Assembly: GCF_964204865.1 (NCBI RefSeq)
Contig: NC_135263.1
Location: 16,926,001 to 16,990,000, forward strand
Source of the DNA: Styela clava
Lineage: Eukaryota
Length of the DNA stretch: 64,000 nucleotides
Reading direction: 5' to 3'
Notes under the pieces: model-generated
The model's database searches: none
The model's input: the letters and a program-made list of their open reading frames with translations, nothing else
Told to the model about the DNA's origin: nothing
Position numbers and translations under genes: made by a program
Part shown: piece after piece, positions 1 through 64,000 of the stretch
Position numbering within the stretch: the stretch's first letter is position 1
Layout of the letters: each line of letters begins with the position of its first letter

Positions 1-1480
1 TAAATAAATCATCAATCCGAAGCATATAACAAAATCGGCTTTGCGCAATCCAATACCAATAGATTGAATGTTGTTTTGGTGAAAATGTCGCAAATCGAAG
101 AAACATGAAATGCACTTCAACCGATATGTATATATAATCTCATATATTCCAGCAATTGTCGAACGTTTTAGCAAACTGGTACTAGCCTGCGATCGGTTTG
201 AACTTGAATTTAAATGTTTTACATGAGTAATTGAAAGTTTTTCAATTTTTTTTCGAAGGGGCAACAATTAGTTTAGTCTTGTGCTAATGATATTTCGAAA
301 AGTTAGCCAAAAACTCGCGAAGATTTGTTTTCTTTAATCCTTGCTTGAATTGAATGCAATTGGGCAATCGAGACAAATTTATCAACCACCAGTGAATATG
401 CACAAGACTAATTTATTCCATACAGCTGTTTTCCTATCTAATAAGCCATTTTCCCAGGCCATTTACGCAAACTCAGTTGAATGCTCTACGACCCGTCTGG
501 CGCAAATAAATCGATTGATGTAAATTTGGAACAATCCATTTCCCATAAGGGTGAGAAAAATTTCACCACTCATATTTAATCAACAACAAACTTTTTCACG
601 AAAACTGTATATATATTACCTAGTTCTGTATTTTTTGCGCAGTCCACTCACAAAATGGGATACTGTACAGTATATTTGTTCCTGTTCCTTGTTTGTACCG
701 ATACGCTGTATATGATACAAGCCGGTCAACAAATGGAGTTTTGTAACCAAGTAAGTAAATCTTTTCCATTTCAAGTATATATGATAAAACAATTATAATA
801 TAAAACAATATATATTATAGATCCAGAGATATATAAGTAAATACCGGTTAGAACCGAATTTGAAAAAGTGAAAGGGAGCATTGCTCAATTATCTGGTCAC
901 GAACTGGCGAGAGAAAAAGATGGAATAAATCTTTTCGCTCATATTTTGGAATTATATTACAATTTCTGAATGACAAGCTAGAAATCAGAATAAATCCGTC
1001 ATGATCATGTCAAGCGTTAAGCACAAATGCGCATTATACTAATATTTCAGTGATGAAATTATCAGTGACAAATTTGATATACCACCGCAGTAATTTTATC
1101 GAACACAACTCATACATCCGGATACAAAAGTAGAGCATCAGTACTGGTATGATAAGAGCGAGTTTGCAGAAAAGATCAGCGGACAAGTGTAACAGAGTCT
1201 CCTTTAAATTAAAATAATAGAATCATGTGTGAAATATAGGGGGTCTGAGAGAAAGTTTGAAGAAAGTAACACAGCTCTCGCGATTTCTTCTGTCTTTGAG
1301 TACTGACATTTAAAATCAATCGATCCAATAGGTTCGAAAATAGAAAGATTTTTTCGACCAACAGTGATCACATCAACAATAACAAGAATTCAACAAAACA
1401 ATTTATACCTACAATTAACATCTAGACAACAAGCTAGACAATTCTAATTAAAATTTTATGTTGTGTCATTTCGTTTTTAG

Positions 1481-3212
1481 GTCTGTCACTACGTCGGACA
1501 GCACTATGAAAACAAAGACTCAAATGGATCTGCAGCATTTGATAGAGTAGGGAAATCTGGTCCAAGAGGGCCACAAGGGCCACCTGGAAATGTGGATTAT
1601 GGAATCATAAATGCCACGATTATGGGGAAATTTGAAGGTATAGTGGTTTGGAATATAAATCGAGGATTCCATAGAAATGTTTTATGTGAAAACGAACCAT
1701 GTTTGGAATTCTAATATATATCATCAAAATATCTCTAATATTTTGTTTTGTTGATTTACACCAGATTTGGAAAGCAATGTGGAAAGGAAGCTTGCTAATA
1801 TCGACTTTCTGGAACAAAAAACGGATGAAAATAAAGCCGAAATACAACGAATAAAAGCAGGTTTGTTTTGATATGTAATATGGTTAAGTAAAGAGCCGAC
1901 CCGATCACTGACAAAAAAGAGTCTCTCGACTTTAGATGTGTGAAATCAGGCTTTATCGCGTTGTTGAATTGTTGCATCAAATTTGTAGCGCTTTGGTCAG
2001 TCACAATTCTTTCCAGGCTTAGAGCATTCTTGGAAACGCGTCATAAAAAGTGTTCAAATTCATAACATCAAATTTGGGCGCTCCCAAAGTATGTGCACCA
2101 AGATGGCGCACAACCTGAACGCTTACCTGGTACACATACTATGTTCAGGTTGTGCGCCATCTTGGTGCACATACTTCTGGAGGTCCCAAATTTAATTAGA
2201 GATAGTAAATGTGATGATGAAAAATGATAGAATTAGTGCTTGATGTTTGTATTTATTGTGCAACCAAATCAAATGTACTCAGAACTTCACGGAATAAATG
2301 CGCAATTCTTAACAACATAGGCAGAATCCAGTGGCATATATTCAGCCGCGAAGCATTATTTTAATGAACCACTTTAATAGGGTTTAGCTTATCTTTGATT
2401 CGAGTTATCTTTGATTTTCATAGAATTACAGCAGATGCAATCAAAAATCAACAACATGGAAGAATTAATGACTTGGCACAAATTTCTGAACGGCTATTAT
2501 TACAAAGTGTACCACGATAAAGTTAACTATCGAACAGCTCGAGCAAATTGTCAACGCCGAAACGGAAACCTTGCTTCTACTGGAATAAGGGATTCCGCGA
2601 TTCAAAGGTGAATTTTAATCAAAGAAGTGAACAGGAGTTTCAACAACAAATGTTTAAACTGTTCGATATTTCACGCTAATCATGAGTCGCGGCCTAACGA
2701 TTTAAATAGGATATCAAAGTCATTGGTTCAGTCTTCGGAAGTTCTTCAATTTTATCAATTTCTATTGATTTTGGATCATACGTTTCCACAATTGTAGTTA
2801 AAAGCAATAGAGTGTAAAAATCAAAAGTATACGTTTTTCTAATTTTCTCAAAACTGCTTTTTTGTTTCAAGTATTGTTTCTTGGGCTAGCATCCAAGTTA
2901 TAATAAAATATGATTTTAATACGAGCATTAAAAATGATTTACTAATTCTTACCCTTCAAATACAGTGAACTGATGCAACTGATAAAGACGTCGGGAGAAG
3001 ATATCTGGATTGGTTTAGATGATATCGTTAGGGAAAACAGCTTCATTTGGGCTGATGGCATATCTTCAGGAAGCATTAACTGGGCTAATAATCAGCCTGA
3101 TAATCGCGGCGGGGCAGAAGATTGCGTACACTACAGGCCGTCCTACGGATGGAAACTGAACGATGACCCATGTTCCAGCAGAAAAAAGTATATTTGTGAA
3201 AGAAGAGGGTAA
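1481..3212 (+). CDS. Collectin-like protein: short collagen, coiled-coil neck, C-type lectin domain (5'-partial; exons 1481-1637, 1765-1860, 2424-2607, 2966-3212)
   Basis: Four exons joined by GT-AG introns in consistent phase. They give VCHYVGQ...GKSGPRGPQGPPGNV (Gly-X-Y), neck LESNVERKLANIDFLEQKTDENKAEIQRIKAELQQMQSKINNMEE, and CTLD ...ARANCQRRNGNLAS...IWIGLDD...FIWADG...NWANNQPDN...EDCV...LNDDPCSSRKKYICE*. AATAAA at ~3231. The signal-peptide exon was not found. Confidence 0.9.
2070..2193. mobile_element. Small foldback MITE in lectin intron
   Basis: AAGTATGTGCACCAAGATGGCGCACAACCTGAAC...GTTCAGGTTGTGCGCCATCTTGGTGCACATACTT is a near-perfect inverted repeat. Related to 21763-21989. Confidence 0.8.
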
Positions 3213-3977
3213 CTTTATATTACTGAAATTAATAAACAAAACGAGAAGATAGAATTCTGCTATTTGGAAACATTTTTCATACAGTTTTCTTCAATGTAAC
3301 TGTATCATTGTCATAAATTGATTTTACGTTTTAACTTGTTGTCTCTGTATATTTCATTTGCATTTACTGGCGCTAAAAATGTTGGTATCGTTATTGCTTT
3401 CATGTTTTTGTATCAGCCATAAAATAGTCGATGAAGTAGTTATATTTTATAGATATGTAATTTCCCATTCATTTTTGCTAATTAAACATAATGTGACTGC
3501 TGTTGTTTAACTGTTCGAGTTTCCAGTGTAGTGAGTTTCTGGCAAGAGATAGAGCGACGACGTGCTTCAATATCTATGAACTTGATGATACCTTGACTTT
3601 TTTTCTTGGGCTAGAAATTCCACGAATGTCACATGATGTCTGAGACAGTCGAGTAATTTAAATTTATAATTAGTTGACATTGTATCAAAATAAAGTCATT
3701 TCATTAGCGCCGTTTTTTTTAATATTCTTAAACACGAATTCGTAAATTATATTAATAATATTAGACATTGTGAGCATTTTGAGAAACAATAGAAATCTCT
3801 GAATTTTGTTGTTATTTGCTTTATAACGATATCAAAATTCTTCATAAAGTCATGACAATTTATATAAATAGATAGGTTGATTTAAAATGTCAACCAATAC
3901 AAATATTTGAATACCCACCTCATAAATTGTATATCTAGTCCTGGGCCAGAATGGTACGATAACCTATTCCGCTAGAC

Positions 3978-4795
3978 CAGGGGTGGGCAATTAATTTCCT
4001 GAGTGGGCCGGATGCGGATAACAGACTTGGTTACTGGGCCGGATGATTAAAATTCAGTATGACCAGAAACGGTTATTTGCAAATACCTAGGGTCCTAGAC
4101 ACAATGATCAAAGGGCCGTTATTACAGGGGCTGGCGAATTACGGCAGCAGCGCAAAGAAAATTGATAGAAAAAAAAGCTTAACAGCTGGGCTAATGGGTT
4201 AGGATAACTTTAATAATAAAGATAGCACAATGTAACAATTGCGGTCATGATGACCGTATTTGATAAATAGATTATTCAAATCAAAGGGAATAAATGATGC
4301 GCATTCCTGTCATTTACGAACAAAATTACTGTAACTTGGGATTTAGGAGGCAAGTGTTATTTGATTGATTTTATTTTGTATCCAAAATAGGAAACGGAAA
4401 TTCCAATGGCAACAGTCGTCGTGATTACCCATTTGTTGAAATTGTCGACTTTTTCATCGTTGATTGTTTTTCTGTTGCGCAAAATATTCAGTTTAAGACT
4501 ATTACGAGAATTAAAAATATCTTGCCATATCAATTTAATATATAATATAATTAATTTAATTATATATTAAGAAAAGGAGCGATCTTGGTCATTTGATTAA
4601 TTTGAGCCACTTAAGATTATTTTTAAGAAATCACCATTTGCAAAATTCCAAGGTCGGTCATAAAATCCCACGAGTACAATTCATTACGATAAAGTAAAAG
4701 CATACTATAGCCCAATTTCAGCACGAACAAGTGGGCCGGATAAAACACTAAAGTGGGCCGGATCCGGCCCGCGGGCCGTAATTTGCCCACCCCTG
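3978..4795. mobile_element. Non-autonomous hAT (Charlie-like) element
   Basis: TIRs CAGGGGTGGGCAA / TTGCCCACCCCTG, subterminal GGGCCGGAT motifs, and a perfect 8-bp TSD CGCTAGAC (3970-3977, 4796-4803). Confidence 0.92.
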
Positions 4796-5839
4796 CGCTA
4801 GACATAACCCTGAATAATTTTTTAATTTTGATCAAACGTTCGCAAGTTGTGGTGGTCTCTAGAATCGAGCTTTGTATCGCTACGCGTGTGTGTATGAAAG
4901 TCGATCACCCATTTCACTTCTCAATATTTCATGGTTCAGTATCACCGTGTCCAAACTTCGTCACGGCGTGTGCTATAGAACAAGTAGAAAGAAGCGTGAC
5001 ATGTGAAATCCAATATGAAGTTTCAAACAACCACGAAATTTTTTTACAAGTACCGCGCAGAGCACAAAACAAAATCGGTTAGCAGTGTTTGTCAGAACAG
5101 AAAGTGAAATCAGACGAAGAAGTAGAGGGAAGGCAGAATATATGTTTAGCCACTTTCGACAGGTATCATACTACTACTACAAAATTACAAAAGTCTTCCC
5201 CATATCTAAATGCCTAACAGTAATCCAATAACAGTTCGGGATGGCAACATGTTCTGTCAAACATTGAGTCAAAATGTGAATCATGCTAGCCCCACGAATG
5301 TTTACCAAATCACGTTGCAGTTCTATGTTACAGCCGGCAGATTAAAAACGAGACAAATAGCAAATAAAAAGAGATGAAAAGCCATTAATTGGAGATTGTT
5401 AAGATGAATCAAACAGAAACATGACATGGAAAATTGCATATTATGTTAATGCCCTATTCCCTTCTTAAACTAAAAGCCAAAATACCAATACTAAATGAGC
5501 GCATAGAGAAAATGACATTCTAGATCTAACACATTCTAAAGCCGGTAGGCGTTTAGGATCTCCTCTGCTACATGAAGCGGCCCTCAATTCAGCAAACCGT
5601 TACCATCACGCAAATTTGCACCAGACGACAGCGTATTATTTAACGACAGTGACCATGACAAAACACATTGGCGCGGAATGTCCGAAGTTCATCATGGGTC
5701 GTTTCGGGTATTGATTTTCAGTCAGTGTAACGAGGTGTTCAACTAATATTTACTGCTCTAAGCCACCCATGCAATGAATGCAATCTCAAAATTATTTTCT
5801 GTTAACAAAATATTTTTAAGAATAAACGTAATTAACTGA

Positions 5840-8800
5840 ATGGAAGAATCCGAGTTTAACAATCCGAATCCTTTAACAAAATGGATATGCAAATTGGCAA
5901 TTATCGGTGACAGTGGTACAGGAAAGACAAGTATAATTCAAAGATATGTACAAAATACATTTTCCCCAAGCCATATTGCAACTATAGGTGAGTTCTAAAT
6001 TCTGAAATAGATAATGTTGATAAATAATGTTGTTGTTGAGGCGACGTTTCGGTGAAAAAATAGTTTTTTCTCCTATTTTAGATTTTCATTACCCAAAGAT
6101 GGAAGTAGTAGCCAGAAGGCTATCTCTATTATTTTTATTTTCACACCTCCTTCGAGTCTTCTGAGCTCCTATGTATCCCTCGGAAATTTACTACTTTATT
6201 CTAATTAATTTTGTCAAGCGTTACCGGCTGTTATTTGTTACGTTTTGTGAACTCTGGGCTCGGCCTTACCAGTACCGATAAGCTTGCTGCAAGTCATAAC
6301 AGTCAGCATAATTTGTCAAAGTTTATAGAATATAGGCAGGACAATGCAAAAAATGCATATTCGAAACACGAATTTGGTCACGTAAGCAATTTCGCTTCAA
6401 AGTGTCGTCAAATATAATATTTCATTTCATCTTCATTCTCGACAAAATACGACGTATTTTACCTATTTTAATTTCTACAGCAAGCATAAGAATATTAATT
6501 TCCGATGAAATGTTGCACTTGTTAAGTTTGGAGTCGCATAGGCCAATTGAATGTCTCAATTAGTGAATTTTGCGTCACATTAACATCAACTGTCGTTTAT
6601 AATAAGATATTTTTATACAAAATGAAGATCTTTGACGTAATCATTTGAGCATTTCTTGTTTAGAAAAGTATTGATAAGCAAAATTCTTGAAGTCGCATCT
6701 CCGCACATAAATATTAGAATACGCCTTTGGTGCTCACTCAACGTTTGAAAAGCATCAGTATGTTGAACGTCAGAGAATGGTGATTAGACCTTTTTTCTGC
6801 GCCACAATTATGGTTAACTCCATATTCCTTCTTGTTTTTTCCAGGTGTTGATTTCCAGGAGAAGAAAGTCAGGATTGCAAATCGCGTTATTAAAGTAAAA
6901 ATTTGGTAAGATCTGGATTTATTTAACTTTAGTCACGTTTATTATTGTGCTTTTCCTTTCATAATACTGGGGATCAAAAGATAAAATGCGCGAATTCTGT
7001 TGATTTGTTTGTAGTGTGTCAATCTTTTGATTGTCCATTCTTTTCAGTACAATCATTTTTTAGGATAATTTTTTCTGGTCGTATTGAAAGTAGTCAGTTA
7101 TTTCAAGTTATTTTAGAAAGAGGTTTATTTTAAATATTATTATAAGAACGATATTTTAATCAGGGACACGGCGGGTCAGGAACGGTTTCGGTCGCTAACA
7201 AAAGGTTACTATCGAGGTGCAAAGGGAATTTTAATTGTGTACGATATCACTGTTCGAAAATCGTTTGATCGCTTGGAAATGTGGGTGAGAAATGTGAAAA
7301 AGGTTGGTGTACTTTAGAAAAGAACCTTGCATTCCTGTTGATGAAGTTATATAAATGATTCATTAGATGTTCTTTTTTTAATCTGATATCTATTTTGATT
7401 TCTATTGTGAACGTCCTGAGTAGGTAGGCAGATTAGTGATGTTCGCTCTCGGGTTAACCGTTTAGTTCAAGCGCTTGCTGATTTTTTCAAACGCGCTGTA
7501 ATTATCGACTACAGATTCAATATGTTCGAATACCCGAGCTTGTCCATGAAACTGATTTTTCTGTCCCATCCCATAGCAATTTATGCCTGTCCCATCCCAT
7601 CCCACGGGATTCCCATTGGAATACAATATAATAAAAATTGTTAAATTTAAGTTTAGCGTCGACTAAATAGCACTACGTCGAAGAGACTCCACAACAACAA
7701 AATTCAGTGACCTAACTCTAAACTCATAACTATTATACATGTGTCCATCAACCCCTTCACAAAGTATATTGTTAAAGCTGAGTATATTCTGCTCTTTATA
7801 ACTAACAAGACAGCTATGCTCAGATATATGGACACGAAATCCATAACCAAATGTTATAACATCAATTCCCCGGAAATCGTATTACTTGTCACATGGGAAA
7901 TACAAATGTATGCTGTCCCATGCATCCCGTGGGATGTTTCCTTGGGACAAGACTGCGAATACCTGTACATCCAAATGTACTTTTTGCTCATTTTGAGCTT
8001 TTCCAGCACTGGAAGTAAAACTTCTTAAAATGGTTTCTATGCATTTCCAAGTTTAATATTAAGTTTCGTGCGATGGGTAAACAAACTTTATATTAGTATA
8101 AAGTTATTATACCAATACTTAATATTATATAAACAATTATATTAGTACAAATATTGATCAAATAAATAAAGAAGTTTAATCAGATTTCTTTTTAGATCAT
8201 ACTGTGAATACCTTTTCCATGTTGTTTATTCATACAAAATCCGTTAAAATAGATTAAAGTCTAAATATTAAAAAACATGTTGGCAAATAATTACTTTAAA
8301 AAAGATTATTTACGTTTTGAAACAAACATTCTTACCATTTTGACAGTGGGCAGATGAAAATACAATATGCATTATATTAGGGAACAAATGCGACAGGGAA
8401 GATTTCCGCGAGGTTTCTAAAGAGCATGGAGAAAACGTAAAATTAAATAATATTTAAATATATTTTATATTATAACAACACTGAAAATATATTACAGAAG
8501 ATCGTTATTTTATCATAAATTTTTGGCACAAAAATATTCAACAAAGTAGTTCGAAAAAGTAAACAGTACCTGATTTAGTAGTACCTGAAGTTTATGAATT
8601 GAATTCTGACTGTGTTGAGTATACAAAATAATGAATTCTGATGTTAAATAACCGAAACAATTTTTCTATATATTTTGAGTGAACAATATCTCAAAGGAAT
8701 ATTTGTCAAAACACTCTTTTTTATTATATCATATTTAATTTTTTCCTGAAGACTACAACAATTCCACGCCACTTGTTTTTTTCCGTTGAGGATAGATTGT

Positions 8801-9360
8801 TGTCAAAATAACTGTCTCATTTTATATTCAGATAGCAAAGCAATACGACATGGAAACGAGTGCAAAGGATGCAATTAACATCAATGGAGCATTTCAATGT
8901 CTTATTGAAAATGTTATTGAAGAGGTTGGATTAGCCTTTTCAAAATTTGAAGCAAAAAAATAGTAATAGCAAGCGTGAAATTGTTTGAATAACCTCATTA
9001 ATTAAAAGAATTGAGAAATATAAGAAACTAATGTATTTTTTACCCAAATCTGACAATTTTAAAACTTTGCTTCAGGAATTCCATCAATGAATAATAGTAG
9101 TTTTATTTGTAACATTTTTCTAGTGACATCAATAGCACAGACTAAAATTATTTCATTATATAAATTCTATAATCTATATAATATATATATATTCTCAAAA
9201 CTTATAATTCACATTAATTTGTTTTCTCCATTTTCAGAATAAAGACAAAATTGCCGAATACAATGAAAAAAATGACAACGGTGTTTATGAAAATATCGAA
9301 TTACGTGATACAACAACGCCGTCTCCCATACCTGCTAATAGAAAAAAATGTTGTGGATAA
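5840..9360 (+). CDS. Rab-family small GTPase, Rab8/10/13-like (exons 5840-5987, 6845-6905, 7164-7302, 8347-8436, 8832-8924, 9238-9360)
   Basis: Spliced translation has [43 protein letters not shown] and C-terminal KKCCG* (geranylgeranylation motif). All introns are GT-AG and in phase. Confidence 0.93.
7535..7955. mobile_element. Degenerate MITE in Rab intron 3
   Basis: Imperfect TIRs (GAGCTTGTCCATGAAAC / GTTTCCTTGGGACAAGACTG) and internal TCCCAT/GTCCCA repeats. Confidence 0.5.
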
Positions 9361-10030
9361 AACTGAAAAACATTCACAAAACTTTCGGCAATGAACGACA
9401 GTGACCGTAATATGGATTGTTTGCGATGATCTTTCTATATATTGAACTTCACTCCGTCACTTTTTTATTTGCTGTAGTAAGGTGTTTAAAATTTACTATA
9501 TAGGTACACTCACTAGGTGACGCTGTGACGTGACCCATAATCAATCCTTCAATCATCAAAGCAATTGATTCAAATCATTATGATTTTCATAATTAATTTA
9601 AACAAACTGTCCCACACAAACTTTACTGTGACAAATCAATACACTGTTTGTGTTTTGTGACTTTATTAGATTATTATCCTTGGAAATTATAACAGCAAAT
9701 AAGAATAAAGGCTTTAAATGATAAAAATCGAATTTAGTTGCACTATAACCATAAATACTGCATGAGCCGTGATGGATGTTTGTACAACCACATAGTTGCT
9801 GAATGTATAAACAACCGATCGCGTAGACACAGACATATATATTATAGGTTATTGGATGAGATAGGCTATTCATTTTTTTGAAAAATTTGTTGCAAACAAT
9901 AAAAGGCAACCATTTCTGTTGAGTAAACCTAGCTACAACATACAAAGTGTTCTCACGAGGCTTCTAAAATTGAAAAAATGCAGCGTGAATTTAATTTGAA
10001 TGTTTCGCTTTGCATGTATCACTTTTATGA

Positions 10031-11541
10031 AGATAACATGACACGATTCTAGGCTTTAGAACACCACTACCACAACTTAATACTGTAAACCAGTGATTTT
10101 CAACCTTTTTGTACCGCGGAACACTTTTTTTAATCTAAAATTGTGGCGGAACACCAAACAAGATTTTTGGAAATAAACTACATTATACAACCAACTGACA
10201 TCGATCATTTCGGCATGAAATTATAATAACGAAATTAATAATATAGCTTGTCAACTTTGACACATTCCGATTCAGAGCTACAAGAGCTAAAGTACGGTAC
10301 AAATAAATGTTTTTGCGAGATTGCTCATGAATACTATGATTAGTTAGAAACAGAAATGGTATTTAAATGTGAAATTTCTCAACGGCTATCAATTTCTCGC
10401 GTTTTTTTTTACGCAACAGGAGTCCAGAAGGCTGCAGGTCGATTCGGAAATTAATAGAAACATTGAAAATTGGCAACAAAGCGATTTTTACAGTTCAATC
10501 CCGTCATAATCGCTACTTTTTTTCCCCTTGAACGTTTTCCTATTACCGCCTTTGTTCTTGTGCGCAAGTATTAATTCTTGCCGATCGGCGGAGATCGAAG
10601 TTTCATATTTTGGTATAACTATATGCGTTCACATCGGCGACAGATGTTAATGACATGAGAGAGCGATTTTCAAATCCCTACTTAATTTTACTCTGATATT
10701 TATATTTTGCGCCGGCTTTGATCTAACTTATCGCCGTTTGCAAATTAAACGTCCCAGATTTAAGCGAATAATATTATCAGTATCGACAACGGGATGCACA
10801 CATTTATTAGGACGATAATTGAGTTTCTTATGTTCCACATTGGTGTCAGTGTTATTTCCGAAATAAATCAATTAGATACTGTGATTAGATAAATCTGTGA
10901 TTGCGTGAATCCTGAATGTTAATTTGAAAGCTGAAATAAAGGAATTTCTACGTGGTCATTAAGCGAGATGAAGAGCACTTCTTTAACGAAATCTTACATG
11001 CGCGACCTGATGCCAAAAATAGTGTAAACAATTTTGTGCCTAGTAGAAGGGAAGACGCTGATTAGAATTAATCACCTCAAGTTTTAACGTTTTCTTTTCC
11101 AACAAAACAATACCGCGACCATTATCATAGCTAAAATCGTTACCGAGAAATTCACAATTTTATTTACGCAATTCAACACTTCACATGACGATTTTAAGTT
11201 GATGCCACGCCCTAATTATTACTACAAGAAAAGCTACAAAATGCAACGAATGTAATCAACTCCGATGATGACTCCATTCATGGTCGAGTATAATGTTCAC
11301 ATTTTTGAATGGTCAAGAATGGAATGGAAGTCCATTGAAAGGGAATATGGCCTGTCATTTCTTCTCTGTTTACCCATTTTTTTACCGACTTTCCAAAACT
11401 CTGACTCGCCATTTTCAAATCGACGCTATTTATATTACTCGAATGACGTCATAATACTTCATAGAATAAATTTTTCGCGGAACACCTGGAGGTCTCTCGC
11501 GGAACAGCAGTGTTCCGCGGAACACCGGTTGAAAATCACTG
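10031..11541. mobile_element. Non-autonomous hAT element (~1.5 kb)
   Basis: TIRs CAGTGATTTTCAACC / GGTTGAAAATCACTG, subterminal CGCGGAACAC repeats, and 8-bp TSD CTGTAAAC / ATGTAAAC (7/8). Confidence 0.88.
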
Positions 11542-12874
11542 ATGTAAACAATAGCTGCCTCTGCAACACGCAAACAGTAAAGTACGCAGTACGACAAAAC
11601 TAGGGTAAGTAAGAGTACATTGTATATCTAATAATTACAGGGTAAAGAAACACTTACACCACGATCACATAACATGTTGAAAGAGCATAACATATCGTAT
11701 CAAGCGTTAAAGATCTAGGACAGGGCTCCCCAAGCAGCGCCCTCAAGATCCCCTGGAGACCACAGAGCAGCTCAGAGGGCCGAAAGAAAAGGCCTTCACT
11801 AGAAAACTTCGCATCAGTATTGCATAACCTCAGAGAGAGACTCAGAGATTTTATTTGTTAATGATCGGATAGTTGGATTATTAAAATTAACATGGTGAAT
11901 AAATAAACTGTTAAAAATCCGTTGAATCAAAACTGTGTGATTATATTGAGAAGTGAGGCTAAATTGTTGATATTCTTTTAAAGAATTCCATGGATCGTGA
12001 AAACTTGAAGCTTCTGCGGCCAATAGTGATGTCACAATACGACGTGAGTTTTTGATAATCGAACTCCCCTCTACACGGTCCCGGTACGCCACTTTTTAAA
12101 AGTTTCAAAAAAGATGGATGACCTGGGGTCGAATTATATCTTCCACCCTCTCTACTGAAGTAACATTTACAATCTTTCAGATATCGCAATTTATAAAGGG
12201 GTATATATATACAATTGTTTAGCTTTAAGTTTGACTGTATTACAACACAAAGCGGTGGAAATGCAATAACATGAATAAATGAAAAATTGTTTCAAGGATT
12301 TGCATCATTGCGTCATTTTCGCGTAAACACGTCTTTGCTAAAATTTGTTTTTTACAGAAAGATTTTCACTTGCGCCATCGTTGTTCTCTGCAGAAAATAG
12401 CCAATCGGAAGTTGTATTGCCTTTTCAGGAAGTCAACTTCTTTTCCTTAAATAAACAGATATTGCGAAAACATTCTTACTATACCACTTCAACTAGAAAG
12501 AGCACGTCGTCAGTTCGCGCGACTTGTTTTCCAGTCGAGAAATATAAATGTAAAGTAAAAGACAAGTCGATTTTTATCAACTATTAGGAATGTGACTATA
12601 GTAGCACAAAATGTAAAAGCTAGAAACTTGTATAAACGGAAGAATATTCTTGAAAATAGGTCAATATCATTTTAGTTGGAAGTCTCTAAAAAGCTTATGT
12701 ATGTAAGGTTATGTATCAGTGGCGCTGTTGCCTCCTGATCTATATTAGTTGCCTCATAATTAAAGTAAATCATAATAATCATTTTTTTTATTTCACAGAA
12801 TACTAATTCTTCTTTTTTCATTGTATGGCTAGATTTTTGTGATAATTTGGGAAAAGAAAACACAAAAACAAAGC

Positions 12875-15362
12875 ATGGTTGCCCCGAAACATTCTGAAAA
12901 TGGCAGTGGTGTCGCCGAATACGAAATATATTTAACGCAAACAAAACCACAAAAAAAGAATACAAGCTATAATTCTACTATTTCATCAGTATCTTTATAT
13001 TTGTTTGCCTTCATGATGGGATTTGGCATCATGGCGTTGTACACTCAGTTCGTGATTAAAACTCAGGTTAATATGCTATTCTTGGTTAATGTTTATGCTA
13101 AACTTGATTATGTTCTAGTGATATACTCATGTATTAAGTTATATTTTTTCTACCCAGGTAACAGTTCTAGTGAGAGCGATTGAAAAAGAGAAAGAGAATT
13201 TGGATCAAATGCAAGTTCAAGATGTCGAAGAGGTAGATAATACTGATAAATTTAGTTTGAAATTCATTTTAAATGTTCCAAACACTAAAATGTGACTAAA
13301 AATAGAGTAACTGCCTATTTACATATATACTTTTCTAACAATTAGTTTTTCACTGCAGAATATGAAACAAAATAGTGATATACTAAGAAGAGCAAAAAGG
13401 GAATGGACAAGTAAGAAAATCAATTTTTAAAACATTGGAATTAAATTTTTCGTCGAATTGTAGATTATTTGAAAGTTACTTTCACATTTTAGGTCAGTGG
13501 GATTATCCTGCAGCACATCTCATTGGGCACGCGGGGCCGAACGACCGAACTTACGGAAATCAGATACCGCAATACGGTAAGCTATCTACAAAATTCGTCT
13601 TGATTTACTGTGACTTTTAATGCCATTAGATACTTTCATTTCGATTTATTTTATTTTTGTGGTTACTTCATGCATCATTAGGATTTTCAATTTTTCAGCT
13701 TTGTGGGATTGAACCGATCCATTTAATATATGGTATTGGTGATTACCCAAAAACACAATAAACATATACAGGCGAGAACAGATAGTTAGTGGATAACAAT
13801 GCGAATGTTTATGTATTGGATGCAGTTAAACAAACACAGCATACGTACATTCTAACTACATGCAACGTAATCCTTGTTTACCGAAAAGAGCTAAAATGCT
13901 GAGAATATGAATAATTGTTCGTATAAACTAAATTATTTTAAACCTAGTGGCCGAAATGCTTTTTAAGATATAACAACCTCTCTTTGTCCGGAAATGCCCT
14001 CTCTCTCTGTTTTTCCTTTGTCATTTATTATTCCACAAGATCTGAAATCACAAAGCCCGCTCATCGTAAATAAGTTGGGCATACATTGTCGAATCCGATG
14101 ATATGCCTTATTTTGAAATATTAAACCACAAAATCGTCAACTAACTAAATATAGTTTTACGATTGTTTTGTGAGCGTTTTCAACCCAAAACCCATTTCCA
14201 AGTCATGTTGGAAATGTTTTTCAATTTGTGGATAAGGAAACATATTCAATGCTTTCAAATATTTTAGGTAACTTTTTTCGTTGGACTTTGGGACAAAATT
14301 CCTTCTCTCTTATGGAATTGGATGAGTCTGAAACTGGAACCTTGATTGTGGTCAACACAAGAGGATACTACATGGTGTATTCACAGGTTGCATGGAATTT
14401 TTATGGATGTTCATCAGGTTTAGACTCGGAATCTTTGGATTCTCGGCAATAACTACTTGGTTTCATCAAATGACTCATCTGTATTGTGGAAGAATTCCAT
14501 AATCCTATTTTAACGCAGTTACTTATATATTCAGTTATATTAAATGTTACATTCATTGTTGTAAACAGGTCACCTATTCTGGACACGGATTGTTTAAAAT
14601 TGGCCATGAAACCGTCAAAATAGCAGCTGGAAATGGAGACGAATCCGTACTTATGAAATCTCTGAATACACAGCAATTGTACGTAATTAAATTAAGGCTT
14701 TCGTGTGCAATATGTCAATATTTGCGAGTTTTTGGAATGTGATAGTATATGAGTAGTCACTACTGGAGTTTGACATACGGAAATTTCATTGTAGAAAACA
14801 AAACAATTGATTCTCTTAAAGTGAGCTCGTTTTTATTCGATTCTCCGAGACTTGAGATAACCACTAATTTCACGGCCTACTGAGTATGGGATAATCATAT
14901 GTCCTGTTCGGCAGATAGTTTACAAAAACTTTAACCACACCTTCGTGGGTATGGTGATGGCTATCGTGGGTAGCCTACCTCTGGATTTGTTGAACTAAAG
15001 CTAAACTAACGCGCCAATGTATAAAAGACTACTAAGCATATGAATATGCATGAAAATATCATCGATAAAATTTTCGAAAATTTCATTTTTGTGAGGTACA
15101 CTCTGTAAGTTTTTTGTCCAGAAGATTTGATAGGTTTTTATAATCTGTCTCAATGTATGCATTTAACTTCACACACAGATCAACAGCAAAAAGTGGAATA
15201 CCAACTCTTTCAAGATCCTACGATTCGAATTACCATGCTGGAGTATTCTATTTGCATCCAGGTGACAAAGTCGGAGTGAAACCGTGGAATTATGGCCGAA
15301 ATCACACATACGCGTCTCAAGGAGTAGGATTATACTTCGGCATGGCATTTCTTCACCATTAA
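12875..15362 (+). CDS. TNF superfamily ligand, type II membrane protein (exons 12875-13066, 13158-13232, 13359-13410, 13493-13576, 14268-14386, 14569-14678, 15179-15362)
   Basis: N-terminal TM SVSLYLFAFMMGFGIMALY and stalk with furin site RRAKR. THD motifs: PAAHLIG, FRW, GTLIVVNTRGYYMVYSQVTY, SNYHAGVFYLHPGDKVGV, YFGMAFL*. Introns are GT-AG and in phase. Confidence 0.9.
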
Positions 15363-16255
15363 TGTGTAATTTGAAAGTGAAGAAATAACATGTGTGGATA
15401 AATTGTCGGAACTAGAACAGACTAGAATGTAAAAATAAAGCACGATTCTGCTTCCCATAAATCTTGCTACTTCGAACAAATTGGATGAACATCATACAAT
15501 CCCGACTTCAAATCCCGAGTTCAGTTTGAAGGAATTGACTCCGATTGAAACTCCACGTGCTGAGAATAACCAAACGTTCAAAACAAAAACTGGCGCATGC
15601 AGACTTTAGTTTACCGTTGAGAATTCTTTGTCTACAGCAACTCCAGGGATTCAAAATTAACTTATGATTTGATTTCCGACTCCGGGGAGTTCGAAAATAC
15701 GACTCCTGCTCAGACTCTAATATTGATACAACAAACCAAACTGCAAATCCAGACGCCGACGCTGCAGTCCTGTAAATGTGTCAGGCCCAACGTCCGGTGC
15801 CATATTTCCTCATGTAGCCTACTTGTTAAACTCTTGTCTCGTTTGAGGTGGCTTTGACTTTGTTACCTACCTAGGGTTACCTTTCTGTTGGTTGGCACTT
15901 TACATTTTCTTTGTCTATAATACTAATCACACTTACGTTATTTGTAATAAATTATGTACAAATACCATTTAGTGTTTGAATCTCGGGGGCTTTGCTACTG
16001 ATTGTGCATCCCGAATTTACATTTGAACTGCTCTAAAACTTAATATTTTGATCTAACAATTGTGAGGTGGGTAAAAAAATAATCAGTCGAAAAGTTTTCT
16101 CTTTATACAAGTTTGCTCAGAGCAAGATATTAAACTCCAAACTGAAGAGGAAAGAGTAATGGTAGAATAGTTACACGCACCACTGTCGCGCTAAAAGACG
16201 TATAAGTTTATCCTTCTAACATATATCAGTATATAACGTTTGGATCAAGACTGGA

Positions 16256-16356
16256 AACAATTGAGGTAAACCAATTTCAGGATTCTCAAAGTCCACTAGA
16301 CTGTCCAACTAACAATTGAGGTAAACCAATTTTAGGATTCTCAAAGTCCACTAGAC
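16256..16356. repeat. Two-copy tandem duplication, ~55-bp period
   Basis: AACAATTGAGGTAAACCAATTT(C/T)AGGATTCTCAAAGTCCACTAGAC occurs twice. Confidence 0.85.
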
Positions 16357-17282
16357 ATAATGTGATAGGCCCAACGGAGCCCTCATTACAGACTTTGCTA
16401 AAGGATCTTACTCACAACACAGAATTGACTCAATCACGGAGATCCAGGACAATTTGTATTTGTTTTGTTACCAGAGTCAACGAATGGGTAAATCCACCAT
16501 GGGATGATATTGATAACATGCATCATATATATAGTTTTTCTGTGAGAAGCCCTAGTGATTCGAGATGTTCTTCAATATTTGTGTTAAGCGATATTTACCG
16601 AGATAGTAATGTACAAAACAAAAACAGTGACGAGAATAGAAATTGTTAGCCATGGCTTATCGTAAATAAATGACGACAAGTAGGCTAGCTCCAATTCTTG
16701 AAATGTTCCGGATGTGCAGTGAAATGGGGATTATTTAATTAGTCGTAAAAGACAAGATGGGGGGTTAAGGGTAAGCGAAATCATCAGGATTAGTTAAGAA
16801 TTAGATTGAGATTATTAGGATAGGACTTCGGAAAGAAGACAATCATTAGACGTGATGATAAAATAAGGATAAATAAGGTTGCGGTTGAATTGAATCATTG
16901 CCTACTAGGTATGTGTCTGTTGGTCTTGTCTGTTTGGTGCGATGCCTCAGAATGCTAACAATTTTTAAACAAAGTCTATAAAAATATTCGAAGCAAGTAA
17001 GTTTAGTTCAGATGAATAATTAAGGAATATTTAGTAATAACGTAGGTAAAAACGACGTAAATACATTCACTATTTGCGACCAACATAGGTTTTCATGCTA
17101 AATCACAACCGACGATTGAAAAATCACAAGAGTGAATTTTTTTTTATTTTGCAAAATTTAAAGCACGCCTATTTTAGAAACTGTCTTCTCCATCGCAATT
17201 GTGACCTTGCACACTTTCACAACTGACTCTAATTTCTTCTTTTTGACACAAATAGTATGTTTTCAATAATTTGGTTGTCATT

Positions 17283-20133
17283 CTAGGCAACTTCTTGCCA
17301 AGGAATGTGATATATTTCACCAGATTCATCCATGCTTTGACATTCTGGAAATCGATATGGGACTTCTTCCGAACATGGACGAACACTCAAAAACAGTTTG
17401 TTAATATTTTTGGCCATATCGATATTATCACCAGCAAAGAACTTTGATCCTGGCATAGGCGAACGGTTCGAACAAACGTCGAGTAATGCTGTCAGCAGAC
17501 TTACAAAAGCCTGAAGAATATAATTAAGTAAATTAAAAACGATAAAACCTGAAGAAAGCTTAATTTATCACCCAATTAAAACAGACCACGGATTCCTCAG
17601 GGTCATGGAGAAGACCAATACTGTTGTTTTTGGAAAACAATATACCACAAACAAAAACTATGTTGAGATCGTGTCGTACATTTTTGCAATCATCATTTAC
17701 ATCTTCGTTATCTGAATGAAAATAAAAGCAAAAAAATACTGTGAGAATTGTTTGGAGATAAAGGAAACGAAAGGTTTGAAAAAATGAATTGCGCAAAAAA
17801 CAATCTAACTTTCTTACTCGGTTTACTTTCAGCAATATCAATCACAGTGACATCATCGGAATTTACTATTTTAAGTTTTCCTTCTCTTGAAATAACAAAA
17901 TCGTTGAGTGAGAGTTTATCAATTAAAAACAAATATTTATCATCACTATGTAAAAGTTGTAACGCCATTTCCATCAGCTGAAAAAAAATGAAAATGGAAC
18001 TTATTTATGATCATAATTCTTTTCTGATGAAACTTTATATGTTCTTCTACTTTCACTTTACTTCCATGCTGTTTTAGTACCATAGATATAACAGCTTGAT
18101 ATGTCGGACGCTATATTTATCTTGTTTCACGGCATAGTTTTCCATTTTTTCCTCCAGTAGTCATACATCATTGTATATTGTACACTTCGTAAAAGTTAGT
18201 AAATCTTGACATATAAATTAATAGTACCTGAGCCGCCAAATCTAACCGTAGTTTCCAAGGTAGATTGTGTGCCTCCGCCAGTGTCATAGTACCCATTTCA
18301 GCATGAATTGCAATTCTTCCACACGTTCCGTATGTTAATCCAAATGGCCAACCTTCGTTTGATGGGAATGCATCCTTCCAAGAAAACATTAGGGCCTTTT
18401 AGTGAAACATATTTCACTGTATTCTTTTTAAATTGATATCACAAACTAGGCCAGATTAAATTTCTTACTGCTTAGATGCTACACCATCGTTAAATGTTGT
18501 GTTCGTCAAATAATAACACAAGCTGGATAATGCTAATATAGCTATTAAATATCCAGCCAAAACCTATATTTTAGATTTTACCAAATACCAGCTTTTCAAT
18601 TGAAAAATACACAAATTAGTATAATTTTCCAATCAATCAGAAGCTCGTCAAATATACTGTAATTTTGCATTACTTGACGGACAGAAAAGTTTGAACCTGG
18701 TTTACCTGCATCCAAGAACCCGTGGCAAATCTCAATTTAAAAAGTAGCGAAGCTTTATCAGCGTAAGTTAAGTCCTGTAGCGTCATTCGTCCATTTCTTT
18801 TGGATGAAGTTCTACGAACGATGCGGTTTACCAGTCTCTGTGTTGCACATTTTAATGGAGGGGAAAAATCTCGTATTAATTCTGCCTTCAAGATACCTTA
18901 GAAATATTAAAATAATTTAACTATTGGTATATAATTGGTACAAAAGGTATTTATCACAACTCAACACAATTTTTTTTTTAAATGTTCGTAACATTCGGAG
19001 GTTCGGTAATATTTTAATTACTCAACAGATATATACTTTAATATAGTGTCTGTAACACTATCTTTCTGTAATTTAATGATTCTTCCGCTTTTCTACAGTA
19101 TCAACAAGATGGCGCACTTTGTTGTTCTCTGAGAGATATATCTCACAATCGCTTTATCGTTTGAAAGTCTAATCTTTGTCTAATCAAAAAGTAAAATTGC
19201 AAAAAATACTGCTTTTAATTATTTCTTATCGAAAATAAATAAGTACGAAAACTAACCTTTTGAACGGAGTATCCTTTTAAGTATTGGCCAATCATGAATT
19301 GTATCATTAATTCTACACTTGTTTTCTCCCAATAAATTTTGACAAACTGTTGTTCGAAATGCACCTAAGCTTCCTCCTATGTCCATATTATTGGTGTCGT
19401 ATTTTACTGATTCAGACTCGAGCAAACGTATCGTACAATTCTTTCGTCTAAATTCAAGGTGCCTATTGACAAGAACTCCGCGAAATATTGTCCATGATTT
19501 ATCTAAAATTAGTTGAGTAATTAGTTACGTAGTTTATAAAAATATTTGCTGAGGCTGTTAATATACAACTCTTACATTTCCATGGCGGTGTTGTCTTGTC
19601 AATTTTAAGAAATCCATCATAAATATCATCACACATTGTCTTCCCCATGCAAGGAAATTGTCCACATTCACCAGTACCTTATTAATTGAATTAGAAAATT
19701 ATTGCGAAGAACAAATAGGATATACACCGAGCTGGGTACATGTAAAAGTGAAGAATGATATATTTAAATGATAGCGAGATTCGGAATAAGATTGAATGTT
19801 GTTCCCAAATTTTGCCCACTGCAAGTATATATATGTCATCATGCTGCCGCACAGCAACGTTCTGTAAGTTAATAATAAAAAATCGGAAGAATACAAATAA
19901 TGATGTCACTCACTGGTAAACTGTGAATCAGAAGGAAACGTTGTTGTATCTTTGCTGGCGACATGAATCCGGGAGACAAATATGATAAATAGAATGCTTA
20001 AAAATAATGACAAGCTCATGTATGCTGTGCACTTTTCACGGTTGACCATTTTTTCGATTTTATAAAATGCATCTCGCGTTTGAAGTATCATAAAACGCCT
20101 GGCATGAACAAAATGCATTTTCTGTTTTATCAT
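17283..20133 (-). CDS. DIPK2B: Divergent protein kinase domain 2 (DIA1/DIPK2 family), DIPK2B-like; about 8 exons; start Met uncertain
   Basis: Spliced minus-strand translation gives signal anchor SLSLFLSILFIIFVS, then CGQFPCMGKTMC, FSPPLKCATQRLVNRIVRR, AFPSNEGWPFGLTYGTCGR, PWKLRLDLAAQLMEMA, NIVFVCGILFS..GLLHDP and C-terminal RPCSEEVPYRFPEC. These match remembered DIPK2A/B motifs (CPSQRLLDR, FPxxEGWP, CGR, GLLHDP, YRYPDC). Family call is firm; the paralog call is less so. Confidence 0.8.
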
Positions 20134-21095
20134 TGAGTCCAGACAAAAGGTTGTCCAACTTCTTTCTCAAAATGTCGAAAATTTCTGTCACCCAATTCCA
20201 TACAATTGACAATTGAAAACTGTTAAAAAATGCAGAAGCAATACCAAAATATGATTATCTACGATACTGAAGCTTTTCAATATCTATTCAGTCAAACTTG
20301 TCATATCCTGAGCGCGTGGAAATGATGCGTTTCACAAGTTCTAAAACGTAACTGTCTGCATTTTCCGCACAAAAAAAAACATTGAACACCGTATATACGC
20401 TGATTTTAAACTAACGAAAAATTAACTGTTTTTACAGTAGCGTAATGAATACGGCCTATATTGGTAAAGTAATAGGAAATCAATTCGGCTGATGAATTTC
20501 CGTGACGGTGTCCACCATGAGCAGTTATTGACGCTGTTATGTTAACAAACTGCAAAAATTGTTCGATGTAACAACACAGAGAAATTGAAATGCTGGTGTA
20601 ATCTGTCAAAATGGATTTTGAATTGTATAGAATGTTTATCAACAAGCGCGGTCTCGCGCAAGCCAATGCATTTAGTATAGGAATCAGGCATCATATTGGA
20701 CATTGGATTCATATTTATTTCGTATTTTTCAATATTTTTAGGTTTACCTGAGATGATACTAAATCTGTCGGCTAGATCCATAAATAAGCCAAATTGGGAA
20801 AATTCCTCTAAGATCGCGGCACTTCGCACTCTCGAAAACGAGAGTTGGGTGGTGTAAGATTATAAGCACCAATACACAATATTCACCATATTGACAGTAA
20901 GGACGTTCCATGACATTGTGTTCGTTTGAATATATAGCAAAATTATTAGTTCTAATATGTATTAAATCCGATAAAACACTTCGTGAGTTCAAAAATAAGT
21001 TTGATCGAAGATGTAATGTTGTCACAAGGCCGATAAATTAACAATAGTTGAAGACACCTAAATTAACATTCTGTACGATGGCTGACTGTGCAGTA

Positions 21096-21412
21096 TAGTG
21101 ATTTTCAACCAGTGTTCCGCCAGAATAGTCCAGAGGTTCCGCCAGATTTTACTAAAATTCGAAAGTCTATATTATTATATGTTTATTGTTTAATTAAGAA
21201 TAATCAGATACATCAGGTTTGTCACTATTCTAGACATGCCACACTCTGAAAATAATTTTGCATTGCAATCATCAGGTTTGATTATATACATATATATATA
21301 TATATAGTTTGTACAGATCAGACAATAATAAAAATCATCCAAACAGGTGTTCCTCGGGGCATTAGAATGTTTCATTGGCATTCTGCCACATTTAAAAGGT
21401 TGACAACAACTG
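21096..21412. mobile_element. Degenerate short hAT MITE related to 10031-11541
   Basis: TAGTGATTTTCAACC...GGTTGACAACAACTG. Flanks GTGCAGTA / GTGTAGTC (6/8). Confidence 0.6.
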
Positions 21413-21762
21413 GTGTAGTCGGACCCCGGAGTTGCGGTTTACCGTTTTCTGCTGGGATCCGCCAAATTTTCATTTTTCCTCGAGTAGAGTAATACTCTAG
21501 TCAAGTGTCACCCGTCATTAAGAAGTTTAAGAGTCTAGTTCTATTAAATTAAGTTTCGGTCGAATGTTTCAAATGAAAAGAAACAGATTAAGAGTGGGGC
21601 CCTCTACATTGTATAAGTGAGATATATTAGCCAAACATAGTGTACCGTCAATAAGGGCAGAAAGTTTGAAATGGCGTCACGTCACTTGAAGGCTAAAACC
21701 TCCCACAACCGGACAACAGTCAAAACCAATAGTGTCTAGTCTCTAGTGCCTAAACCGTGCTT

Positions 21763-21989
21763 CCGTAGTATGTGAACCAAGATGGCGGACACCGGAACGT
21801 AGTAGCCTATGCGTACCAGGCTAGAGTTAGTCCAAAATTTTATTCCAATTTTCCTTATTTTAGTTCCATTACGAGTTTGGGGACTAGCCGAGTGACTCCC
21901 GTAGTATTTGTACCTGAAATTATGGCCTAATCCTAACCTGGTACGCATACTACGTTCCGGTGTCCGCCATATTGGTTCACATACTACGG
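21763..21989. mobile_element. Foldback MITE
   Basis: CCGTAGTATGTGAACCAAGATGGCGGACACCGGAACGTAGTA...TACTACGTTCCGGTGTCCGCCATATTGGTTCACATACTACGG form long inverted arms. Confidence 0.85.
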
Positions 21990-22756
21990 GAGTACCCCTT
22001 AACCAGCGTCTCTTAAACTGTGTGCGAGAGATCTCAGGTGTGCCGCGGATTTTTTTCGAATTCTATAAAATAAGCTATTTGTATTACACATAGGCATGCG
22101 GGCAAGCGTTTGAGACTCGAGTGCGCACTATCATTAGATCAGCAATAACACGAAAAAATGGCGAATTTTTTTCCTAGGGATGTTTCCCCGATCATCGACT
22201 TCCTTGTTTATTTTGTAACATTGGCCAATCAGCAAGATGCAAAACGTGACGTAACAATGGACCTTTTCGCTCAGACACATTCGTCACTCGGACAGATTTT
22301 CAGCCGTGGTTTCAAACAATATCTCGTTTTCGCGATTTTACATTTTATTCGTTAGTTTTTGGTCGTGATTCCGAAATTCAAAAAATTACTCAAATAAGTC
22401 AATCATTATTTTGCTTTTTAGGAGTTTCAGTTTAATTGCAGTAATAAAAAATTGTCTAGACATAGTTGTGATAAAATAGGCTAAAATTCTCTACCGGTAC
22501 GCAGCGTCTTCTGTGAAGGATGCACACGTGGCGCGTGCTTTCGGCGAAACTGTTGCTGTGTACGTTTCTCGTACTAAAATGAACGTCTAACGTGCATTTT
22601 GCGCTAATAGTACAAGTGATATTTACTGCTTACATGTGGATATTTATGACAGCAATTGTTTTGCTAACAGCTAAACTCATGATAGTTGCCTAGAAATATT
22701 GTATAGCCTATTTGTTTTGCTATGATGTTCTTGCTCTATATTCTGCGATGGTGACC

Positions 22757-22944
22757 GTACATTTGAACCCATGTACATTTGAACCCATGCGTATATCCAC
22801 GGGTTCAATCTATATGCGGGTGCTAAAACCCATGGGTTAGGGTTAGTATGGGTTCAACTATCCGTGAAACAAAAAAAATTCCATAGGTGCAATAGCATAC
22901 AGGTGCAATTGTCATGGGTTCAAATGTACGCGGGTTCAAATGTA
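22757..22944. repeat. Inverted-repeat mini element with GGGTTAGGGTTAG core
   Basis: TACATTTGAACCCATG twice on the left and GGGTTCAAATGTA twice on the right. Confidence 0.7.
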
Positions 22945-23176
22945 ATGGAATCTTCTGCGATATATATAGAATTTAATATTCAAGACTTCAGAAATGTAGA
23001 ATCCATATTGTTGAATAAATTGAATGGATTTCCCAACTTTTGGAAATTTATTGTATTGCATTGACAAAAATATTTGTCCGGCCCGTTTCAACACCGTTTG
23101 AGTCATACCTGGCCCGCGGTCAAAAAAGTTTGGTGACCCCTGCATTAGGTAAACGATAATATGTAGTATGGGTGAT

Positions 23177-24520
23177 TGTCACGATATATTTCTATTGGAT
23201 TATGTTGTATTTGTAAACAAGACGTCCACTTTCCACCATGTTGACGTGCGCGCTCAGTTAGGCTAACAGGGAAACAAGTTTTGACTATCTGCCCACAAAT
23301 CCTATCCAATCACCGGTGCAAAAGCCATCAAAATAATCTTGCCATTTTCATCTTCATAGCTGTGTGAACACGGAATTTCTGCTTTGATTGGAATTAAATG
23401 CAATAATTAGAAGCAACTTCTTGGAATGAACGACGAAATGCGAGTGTGCTTGGCAATAACGGAACCATCTTATTTGTTCCTCAAAACACATCCATCGCAC
23501 CCACATTTGCAGAATAACTTTGTTTATTTGATTGTGCCGCAATTTTTTTTATTTGCTTACTGCGCCGCTGGCAAAAAAAATCATCTAGATTGAAAAACAA
23601 CAATATTCAAGTACTAATAGTTCATTATTGGACACGTTTAGTGGCCATAACGATCGTTTCAAAATTTTGTTGTTATTATTTTCTTTCGTCATTATCATTA
23701 AAAAATCGCTTTTCTCTTCGAATACTGGACCAATTGCTTTGAAATTTTCAGTGGTTAAAGATAAAATTTTTCTCCATAAGGCTATTACTTTTTTCCCGCT
23801 ATGACGTCATCAAAATTATTTCTCTTGGGTGGCGCTACGTGTCCATATATTTGAGCATAGCTCTCTTGTTACATATCACATCATATTAAATATCGAATAG
23901 GCTAACATCGTTTGCAGTTCATGTTGTTAATTAATTACGGATGATCCTAATAGTTTCGTTCGCACTAATCCTTTTTGAACAAACAATTTCAAAGCTTTTT
24001 TTTCCCGACGCCGAATGATTAAGAACGAACGGATGAAGGTTATCAGCGTGAGTATTGAGTACATGTAGTTTTTACAAAATTAATAAAATACAATTTTCTC
24101 AAAATTTCAATTATTTTCCAATGAAGACCTCGTAAGCCATATTGCACAGGACACCAATAAGTACGCATGTACGAAAATTGCTGGAGCAAACTACAGCCGA
24201 GATATATGTTCCAATCGGTCTGATTCTCAACATGGGAATCGTGGAGCTGTCAACTGTATCTGTAACGGAGCACTAAGCAGCCCTCTCAAACAACTCTCTT
24301 TAAATAAACCTGAGCCAAAATCGTTATCAGTTTCTCTACCAAGCAATGTTACACTGTTGTACAACTGACGAGCAAAACAGGATAAGAGGGGACAGAATAG
24401 ATGAAATGGTAAAAAAAATTATTGTCAACTGGCCAAAAGTATCTTTATTCATGCCGAAATCTTTTGGCCGACGAAACTGTGATTGAGTACAGTGGCAGAG
24501 TTTCAGTCAGATATGTGACA
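23177..24520 (+). mobile_element. Candidate 5' LTR of the downstream Gypsy element (interrupted by a HINE)
   Basis: Starts TGTCACGATAT and ends ATATGTGACA, with AATAAA at ~24303, just upstream of gag. The PBS is degenerate and no partner LTR was found. Confidence 0.35.
23625..23870 (+). mobile_element. Non-autonomous Helentron/Helitron2-type element (HINE), family A
   Basis: 5' TTATTGGACACG, asymmetric TIR partner CGTGTCCA near the 3' end, 3' hairpin GAGC-ATA-GCTC then TCTTGTT. Same ends as 37906-39131. Confidence 0.7.
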
Positions 24521-24960
24521 AATGAGTCAGTTAAATAGGAGTTCATCATCGATTAGACAATCGCGGTTTCAAAAACCGGTAATAATTTTAATGTCAAGAT
24601 AGACAATCCACCCCTGGAACAACTTCCCTGCAATAGCTATCGTTGGGTACGAGTGCGAGGGTCTTTTGTATTTCACACTGCGAGACGTAATGGACAATGA
24701 TGCATGGCAATGTCACACCTGCAACCAGGCAATATACGAGAGAGAAACACTTATCCAACGCGCGACAAATCATTCACAAACATTAACTGGTGTGCTGTCG
24801 CTTATCCTGAGAAAATCCAGCCCATTCACATGACCCAGATATTAGCCTGATTACTCCAACCAGAGCAACGATTGTTCCAAAAGCAGCGCCTGTTTTCAAT
24901 CATGATGAAATTTCTGATTTTGGATCAGTAGATGGACAGCCATAAGGAAAGCGGTTAGAA

Positions 24961-27900
24961 GTGAAATTTTTGGAGGATGGTCGTGTGAGTAACCGTGCGC
25001 CTACACTTCCTTTTTTGATCCATAATGGTAAAGAGTGGCCGAAGGTTGTCAGAGGACAACTTAGTACTAGACCGAAAATGGTTTTAGTAGTTCCTCCAGT
25101 GTACGCTAGCAATGTCCTAAATGACACCGTTAGCCGTAGCGTTCTCAATAACACGGCTAATGCTACGATGGTGGCAAGAATTATCAAAAAGTCAATGTAT
25201 TTTGATGGATCAACTGTCATGACATGGCCCAGTTATTTATGCCATTTTGAATTGGTTGCCAGTTATAATCAGTGGGATGATGACACTGCGGCATTGGAAT
25301 TGGCTACTTGTAGGACAGGGCAGGCTCTTAGTGTATTGAAAGATTTACCTGATAGGAAACGTACTAGCTATCGGGATATTGTGGTTCATTTTAACCAGTT
25401 CTTTAAATCTGTTGGGAATGAGAGCTCATACCGTTCTACATTTCATTGTCGTAGGATTGAGCCAAATGAAGCGCCACGGGATTACAGTAACAAGTTGAAA
25501 GAGCTTGTTATTCTTGCCTACCCAAATCTTGAAATTACTGGTTAAGTAGATATTTTGAAATCGCAGTTTCTCGCCGGTTTAACCGATGAAAGCATGATCA
25601 AACATGTTACCATGCAACAGCCTGATACTTTTAAAAATGCTTTATCTCTTGCGACACTGCACTTAGTGCACTGCATTTTTAGTGCACTACTCTGTTGATA
25701 CGAACCACTATAAGAGGAAGGACATATCTAAACCGCGCATTGCAGCAGTAAAACAGAGTAATACTGGTAATGTAGTTAATCAGCAAAACGACTTTTCTCT
25801 CGAAGACAGTATCAAGTTACAGTATCAGAAACTGGATGAGATTATAGGATATGTTAATCCACGCGCTAACAATAATTGCAGTTTTGATGGTACACCACGC
25901 AACCCGTGCCCTCGTTGTGTTAAACAAGGTCATATGGGCAGGGATTGCAAGGCATGTTTCAATTGCAAACAGACTGGTCATCTTAAACGGGATTGTCTAC
26001 ATCTTCAAAATCTCGCCACAACTGCTTCTTCTACCGCAAATTTAAACGACACTCAGCGGACTTGAGGTCCACAGTGTTCACTGAATTATTTATTGATGAC
26101 GGACCAACGAACCAGAATATAGACCCTAATATTTGTTTCTTGCAATATGACAATAGTTGGCATGCAAAGGTGCTTGTAAACAATTAACCGTTCAATTTTA
26201 TTGTAGACAGCGGTGCTATGACTACTCGGCATTTCCATCTTTGAGGCTATAGGTGAGAAGGAAGCACAATTGGCACCACTCGAAGAATCTCTTGTTACAG
26301 TGGGAGGGCATGATTTATCACCACTGGGTACATTGGAGGTTGATTTATCTATTTATTCTTTTGTACGCAACGCACTGTCGTTGTTGCCAACCTAGTCATG
26401 TCTAATGGCATTTTAGGCATGGACTATCTCCAAGAACATGATTGCGTTCTTTACTTATCATCCGGACACATGATGATAGGAAGTCATGAAATTAAATTGT
26501 ACACTGAAAAGTCTGTACCGTGTTGTGGTGTAACCGTTCGCGAAGATGTTACGATACCGCCATATTCTAAGGTTGTTATCCTTGCACAGCTTAGTCGCCC
26601 ATGGCCGAAAAGCAATTTGTCTGATGTCGCTGCTCTAGTTGAACCGCTGAATTCTTGTTTCCTCGCAGATGATGGCGTTCAGCTGATCTCTTCTGTGGTG
26701 GACCCTGAAAATCCCACTATTCCAATTCTAGCGCTCAACCAGAAAGGCAGACAACTTAAGATCAGGGCTGGATCTTTGCTTGGTATTGCACACCTTCAAC
26801 TAGTAGCACAGATTCAAGTTGACGAATCTGAAAGGTTATAGCTTCTGAATTACCAGAGCATCTACATGACATGGTCAATTCCGTCGAGGATCTAACCCGA
26901 ATCAACGTGAACAATTGGTTAATTTGATTTATGGATTCCATGATGTATTTGTAGGGCCAGATGGTGAACTTGGCCGTACTTCAGCAGTAAAGCATAGAAT
27001 CATCACAACCACACCACCGCCTGTTCGGCAAGCTTCTCGCCGAATGGGGTGGGTGCGTAGGAAGATAGCCGAGGAATCTGTTGATAATATGCTGGCCCAG
27101 GGTGTCATTGAACCAAGCGATTCCCCATATTCTTCTCCCATTGTCCTAGTTCCTGAAAAGAATGGTTCTACCAGGTTTTGCGTGGATTTCAGATTGCCCA
27201 ATAATGTCACATACAAAGACGCATATCCCTTGTCGCGTATTGAGGATATCATTGAGTCCTTAAACGGTGCACAATGGTTCTCAACTCTTGACCTCGCAAG
27301 CAGGTGGAGGCTGACCCTGCAGACCGCGAAAAGACAGCATTCAGCATCCCAGGTCATGGTCATTTTCACTCTGGAGTGATGCTTTTTGGATTAGCGAATG
27401 CTCCCGCGACATTTGCACGGATGATGGACAATATCCTTCTGTCTGACATCAACCCCAATTCTTAGTTTTCCTAGAACAATCGGCGAGTTTACTGTGGTGA
27501 TACTGTGGTGTGGGCTGTTCATCATTTTCTTCTCGAAAGACTTTTTAGAATTCGCACAGACCATGCTGCTCTCAAATGGTTGATCAATTTTCGTGAACCA
27601 CAAGGGATGTTAGCAAGATGGATATTAACACTTGGAGCTTATGATTGAACACAACCCTGGCGTGAAACATGACAATGCTGATGTATTGTCACTTCAAGTT
27701 CGCAAATGAAAACGATAGGTTTGTTCTGATTGTGGTACCAATGGAGATGTAGCTGTGAATAATCTTATTGTGGGTGCAATTTCAAAACAGCCCATTCATT
27801 TGTCACTCGACAGTTCCGATTGTAATTGGCTAGATACATTAACAAATGAGCAAATTAAATCTTGGCAGAATAAACATCCCGATATTTTTGCTGTTTTGAA

Positions 27901-29108
27901 ATGGAAACAAATTTCAGCTCACAAATCTGACATTCAAGAATACATGCCTGAATCAACAGTGACCAAACGCATAATTTCGTAATGGGATTTGATTTTATAG
28001 ACAATGGACTTCTTTATCGCCGTTGGATTCCGGATTGTAAATCGGAAGAATAGCATATCTAATTGAATGTCCCATCAAATTTGAGGCAGGATTTGTTCCA
28101 TAAGCTACATTCTTTGCGCACTGCTGGCCATTTGGGTGCTAATCGAACTTTCAAGAGTATAAGGCGCAAATTTTATTGGTCAGGTTTCAAAAAGGACATT
28201 CTAAGATGGTGCAAATTTTGCAAGTCTTGTTCTTAACAAATATGCTCTACGGAAGAAGGCAAGGACATCTCAAACAACTTATATCTGGAGCTCCCATGGA
28301 GAGAATTTCCATTGATTTTCCTGGACAATTGCCAGTAACTGATAATGGAAACGAACACATTTTGGTTTTGTCGGACTATTTCTCTAAATGGGTAGAATGT
28401 TTTGCTTTGCCAAATCAGCGAGCGGACACTACTGCTTATGCAGGGATTACCCAATTCTTTTTAAGATTTGGGGTACCAAGAATTCTTCATTCAGATCAAG
28501 GAAGAATTTGAATTCAAATTATTTTCTGAGATATGCGACTTGTACGGGAACAAGTTGAACGTTTCAACAGGACCATACAGCAAATGTTGAAAGCTTTTGT
28601 AAATGGAAATCTCTTATATCTTTGCATGGCATATTGCTCCACTGCGCATGATAGTACAGGATATTCACCAAACAAGTTAATGCTTGGACGAGAAATCAAG
28701 ATTCCTGTTGATGTGATGTTTGGCAAACCAGAGTCATCTACTCATCCTTGTTACACTAATTTTGTCGAATGGTTTTCTTGTGCAACTGAAAAAGCTTTTC
28801 TTCATGCTAGGCAACATCTAAATGCTGCTGCAACCAGACAAAAGCGAAATTTTGATCTTGGTGTTAAACCCCTTACTTTCCAGAGAGATGAATTGGTGTG
28901 TTACTATTACCCACCAAAGCATCTCAAGCCGAGTATTCCTTGGATTGGACCTCATCGAATCGTGGACTGTTTACCTAATCCCTTGTACAGGATTCGGAAG
29001 AATCCAGGAACACGTTCTCGAATTATACATGTTGACAAATTGAGGCCTTACCTTTGTGAAGATGAAGAAGACAATGACATTGAGGATTTGACATTTTACC
29101 TGGTGTGA
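24961..29108 (+). mobile_element. Decayed Ty3/Gypsy gag-pol
   Basis: Gag (FDG..WPSYLCHFE), two CCHC knuckles (CPRCVKQGHMGRDC, CFNCKQTGHLKRDC), protease FIVDSGA...ILGMD, RT (SPYSSPIVLV..RFCVDFR..FSTLDL; YxDD region deleted), RNase H (RTDHAALKW), and integrase (GHLG, DYFSKW, HSDQG, ERFNRT, WIGPHRI). Many stops and frameshifts. Confidence 0.95.
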
Positions 29109-29582
29109 AACCTAATATGGAAAACAATGAGCAGGTTGCTCATGATATTTTTGAAGAATTACCTTTCTCTTCGAGGACAGACACTGTAACAGAAGAGGTT
29201 ACATGGAGATGCGATCTCTGAAAATGGACAACGTACTAGGCGAAGCTTTCCCTTTTAGCTGGTTTGTCAGAGTGCCGGCAGTGTGGAGTTTCCTCTGTGT
29301 ATTAGTTAGGTTATTATTATAGTGTTTTAATGGCATAAATCTATGTAATTCTTGTTGTAGACTATTTGTAGTACTACAGGTTAACTGTTACCCAGTTTGG
29401 CATAGCTCTGTTCACTAGTTATCTTGTATTTAGCGTTTCCGTAACTAGTCTACTTTCGTAGTTAATTTCCTGTGTGATATCCGTACTTCTATGTGTATTG
29501 CCATGTGTTTGTCTATAAGATAGAATTGTGGGGTCTAGTATAGTTTAGTACCACAAGTACTTCCAGTTGGCGTATCATAACG

Positions 29583-29930
29583 AATTTTGCATATGTTATT
29601 CCTAACCCTCACCTGACTATGCCATCCAAAAATTACGTCAATACGACGTCACAAACACGTCATAGGGCTTGCCAAAGTATAATTACAATCGCCCGAAATG
29701 GCATCTGCGCCGCCGATAACGAACGCTAACGCCGGCGATCTCTCTGCTATCGTGATCGTTATGACGGGAAAATGAGAGAAATAACTTGCTCGATTTCGGG
29801 TGATCATCTGCGCGTTTTGGACGACCATCCGTATACTTCGGTGGGCCTTATTACGCCAATGTGACGTCGAAATGACGTAATTTTTAGGGACGTAGTCAGG
29901 TGGGGGTTAGGATTGGCATATGCAAAAATT
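29583..29930. mobile_element. Foldback MITE
   Basis: AATTTTGCATATG..CCTAACCCTCACCTGACTA..AAAAATTACGTCA..CGACGTCACA is mirrored by TGTGACGTCG..TGACGTAATTTTT..TAGTCAGGTGGGGGTTAGG..CATATGCAAAAATT. Confidence 0.8.
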
Positions 29931-30327
29931 GTTGAGCCAGGTCTACTAGAAGTGCATGTGATAGTGTTGTATCTCATACTAGGTATGTTTTACCCGGTTT
30001 TTATATACCATTACAGGTCAATAGTTCACGACTGTGACGTCGTAGACCAATTCTGTATCTTATGTTCCGTATGTATCTGTACTGTATTTTTATTTGTTTA
30101 TTGTATTTCGTACTGAAGTATTTGGTTGTATTAAGTTCTAACAGGTGTATAAATAAGTTAGTTACCGTACTCTGCTGCAGTTGGAACCGCAAGAAGATCA
30201 TTTGCGATCAACATCGATCACAACTTCAGTGTCTGAGGAGCTGGCAGAATGAACCAAAGTGGTGATACTAATACTGTTACGCCACAGCAGTACTTTTAAT
30301 AGATATCCTGCGAATTATACTTTAAGG

Positions 30328-30748
30328 CAGGGGTCGGCAACCTTTTGTCGCTCGCGGGCCAAATTAAGGTTGCAAGTCATTGGTGAGCCACACATATTTT
30401 TAGAAAGTTAAAAAACCGAACGGATGGTTCTTTTTATAATAAAAATCAAGCAGTGATACATCTCTCGAATAGAGTATAGATTTATTTCCTCTTTGCATCT
30501 CATAAAATCCCATTTGAATATTTTCAGCGCCATTGAACCCTTTGCACTTAGCATCAATTTTTCTGCGTTTTGTTGCCTTGAATTATATGCTCATTAAACG
30601 AGTAATTGTGAATTATATAATTGTTAGGTTATAATATAATTTAGTCTAAAGAATATATTCGTCAAAACGGATGTTTTGTTACTATAATTCAGTGAAGCGT
30701 CGCGGGTCGGATTATAGTGCTCCGCGAGCCGGCGTACAAATGCCCACA
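30328..30748. mobile_element. Partial hAT MITE
   Basis: Left end CAGGGGTCGGCAACCT..CGCGGGCCA and degenerate CGCGGGTCGG/CCGCGAGCCGG right subterminal motifs. No clear TSD. Confidence 0.5.
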
Positions 30749-30851
30749 TTAAAACATCGAGATCAACATTGATGAAATAAGAGTTCCAAACTTTGGAATG
30801 TTATAATATATATCAAATTGGCACTGTATTTGAGATGTATCTTGTTGTTGG

Positions 30852-31135
30852 TGTCACGGATTTTTGTGTTGTGTTATAGACTTTTTTAATTTTTCTGTAT
30901 GCTACCAGACCCTTGATTTAGGCAGTTTTGAACGGGTGTGGACTCCGACCACACACGAAGTGCGAGATGAAATAGTTTTCGCCGGGAAAGGCTGGACGTC
31001 AATGGCTTTTTCATTGTGTTTGCTGTTAAAAGTGTAGAGTTGTGCAATAAACAACTAATCCGAAATCATTAGCCTTCCTACTTATTTTACACACAGAATC
31101 AAATCCTGAACTTTGACATTGGGTTCCTACTGAAC
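30852..31135 (+). mobile_element. Short LTR with PBS-like sequence
   Basis: TGTCA...TGACA termini (30852-31118), internal AATAAA, followed by TTGGGTTCCTACTGAAC. Confidence 0.5.
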
Positions 31136-31340
31136 GGAACAGTGAGAGAAGTCGCGCACAGCCCAGATATAAAAAAAAACAAAAAAAAACGGACTACTTA
31201 TTGATCATTATGTATTATGGAAATGAAAAAGAAAATGACGAAAATATTTGACAAAATTCTTCTACGATAGTAAAACAAAGGTCACCGTGTGTATTGTAGT
31301 AAGTGTTGTATACGATTTAGCCAATTGTTCAAACAAAAAA

Positions 31341-31625
31341 ACGAGAATATCGGTCAGAGACCGAAGACTTATCGATCGAAAGTTAGGGGATCCCAAACAG
31401 CGCTCTTACTCCATATTGACACCTTGTGTCCCATTACTAATTAATTAATAACTCGCTAATTATACGACATAATTCATCCAAAATCAATAGGCTTCTGGTC
31501 CGACATACGATGAATGCACATGCAAAATCTGGAGCAGATTCAATCTCGCTTTCGTGAGATATCGCGTGCATCTAACAGACAAATACCTATCAACATACTT
31601 ACCGATGAAAATCGATAAGTAATAA
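31341..31625 (-). mobile_element. Non-autonomous Helentron-type element (HINE), family B
   Basis: On the minus strand: 5' TTATTACTTATCGAT, asymmetric TIR ATCGATAAGT, 3' hairpin TCGGTC-TCT-GACCGA, then a T-run. Confidence 0.65.
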
Positions 31626-32007
31626 CTCATTTAATTGGAACAATAATTCAAAACAGGAAAGGTATTCCTAACGCAATCCGAATCAAATTAAAATTTGGAA
31701 AGCTTTTGCTTTAAAGTTAGGACTGATGAGAGACTTGAGTATCAAAAAACATAGGAGGACGTGACAAAACGGTTGATAAACCAGTATTGATTTAACATTA
31801 TAATCAGTTTATGGCAGAGTAGGCTTATTATAGGTTCAACCTGAGCAAAGGCATAAAGAGCTTAATTGGCTAAATCTAAAATAGTCAGTTTTTTCGCATT
31901 AAATAATATACCAAAAACCCTCAAGAGCTTTGTCGGAAAAAGCAATTGTCAACATTCTAATTGCTCATTTATAAAACACCGAAAGTGAACTGCAACTCGA
32001 AGTATTT

Positions 32008-32394
32008 CAGCTGGATCAGATTATTTTAAGTCAATGCTGTCTCATGAAATGTCAGTTCACAAAAATGCACTTTCAGTTGAATCAGATTTGAAGCAATGCC
32101 ATCTAATGAAATGTAAGTTCACAGAAATGCCCTTCAGTCAGATCAGATTATTTCAAAGCAATGCCGTTTCATAATATGTTGGTTCGTAGAAATGAACTCT
32201 TGGTTGGATCATGTTATTTTAAAGCAAAGTCGTCTCACAAAATGTCAGTTCATAGAATTGCACTTCTGTTGAATCAGATTATTTCGAAGCAATACTGTCT
32301 CATGAAAAGTCAGTTCATAGAAATGCACTTTCCGTTGGATTGAATTATTTCAAAGCAATGCCATCACATGAAATGCCAGTTCGTTGAAATGACT
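32008..32394. repeat. Diverged minisatellite, ~62-bp unit, ~6 copies
   Basis: Unit is approximately GTTGGATCAGATTATTTCAAAGCAATGCCGTCTCATGAAATGTCAGTTCATAGAAATGCACTT. Confidence 0.85.
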
Positions 32395-32781
32395 CCACGC
32401 ATATGTTTTCAGTTGCCACCAAAGAGTATGGCAACAAGACTTGAGTATATTTTGAAGTTCTATAATGATGTGGAATATAGTCTATATTTGAAAAAAGAGG
32501 AGTTGGACAAGTGGGCAAAGAAAATACACAGCTTACAAGTGTCGGAACAAAAATATATACCTGTGACGACCCGGGGAGATATTTTACTGGAAGCGAAAAA
32601 TCTCTGGACAAATTTAAAGAAAAGCAACGCGCATATCTGCAAGATACGTAAATTGACAATCTGCAGATGTTGGTTAGTATGGTCTTTGATTAGATCTAAA
32701 GTACTATTACCTACTACCTTCCGCACTATTAACGAACGGGTCATTTTAGTTTTTTTGGTATTGAATTGTATTTTCTGGGGT

Positions 32782-33140
32782 TATGGCATAAACCCCCTAG
32801 ATTTACCCCTATTTGAGTTGAAAAAACATAAAAACAACGTTTAATTTTTCCAACATTCTAACAGAGACTTTTCGTAGGGATCAAATTGTAGCACTTTAGG
32901 TTTTAGGAACATATTGTTATCAAATCAAAATTCATTCCTTCAGGATATTTAAACACAAATTTGAATAATAAGTGTTAAGTTCTCAACCGTACGAAGTACA
33001 TAATTGCTCGTATTGAGTTAGGAGTTTCTGCTTACGTGAATCACGAGATCACGTTTCCAATATTAACTGGATGTTTGATGAACGTGTATATTTATATATA
33101 AATATATATACAACTCGATATCTTTTCAATGTTAGATTAT
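32782..33140 (+). mobile_element. Diverged LTR related to the 41130/43028 LTRs
   Basis: Colinear blocks (AGACTTTTCGTAGGGATCAAATT, CCGTACGAAGTACATAATT, ACGTGAATCACGAGATCACGTTT, ACTCGATATCTTT). Begins TATGGCA. Right end unclear. Confidence 0.7.
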
Positions 33141-34219
33141 TCGCTCTGTGACAAAGCCTACCTTGAGCTAGTTTTAAAAGCAATAGAGATTTTTAATCAA
33201 GTGATTTAATTAGGTTGAGTGACGTTGTGGCCCATTACCCACCATTCTTCCCAGGGTAACGCAGTTTCAAATTAACGTAAGAGAAAAATTTATTTATAAT
33301 ATTTTGGAGTCGTGAAGCTAGAGCACATGAAAAATAATGTAGTTTGTTTATGCCCTCATCTTTGGAGCCGTGAAATAAGAGCTTTGCAATTGTTTAATAA
33401 GGGTTAGTGAGAGGAAACTCTGGAAGAAATTTGGCGTCGGCTATCGTGCTGACGGAATTGTCCGCTTTGAGAACTAGAGCTATCATTTTAATTTAAAATT
33501 AACCTACAGAGAATGCTTTAGAATCAGTCGCATAAAAAATAACAGTCAATATTTTTATACGTATTATCACATCATAAAAAAAACACAAAAGTAAATGTAA
33601 AAACGAGTAAAGAGAGAGTTAATAATAGCCGTCTCTAAGCTTGATATACTGCTCAAATCAGAACACCTGAGAAACAGCAGCTTCCAGAAAGTCATATTTT
33701 GTTGTGAGTGAGTGAAGGCTTATTGTTCACTATGAAACAGTGTGCGGTAAATATAATCGATGCGCTCATAAACTCCTGTAAAACTGCATATTCATCGTTA
33801 AGCTAATTTCCACTAAATGAAAAAAATGAAATTTTTTCATTTAGTAATCGATTAATATTTATATTAGTTCACTGATTTGTCGTTTTCTGATGATGAGGAA
33901 TTCGATAATATCATACGTGCAACAATACGTCAGGAGTGAGTAGGCTTCATCGGTTCAGTGTGACCATGACTGTTTATTATATTTTAATATACTCTCAATT
34001 CCGAGCTGAACGCGTTGCAACAGTGACACGGGATTTTATCGAGAAAATGAAGAGACGGAATCTCCATGTTGCAGTAAATCCTTGACTCCGCGCAAAAAAG
34101 TTGAACCCATTGGAAAAATGGCACGAGCTTTTATTACAGAGAGAAAAAAGTCAGAAACACCATCTCGCAGTGAAACCTTATCGTCAACACAAAAAGGTAA
34201 TGTGATTTTAAATTCCTGG

Positions 34220-34715
34220 AACATGACTACATTTCTTTTCTTATGGAGTCAAAGAAGACTAGGGTACCGTAACTACATTTAAGACTATTGGAGCCGAAAA
34301 TGGCCGAGAAGTACCACGTCATTTGCACAGATAATGTCTCGAAATCGGTTTCAAACTATCCGCTCGGTGCTTCATTTTAACGATAAGAAGAAAAAAATAA
34401 CGAGGATTTCCTGGTCATTTTTTTCATTGAGGCCAATACTGAATATTTTGATACCTTTGTTTGGGAAGCACCTCCAACCCAAACGTGGATTATCCGTTGA
34501 CGAAATGACTATCGCATTTAATGAACACGTCGGCAAACTGCCTAAGAGCGAAAGGGTCTAATAAAAGAATAAAAAACTCCATCCAATACATTAAACGACG
34601 AAGCTCAACTGAAGCAATATAATGCCAAGAAACCAAGTATATGAGTTGGGTTTCAAAGCTTCAGTCTTTTGCGAAGCTGTTAGTGGCCACGTGCTGAATT
34701 GGAATGTATATGCAG
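34220..34715 (+). pseudogene. piggyBac-type transposase remnant
   Basis: DYWS, MSRNRFQTIRSVLHFND, LRPIL, LSVDEMTIAF and QYxxKKP...GFK..LCEAVSG fragments, typical of PGBD DDE_Tnp_1_7. Frameshifted. Confidence 0.85.
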
Positions 34716-35139
34716 CTTTTTAAACATCCTCTTTTTTATTTAATTGTGCGAGCGTGTACGTGCGATTTAATATTCCCTACTTTTTTGTTTAGTTTAAAAA
34801 TATTAGACCATACTAGTTATTAAATATGTGTTGCGATATCATATTCGTCAAAACCTATGTCTGATTCACAATCCACTTGCTCTCAAACTAAACTTTTCCT
34901 CCACCTAATGAAAGTTTAGTTAGACTGTTAGAGAATCAAGAATTATTGCGGTATAAGAAAATTCTATTAGCATAATGTGTGTATAATACGATGCATGTTT
35001 TATCTCGGCATGAATTTGATCTTGTGGCGTACATGGGAGCGAGCGGCCTTTGCTACGCGGAATGTTTAGCTGTTAAACACGCGTTGAGAGGCTTTGCCTA
35101 CTCGCAATCACCCGGATTGAATTTGAAAGAATTACGTGA

Positions 35140-37230
35140 TACTATGGGATATTGGGTCATTTAGCTGTTTTTGATTAATAGTTGTACGTGTTTGAACCCA
35201 AAGTCATCTAAGCTTAAAACAAACTCTTAGTCATAAAAACACGTAACAATTAGACGTCCAGTAGGCTACAATGACGATACCGTGTCATGCCTTGAGGATA
35301 CAAAACCAGCTTATAGATCATTAGTAAGAGAAAGAGAGGGGGGGGGGGGGCGATAACAAAGGGTAGTCAGAATTATCAGCTCGTGCGTGCATTAAAACTT
35401 GGATTTTGTATGGCTGTTAGCCTGCTTTGAACTGTTTATCTTTAGGCCTAAATATAGTCAATCTCAATATATGTCTTCAAAACCATAAGTATGTCTTCAT
35501 CAAATAAGATCAGAACAACAGAATTCGCCAGCGAACAATAGCAAATACCATTTTGTTTGCTACATTTTGGCATCCCCGACAAACAAACAGCGCCTTTTTG
35601 AGATGGGAGTCTGAAACTCACCGTAGGAAAGGTGACCCCAAAGACATCAACTGCACAAGCCGAGGGTAAAAAAATCAAGGAGAATCAAAAACAACAACCA
35701 AACAAAAAATCAGACCGTGTGAATAATATAGGAATAAAGCGAAAAACCAGACTATGACACAAAGAAAAAGACTATTATATTCAAAAATGTGTGTATAACA
35801 TTCACACTATACGGACTGTTATATTGAAAAAAATGTGTGTATAATATTTGCTCTATACGAACTGTTTTTTGAACAGAAAAAAAAAACTGTAAATAGAAAA
35901 ACTAGTCGGATGTCTTAACTACAAAAACAAATGAGACAGCAGAAACGAAAAAACTCCAGAAAGAAACGCCCGCGAATACACTTCAAGAAACCGCGCGATT
36001 ATAGCATTTTATATTGTATTAACATTATTTCAATTTCGTTTGAAAAATGAACAGGCATTCTTCTTCTTTACGGGTATTTCAAATTTCCTTCTTTCTTTAA
36101 GGTGTTCTATATTTGGTTCTAAACCCAACAAGGTTTGCTTAATTTTGGCAGATATTAGCATTCGTTTCCTTTTTAAATATACTTTACGTTTTACATTTTT
36201 TTCAAAATATAATTTCAAAACCGATTGAATTTCGAATTAGCTTATTAGGATGTATTGTATTTGCATAATCGCAAGTAAAATTATCATTTTTTTAAACGCC
36301 CAAAGAGACCGGATTTTTCTCACAATTATATCCATCGAGGCTCTTCAACGCAACAAGCGTAATTTTTATTATTTTTTTCAGCGCTTCAAAATTTACTAAC
36401 GTGAAACGAAGTGTATTAGAGCAAAGCATTTGTAGTATATAATCAGTCAGCTAAATTTAAAATAAACTGACGCCGTTTTTTTCAAACACTCTTCAACACA
36501 CACACACACAACAAATTCTGTCTCATAATCATACCTTCAACTTTCTTATGTTTTAAAGAATTTTGTTATAATTTGTGTGTTTTTTTCTCACTGCACGCCT
36601 AAGCTAGGCCACTTCCCCGCAGTTAAAGTAGGTGCATTGTACGGGATATTGGGTCATTTAGCTGCTTTTGGTTAATAGTACGTGTTTCAACTTAAAATTA
36701 TGCTAATCTTAAAATTAGAAACAAGTCCTTAGTCATAAAAACACGTAACCATTAGACCTCATGTAGGCTACAATGACGATGGCCACTGCTCCGCAGTGAA
36801 AGTAGGTGCATTGTATGGTATATTGGGTTGTTTAGCTGCTGTTGGTTCATAGTTGTACGTGTTTCAACTTAAAATCATTCTAATCTTAAATTTGAAACAA
36901 GCCCTTAGTCAAAAAATACGTAACAATTATACGTCCTGTAAGCTACAATGACCATACCGCGTCATGCCCCGGAGGATATCGAAACCAGCTTATAAACGAC
37001 CATTTGTTAGGAGAGAAGGGGGGAACGATAACAATGGTCAGTCAGAGTTATCAATTCGTACGTACATTGAAACTTGGATTTTGTCTGCTTGTTAGGCTGT
37101 TATGAACTGTTCATCTGTATGCGTAAATATTTTCAATCTCAATATATGAATTCGGAAACCGAGTATGTCTTCATAAGATAAGATCAGAACAACAGGATTT
37201 GCTAGCAAACAATAGAAAATACAATGCTGG
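35140..37230 (+). mobile_element. Non-coding LTR element (TRIM/LARD-like) in tandem arrangement
   Basis: Polypurine run, ~210-bp repeat ending TGCTACA (35564), PBS-like TGGCATCCCCGAC, ~1.45 kb without ORF, then polypurine GAGAGAAGGGGGG and a second repeat copy (~37025-37230). Internal ~175-bp duplication at 36610-36950. Confidence 0.6.
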
Positions 37231-37905
37231 TATTTTAGTGAGATTTTACTGTGGTTTTTTAAATTAATAATATTAAAGTAAGGAAAACCAGTTTGTTTGT
37301 TAAGACTTCAGAATTATAAACCTCCTCAACTTGTTTAGCTACTGGATATAATTGATTCAAACAGCCCCAAGTCATATCACAATGACGCATCAGTTTTAAT
37401 ATAATTTTGTCTGTTTCATACTTAATTAGTACATTTTCACTTATTGGTAATTAGTATATAAGCTACTAAATATTACTGATTGTTTCACCCTTTCGGATCG
37501 AAGCTTGATAATAAAGACATTGCCTCATTGAAGTGTGTCCGACAGACTGGGGAATCGGTGCAGCGCTATAAGTAGTGGATCAGGGTTCGCAGAGGTGGTG
37601 GGTCCTGTGGGTCCAGTCCGGTGAGCACGCTCGGCTTAAGCTTCAGCTAATTCATATTTAGTTAGCATAAGTGCAACAGGAAGTCCTTGATATAAAGAAT
37701 CATTGTCTGTATTTTACACGGGTCCTCTATTCGCTTGAGCTCATGTAAATTGACTGATGTGTATTCATCCCTTATAAAATATTTCTTGAATTGCGGAATT
37801 GTGTAGTTGAAGCACTCAACCCACTCGTACATTTCCAAGGCCTGTGAAACATAAAAGCATTTTTTAGCATATATTTAATCGGTCATTGAGGTTTATTGTT
37901 TATTG

Positions 37906-39131
37906 TTATTGGACACGAAATGGACATAACGATCGTTTCAATATTATGTTGGTCTTGTTGTTGTTCTTTGACACTTTTTGGACACCTAGTGGAAATATTA
38001 AAAAACCGCTTTTCTCTTTGATCACAGGACCGATTGCTTTGAAATTTTTAGTGGTTAAAGATGAAATTTTTCTCCAGAAGGCTATTACTTTTATTTATTT
38101 CAAATATTTCTGTTAGCTCTGTGAGATTTGTTTTTGTTTGCTATGACGTCACTGAACGTTCTGCGGACGCATATGCATGCACTCCTCTTTTTTGAACACG
38201 TGACATTGAACGTTGGCGTGACGGCGGATTCAGAAAGTCGTTGCAAATCGATTTCGAGGTTACCGGTGAATGGCGGTGATGCTAAAGGTACGGTAGACAG
38301 TACTGTACTGCTTCGCTTAGTGTGAATATATTTGTAGACGGAAGTTTAGAGGTACGGTAAACCGTACTTCACTGCTTCGCTTGGTGTGAATATATTTGTA
38401 GACTGTGGTCTAAAGATACGGTAAACCGTACCGGGACCTGTAGGCCTACCGGTACTGTACTGCTTCGCTTGGTGTGAATATATTTGTAGACCGTGGTCCT
38501 GTAGGCCTACCGGTACTGTACTGCTTCGCTTGGTGTGAATATATTTGTAGACTGTGGTATCTGCTGTTATAATACCGTGATAAATCGAATAAGTTAGTTT
38601 TGCTAATCGTCTGGCATTACAGGTGAGAGGGGGAATAGGGTGCGTATTTCCAATACGTCGATAATATCTTTGTCAACCAATTTGCGACCACTGTGTTTTT
38701 GTCTGTTTCATTGCTGTGATGTGGTGCTTTGTTTATTATTTGACCAGTTTTGTTCGAAATAACCGTGTTCTTAACATATATGACTGTCAGAAATGCAATT
38801 AGAAGCCCAATGTTTTTAAAGATAGAGAACTTCTGGTACCGTAACACAGCGCGGTGACACTGAACTAACTCGTAGCTGTCAAAAGCTTGAAAATCCATAC
38901 AAATATAAGAGATAAAAGGTTTTGCGTTTTTACATTTAAACGAGGGGGAATAGGGGGGTGCGCATTTCCAATACGTCGATAATATCTTTGTCAACCAATT
39001 TGCGACCGTGATTTTGTCTGTTTGATTGCTGTGATGGGGTGTGGTGCTTTGTTTATACAGGTACTGGTAAGTCATATGATTTTCGGGGAGTTATTTTGCG
39101 TGTCCATATATTTGAGCATTGCTCTCTTGTT
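37906..39131 (+). mobile_element. HINE family A copy carrying internal tandem repeats
   Basis: Same termini as 23625-23870. Four copies of ACTGCTTCGCTT(G/A)GTGTGAATATATTTGTAGAC at 38300-38555 and two ~110-bp repeats at ~38625 and ~38942. Confidence 0.75.
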
Positions 39132-39439
39132 ACACTTACTTTTAAAATCACTTCCGTGTATTTAGACCCGCAGGTATTCATTTGACTCTTATTTCTTTAT
39201 TTTTGATTGATTTGTGAATATTGAAAGAAACTTATTTGAGTTTTAATTAGGTACTGTAAATAGAAATAAAAAGTAATGGTGATATTAATGCACACGAAGA
39301 GAAATACATGATTTAAAAATATTCAGGAATAAGAAGCATGATATACGTACTTGTATCATCACATTATGAAACACAGAAATAAATGTAAAATCAAGTGAAA
39401 GATTGACGGTGAAATAAAATAACACACAGAAATTTATTT

Positions 39440-40576
39440 TGTTTTTATGTACTTTAAAGTTAACTTTAACTCCACCAGCAGGTTTTTTAGAGAAGAGGAC
39501 AGTTTGCATCCTGCTAAACGTGATATTCTGGTAAATATTTTGAAGTCCTTTAGCGGCAAATTTGAATGTATCAAAAATATGTTTTTGCACAAAGGCTCGA
39601 CTTTCGACTTTAAAAAGCCCCAGTGTGCGTTTATCGAACTTAAACTGTTTTATACAACATTCACGTGTATCGTCAAATGGTATTGTTTTTTTTTTATTAA
39701 AAATGAACTCGTGACGATGGGTTTCACAAGATTTGGAAGGAAACCACTTATGATAATTAATGTAAAATTGTTCTCGCATTTCTGGTTTTACCAAAATTTT
39801 TCAAATTTTTATTGGAAATAGCGGAATAACAGCTATCGATTCCCATTGACAAGTATTGATAGTCGGAAGAATGAAAGTATTTAGCAAAAAATTCATATTT
39901 CAGTTCTAACATGCGTAATTTTGCGACGACGAATCCAATCTGGTTGGGTAATTTCCACACAATCTGTTTTCTTTTTGAAGTTGGTTCAAATAAGTCGTCA
40001 CTAAGTTGAGTCGCTAACAAATGAAGGTTCATTGATCAGGTCGCGTGTTACATTACCATCACAGTATGCTATGTTACGGTAGTTCGCCAAAGTCTTTCCA
40101 TACGAAGAGTTCCCTGTAGATAGAAGGGTAGAATAAATAGTGAATAAAAATATTCACTAAGTATGAAACAAAACTTATTAATTATTTTTTAAATTATAAT
40201 TTTTATTTAAGTGTTACTAAATTTGTTATTAGTAAAATGAAACTTACAACTTATATGTATCAGCTAAAATTGCCTTTTCCGATGACATGTCACCATTTCC
40301 GCGAGCCATTGAAACTTCATTACAAAACGGCACGAAACATGCTTCGGGTTCATACTCGATAAATTGGTATATGTGGGTAATATGGAGATCGTGATCAAGA
40401 TACCATCGGACCAGGTCAGTGGCCAAAAGAATTTTATCACCAAAATAACTCCCTATAAGTGAACGTCTGGGCTGAGACATTGTTTTGTTATTAATCGCGT
40501 ACTGTCGCATAAGTTCACCGATATCGTCTCGATATACTAAAATATTTTTAAAAATTGGGGGCATTTCGCGAAGTCA
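39440..40576 (-). pseudogene. Protein-primed B-family DNA polymerase, C-terminal half, with intron ~40114-40247
   Basis: EMPPIFKN, RRSLIGS, ILLATDLVRWYL, motif B ADTYKL|GNSSYGK, LPNQIGF..AKLRMLE, motif C decayed to MGIDSCY, KRTLGLFKVE, AAKG. Confidence 0.9.
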
Positions 40577-40599
40577 TCGATACTGAAATATCAAATGAA

Positions 40600-40904
40600 A
40601 GCACGACCTTTTATCCGGAAAATCTGGACAACGGATAAGTATTGTTCCATTTTTCACACAAAAGGGGCAAAAGCTGTTGGTTCTGAAACTATTACATACT
40701 GGTGTTCGCATGGCCAGTGATGTACTGAATGGAAAAAGTATAAAGTCTTCCTTACGTGACCAGTCCAAACAAGCAGGTCGGAATTTATTAGGCAAAATTA
40801 CAGCACTTCCCAAGAGTATTAAAAGGAAGCGTAAATTGCAAATTGCCTTCAGTTCGAGACGACCTCGCAAACGCCAAAGAAAAGGGAGAGACATTTTCGA
40901 ATAA
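40600..40904 (+). pseudogene. Small basic Polinton core-like (DNA-condensing) protein remnant
   Basis: TGVRMASDVLNGKSIKSSL...KRKRK..RRPRKRQRKGRDIFE*, ending 1 nt before the capsid ATG, as is typical of Maverick gene order. Confidence 0.6.
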
Positions 40905-40905
40905 A

Positions 40906-43900
40906 ATGGCAAAACTTGTTCACGGTCTAAGCCCTGAGTGCGCTAAATCTGAAAGGTAACTAAACAGAACATCAATCAATCTCTACAATTAACCATGGTT
41001 CACCGATAGAATTTATTGTCCCGGCTGTTGATACTCAGTATCTCGATCTAGCGAATTCTCATCTCCACGTAAATATTAAAATTGTGACTGGTGATGGTAA
41101 TGATATCCCTGATGACGCCTTAGTAGCCCTATAGCAACTAACCACCAAATGTACCCCATTTCATGTTGATATCATCAAAACAAAGTTAATTTTTACCAAA
41201 ATTCGAACAAAGACTTTCGTTGGAATCAAATTACACCAGTTTTAAGAACCTAACATGTTCCACCCAGTCATCATCAAATTAAAATTTATATTCTCAAGAC
41301 CTTTGGAACTGATTGAAATAATTATATCTAAGTTTCCATCCGTACGATGTACATAATTACCCCTATTGAGATAATAGGAGTTTCTGTTTATAACGTGAAT
41401 CACGAACTCACGTTTACAGTATTTAATTAGATTTATGATCGACGTATAAATACGACTCGATATCTTTCAATGTTAAGCTAGTTTGGATAAATGTTTTAAG
41501 ATTTGTATTCTGTGTGTTGTGGAAATTTACGAATAAAAACATAAAAAGATTAATAACGTATCTTCATTCACGTGGGCGTGTAAGCTGAAGGGTGAACGGG
41601 TGACTTGCAAGTCAGAGACAATCTACAAATTAGCAATATACGGTGACATCACATTCATTTACCAATTATATGTATATGCTATAAATGGTGACAAAACCGA
41701 CTTGAATTAACCTTCTGAAACGGACCAGATTAACGGACAACAACCAGGACAGGCAACAATTGGATGGAATCAACCAAAAAAGCTGACCAAGCGAAAGATA
41801 AATTTCCTTTCCATCATCTAAAAACATATTAGTCGTTAATTGGGGCCATTGCTGATCTAATATCTGTTTTCTTTCGGCAGCTTTCAACAATTGCCGAGAA
41901 ACCGTTTCTACAAAACGTGCGAAAATCAAATTCGACCAACTTACGAACGTCGGGGAGATTCAAATTGCCTGGAACAACGATTGAAGTAGCAAATTGCTGA
42001 CAAGCCTAAATAATCAAAAGCATTATGAAAAGACAATAATCTCAATTGAAAGCAGTTGAACTATGGTAACGGACTCTGGAAACGTTAAAATCATGAATAT
42101 GGACTGTATTGAACATCGATCAAAATGAACTCTTTTAGAACATGATATATGTTCGAGGTGAAAACCCTGATCAAAAAACGAACTGTTGAAAACAATGAAC
42201 TATATGGACTGTTTTACGGTAAATCACGCGCTCTATTCCGAACAATAGAGAAATTATCGCGCATACCTAATGGATATACAGCTCAGGAGCATGGTATTTT
42301 ACAATTTGTTTCATGATTTGCAGGTTTTTCTCCTCATTGAGACAGACATTTTTCATTCTTCCACTATTACTACGATAAAGTACTTTTTTTATTCTTATAT
42401 ATACATGGCGTTTCGTTCGGCTTTCAATTTTTATAAATTAATTAATGGTAAGAGCTTTGAATATTCTAATTTCAAATATCTTTCAATAGATTTATATTAT
42501 TGAATATTTGTGGTTAGCATTCCTTTTCGATTAAATCGTTAGGATAAAAATGCTTTCTAAAAGTAGGTTCGAGCGAGTCATACTTTTAATTCTATACAAA
42601 GCCGTCATATAGAACGGTAAAATAATAAGCTCGTTTAACAAAAATTGTATCCAAAAGCGTTATTTTTTCAAAAAAGCTCTGAGATGGCATAAACTTACAA
42701 GCATATATTGACCAACTAGGTTTACAAAATCGTAACAATGCGATAAAGCGAGTATAAGTATTTTACCTTAGCGAAATACATTAAATTGAAAATATGTTTT
42801 AACCGTCCAAATCAAAATTTTTAAAATAGAAATACGCCATCCATCTGTAATTCTACTTTACCCTTTCTATAAACTCTTCTTTATTTCAATGTCTTGTCAC
42901 ATTGTAGATCATATACATGTAAATATTTTTTTGGCCTATAGCATTGTGTATTGTATTTTTCTATATATATTCAATTTATTAGAGGTGCCAAATCTTTAAA
43001 TTCCCAATTATCCGGAGGGGGAGATAATATAGCAACTAACCCCCAAATGTACCCCATTTCATGTTGAAATCATCAAAACAAAGTTAATTTTTCCCAAAAT
43101 TCGAACAAAGACTTTCGTAGGAATCAAATTACACCAGTTTTAAGAACATAACAGGTTCCACCCAGTCATTATCAAATTAAAATTTATATTCTCAAGACCT
43201 TTGGCACGGACTGAAATAATTATATCTAAGTTCCCATCCGTACGATGTACATAATTACCCTTATTGAGATAATAGGAGTTTCTGTTTATAACGTGAATCA
43301 CGAGCTCACGTTTACAGTATTTAATTAGATTTATGATCGATGTAAAAATACGACTCGATATCTTTCAATGTTGAGCTAGTTTGGATGAATGTTTTAAGAT
43401 TTGTTTTCTGTGTGTTGTGGAAATTTAGAGATTTTTAACGTATCTTCATTCACATGGGCGTTGAAGCTGAAGGGTGAACGGGTGACTTGCAAGTCAGAGA
43501 CAATCTACAAATTAGCAATATAAGGTGACATCATATTCATTTACCAATTATATATGCTATAGCCCCAGTTTCCAACTTTTCAAATTCAATGTGGAGACAG
43601 GTGGAAATTTCATTGAATGATGCAAATCTGAAAGGCAGTCACACAAACTACCCTTACCTAGACTACATTAACACTCTTCTCGAATTTGGCACGGAGGCTA
43701 AAAAATCGCAATTAAGCGGAGTTCTCTGGTTTCCTGAAAAGGCTTCACATTTTGAAGCTACTGGAAATGTAAACACAGGCTACCAGAAACGAAAATAATT
43801 CATCACTGGTAGTCGGAACTGTTGATATGGCTGGGAAATTATGTTCTGACAGATTTAATCAGTCAAGATATGTTAGTACCGAGTAGCGATGCATTTTGCT

Positions 43901-44575
43901 TACAGGCTGCTAACGCTGATACTGTCTACAAAGTAAAACTTTTAGATGTATCATTGTTCATAAGGCGGGTGGAAATAAGCCCTTCTGTTCAGCTGGGACG
44001 TAATACGGTGCTTAATACAAATAAAACGTGTATGTATCCAATTTCCAGGACCGAAGTTAAATATTTCTCAATCCCTCAAGGCGCTCTAAATGTTTCCAAT
44101 GAGAACTTATTTTCAGGGGTGTTACCCCATAAACTCATAATTGGTCTAGTGGACACTTTGAGCTATACTAATTCTATTACACACAACCCTTTCAATTTCA
44201 AACATTATGATACGAATTTTATTTGTTTGTATAAAAACGGAATTCAAATTCCGAGTACACCGCTAACCCCAGATTTTAAAATAGGAGATATATACGATGC
44301 TATCGATCACTTTTTCTCGGAACGCAAAGGTTTGGATTAGACGAGGGTATTCCTATTACACGAGAAGAATATCCCGGAGGAAATACACTACTTTGCTTCG
44401 ACTTGTCACCAGACTTGACATCGGGGATGACATTTGATTTAAAAGTGTATGGTTCATAAGGATCGAGATGAAATTTGCAAACCCTCTAAACAGACCCGTC
44501 ACCGCGATAATCTATAGTTAATTTGGCGCGTTAATAGAATTTGATCGAATGAGAAACGTGTATCCTGACTTTAAA
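40906..44575 (+). pseudogene. Polinton major capsid protein (hexon-like), interrupted by an LTR element at 41130-43561
   Basis: MAKLVHGLSPECAKSE, PIEFIVP..YLDLANSHLHV, QVEISLND..NYPYLDYINTLL, LFSGVLPHKLIIGLV..NPFNFKHY, CFDLSPD, IEFDRMRNV. Confidence 0.9.
41130..43561 (+). mobile_element. Full-length non-autonomous LTR element with TATAGCA...TGCTATA LTRs
   Basis: LTRs at 41130-41683 and 43028-43561, PBS-like TGGTGACAAAACCGAC at 41686, PPT GGAGGGGGAGA, and 4-bp TSD GCCC. Removing it restores the capsid frame LVAPVSNF. Confidence 0.92.
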
Positions 44576-44584
44576 TGGGTTAAA

Positions 44585-45038
44585 ATGAACACCGATGAAC
44601 TCGACTCCATATTACAAAATCATCCTGACACAAGGGGAATGATTTTAAAAATGATTGGACCAAATACCAAAGACCTAACCTCAAAAACCTTATGGATTCA
44701 TTATTATCAATACTGACCCAAGCGTGAAAGGTGGAAGCCACTGAGGATGCATATACGATGAGGGGGCGGACAAGCCAGAATATTTTGACAGTTTTGGAAT
44801 AATACCCTTCAAGCGAGCTTTTTTACAACTTTCTGGGTGATCATTTCAAGCTGAATACTAAGAGGTTACAATCTAACAAAGCAAAGGCTTGTGGCCAATA
44901 CTGCATTTACTTTTAATAAAACGTTGTCAAGGACTTTCTATGAAATCTATTGTGAACCACTTTGGGGATAATTATGCAGAAAATGATATAGCAGTTTTCA
45001 AGTATATACAACAAATTCAGAACCTTAAATTTAAATAA
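44585..45038 (+). pseudogene. Adenain-type cysteine maturation protease
   Basis: MNTDELDSIL..., IINTDPSVKGGSH*, EYFDSFG, RLQS..ACGQYC (His/Asp/Gln/Cys set). Stops and frameshifts. Confidence 0.9.
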
Positions 45039-45199
45039 ATTAAACACGGTACTTAGGATTCTTATCAGCTCTCAGTGGCATTACTTACAAGTCTTCTTCC
45101 ATTAACATGTGAATATGAACACACCTGCAATTTATTCTTTTTTATAAAAGTTCATATCATATACTTCATAATTCTAAAAAAACTATTTCTTCATTATTT

Positions 45200-45663
45200 G
45201 AGAACAATTTTACATTAATTATCATAATTGGTTTCCTTCCAAATCTTGTGAAACCAATCGTCACGGGTTCATTTTTAATGCAACAAACCTGTTACCATTT
45301 GACGATACACGTGAATGTTGTATAAAACAGTTTAAGTTCGATAAACGCACACCGGGGTTTTTTAAAGTCGAATTTTCTGGAGATACTTTTGTGGGCCTTT
45401 GTGCAAAAACATATTTTTGTCAAGGTAATAATACATTCGAATTTGCCGCTAAAGGACTTCAAAATATTCACCAGAATATCACGTTTAGCAAGATGCAAAA
45501 TGTTCTATTCTTTGAAAAACCTGCGGGTGGAGTTAACATTAACTTTGAAGTACATAAAAACAAAATATTTACCTATAAACAGTATCGAAATGCTATGCTT
45601 TACTTCTACGGGAAACGAAGAGTTCATAATGATGAAATTTCAACCAGTCCCTTGTTAATTTAA
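45200..45663 (+). pseudogene. Second, inverted copy of the pPolB C-terminus (~150 codons)
   Basis: EQFYINYHNWFPSKSCE...KRTPGFFKVEFSGDTFVGLCAKTYF..AAKG..YFYGKRRV..TSPLLI*. Reverse complement of ~39440-39776. Confidence 0.9.
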
Positions 45664-45785
45664 CTATCTTATTATTTTTGTTACGTTCATTAAATGTCTA
45701 CATTAATTAATATCAAGAAATTTCTGTGTGTTATTAAACCTCAATGACCGATTAAATATTTGCTGAAAAATGCTTTGTTTCACAG

Positions 45786-46049
45786 GCCTTGGAAATGTAC
45801 GAGTGGGTTGATGGCTTCAACTACACAATTCCGCAATTCAAGAAATATTTTATAAGGGATGAACACACATCAGTCAATTTACATGAGCTCAAGCGAATAG
45901 AGGACCCGTTTAAAATACAGACAATGATTCTTTATATCAAGGACTTCATGTTGCACCTAATGCTAACTAAATATGAATTTTTAGAAGATGTGGTGCCGCC
46001 AGTATTCTGGTTCGAAGAGTACTTAAAACTTAGAGACGGACATTACTAA
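45786..46049 (+). CDS. Polinton accessory ORF of unknown function (partial inverted copy at 37650-37845)
   Basis: Open 86-codon frame preceded by acceptor-like TTTGTTTCACAG. Lies between PolB and the terminus in both arms. Confidence 0.45.
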   Translation, partial: ALEMYEWVDGFNYTIPQFKKYFIRDEHTSVNLHELKRIEDPFKIQTMILYIKDFMLHLMLTKYEFLEDVVPPVFWFEEYLKLRDGHY

Positions 46050-46449
46050 CGTGACTTTTCACGTATTTACTTTTTACATTTTATTTTACACATTTTACAT
46101 TTTTTTTGTTTTTCGTGTGTGTGTGTGTGTGTTATAACGGTGTGATAATAAAGGAAAAATACCAACGGTGGTAATTTTTTTAAACGACGGATTCTAAAGC
46201 ATTCTCACTAAAATAGTGTAAAATGATAGCTCTATTAGCAAATCTTCCCTTTTGCGGTTTCAAAGATCAAAGAATAAGCAAAAATTTTTTTTTCGCTCAC
46301 GTTCACTTCAAACCACGTCACCCTGAAAGCTTAGACCGAGCGGTCTCACCGGACTGGACCAACCGGAAGACCTACCGGAGGACCCACAGGACCCACCGTC
46401 TCTGCGAACCCTGATCCACTACTGGTATACGTCGTGTGACAATAGAGGA

Positions 46450-48153
46450 AACGTCTTCTTATTCAAACCAATAAATTAGCCTGAAATATATAAATAAGGC
46501 TATACCTTTTCTATTCATTCGTTATCTGCTGGGGTGAGCTCTTCCATAACTGAGTCAGAGGGAATTCGTGTGCTGGGTTAAACTTTAGTTAACCGATAAG
46601 AAGTTTTAAGCGGGCCATTATCACTCTGCGATCTCGGATTCGACAATTGGTTACATTTTCAACGTAAAGATTGACTATGGCAATCTATATTTGGACTTCC
46701 ACCCGGCGTTACGAAGACTATGACGATGTATTCGTAAATATATACAATTGCAATACATGTTATTCGAAACTATGAACATGTCCTTGTCGGATCAGACAAA
46801 CACTGGTTTGTTTAGCTAGCCAACAACCAAAAATTAATTACTTTACTGAATCCTACATTGGTGACCCGGCAAACGAACTGCGCCTTGCGAAAAAGAGTCA
46901 GAACATCAACCGCTGGAAAGGTGACCCCGAGAATATCAACTAAACAAGCCGAGGGTAAGATGAAAAAAAAAAATAATTCGATACCAATCAAAATTCAGAC
47001 CGTGCGATTAACCAAGGAATAAGAGCAAAAAACAGGGCGTAAGCAACTATCACAGAAAAAGTTATATTAAAAAATGTGTGTAAAACATTCACACGTTTGG
47101 ACTGGTATATTTAAAGAAATGTGTGCAACGCAATCGCACTATAACGAATGTTTTTATACCCGAGAAAAAACCGTTATAATTAAAAACTAGTCAGACAGAA
47201 AGAAATGAAAGTATGAAACGCAAAGAACTTCAGAAATAAATGCCCACGAATGAACCTGAAAGAAATCGCGCGATCATTACAGTATACTATTGTATTTTAT
47301 TATTTTCAATTTCGTGTACAAAGTGGACAAAGTTCTTCTTATTTCATATTTTCTTCTTTCTAATCATAACGGTCAAAACAATCTTACAAAAGCTTTGATG
47401 TATTTTCATAAACGCATGTAAAATCTTCATTTTTTCAAAACCCAAATAGCTTTATCATTTTTCACAGCAGCCAGCAAGACAATGAGTGATTTTTTTTCAG
47501 CGCTTCAAAATTTATTGATGTAAATGAGGTGTATTAGAGCGAAGCATTTGTAGTTATCTGTCAGCTGAATTAAAAAAATTACCTAACGCCAACCCTTTTC
47601 TTATTTAAAAACAGCATAACACACACCCACACATTCTTTCTCATAATCATAATTTCATCTTTATGTTTTTATAAATTTTGTTACATTTCGTGTATTTCTT
47701 TTTTCACTGCACGCACGAGCTTGGTCACTGTTCCGCATTAGTAGCAGAGGCATTATATAGGATATTGGGTAATTTATCTGCCTTTGGTGAGTAACTCAAA
47801 GTTATCCTAATCTTTCGCGGACAATAAAATTAGAAGCACGTACAGAGTAATAAAAGTGGCAATTAGACGACCTGTAGGCTGCAATGACATGCCATCGGGA
47901 TACCGAAACAAGGTAATGAATGACCACTCGTTAGGCGGGAAAAGGGATGATTTTGAACAGTGGGTAGCTGGAACAATTAACAACTCGACATGCGTGAAGT
48001 GTAATTTCGGATTTTGTCTGGCTTATCAGCCGGAATTGTTCATCTGTATACGTAAATATATACAATTCTATAGTATGTTTTGTAAATTATGAATATGTCT
48101 TTGTCAGAATCAAGTTTAGCCAACAACTTGAAATAACTTTATTAAACCCTACA
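46450..48153 (+). mobile_element. Non-coding LTR element related to 35140-37230
   Basis: LTR end TCCTACA (46857), PBS TGGTGACCCGG, internal region colinear with 35565-37020, purine run ~47933-47947, and 3' repeat ending CCCTACA (48153). Left boundary is approximate. Confidence 0.6.
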
Positions 48154-48163
48154 CTGCTACACC

Positions 48164-48485
48164 TGTAGGGAATATTAGAGAGTGAACAAAATTTTAACAG
48201 CAAAGAAACAAATGAAGCTGTAGATCCCAACTAGTCCGAAAAATTCTTCTGATTCGAAAAAATCACTTATATACCGCGACGCTGTGAATAATCACACGTT
48301 CGTACCAATTAGGCCAAAACTTGAATTGTTTCTTTAGCAGAATTATAACTAATGTAACACGTCGCCGTCAATTGGTTTACGTTGATCATTATCATGGAGT
48401 TATAATCAGTAACGACAATAAACGATAGATATATACAAGACGTTGTTGATATCAATATTTTATCCTACACTGGTGATTCGACAAA
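48164..48485 (+). mobile_element. LTR with PBS (truncated element)
   Basis: TGTAGGG...TCCTACA (48164-48469) followed by TGGTGATTCGAC and a leader similar to that at 46859. Confidence 0.6.
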
Positions 48486-49846
48486 CGACAGCACCTTCTG
48501 AAAAGAGGAGACAGATTTGCGCAACGGAGAACTGTAACAAAGTCAACGGAGCAACGAAGTTGCTGACAGACATAAGTGGCAAATAGCTGACAGACAGTAA
48601 GTGGCAAATAAAATACCAAGGCGACAATACAATAATTTAACTTGAAGGACTTTTAGACAATGGTATACGGAAACAGGTGGATGGAAGAACTCTTTTGAAC
48701 AAAAATGAGAAAAATCGATGACGAATTAACCAAATGATGACATAACAAAGAACGAAATCTCAATGCAACAAGGCATTATAACACGCGCTTTAACGAAATA
48801 TTAACGCGACAAGAGACGGAACCAACGAACATTCGAGTGCATGTTATATTTTTCACTGTCATAATTCCGATTTATTTTATCTATTGTAGATTTATCTTGT
48901 TGGGACATGCTTCCCTGTTCTTTTGATCTCAAGGTAAAAATCCCATTTCTTATGCTATGGCGTTTAATTACTTGACATTCGTGTCAACCATCCTATATAA
49001 ACGGTAAAATAACTCTTTAATATTATTCACTGGTTTTATCGTGTAACTATATTCTTCCCTGTGCCGCCGTAATACAACAACAAAAAGGTCGGTGACTTTG
49101 TTATTTTTTTCGTTGTCTGCAGGGCCAAGCTCTGCTCTAACCGAGTCAGAGGGAATTCGTGTGCTGGGTTAAACTCCTAGTTAACCGAGAGTTTTTGTCT
49201 ATAACTAAGCTCTATTTAGGATTGCTTTTAAAATAACAAGAATTCTACAAATTTGGTGGCGCCAACAATTGAATACAGCGTTTTTGAGAAGAACAGATCA
49301 GCGGAGGAACACAGATCAACTCAGAATCTCAAAAAAAAAAAAAAAACAGAAGAACTCAAGATAGGTAAGTTTCACGTTTAATATTAAGTGGCATATTATA
49401 CGGGCATGCTTATCTAATAGATCTCCTATCTTCTAATAGTTATCGCCTTTTTTTCACGATTATCAACGAAAACTAAAACTCTACAACATCGACAAGAGAA
49501 TCCGGTTCAACGATTATTGACACGAAGAAGACGAAATCGCCTAAGGACATTTCTACGGACATTCTTTATTTCACTGAATTTACTGCATTTTAATAATTAG
49601 TATGTACTGCAATTTTCTTTCCTATTTCTTCTATATTTCCCATGAGGATTAGTGTCTTCCCATTTGATTTATTTAAAAAGTCCAAATCTTGTTTAGCTCC
49701 AACTGATAAGAGTAGTAATTTACCTAAGCCAGAAGACGTATTAAAACCACCTTTAATAATTAAAGCTCAGTTGCCCGATAATCATAATATGCAATCAACT
49801 AAACAATCGTCTAAATCGTCGCCTAGCCAAATTTATGATTTATTCG

Positions 49847-51803
49847 TGTGGTAGTATTTATTCCGCGTGTTTTTGATGCTTTTGTTTTCTTGTTTTTGTA
49901 ATTTGTTTTGATTATTATTGCTGTGTTACATAATGATTTAACGCCGAACGCGAGGATGAGAAGAGATCGTCTGCCACGTTTTGGGCGGTTACAGACAGTC
50001 GAGTTTTGTGTTTCGTGTGAGCAGTTCATGTTGAACTCATTTCACTTTGGGTTGATTTATTGCTGTTTTTAAAAAAAGAAATAAAGCCGCAGTCAAACCT
50101 CGGATCTTCTGTTTTTATCGTGGCAGATTTTTTGTAAAGTATAGGAAGAAAAAGCTACGACAAAATTGGCGGTCACGCCAGGATCCATAATTTGTGCGAA
50201 TTATTGATATAACGAAACGAAAAGGAACTTTTTATTGGCACCTCCACGAGGGGGGTGATTTTGACGAATTTATCAGAAGATTTCAGTATTCGATGTGATA
50301 GGACTAAAACAAATTCTTTATTGGCGATTCGTAATTTAACTTCTGGACAGTGTCTCATCATGGCGCCCACCTCTTTTACTGCAGGAGGCCTCTATATTCC
50401 GAAAGAGGAACATGTGAATGATGATGAATTATATTATCAGCGAGGTTGGTGAATATGTTCATCTTAATGGTCGTATGGGACGTTGTGGAAATTCGAAAAT
50501 GTATCAAATTGGTCCGGTCGTTCGTGAAGGTTCTCGCGCATGCACAGCAGAAAGTTCCCGACTGCATGGGTGATGGCATACTACATGATATTAATGGTCG
50601 TTTGAATACTCCCGTTGTATTGCTATGTCAAAGGTAGCAAATTTATCGTCCGGTTGTTCGTGAACTTTCTCGCGCATGCACAGCAAGAAGTTCTTGACTA
50701 CATGGTCAGTAGCATATGGTGAAGGTGCTATGGATACCAGTTTAGATCCAAAGGATGGAGAAAGTTGGGTACTCGGGACAAAAGAAGAACGGGCGGTGTT
50801 GACTATAGTCGTGCCAATGGAGACACTCTACTAGATTACGTCAATAGCAGAGTAGCTTCTACGTCAAACCTCAGGCTTCGATGATGATGACAATTGGGAG
50901 TAAAACCTGCATCTATTGATATGCATATTCCGATGTAAATAGATTTGAGCGCTGTCGAAATTCAGACATATCGTTTTATGTTATCAACGGGGGCATGTCT
51001 CAGCCCTTTAATTACGTTATGGTCGCTTCATAACTGAAATGAGCTGAACTATATTCTTGTTGTGAATAAGTGTATAATTTGAGTTGTGTTAAGGTGTTTT
51101 AACCAAGTTCTCGTGACCTAAAATGACTGCGATTTATTTTAACTGTTTTTATACGACTTGGTAGTTTTGTTGTTCACGAGTGTTCAGATTTCAAATTCAT
51201 AAGTAGTTTAATTCTAGTGTATATATATGTAAAGCACTAGTTTCTTATTTCGTTTTGAAGAGAATTTTTGTGTTTGGTTCACTCCTGTCTGTAGTTTGTA
51301 CCCCTGTTTGTACATTTTTTTGTGTTTATCAAGCATGGTAGGGAGGGCATATGTGTATAGAACTAATTTTTTTATTTCGTTTGGAGTCCGATCTTTGTGT
51401 GACTTTAGTATTTGAGTCTTGGTATTTTTTGATATTTTGTGTGTACAGCATGACCAGGAGGTCATGATATTTTAAGGGAGGGACTGTGTGATAGTAATTA
51501 TTCCGCGTGCGTGCTTTTGATGCTTTTGTTTTCATGTTTTTGTAATTTGTTTTAATTATCATTGCTGTGTTACATAATGATTTAACGCCGAACGCGAAGA
51601 TGAGAAGGGATCGTCTGCCACGTTCTGGGCGGTGACAGACAGTCGAGGTTTGTGTTTCGTGTTAGTGTTCATGTTGAACTCATTTCACTTTAAGTTGATT
51701 TATCGCTGTTTTTAAAAAAGTAATAAAGCCGCAGTCGAGCCTCGGATCTTCTGTTTTTATCGTGGCAGATGTTTTTTGAAGTATGACAAAAAAAGCTGCG
51801 ACA
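49847..51803 (+). mobile_element. Non-autonomous LTR element nested in gag
   Basis: ~316-bp LTRs at 49847-50162 and ~51487-51803 (TGTG...GACA), PBS TGGCGGTCACGCCAGG, PPT AAGGGAGGGA, and flanks TTCG/GTCG. Excision restores the gag frame YDLFEPIP. Confidence 0.88.
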
Positions 51804-54454
51804 GTCGAACCTATACCTTCGTCGTCGTAACCCTTACCACATTTTAAAGCCAATGATCGCGAGACTATTAAAATCCCGCAATTTTGGGTTCACTCTCCCC
51901 TTTAATGGATTCGATGTGTCGAATCTGCTTCTTCAAGAGCTGATATTACATCAGAAACGAGAATGTTTAATGAGGTGAGCTGTTCTTGATAGTTCAATTA
52001 TTAAAAAAAAATAGGGGCGGATTTGTTAGACATATGCGCTACAAATCCGTATACAAAACTTAAAAGGGCCTGGTAAAAAACTATGCACCGACAGAAGACC
52101 AAATGCTTTCATCATTTCTTAACTCAGAGGATTTAGGTAACCAATTGCCGTCAGACTTACTAAAAAAGTTATAGTTACTTATGAATCCAGATCATAGATG
52201 TGACCCTTTTGCTCGTGCTTTACCTAAAGTTTTTTTTTTGGAGAAATTGCCAATTCGAGATCTGAAATCAGTATTTTGCCATCACGTAAATATGCCGTTA
52301 AGTGAAAGTGTCATAAAACTTTACAAGCAATAAATGGTACTTCAATATCTACCTTTGGTAAATTACGTTTAGTTTTAACTTTCAACCATGATGTACTATT
52401 ACCGTGATCATTTAAGATAGCTGATGTGCCAATGCCAATTAAAGGAAATGTTTATTTAACACATTATGGACTTCTAATTGATTTTAAAAATAAGGTTGTA
52501 ATAGACCCACTTGTTGCGCTCGATTCTATGTAGCCTGGTTACTTCTCACGCACAGGAGATTGGAGACTTCAAAAACCCGTCCCAATAACTCAGTCCCGAC
52601 CCCAAACTTATATCGGTTATTTGTTACAACTAGTCCATGCTTTCAAGCAATTAAGAGTCTGTACACGGCCGGTTAAAGTGCCCCCAAATTCTTCTGTGCC
52701 TTTCAAGTGCTGCCCCAATATAACAATTTAGTGGCGACAATTTAGAATTCCCGGGATGAATAGAGAAACTTCTTAAACAGGACTGTGTCGCAATAATGCT
52801 GCGTCGATACCTTTGCAACGTCTACGTAACAACGTAAAACGTCATCAAAATAGAAACAAGTTATGATTCTCGCTAACACCACTTTCTTAAAACATTATAA
52901 GAACAACTACCGGTAATTTAAATTCGGTTTCAGCATTCCCCTCCGTCTAATAATAATGATGAATATGAAGCCTTATTTAAATAAATTTCCACAGATATTA
53001 ATAGTAGATTATAAGTCGCCGAAGCGTAAACATGTTAGCCATAGAATAGTTACGCCCGGATTCCCAGTCCTTGCGAAACCGCGACGCTTAGCGCCATTAA
53101 AAGCCGCCGCCGTTAAAGCCCAAATTAATAAAATGTTGGACCAAGGAGTCGTATCGCCCTCTAGCGAAGAGTGGTCATTATCCATCACAGCAGTCCTTGA
53201 AAAAAATGGGGATATAACCCAGACCATTATCGTTTGTGTGGTGACTTTAGATTATTGAACCTACAGACTTAAGAAGAATACTTATCCAATGCGCCACATT
53301 CAATCTTTTACCAATGAAGTTAGGGGATGTACTGTTTTTACAAAAATTGACTTAAAATCGGCTTATTTCCAAATTCCATTACACCCTGATAGGCGAAAAA
53401 TCTGCGATTACTACGGGGTTTAACAAGGTTGAATGGAACGTCATGTACTTTGGTCCATCGAACAGCCAGGCCAGTTTTCAGAGGCTAATAGATGATGGTA
53501 CTAGACAATTAACCAATGTATTTGCATATGTAGATGATATTCTTGTGTATAGTAAAACTGTAGACTAGCATAAGCAACGTTTGCATGAATTATTCGATCG
53601 CTCAAGAGAAAAATAGGGACCCAGAAGTACAGGCGCAATTAGCTAATCCAAGGAGTTCACAATTAGACTTTGTTGATACCTCAGTTCCAGGATTAACTTT
53701 GATTTGTGATTCTAAATTACTCAATAAGAAACCAGTCATACCTAAGAAATTTAGTCAACAGATTTGACTCATTGCATACCCTCAGCCACCCGGGAATTAA
53801 AACTACTCGGCATTTAATTCAAGCTAGATATGCATGGCCAAATATGAATTCGGATATTGGGAAAATGTGTCGTCGAGCTTGTATCCCATGCCAGAAATCT
53901 GAAGTAACGAGGTATACCATTTCCCCAATACAACCTATTTTAGCTCCTAATCCAAATTTAAGTTTCGTTTTGTTAGGGATAGGCACGGCAATAAAATTAG
54001 ATTTAGGTTTATCCTCGGCGGAATTAGTTTACGGATTGTCGTTACGTTTACCTTGGGATTTTTTTCAAACGATATGAATTAGGAAATAGAGTCTCCTAAT
54101 GAGTTTATATCGCGTCTTAGACAATTCGTCCAAGAGTTGAGACCAACCAACCCAAGAATTTCACAAAATAGAAAAACCTTTTATATCTGAGGAATTAAAA
54201 GATTGCACCCATATATTTTTACGTGTTGATGCAGTTAAAAAACCCTTAATACCGCTTTATATTGGTCCATTTCAAGTGTTGGAAAAGCATGCAAAATACT
54301 ATAAACTAGATATTAATGGTAATCCACAAACTGAGCCGAGTACTGAAACAGCGTTATTGTTTTTAAACAGGCTTGAACCGCCAACAACGCTTTCCGGCAG
54401 GGCGACACGCCAGAATCGCCAGCATGAATACGTTCATTATTAATTTGATATTAA

Positions 54455-56353
54455 ATGTACCGGTATGTATTAACTCTTATGCTTTTACTCTTAAATCCCC
54501 TAGCCCAACATTATCAGTAAACTTTTGTGATCCAAGGTACCTGTAGCAGAATACTCCATACCGGAACCACCCATTTGTAAAAGAAATATTATCACCCGCG
54601 TAGATTATTGCAATGCCACCGTACATAAATTATCGTCATAATATTGTGTGCATCTGCCAAAAATCTGTTACTGAATGGCAGGCGACTAGATTATTTTTCA
54701 GTTCGATTTATGACAAATCGAAATATGAGATTGCTTGATCTTTCGACTCCCTTATATTGCCAAGATTGGGTGCACTCTTTTAAGGCTGAAAACATAGGTG
54801 ATCTGAAATCAACCTTAAAAAACACTTGGGTCCACTAATAATGAAGTAGAATACGAATATAAGTGGCCAAAAACGACAACTGGAAAAGTTTTTAATGCAC
54901 ATTTAGCTCTCACTACAATTTACTACAATCATATTAAAGATATTCTTTTAGGTCCATTTTCAGGATTATCCACTTGTAGTATTAATTCGTGATCTTGTAC
55001 TGTAGTTACTCAAACAATTATTTGGAAAAATTACCCATTGATAGATAGATGAAAATTTTAATTCGAAAATGGCATTGCATTATAATACGTCAGGTGGAAT
55101 TTACCGATTAGATTTTCCGGAATTGGGGGCTAGCATCCACCAGTAGGGTTCATGTAGTGCCTATGTTCAAAGATGTTTTATTACAAAAACATTTTGCACA
55201 AATAATGGACTTTTATTTGAAACGCACCAATGTAACTCATTGAAAGTTGCTGGATTCATCAATTCCAAATATTCAAAACTCAGGAATAGTTTCGTAGTGG
55301 TGGATTCTGTTTCCAGCACTCTCACTGGCTTTATTCAGAAAAATACTGACAGGATAACCGAGGTAATTGTCGATTTATCGTCAGACACCAATTGTGTCAA
55401 CTGGAAAGTATTCTAACCCGAATATATAAAACTCTTAGCAAACAATATCCAGGTAAAATTTTAAATGAAGTATTAGGAGGCAAGCACGCTACTATAATGG
55501 TAGGGAATATCATCACAGAAATACACTGAGAATATAAATGTTACTATATTATATTACTATCATTATATTATAATAACAATACGTGTGCTACAAGGCCACT
55601 CGTGACGTTTCTGAACAAAAATAATGATACCATAGTTGCGCAGATAATTACAGATACGAATGTCTACGCGGGAATACACTTTTTTGAAAACTTCGTTTCT
55701 GGACGAACGTTTACTTTTTCAATCAATGGACGATATTATACTTATATAAATTACACTGTAACTTATACAAATGCCCACATACAAGCTTTACAGTCTACTT
55801 TAACAAAAATCAATAAAAATTTTAAGCCATTGGAATATCAAAAGATATTCAAATATTAAAAGATATTCCAAGATATGCCCCATGGAGGACAGTCCGGCTT
55901 CGAAGATTTTTATAATATTCTAATTTCGATCAATCATTTGAACTTGGTCAAAGAAAAGATATTATTGCAACACAAGCTGTCCTTCAAAGCCAATACTAAC
56001 AATAAATTAATATAAACAAAAACAAAGTGGAAGACAACCGATTTTATCCACCTTATACATGCTAGCATGGCACGTAGCTTAAGTTTTGGAGTATTGTATT
56101 GACCATACTCTTCCTAAAGCGTATGATACCAATACTAAGAACCTCAACAACGCCGGTATATAAAAGAGCTAGGCAATTTTGGGTAGATTTTAGAAACCCC
56201 ACTCAGGAGCTTAATCCTGTAGAACCTGGCCCAGACTCAAATAGAACAAAATTAGAAGACACGGAGACTGTTGTATTATACATGTCCCCCATACTTCCAA
56301 TAACCCACCCAATCTATAACCCACTCTTCCTTCTTGAAATTTTCACCTCTTGA
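54455..56353 (+). pseudogene. env: Class III (herpesvirus gB-like) envelope glycoprotein
   Basis: Signal-like MYRYVLTLMLLLLNPLA, VNFCD..YSIPEPPIC, ATRLFFS, YKWPKTTTG, CSINSxSCTVVTQTIIW, LCQLE..LSKQYPGKILNEVLGGKHATIMVGNIITEI, TCATRPLVTF..AQI..FSINGRYYTYINY, and hydrophobic FWSIVLTILFL plus tail. Confidence 0.8.
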
Positions 56354-57399
56354 TGTTTTTCTTATTTAAAATGTAAATATTTTGTTTTGGTGAATAAATA
56401 CTTACTTCGAAAAAAAAAAATGAAAACAAAAAACTATATATTGGTTTCATTGCTATGATCTTTGTTTTTTTGTTATTGAAAATTGAATTACTATTTTATC
56501 ATCAGGGATAACCTTAAATTCAGTCAATTTATTATGGTATAATTTCAGTGTTAACTAACAATTTTATGTTTTTTTTTGTTATTATTTTGTAAAGATCTGT
56601 ACAATTTTAAAAACGGTATTATGCCGAAAGCCCCAACTCCGTTTTTAGGGCCGAATTATTAAGTAGGGATATTAGCCAATCAGACCATGTTTTTAACAGT
56701 TAAAAAAAAAAGATAATATCTAATTAGCTCATTATTTCTTCTAAATTTGAAAAAAGTAATACCGAAACAATTTGACGTTAAATACATAATTGGTTTTCAG
56801 AATAACCACGTCAGTTGAAACAAGTTCTTGCCCTCGAGCAAAACCGCGCTGGGAAAGCCAGTTTTTAATTGCCCTGGTAACTTGTATCAAACTAGATAAT
56901 TGGTCCACTGACGCCTTTCTAAATCGGTTTAGAAGAATTACGAAGATATAATTGAGGACTTTAATTTAGTTTAATATAAATGGTACCGCGTAAGAAGCCA
57001 TCGCCTGAAGGCATGACATTCGTGTCGACCATCTTATATAAACGGTAAAATAACCCTTTAAGATTATTTACTGGTTTGATCGTGTAACTATATTCTTCTG
57101 TGTGTCGTCGTAATACAACAAGAAAAAGTTGGTGACTTTGTTATTTACTCGTAGTCGGCTGGGTTAAGCTCTGCCCTAACTGAGTCAAAGGGAATTCGTG
57201 TGCTGAGTTAAACTCTAGTTAACCGAGATTTTGTGCTTTTAACTAAGCTCTATTTAGAATTGCTTTAAAGATAACAAGCATCCTACACGAGTGTATTCAA
57301 ACAAATAATAAAAAGAAGATAGATAAAACGCACCGACTGGCGTCAGGTCACACCAGATTCTTCAGCAATTACGGATTGGAGTCCAAGTACCCGAGAGAT

Positions 57400-57940
57400 C
57401 ATCATAAACATGTTTATATGCAACCTGGTCGATGTTTGCATCGACAAGCGATTGAGAACACAATTGGAAACTCATGTTTACAAACATAAAGTTAGTCGAA
57501 CAGGACGCGCTGACAGACAACTTCGATAAATTAATGATATATGGACGAATAGGAAATTTTCAAGCGAGCGCATATCGAACTCGGAAAGGCAATAAATAGC
57601 CCGGTGCCCTAATCAGGGCTATGTTAGGAGGAAACAGGACAGCTGTATAACATTTGGAGATCTCCTGCTATCGATAGCACGTGAAAAAATAAATGTTACA
57701 CTTGTTCCACATTTGCATTACGACAGTCTGTTCGCTGGCAAGTACACCGACGAGCGATATGATCGCTCAAATGTTCTCATACGAAAAGCCCATACTGGCG
57801 CTTATTTTATCGAACATTATTACCTCGGCCGAACGTTCACTTTTAATACCGGCCAAAGTTTTATAAATACTTATTTATACTACACTCTGGCACAGCACAA
57901 GTCAACGCCAGAGTCCTATCGTTGCGCCTTTATCTGACTC
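57400..57940 (+). pseudogene. env: Second, divergent gB-like env fragment
   Basis: PGALIRAMLGGNRTA..FGDLLLSIAREKINVTLVPHLHYDSLFA and GAYFIEHYYLGRTFTFN..YLYYTL align with 55440-55770. Confidence 0.65.
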
Positions 57941-58340
57941 GTATAATTGCGAGTTGCGAACCAAACTTACGTCGATTGTTTACTTTACCTCGTGACACGA
58001 ATTGCAAAGATGAGATTAATGTGCTTCTTTCAATGGCGTACACAAACGTAATTAAAGCTCTCAATTCAGTACGTCAACATCAGACTTCGTAATACTTTGG
58101 AGCACGCCCTTTCATTCCTTACACAGACATCGTCGCTATTTGATATTTTAGACATTTCGCTATTTGATTAAGTTTGCAGATGTTAGTGTAACCTTTGGTT
58201 AGAATTAAAGTACTATAGCCTAATACCTTCGATACTACTGTACTATCATCCAACGGATTATAACTTCAATATTATACTGACTTGAACTTTGCCTGAATTA
58301 CTACCACCTTTCAATCAATCTTTTACACGGTACCGTTTCA

Positions 58341-59066
58341 ACCACTATCAAGACAGCAGGATGAATAACGAAGCCCAAAACCAGCTTCTGGCCGCTGTCG
58401 CATCAGTCCAGGACGATCAAAAAAAGCTGTTGGAACGATCGGAGGAACTGTCAGCCACAGAAGATCATGGCAACAGATCTGAAGATATCAAAAAGTTCCA
58501 GCAGGATGTAGCCCTGATCTCCCCTAAGATCGAGGAGATTTTGAAGAGAATGGAGATTTTGGAAAAACAGCAGGATGACTTAGAACAGTACGGCCGAAGA
58601 AACTGTATAATTCTTCATGGCTGCAAATCCGTGCCAGAAACGAAATACGATCAGTTCGAGGACTTCGTTATAAAATCCCTTAACAGCAACTTGAAGCTTG
58701 AGAGTCCTATTGTCAAATTTGATATTGACATTACCTATAAGTTGAGATCAAAATCCCCGAAGAACCCTATCATTATTAAATTTGTCAGAAGATCGACAAA
58801 AAATTTAATATATGGTAGGAAAAAAGACCTGAAAGGTAGCGGTTTGTCCATCACGGAGTCCTTGACCCGTAGTAGGCTCAAGCCGCTCACCGCTGCCAAA
58901 GAGGCCCTTCGGGAAGCACAAAGTGTCAACAATGAATGGGACTATCTACGCGTACTTGGACAGAAGGCGAGTTATATCTTGTTTAAATGATATCACTACT
59001 CTATCTCGTCCCCTGTACTCCAGGGCTGCTGCTCGTCTAATGGGGCTTAGCAAACAGGCTCACTGA
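58341..59066 (+). CDS. LINE ORF1 (coiled coil plus RRM, L1-ORF1p-like), frameshifted near end
   Basis: Heptad region, then DDLEQYGRRNCIILHG, IDITYKL, PIIIKFVRR, LSITESLT. Confidence 0.85.
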
Positions 59067-59300
59067 ATGCACCCTAGTCCTTTTGGCAGAGTGGTGGCCT
59101 ACAGGAGTGAAGGGGAATAAATACTCATCTTCAAATTTTTAATTTTCTCTGTCGAATAGGCCAGTACTTATCTAACTATAAGTTCTACATCTTTGTCTGG
59201 AAATTCAGTATTTTAACACTAGACTTTACTTCTTTACATTTTTATACTTTTTTATATCTATTTTATTTTTTGCCACAAACCGCCCACAACCATAAAACAT

Positions 59301-62300
59301 ATGAAATATCCATGTAGAAATTGCCACAAATCAGTCCGAACAAATCAGAAAGCTATTTTTTGCAATATTTGTTCTTATTGGATACATTTAAAATGCACTA
59401 ATATCTCTGGACAGCAATATGAAAACCTGCAATCTGAAGCTGATGAAATGCCTTGGTGCTGTTTCCTTTGTAAAAAAGAATGTTTACCATTCTCTTCTAT
59501 CTCTGATTCTGAAATACCAAAATTATTTTCTACTTTTCACTCAGAAAAAGCTAATGCCCAGACTCTTACAAAAATACTTAATCCTGAATACCTCAACCAA
59601 ATTTTTCTTGAGTCAACCAATACTGACACTAAAGAATTCATCAACATAGACAGTGTTTTCATGTACAATAGCTCAAATCAGTATATTTGCTCCAGTGATG
59701 TCAATGACCTTAAATTCAATGATAGTCTAAAACTAAGTGGCTTCAGGACTCTTTCAATCAATATCCGATCTTTAGCCTCCTTCAAAAACTACACAAAATT
59801 TGAAGCACTAGTAAATTCACTGAATTGTAAGCCACATGTAATTGCTATAAATGAAACACGGATTGTATCTGATACAAATGGCCACTTCAATGCATTGGAT
59901 GGATATGTTTTCATCTCTAATAGTAGATCTCATCACCGAGGTGGTGCTGTTGGTCTGTACATTCGAAATGACCTGAAATACATTGTCCGTAAGGATCTCA
60001 CTATCATATGCGAGAAGGTTTTTGAACCCATATTTATTGACATATCATTAGAAAATAAAACAATAACCTGCGGTACTATATATAGATCACCACTAACTGA
60101 TGAATTGAACAATGCTAACTTTAGACATCTTTTGTCCCAAGTTCTCTCAAAGATGAACAGGTCGAATTATAATTATATAATGGGTGATTTCAACTATAAA
60201 CTTATTGATGAGTCCAATATGAATACCAGCCTATTTGTTGATATTATGCAGTCTGGCCTATTATTCTCTGATAAACTGTCCCACCAGGATAACTTCAAGT
60301 TCTGCTACCTGTATAGACCACATCTGGACAAACGTATATGATAAAAAAAATTAACAGTGCTGTTTTAGCAGAATGTATTTCTGATCATTTGCCAATTGTA
60401 CAATGCTCTCTCCTAGAAAAGCAAATCCAAAACAGAATTGAAACACTTCGTCGCCAATTTACTTCGTCCAACTTGAATACTTTTATAAATGAATTGAATT
60501 GATATTGAAGACTTAAACAGCACACAGGATCCAAACATATGCTTTGAAAAATGTTTTGATAAATTCTCTACTGTTTACTCTCAGTCTTTTCCTTACAGAA
60601 CACAAACAAACAGATTAAACAAACTTTGGTATGATACTGGGTTACGCAAACTCAACAGAGTCAAACACAAACTTTATAAGAAATTAATAAACAACTAGAG
60701 CTGCGGGCAGCTTTAACAGGCTTCCCGCGTAAAAAAAACTGAAGACGCGTTTTGCTCACTGGAGCGTGAAAGCGTGGTCAGTCATGCATGCAATTTATGA
60801 TGGAGGACTTATTATCTGCATGTGATGTAAATTTCAAGTCTCTAAGTAGTGTCGTTCTCGAGAAGATGAAAATGTAAAATCCTATATTGCTCACTGGAGC
60901 GTATCGCCGAGGTCACTCATGCGTATCCTTGACATATCGTATCCGGAACATGTCCATTAATCATTGTTATGAATTTCAACCCAATAGCATGTATCAATTT
61001 TGAGAAATCGCAAAAAAACTGAAGACGCGTTTTGCTCACTGGAGCGGGAAAGCGTGGTCAGTCATGCATAATATTTGCATTTTATTGCTAGCTGAGAACT
61101 TCTGCACATTTGAGGTGAATTTCAAGTTTGTAGGACCAATTTGAAAAAAAAATAATAAAAATAAATAAATAAATAATAATAAAACACAGGAATACAATAG
61201 GTTCCCTGCTGACAAGCAGCGGGACGCCTAATAAAAACATAGATGACAAACACAAGTCACATTATAATGAATGCAGGAATCTTTATGCTCGACTTCTCCA
61301 TAAAAAGAAATCAAGTTATTATATGTCCAAATTTGCCTCTCCCAAAGGCAACATTAAGGCAGTATGGAAAACAATTAATGAACTAATCGGTAAAAATAAA
61401 AACAAGGACTTGAATGCAGTAATACACAAATTGCAAATAAATTTAATGAACACTTTTCCCAAGTGGCACAAAGATTGCTCGACAATATGCCACAACCAGC
61501 TAGCTGTGACAAAAATTACATTTCATATCTTGGGAAGCAAGAATCGTCATCCATGTTTTTAAGGCCTACTACAGCATTAGAAATAAAAAATATCATACGC
61601 GAAATGAAGCCCAAGTCAAGTTTTGGAATCGATGGTATACTATTCAAAATATTGAAATATATTCCAGAACACATCACTGATATTCTGGCATACATATTCA
61701 ATCTCTCACTATCTACTGGATTATTCATTGGAAGTTTCAAGACATCTAAAGTTCTTCCTCTCTTTAAAAAGGGTAGTGTCTCAGATCTTGGGAACTATAG
61801 ACCTATATTAGTCTTCTACCGTCGTTTTCTAGGATTGTCAAACTACTTTGAAACCAACAATGTTTTCCACTCGCATCAATTCGGTTTCCGCAAGCAACAC
61901 TCAACTGCTATGGCTGCTAATGTTTTGGTACACAAACTAACCAAGGCTTTTGAAGGCAAACAACATGCAATTGGAATATTCCTTGATATTTCAAAAGCTT
62001 TTGACACCATTGACCATTCCATCCTTTTAAGTAAGCTCTATCACTATGGAATTAGATTCAATTGGATCAGGAGCTACCTGCAAGACAGAAAACAAATTGT
62101 GCAATATGACAATTCATTCTCTACAAATATTTGTGTCATGAAGCACGGAGTTCCTCAAGGATCTTTACTTGGTCCAGATATGTCCAGGTGTCTGGAATCC
62201 TCTGAGTCAATCATGTTTGCTGATGACACTGACTTGATTCTTCATGGGGAAAACCTTGAAGATCTGTTCACAGTTGCAAACTACGAACTAGCCAACATTC

Positions 62301-63019
62301 ATAGCTGGATGTTAGTTAATAAATTATCTCTTAATGCTAACAAGACTAAATTTGTATTATTCCATCCAAGCAAGCATAAAAGTGTGAGTTGTACAAAACC
62401 ACTGCTGCTCAATGGCAATGAAATTGAAAGAGTGAAAGAAATACAATTTCTAGGAGTTATCTTCGATGAAAATCTGTCTTGGAAATCACACATATTGCAT
62501 GTCATTAGTAAAACAAAAAGAAACTTGGCAGTTACTGCCAAAGTATCCCAGTGTGTTAATCAATCAGCTTTACTAGCAATGTTTCAATCATTACTACTCA
62601 GCCATATCCGATATTGTTGCTCAGTCTGGCTCCATGGTAATAAAACACTTGTCTCAAAATTGCAAAGTATTTGTAATAATTTAAGAATTCTTTTTAGGAA
62701 AGTGTAAACCATTTCTATAAAAAAGCTAAATATACTCAAAGTTGAAGATATAATGAAATTTGAAGTATTATCATTAGTCCATGATTTCCATAGCAATTCC
62801 TTGCCAAACTGCTTCGACGACACACTAACTAAAATTACTTCCAATCGAAGAAGTAGTTCCAACCTGTTCATACCTTTTATGAGTACATCTGTGAGCCAAC
62901 ATGCCTTATGTTATACTGTGCCCAAGCTGTGGAATTCTCTCCCCTTGAATTTGAAGACATTAAAATCCAAAAAATCTTTTCAGAAAAAAGTCAAGTCCTA
63001 CTTGGTATCAAAATATTAA
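59301..63019 (+). mobile_element. CR1/L2-group LINE ORF2 (PHD-APE-RT), decayed
   Basis: PHD (CRNC..CNIC..HLKC..CFLC), APE (NIRS, AINET, GGAVGLY, IYRSP, MGDFN, SDHLP), and RT (NYRPI, QFGFR, FLDISKAFD, GVPQGS, FADDT, FLGV). Frameshifts and a deletion after GSLLGP. Confidence 0.95.
60694..61232 (-). mobile_element. Non-autonomous Helentron/Helitron2-type element (family C) inserted in the LINE
   Basis: On the minus strand: 5' ATTAGGCGTCCCGC, partner GCGGGAAGCCT near the 3' end, hairpin AGCTGC-CC-GCAGCT then CTAG. Inserted in a T-run. Internal ~57-bp repeat at 60731 and 61012. Confidence 0.75.
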
Positions 63020-63164
63020 AATTTATTATTAGAATCACACTGTTATATATTTTTCGTATGTAATTAGCTTCCATTTCAAAAGAAAGACCATGACACAAGT
63101 TGGGACACTCAGCACTTGCACATACTTATGAGAATGTTGAACACCCATAACATTGTTATTGTTT

Positions 63165-63787
63165 CCGAGATTGCTAATTTATTTTTGAACAAGCAGTTGA
63201 GCTCTCTTCATCTGTTTTGCATTCTAGTTGGCCATTTCTTTTGTTCTATAGCATAAGATTTTCCTTAATATGGCTGTTCACATTCTGATATCTGCATGCG
63301 CATGTTTCCTTTTCTTTCAATGTTGGGTTTCTGATATTCCACACGCGTGAACTTTGTTTTCTATTTGGGTGGTGTGATTCTTTGTGAGGGTTGTAGACAG
63401 TAGAATTAAACTCCTGTACCTAATATTGTAATTAGGTGACCAGTCGAGGTATATTTGGATTCTCCCCTATTGTTGTTGTTTCTGAGATTACTAATTAATT
63501 TTGAACAAGCAGTTGAGCTCTCACCATCTGTCTTGCATTCTAGTTGGCCATTTATTTTGTTCTATAGCATAAGATTCTCCTTAATATGGCTGTTCACATT
63601 CGGATATCTGCACGCGCATGTTTCCTCTTTTTTTTCAATGTTGGGTTTCTGATATTCCACATGCGTGAACTTTTTTTTCTGTTTGGGTGGTGTGATTCTT
63701 TGTGAGGGTTGTAGACGGTATAATTTAACTCCTGTACCTAATATTGCAATTAGGTGACCAGTCGAGGTATATTTGGATTCTCCCCTA
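63165..63787. repeat. Two-copy tandem duplication, ~320-bp period
   Basis: GAGATT(G/A)CTAATT..GAACAAGCAGTTGAGCTC...GGATTCTCCCCT repeated downstream of the LINE. Confidence 0.9.
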
Positions 63788-64000
63788 CATTTTAACTTGC
63801 TGTAGTACTATATGCTGTGTCCTGCGTGTGTACGAAGTTTTTATCATTGGTCGAATTTATGCTGTGTATAGCATGCAAATGTGTAAGGGTTAGTGTGATG
63901 TTAATGACTAAGATAATGGCATACATGTGTGTGGTTTGACCGACATCGAAAGGTTTTTGCATGGTTTGTGAACAATTTCTCTTGTGTCCCAACCACAATC

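Follow-up and report, generated by a model that had tools for sequence, protein, structure and literature searches.

A single, decayed Polinton insertion occupies positions 37571-46423 of the window, the 64,000-nucleotide stretch of Styela clava contig NC_135263.1 that was analysed. It begins with AGTAGT at 37571, ends with ACTACT at 46423, and is flanked by GCTATA and GGTATA, a 6-bp target-site duplication (TSD) identical at five of its six positions. From the local base composition, a match of at least 5/6 has a probability of 0.0067 by chance. These termini and this TSD, first claimed in a sequence-only reading of the same DNA, are borne out. Polintons are recognized by terminal inverted repeats (TIRs) ending in (AGT)2 and by a 6-bp TSD (PMC8097293, in excerpt), and both are found here, with the TSD at 5/6. 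From left to right, the locus contains:

37565..37570: target duplication on the left, GCTATA
37571..37643 (+): AGTAGT terminus on the left, with a terminal repeat that has been shortened
37649..37909 (-): truncated left copy of the accessory ORF
37910..39108 (limits approximate): probable non-autonomous DNA transposon with short inverted ends, inserted later
39132..39438 (-): spacer separating PolB from the accessory ORF, in the left arm only; matches C6 and C16 arms
39435..40567 (-): left copy of the PolB 3' part, disrupted by frame changes and a stop; assigned via homologues matching PF03175
40568..40637: internal Polinton sequence, a 70-bp island flanked by two deletion junctions; 93% to C6:22997782-22997851
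40638..40901 (+): basic ORF adjoining the capsid gene, 3' part
40879..44509 (+): major capsid gene, broken, with an LTR element inside
41130..43561 (+): LTR-type element inserted later, with repeats at 41130-41683 and 43028-43561 and a 4-bp target copy, GCCC
44579..45026 (+): adenovirus-like protease gene, broken
45027..45199: non-coding DNA past the protease, unmatched in all loci fetched
45200..45663 (+): duplicated PolB 3' end, 153 codons, beginning at the end-replacement junction 45200
45733..46049 (+): right copy of the accessory ORF
46050..46423 (+): right end of the element, with subterminal region, terminal repeat and ACTACT terminus
46424..46429: target duplication on the right, GGTATA

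In the LTR-type insertion, TGG follows the first repeat and a purine tract precedes the second. Pieces related to the other insertion (37910..39108) lie at 23625-23873 of the window and at other loci. The basic ORF, which has no family match, is presumably core-protein-like. The left PolB copy includes a GT-AG intron-like segment at 40114-40247, unlike intact vertebrate elements, which are described as intronless (PMC8097293, in excerpt).

The ends, the TSD and the remnants of PolB, capsid and protease are shared with Polintons/Mavericks (polintoviruses, adintovirus-like); unlike them, the element has a PolB end at each terminus and has lost integrase, ATPase and most of PolB. The 13 frames of a full-order relative (C2, described below) and the accessory frame were searched against the window; integrase, ATPase, N-terminal PolB and the ORF in the minor-capsid position all went unmatched, in line with the sequence-only reading. 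Integrase and ATPase are present in C2, where the integrase has a chromodomain, and in another insertion, C6:22.99. Judged from its sequence, the window copy is a deletion derivative and not an autonomous member of the group. What remains of the protein-primed family B polymerase is limited to 3' fragments: four of the six homologues scanned match PF03175 (three above the cut-off), and the relative's own PolB fragment has no direct Pfam match. The double jelly-roll capsid and adenovirus-like protease survive as broken remnants with modest family labels; identity to the relative's frames is 56–81% over most segments and 37% in one. The relative's capsid protein was placed at 0.98 with clusters in which 15–30% of members carry PF21738 (recognition 2010, against the tool's mark of 2300), and its protease has a weak Pfam match (E 0.0012). 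A Pfam scan of 11 window frames returned a single, sub-threshold match, while a PDB sequence search left the capsid unmatched and gave PolB matches only at E > 0.06, including Vsr endonuclease.

From 45200 on, the protease-side end has been swapped for an inverted copy of the PolB end, which holds 153 codons of PolB (45202-45660) and an accessory frame of 97 codons. An inverted copy of one terminus thus stands in place of the other, which is what defines a copy-back form. The switch point lies past the protease and 153 codons before the PolB stop. The swap cost only non-coding DNA and removed no gene. The description of the right 1.2 kb or so as an inverted left arm is right as to its PolB and accessory content, but only 662 of 1,224 bases (341 + 244 + 77) have a counterpart in today's left arm. 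Different stretches have gone missing from each arm, which is why the right one does not reproduce the left as it now stands. Once the two later insertions are subtracted, 5,191 bp remain, in agreement with the estimate of about 5 kb.

A deletion had also been proposed near 40577, and one is there, although it consists of two junctions, 40567 and 40637, around the 70-bp island. The first was considered as a shared boundary or splice site; this was rejected, and it is a deletion private to the window. Contigs from runs X1 and X2 span 44408-45321 and 46141-46581 with zero substitutions, bridging 45200 and the right terminus; the X1 contig has five inserted letters near 44651-44653, far from the 45200 junction. 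The 40637 junction is also bridged by read-derived contigs. As both runs come from one sample, possibly the assembly's own, this support is not independent. None of the read-derived pieces listed crosses 40567 or covers the element from end to end. In run X8, from another sample (6% read), 2 of 30 bins of 39150-41150 are covered, with only partial matches of 90–99% elsewhere. An empty-site search using the right flank returned internal repeats only. The imperfect TSD, the missing spanning record and the empty site that was not found would suit two separate insertions or a misassembly. This is nevertheless highly improbable, given the low chance of such a TSD match, the contigs that bridge 45200, 40637 and the right terminus, and the recurrence of the same build elsewhere with perfect TSDs.

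The PolB end is in fact doubled in four clear cases and one probable case among the six PolB-bearing insertions of this genome with both ends placed, and their breakpoints and terminal sequences differ. C6:22988029-23005506 (C6:22.99) has 3.9-kb arms and a 6/6 TSD (ATCTTC); C6:22819597-22835379 (C6:22.82) has 2.6-kb arms and flanks matching at just 4/6; the C8 insertion has PolB-end sequence only, with a 6/6 TSD (GACATC); and C16:21050022-21061321 (TSD 5/6) probably carries the PolB end twice. The sole copy with full gene order, C2:12758297-12774269, has a 6/6 TSD and gene-free TIRs of 338 bp. No inverted duplication of the protease end was found in this genome. The bias towards the PolB end is 5:0 at best (p 0.06), or 4:0 (p 0.125), in a search that began from PolB-end queries. 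Left out of this count are 6 of 12 PolB-3' regions lacking a second terminus in the fetched DNA (C1, C13, C14, C6:22.916, C8:2.425 and C8:3.09). The opposed ends at C13 differ at 64/276 positions and probably belong to two elements, while those at C14 differ at 14/171 and may represent a further PolB-double case. No junction is common to any two independent insertions, and those of the window (45200 and 40567/40637) recur at no other locus fetched. Outside this genome, relatives were found at no locus in viral contigs and in no metagenome contigs.

Could the window element then be a fossil from a stable lineage whose TIR, some 1.5 kb long and containing genes, was fixed? The sequence-only reading allowed for a family with long TIRs of that kind. 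Intact vertebrate TIRs reach 1,447 bp (PMC8097293, in excerpt), and those of butterfly Polintons reach about 2 kb and hold hexon and adenain (10.1101/2025.02.07.637071, in excerpt). In addition, the assembly has no full-order member of the window's terminal type, and runs of other samples contain sequence 96–98% like the protease and like the PolB end. Such a lineage is quite improbable, however: no one inner boundary is shared by all members, breakpoints vary among all PolB-double insertions, the larger of these have no capsid genes, and C6:22.82 and C8 are 88–95% identical to the short-TIR C2.

The divergence of the arms bears on when the second end arose. In the window, pN/pS is 1.08 over a small sample of 109 codons, no indels or stops are shared, and one change is exclusive to the two arms jointly, compared with 11 and 12 that are private to either; with divergence neutral and lesions unshared, the arms were probably identical at insertion. 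They differ at 44/662 positions, which is not below the 26/534 of the later-inserted LTR pair (p 0.22). The PolB and accessory parts diverge unequally (29/341 versus 8/244, p 0.01), with about 7 of the 29 differences clustered beside a gap. In a tree, the window's two arms are not resolved as sisters (4 short arms of 20 left out). At C6:22.99, shared changes are 31 synonymous and 17 non-synonymous against 12 and 41 private ones (p 2e-5), and no stop is shared, which argues that the template was under selection until copying. At the duplicated C8 locus, same-side arms have 19 and 5 changes in common and opposite arms 0–1, so that the arms were alike from the start. C6:22.82 differs, with 8 shared changes against 33 and 37 private ones; its shared coding changes are 0 synonymous and 5 non-synonymous, including a shared stop, a pattern that would fit a copy made once decay had begun, or a period spent as a defective genome.

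Sharing of this kind, neutral-looking and with a stop, is what would be left by repeat extension within the chromosome, where a normal Polinton integrates and a break near one end is repaired by the host off the other end, as has been proposed for the lengthening of Galileo TIRs. The TSD would stay intact, and the route is described by Marzo et al., who cite inverted-repeat expansion in Polintons (Jurka et al. 2007, as cited in PMC3573991, in excerpt). As in Styela, the TIRs of Galileo and of foldback transposons draw in internal sequence and vary in length; this is proposed there as chromosomal repair, whereas most Styela arms share no post-insertion lesions (PMC3573991, in excerpt). We consider this route rather unlikely: the arms of the window, C6:22.99 and C8 share no lesions, terminal and internal divergence in the window are alike (7/77 versus 37/585, p 0.33, with weak power), and several independent early events after insertion, all in one direction, would be needed.

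The same genome also has 13.6-kb gene-less palindromes with Polinton ends at separate sites. Seven such insertions have distinct TSDs of 5/6 or 6/6, which indicates that movement in trans occurs here. Their arms are sisters in the tree in all seven examined, which could also reflect chromosomal gene conversion or assembly polishing. Helper amplification of elements unable to replicate alone is seen in these palindromes; the window form is a single copy. Movement in trans, together with the 5,191 bp that remain and with butterfly Polintons that stayed mobile without polB (10.1101/2025.02.07.637071, in excerpt), would favour a compact genome of about 5 kb, already without integrase, ATPase and most of PolB, that was replicated and integrated in trans. 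This is unlikely as well, since the 40567 and 40637 junctions are in no second copy among the fetched loci and the central junctions differ between the C8 copies of one insertion (duplicated sister locus), showing that such deletions arise in the chromosome, after insertion. For the copy-back defective genome of the sequence-only reading, the copy-back structure within one TSD is supported, as are its recurrence elsewhere with other breakpoints and a full-order relative with no genes in its TIRs; a defective form of about 5 kb at integration is unlikely.

The best explanation, to which we give a probability of about 0.5, is that a template switch during extrachromosomal replication, before integration, brought the second PolB end to the protease side. 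Terminal repeats would let a displaced single strand fold back; on the protease side, a 3' end that had broken or was switching would then be elongated along the PolB arm and so regain a full AGTAGT end acceptable to the integrase. We infer the polymerase as agent, the timing before integration and the order of the deletions; a copy arising in the chromosome shortly after insertion would be indistinguishable from one that predates it. Most genes were probably still present in the window copy at insertion; both central deletions and both transposon insertions are likely to be later events.

There is precedent in print for gene-containing Polinton TIRs and for TIR expansion. Butterfly Polintons likewise have core genes doubled inside the inverted ends of one insertion, but these are hexon and adenain in full-length elements, in contrast to the partial PolB end, variable breakpoints and decayed copies of Styela (10.1101/2025.02.07.637071, in excerpt). 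In copy-back and snap-back defective viral genomes, one end is copied reversed onto the other, and near-full palindromes occur as in the gene-less family; they are described mainly in negative-strand RNA viruses, while here the DNA is integrated and has TSDs (PMC13506859, in excerpt). No description of copy-back Polintons was found in the literature searched, though Kapitonov and Jurka 2006, Jurka 2007, Krupovic and Koonin 2015 and Daniell and Mullenbach 1978 may describe such forms.

More tentatively, and at somewhat less than even odds, animal Polintons may replicate extrachromosomally as linear viruses and routinely yield copy-back or snap-back defective genomes, mostly of the PolB end, that are inserted by a helper integrase. 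The genome would then display a graded series, from short TIRs through gene-containing arms and PolB-only fold-backs to gene-less 13.6-kb palindromes with arms reset at each round. If true, this would be an endogenous fossil record of DNA-virus defective genomes, with a cis signal mapped to the PolB end. To our knowledge, Polinton replication has been inferred from gene content and not observed. Recurrent end replacement with initially identical arms is the footprint that protein-primed replication with fold-back repair should leave, and animal assemblies can be scored for it without experiment. In practice, neither TIR length nor the presence of genes in the TIRs is a dependable family trait, and searches based on genes miss large palindromic derivatives. 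A consistent PolB-end bias, if real, would place an origin or packaging signal, and the doubled ends, if born of replication, would be a fossil record of Polinton self-copying.

The window element is bounded by AGTAGT at 37571 and ACTACT at 46423, and its flanks, GCTATA on the left and GGTATA on the right, agree in five of six bases (chance of at least 5/6 from local base composition, 0.0067), which bears out the termini and TSD described in the sequence-only reading. Self-comparison, proposed there as a check, finds three inverted blocks:

39435–39775 with 45200–45567, inverted: PolB
37649–37895 with 45735–45979, inverted: accessory ORF, beyond the PolB 3' end
Element ends, inverted: terminal repeat

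The right 1.2 kb had been taken for an inverted copy of the left arm; this holds for the three blocks, but they account for only 662 of its 1,224 bases. Measured against the fuller arm of C6:22988029–23005506 (hereafter C6:22.99), the final PolB codons and some 350 subterminal bases are gone from the left arm, and a 300-bp spacer from the right. Since different pieces are missing from each, the two arms go back to a single, longer arm and have degenerated independently. Junction 45200, the right terminus and 40637 are each bridged by read-derived contigs from one sample, perhaps the assembly's own, none of which spans the whole element; that the structure is an artefact is hardly credible.

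Only C2:12758297–12774269 presents the full gene order in this genome ("full" referring to gene order only), with a 6/6 TSD and 338-bp TIRs without genes:

C2, strand one: protease, capsid, basic ORF, 305-codon ORF, integrase, two ORFs, ATPase, OB-fold ORF
C2, opposite strand, next: 207-codon ORF, PolB, accessory ORF

Against this map, the window element retains the 3' part of PolB, a 70-bp internal island, the 3' part of the basic ORF, capsid and protease, joined by deletions at 40567 and 40637, so that the single junction suspected near 40577 is in fact two. At 45200, 173 bases past the protease, the sequence changes to the PolB end, and the end swap thus cost the element no gene. The remainder was inserted later: a 1.2-kb element that has inverted ends, and an LTR-type element of 2.4 kb. 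Without these two, 5,191 bp are left; that a copy-back-like defective genome of about 5 kb was integrated in trans by a helper, as first proposed, is nevertheless unlikely.

Several other features accompany the element. A GT-AG intron-like segment of PolB (40114–40247; also L040:2117–2243) lies at the same place in the window element, C2 and C6:22.99. The LTR-type element (41130–43561) has repeats that start TATAGC and end GCTATA, not TG..CA, with a 4-bp target copy, and a 70% related piece lies at 32791–33091. Remnants of an older, second Polinton (accessory ORF, subterminal DNA, 207-codon ORF) are found 2–4 kb to the left, at 33475–33717 and 34931–35140. Compared with C6:22.99 (L094), 45200–46423 is 94% identical in PolB and only 73–81% in the accessory and terminal parts, a mosaic that suggests module exchange between lineages. 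Sequencing runs X5 and X8, from two other samples, contain sequence 96–98% like the protease and PolB end (44636–45700), with differences common to both, which suggests a closer relative absent from this assembly; the junction of that relative does not show in these runs.

The duplicated PolB piece, used as query, yields 37 matches (45 of 45 candidates scored) sorted into 12 regions, six of which, with both ends and flanks placed, form the end count. C2 is canonical; the PolB end stands at both termini of the window element, C6:22.99, C6:22819597–22835379 (C6:22.82) and the C8 insertion, and probably of C16:21050022–21061321 too, the right end of the latter being tandemly rearranged, with the accessory ORF and no PolB. 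The doubled end thus recurs at other loci, but the same junctions do not recur among those retrieved: in the window element the break follows the protease, elsewhere it adjoins the integrase or falls within the 305-codon ORF, and in C8 PolB is joined to PolB. As both breakpoints and terminal sequences differ, the doublings are probably independent events; C6:22.82 and C8 have a common terminal type. The differing breakpoints make a lineage with a fixed long TIR very unlikely. Published Polinton TIRs generally measure 100–1,500 bp (PMC10748475, accessible part) and 46–1,447 bp in vertebrates, where 96% of copies are defective (PMC8097293, likewise). Queries with capsid, protease and C2 protease-side DNA match the window element, C2 and a remote remnant on C3 and nothing else, and none of these has an inverted duplication of the protease end; the bias towards the PolB end (p 0.06–0.125) is suggestive only.

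Elements with termini related to those of the window occur at C5:8827618 (L058–L060), C9:13941503 (L061), C4:8.90 Mb (L083), C9:11.74 Mb (L084–L085) and C14:17.21 Mb (L088), several of them with 0.5–2.7-kb inverted arms and without a match to 14 Polinton proteins. In C6:22.99, the ATPase/OB-fold module is tandemly duplicated (C6:22993000–22997400, L019). At C6:22981137–22985075 (L018:1137–5075), two Polinton left ends with the same flank enclose a MULE transposase frame and a frame of 476 codons whose match to herpesvirus glycoprotein B is below the cut-off (E 2.7e-8). More distant Polinton remnants with another gene orientation, at C8:2989073–2997944 (L146–L147) and C14:2882292–2886268 (L056), show 30–57% amino-acid identity in most segments.

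An arm copied after long chromosomal decay should have lesions in common with its template. Over 109 codons, the window arms differ by 4.8 synonymous and 22.2 non-synonymous changes (pN/pS 1.08, neutral), and no indel or stop is common to both; their divergence (44/662) is not below that of the LTR pair inserted in the capsid gene (26/534). In C6:22.99 (825 codons), synonymous to non-synonymous changes stand at 31:17 for those common to both arms and 12:41 for private ones. The C8 copies, with 90–95% identical flanks and a single TSD, are duplicates of one insertion, in which same-side arms have 19 and 5 changes in common and opposite arms 0–1; the double-ended form is thus older than the locus duplication, and the unlike central junctions of the two copies indicate that junctions shift through deletion after insertion. 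Counter-evidence comes from C6:22.82, whose arms have 8 changes in common, one of them a stop. Copying of an arm soon after insertion is conceivable at any of these loci, and repair inside the chromosome as the origin of the second PolB end is rather unlikely.

Adenovirus replicates by strand displacement, and its displaced strands form panhandles. Its packaging signal adjoins one ITR, according to the portion of the literature available, and Polinton PolB bears a terminal-protein domain (PMC11071308, accessible part). A broken or switching protease-side end would take the PolB arm as template for its extension, so that both ends become complete; as the origin of the window element, this is assigned a probability of about 0.5.

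The C2 terminal repeat, as query, reveals a 13.5–13.8-kb palindrome family, distinct from that of the window element, on C19, C1, C4, C8 and C18 (two), plus shorter copies. The C19 copy (C19:11194290–11207937; L074, L075) has 6,260-bp arms, 99.7–99.98% identical, around a 1.1-kb centre, and no frame of 120 codons; three copies compared with 14 Polinton proteins give no match. Each of seven insertions has a TSD of its own (6/6 in five, 5/6 in two), and in a tree of 3.3 kb per arm the arms are sisters within the element in 7 of 7 elements examined, with 0.2–5% difference between elements. These results show that fold-back derivatives have spread with the aid of a helper and that their arms become homogenised; gene conversion or polishing could add to the likeness of the arms. 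The terminal repeat is 96% like that of the C2 Polinton; copies of the family also occur on C2, and 66–83% relatives on C2, C5, C9 and C17. Some copies are 99.8% alike, hence spread is recent.

The component features are already known from print, as far as the accessible parts of the sources go: in butterfly Polintons hexon and adenain are described inside TIRs of about 2 kb, and polB-less copies as mobile (preprint 10.1101/2025.02.07.637071), inverted-repeat expansion in Polintons is cited by Marzo et al. (PMC3573991), and remnants at one nematode locus derive from the PolB end (PMC11414722), with PMC6431247 as background only. A literature search, beyond whose reach lay four key papers, found no published account of copy-back Polintons. 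What appears to be new is a recurrent, dated, PolB-sided series within one genome.

Follow-up and report, generated by a model that had tools for sequence, protein, structure and literature searches.

Positions 48975-57287 of the Styela clava sequence analysed here hold an old and dead Ty3/Gypsy insertion, delimited by direct repeats, which carries a broken envelope (env) gene of predicted class III, glycoprotein B (gB) type. Its younger kin with open frames probably use this envelope to fuse their particles with a neighbouring cell and so reach the germ line. The combination of a gB-type env with an ascidian Gypsy element is already published, as the accessible text of PMC13524379 documents; what is new is the presence of young intact copies in a species scored as having none, and of sister lineages that have lost or deleted env and go on multiplying. 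The window, meaning the whole stretch of 64,000 nucleotides under analysis, contains the following features, compared where stated with two sister copies from the same genome, L032 (open pol) and L033 (complete).

48975-49249, + strand: 5' LTR remnant of ~275 nt, the 3' end of an LTR of ~625 nt that has lost its 5' portion
49254-49265, + strand: primer-binding-site-like TGGTGGCGCCAA, immediately 3' of the 5' LTR
49311-49846, + strand: decayed leader with the 5' portion of gag, 83% DNA identity to L032
49847-51803, + strand: nested non-coding LTR element within gag, with its own ~318 nt LTRs (89.7% identical) and target-site duplication TTCG/GTCG
51804-52251, + strand: remaining gag capsid region, decayed, 86% to L032
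52253-52511, + strand: protease remnant, 91% to L032 3446-3705
52512-52878, + strand: solo-LTR-like insert (TGTT...AACA), with CCACT at each flank
52879-53597, + strand: reverse transcriptase (RT) remnant, YVDD kept (RVT_1 E 4.6e-7; 2 stops, 5 frameshifts)
53593-54443, + strand: what is left of integrase, its zinc finger and C-terminal portion (Integrase_H2C2 E 1e-11, SH3_Tf2-1 E 0.006)
54424-56337, + strand: broken env gene, predicted class III (gB-type), 13 of 15 cysteine codons kept
~54424-54486, + strand, within the broken env: signal peptide
~54688-54702, + strand, within the broken env: putative fusion loop
~55321-55445, + strand, within the broken env: long core helix
~55587-55604, + strand, within the broken env: ATRPLV
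~56030-56122, + strand, within the broken env: membrane-proximal and transmembrane region
56662-57287, + strand: full 3' LTR, 75.5% to the L033 LTR over 617 columns, ending in CTACA
57632-57931, + strand, outside the element: second, more distant gB-type env relic (core helix end/domain IV), 33% to family A env, E 4e-8

The relic at 57632-57931 belongs to a small family of decayed copies of its own.

LTR length (~625-631 nt) was defined by L033, whose LTRs of 631 nt carry 1 mismatch between them and which is flanked by the target-site duplication GGCCT; no such duplication is left at the window element. The two LTR remnants of the window (48975-49249 and 57015-57287) are 87.5% identical over 272 columns (K2P 0.138), whereas the LTR pairs of young elements show 0-3 differences in 501-728 nt in all six elements measured, identical pairs among them, and the window insertion is therefore much older. 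Its shortened 5' LTR piece could be a product of recombination. The primer-binding-site-like TGGTGGCGCCAA differs at 3 of 12 positions, counted by eye, from the tRNA-Trp site listed in supplement 1 of PMC13524379, and a search for tRNA genes in the window found none.

The initial annotation of this DNA had proposed a Gypsy element at ~48977-57287, a reading that the LTRs, the RT and integrase remnants and the order of pol support. Its account of the damage was correct in naming frameshifts and too mild in extent, since stops, indels and large pol deletions are present as well. As far as they are kept, the pol remnants follow the Ty3/Gypsy order protease-RT-RNase H-integrase, represented in the open pol of L032 by RVP (42-121), RVT_1 (241-400), RNase H (469-599), H2C2 (684-739) and rve (760-851); an open gag matches DUF7041 (E 6e-13). 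Sized against an open sister copy, three deletions have removed ~598 nt (the gag C-terminus with its CHCC motif and the protease start), ~783 nt 3' of the RT remnant (RT thumb/RNase H) and ~373 nt within integrase (most of the catalytic core). The insertions at 49847-51803 and 52512-52878 postdate the element; the former has 49 matches across the genome and no match by tblastx to eight gypsy elements.

The env gene is broken throughout. A tblastn search with the open sister protein recovers seven pieces between 54421 and 56334, in frames 1,2,3,1,3,2,1, and over 612 paired codons of 647 we count 5 stops at homologous codons and 14 indels, 10 of them frameshifting. A third open reading frame (ORF) after integrase, split across frames, had been recognized from the outset, and the tblastn pieces confirm its spread over all three; the ORF itself holds at the span first assigned to it (54455-56353), with its start moved to 54424 and its stop to ~56337. 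The two peptides singled out in that reading are present in a single frame, as LSKQYPGKILNEVLGGKHATIMVGNIITEI, a stop and TCATRPLVTF. The window frame 55368-55856, with X at its one stop, matches Pfam Glycoprotein_B at E 7.1e-6, and a stop-free piece of 109 aa from the window alone does so at E 2e-4, while three of the five window env pieces scanned gave no gB match.

Searches of the genome yielded at least 39 matches at the DNA level and at least 75 at the protein level. The env families are A (the kin of the window copy, 83% DNA identity), A2 (72% protein identity), B (52%), and C and D (~30%). The four env families are 29-74% identical, and each lies behind a related CsRn1-type gag-pol. A search for intact copies, recommended in the initial annotation, recovered open env frames of 646 aa in sister copies. 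All four full-length family-A env matches are free of stops and frameshifts, as are 9 of the 14 family-B copies examined. Among the family-B elements fetched whole, two of five combine a pair of LTRs with three full open frames. Family A includes a copy in which all three frames are open and the 5' LTR is missing, and a second in which both LTRs are present and pol is split. The close kin A, A2 and B each have this ORF placed after integrase and before the 3' LTR, the arrangement that the initial annotation had treated as decisive, and in more distant sister lineages env is lacking (F) or deleted (D). Nine of the eleven family-D loci share the same two large env deletions, covering the fusion loop and the core, and yet look young; both D and F, the latter with no env, are abundant and young. 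Three copies consisting of LTR and env only (L031, L037, L038) were considered as retrotransposed spliced RNAs, an origin rejected on account of junctions that differ among them and fall within the LTR and, in part, within env; these junctions, and the short shared sequence at two of the three joins, fit deletions instead.

Cysteine spacing is nearly fixed across families, down to 29% identity. The spacing in domains I-II of the open family-A protein P0001 (19,34,72,7,17,38,7,7,12) is the same in A and B, and in C and D departs from it by 1-3 residues in three gaps. The RT tree, ((A,A2),B),F | C,D, and the env tree, (A,A2,B) | (C,D), agree in topology; both were rooted at midpoint, on 11 and 7 rows respectively, and their joining of C with D carries a long-branch warning. 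In the RT tree the env-less F is sister to A+B, and the env-less G/H/I lie more distant, outside. Ratios of dN/dS indicate that env is under purifying selection (0.16-0.29), with values of 0.285 for the window against an open copy of A, 0.175 for A against A2 and 0.161 for A against B, for which dS is saturating. With the LTR distance halved, ~0.07 of the window env dN of 0.097 would represent neutral decay after insertion. Variants shared among near-identical copies give pN/pS of 0.28 in A (3 nonsynonymous, 3 synonymous) and 0.22 in B (8 and 10), both on small counts. Since dN/dS stays at 0.16-0.18 and the cysteine scaffold remains fixed at 29% identity, selection has acted on the protein for long. 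We infer that env was inherited together with pol over a long time and lost repeatedly by lineages copying within the cell, and it is selection on env that leads us to infer a once-infectious lineage, as the initial annotation had phrased it.

A bolder version of this account would have these elements as living infectious Gypsy retroviruses equipped with a stand-alone gB-type fusogen, which would need no gH/gL, and would see in this one genome a full evolutionary series, with A and B as young env-intact members, D as a family multiplying after its deletions, F as an env-less sister and the window copy as one of the fossils; some of the intact ones would perhaps pass between animals through seawater. 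We regard it as unlikely. Less likely again is that they are true horizontally infectious retroviruses with a class III env, moving between animals by seawater or gametes. Such transmission would sit well with the many very young copies whose env is intact, with complete gag-pol-env and two LTRs in the two family-B elements, and with four env families side by side in one genome, but the distance between those families and the way env tracks pol speak for long residence, and the accessible text of PMC13524379 argues for mostly vertical descent. Protein database searches also count against it: only 4 of 7896 candidates proved to be relatives of env, the best at 99% identity, and word-based protein searches returned the same 4. 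All are labelled Styela clava, in keeping with the non-vertebrate chordate host suggested at first. Pattern matches in viral and metagenome contigs yielded no confirmed relative (0 of 9 and 0 of 192), in a search of low sensitivity.

Slightly more improbable still is that env is a passenger, open only through the youth of its copies, or that it serves some other role, such as blocking the entry of related elements. The abundance and youth of the env-deleted D and the env-less F, together with env lesions already present in 5 of 14 family-B copies, are what one would expect of a passenger; a dN/dS of 0.16-0.18 over long branches with saturating synonymous change, a cysteine scaffold unchanged across families, and a bias of the variants shared by young copies that is still synonymous are not.

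The identity of the protein was examined on natural open copies from the same genome. P0001 has 646 aa from Met, 15 cysteines and 8 N-glycosylation sequons, and its hydropathy peaks at a signal-like N-terminus and at residues ~556-575, as one C-terminal anchor; it thus displays the signal-like start, Cys scaffold and anchor that had been read from the window copy. It matches Pfam Glycoprotein_B (PF00606) over residues 309-455 at E 7.6e-8, with a score of 32.5 bits that lies under the curated cut-off of 43, and a second open env does so at 2.5e-7; such matches occur in 5 of 12 alignment members (best 1.5e-10), and the gB PH1/PH2 domains (PF17416/PF17417) gave no match at E<=1 in the open env. 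A profile built from 12 env sequences has 23 matches in the PDB at E<=1, of which 22 are herpesvirus gB (best HCMV gB, E 2.1e-10). The aromatic motif of env is kept in all 8 rows of alignment A2 that cover it and in L121.

An AlphaFold model from 4 sequences (pLDDT 30) was discarded; the one from 12 sequences is weak (mean pLDDT 47, pTM 0.29, 33-40 in the fusion domain, domain I) and was used for fold searches only, cautiously. It places the core helix at residues 285-328. With this weak model, all 32 PDB matches listed by Foldseek are gB (best E 3.9e-12, ~620 columns, TM-scores of 0.2-0.3), and against viral models rhabdo-like, nyami-, chu-like and herpesvirus glycoproteins appear together from E 1.5e-11 onward, the value obtained for the glycoprotein of Beihai rhabdo-like virus 3. 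VIA-align ranks four gB chains on top (Z 8.0-7.1, a Z of 8 being a common level; rmsd 8.6 over 218 aligned residues for the first), followed by PH domains, with a PH fold at residues 34-265 (Z 5-6.6), and rhabdovirus G. In Atlas, Monjiviricetes_fusion clusters lead (0.97), at a recognition value of 1544 that lies below threshold.

Profiles and fold comparisons thus identify env as a predicted gB-type fusogen of class III and indicate no specific herpesvirus donor. The class III, gB-like character attributed to it in the initial annotation is borne out by the profile, Foldseek and VIA-align matches; the matches do not point to a herpesvirus as the source of a capture, because class III proteins of RNA viruses match about equally well. 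A recent capture of gB proper from a herpesvirus is very improbable: herpesvirus gB supplies the top sequence matches in Pfam and PDB, but the match is limited to ~150 residues, with 12-21% identity in structure alignments and with PH1/PH2 unmatched, RNA-virus glycoproteins do equally well and lead in Atlas, and the scaffold also occurs in three other ascidian genera according to the accessible text of PMC13524379.

Returning to fusion with a neighbouring cell as the probable role of the open copies, we envisage a cycle in which Gag-Pol would arise by -1 frameshifting, pol lying in the -1 frame of gag with GGGAAAA in the overlap, and Env would be translated, most likely off a spliced RNA, from a separate ATG that overlaps the final pol codons. 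A pyrimidine-rich, acceptor-like site lies ~55 nt upstream of the env ATG, inside the integrase coding sequence, in the window, L032, L033 and L035; a conserved splice donor was not found, AG/GTAAG being present in the window leader and absent by the same pattern from L032, L033 and L126, and together these signals lend weak support to a splicing step. Of 14 sequencing runs containing this DNA, none is recorded as RNA. Env would be glycosylated and trimeric, and may insert its aromatic hairpin (RFFFG) into the target membrane and refold in the manner of gB and rhabdovirus G, for which the class III fusion route is established. Since a gH/gL partner gene is missing from the element, Env would probably fuse alone and probably be triggered after uptake. 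Spread would likely run from soma to germ line within one animal, by analogy with Drosophila gypsy (PMC12992720, PMC13524379). A point against a need for env is that the env-deleted D and the env-less F multiply, so that env is dispensable for multiplication within the genome.

How a gB-type retroelement enters cells without herpesvirus helper proteins is an open question named in the accessible text of PMC13524379. Styela clava, a common and easily kept ascidian from the sister group of vertebrates, offers young sister families with env intact and env deleted in one animal, which makes a comparison of soma and germ-line expression and of the need for env feasible; the window copy itself is a fossil pointer only.

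Compared with herpesvirus gB and with mononegaviral-jingchuviral G, the core helix and domain IV of the element env are alike in sequence. A 44-residue Cys-Cys spacing aligns gap-free with pseudorabies gB, and spacings of 17 and 44 in env (C34-C51, C332-C376) equal those between the partners of what we take to be the HSV-1 gB disulfides 116-573 and 133-529. Judging by the weak model, env may also share with gB a PH-like domain, and its N- and C-terminal segments pair as in gB domain IV. It differs in a shorter ectodomain (~510-530 aa), in which no furin-type RxK/RR site was found in families A, B and D, in the lack of gH/gL/gD genes on the element, and in being without the conserved Cys of the gB CYSRP motif. 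The Cys of TCATRP in the window copy had at first been paired with that residue; alignment A2 has Tyr at this position in 11 of its 12 natural relatives, which rules out this homology and makes a chance substitution in the window copy the probable source, and the motif conserved among env relatives is (A/S)TRP(L/I)V.

The Gag motif and the nearest named pol matches (47-50%, to tapeworm, fluke, whipworm and pseudoscorpion proteins) suggest that the element is of CsRn1 type. The clade signature CX2HX9CX3C in Gag, as described in the accessible text of PMC2582038, is exact in A, B and C and has one extra residue in D, and CCHC occurs in none. With CsRn1, PwRn1 and AgCR, as presented there, the Styela clava elements share this CHCC motif, a -1 gag/pol overlap and a target-site duplication of 4-5 nt. 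The 12-mer of the tRNA-Trp primer site is exact in F and degenerate in family A (3-4 mismatches, counted by eye, in the window and L033). In the part of PMC2582038 available, no env is reported for those elements, whereas the Styela clava env families carry one.

On gB-type env, Chary & Hayashi (eLife RP108449, PMC13524379) describe in their accessible text its presence on Ty3/Gypsy elements across animals, including nine with cysteine type C3 from the ascidians Ascidia mentula, Aplidium turbinatum and Clavelina lepadiformis. The Styela clava elements resemble these C3 elements in being gag-pol-env Ty3/Gypsy elements of an ascidian with a gB-type env, and in the aromatic (Y/F)FFG and WP(T/S) motifs. 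Counted by eye over the ten cysteines of domains I-II, the spacings of P0001 and Clep_errantivirus_1 are equal, and a single gap (40) sets Amen_errantivirus_1 apart. The Styela clava elements differ from the published ones in a different order-level host label, in the window copy being dead, and in the env loss recorded here for sister lineages. In the seven files of that source the name Styela occurs once, in a table scoring Styela clava as 'yes - No intact copies' on a 340 Mb assembly, whereas the 377 Mb assembly used here contains open copies. The papers listed by literature searches, in which subscription papers were mostly uncovered, include none beyond PMC13524379 that treats such elements from Styela or an env on tunicate elements of CsRn1 type.

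The closest parallel for the proposed cycle is offered by the Drosophila gypsy/ZAM errantiviruses (Senti et al., PMC12992720), for which the accessible text sets out a model in which env-bearing lineages pass from soma to germ line and env-less derivatives multiply within the germ line; families D and F resemble the latter. The Drosophila elements differ in their F-type (class I) envelope and in belonging to another Gypsy branch, and the cycle demonstrated there would, in Styela clava, be driven by a fusogen of the gB type.

Family D, one of the env-bearing CsRn1-type families related to the window copy, includes a subfamily that went on multiplying after deleting env. One and the same pair of env deletions, at about nt 429-687 and 1015-1808 as numbered on the 2103-nt open frame of locus L113, is present in nine of the eleven family-D loci obtained from the integrase search, with the remaining two comprising one locus without an env match and one of full length. 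In one env-deleted copy, the members of the LTR pair differ at 3 of 501 sites. The pol of family F is also CsRn1-type; it stops about 20 nt ahead of a 208-212 nt 3′ LTR, and no env is present. Env was probably lost in the family F lineage, because the RT tree places F as sister to the env-bearing families A and B (support 97/96, in a tree that carries a long-branch warning for C with D).

Element loci of the two families
Family D: L058-L068, L071, L072, L077, L113
Family F: L073, L074, L081

Several other mobile-element sequences lie in the window, within or around the element under study.

Mobile-element features and candidates in the window
24826-29243: decayed gag-pol from a different Gypsy family, one that lacks env; 60-75% to family G (L078)
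38617-45663: short frames
46506-46596: 91-nt piece of the LTR of the gB-env element family, 2.4 kb upstream of the element
49847-51803: non-coding LTR element of about 2 kb, of non-autonomous type, nested in the element's gag
57490-58060: second gB-type env relic, of an unrelated family, directly 3′ of the element's 3′ LTR
58286-62707: non-LTR retrotransposon

Elsewhere, the element nested in gag has two almost complete copies, along with numerous solo LTRs. About eight decayed loci in the genome resemble the second env relic, and a long open frame is absent from all five examined. The non-LTR retrotransposon contains an ORF1-like frame, a PHD finger, an endonuclease (E 1.5e-4) and an RT (E 6.5e-23). 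By eye, the short frames at 38617-45663 resemble Polinton/Maverick polymerase and capsid pieces; Pfam gave no match for the three frames scanned there.

Four env frames (P0003-P0006; Styela clava genome G000, C1, C13, C14 and C17) are labeled by NCBI as uncharacterized host proteins. They are element genes, and these labels are likely to give rise to false "domesticated gB" calls.
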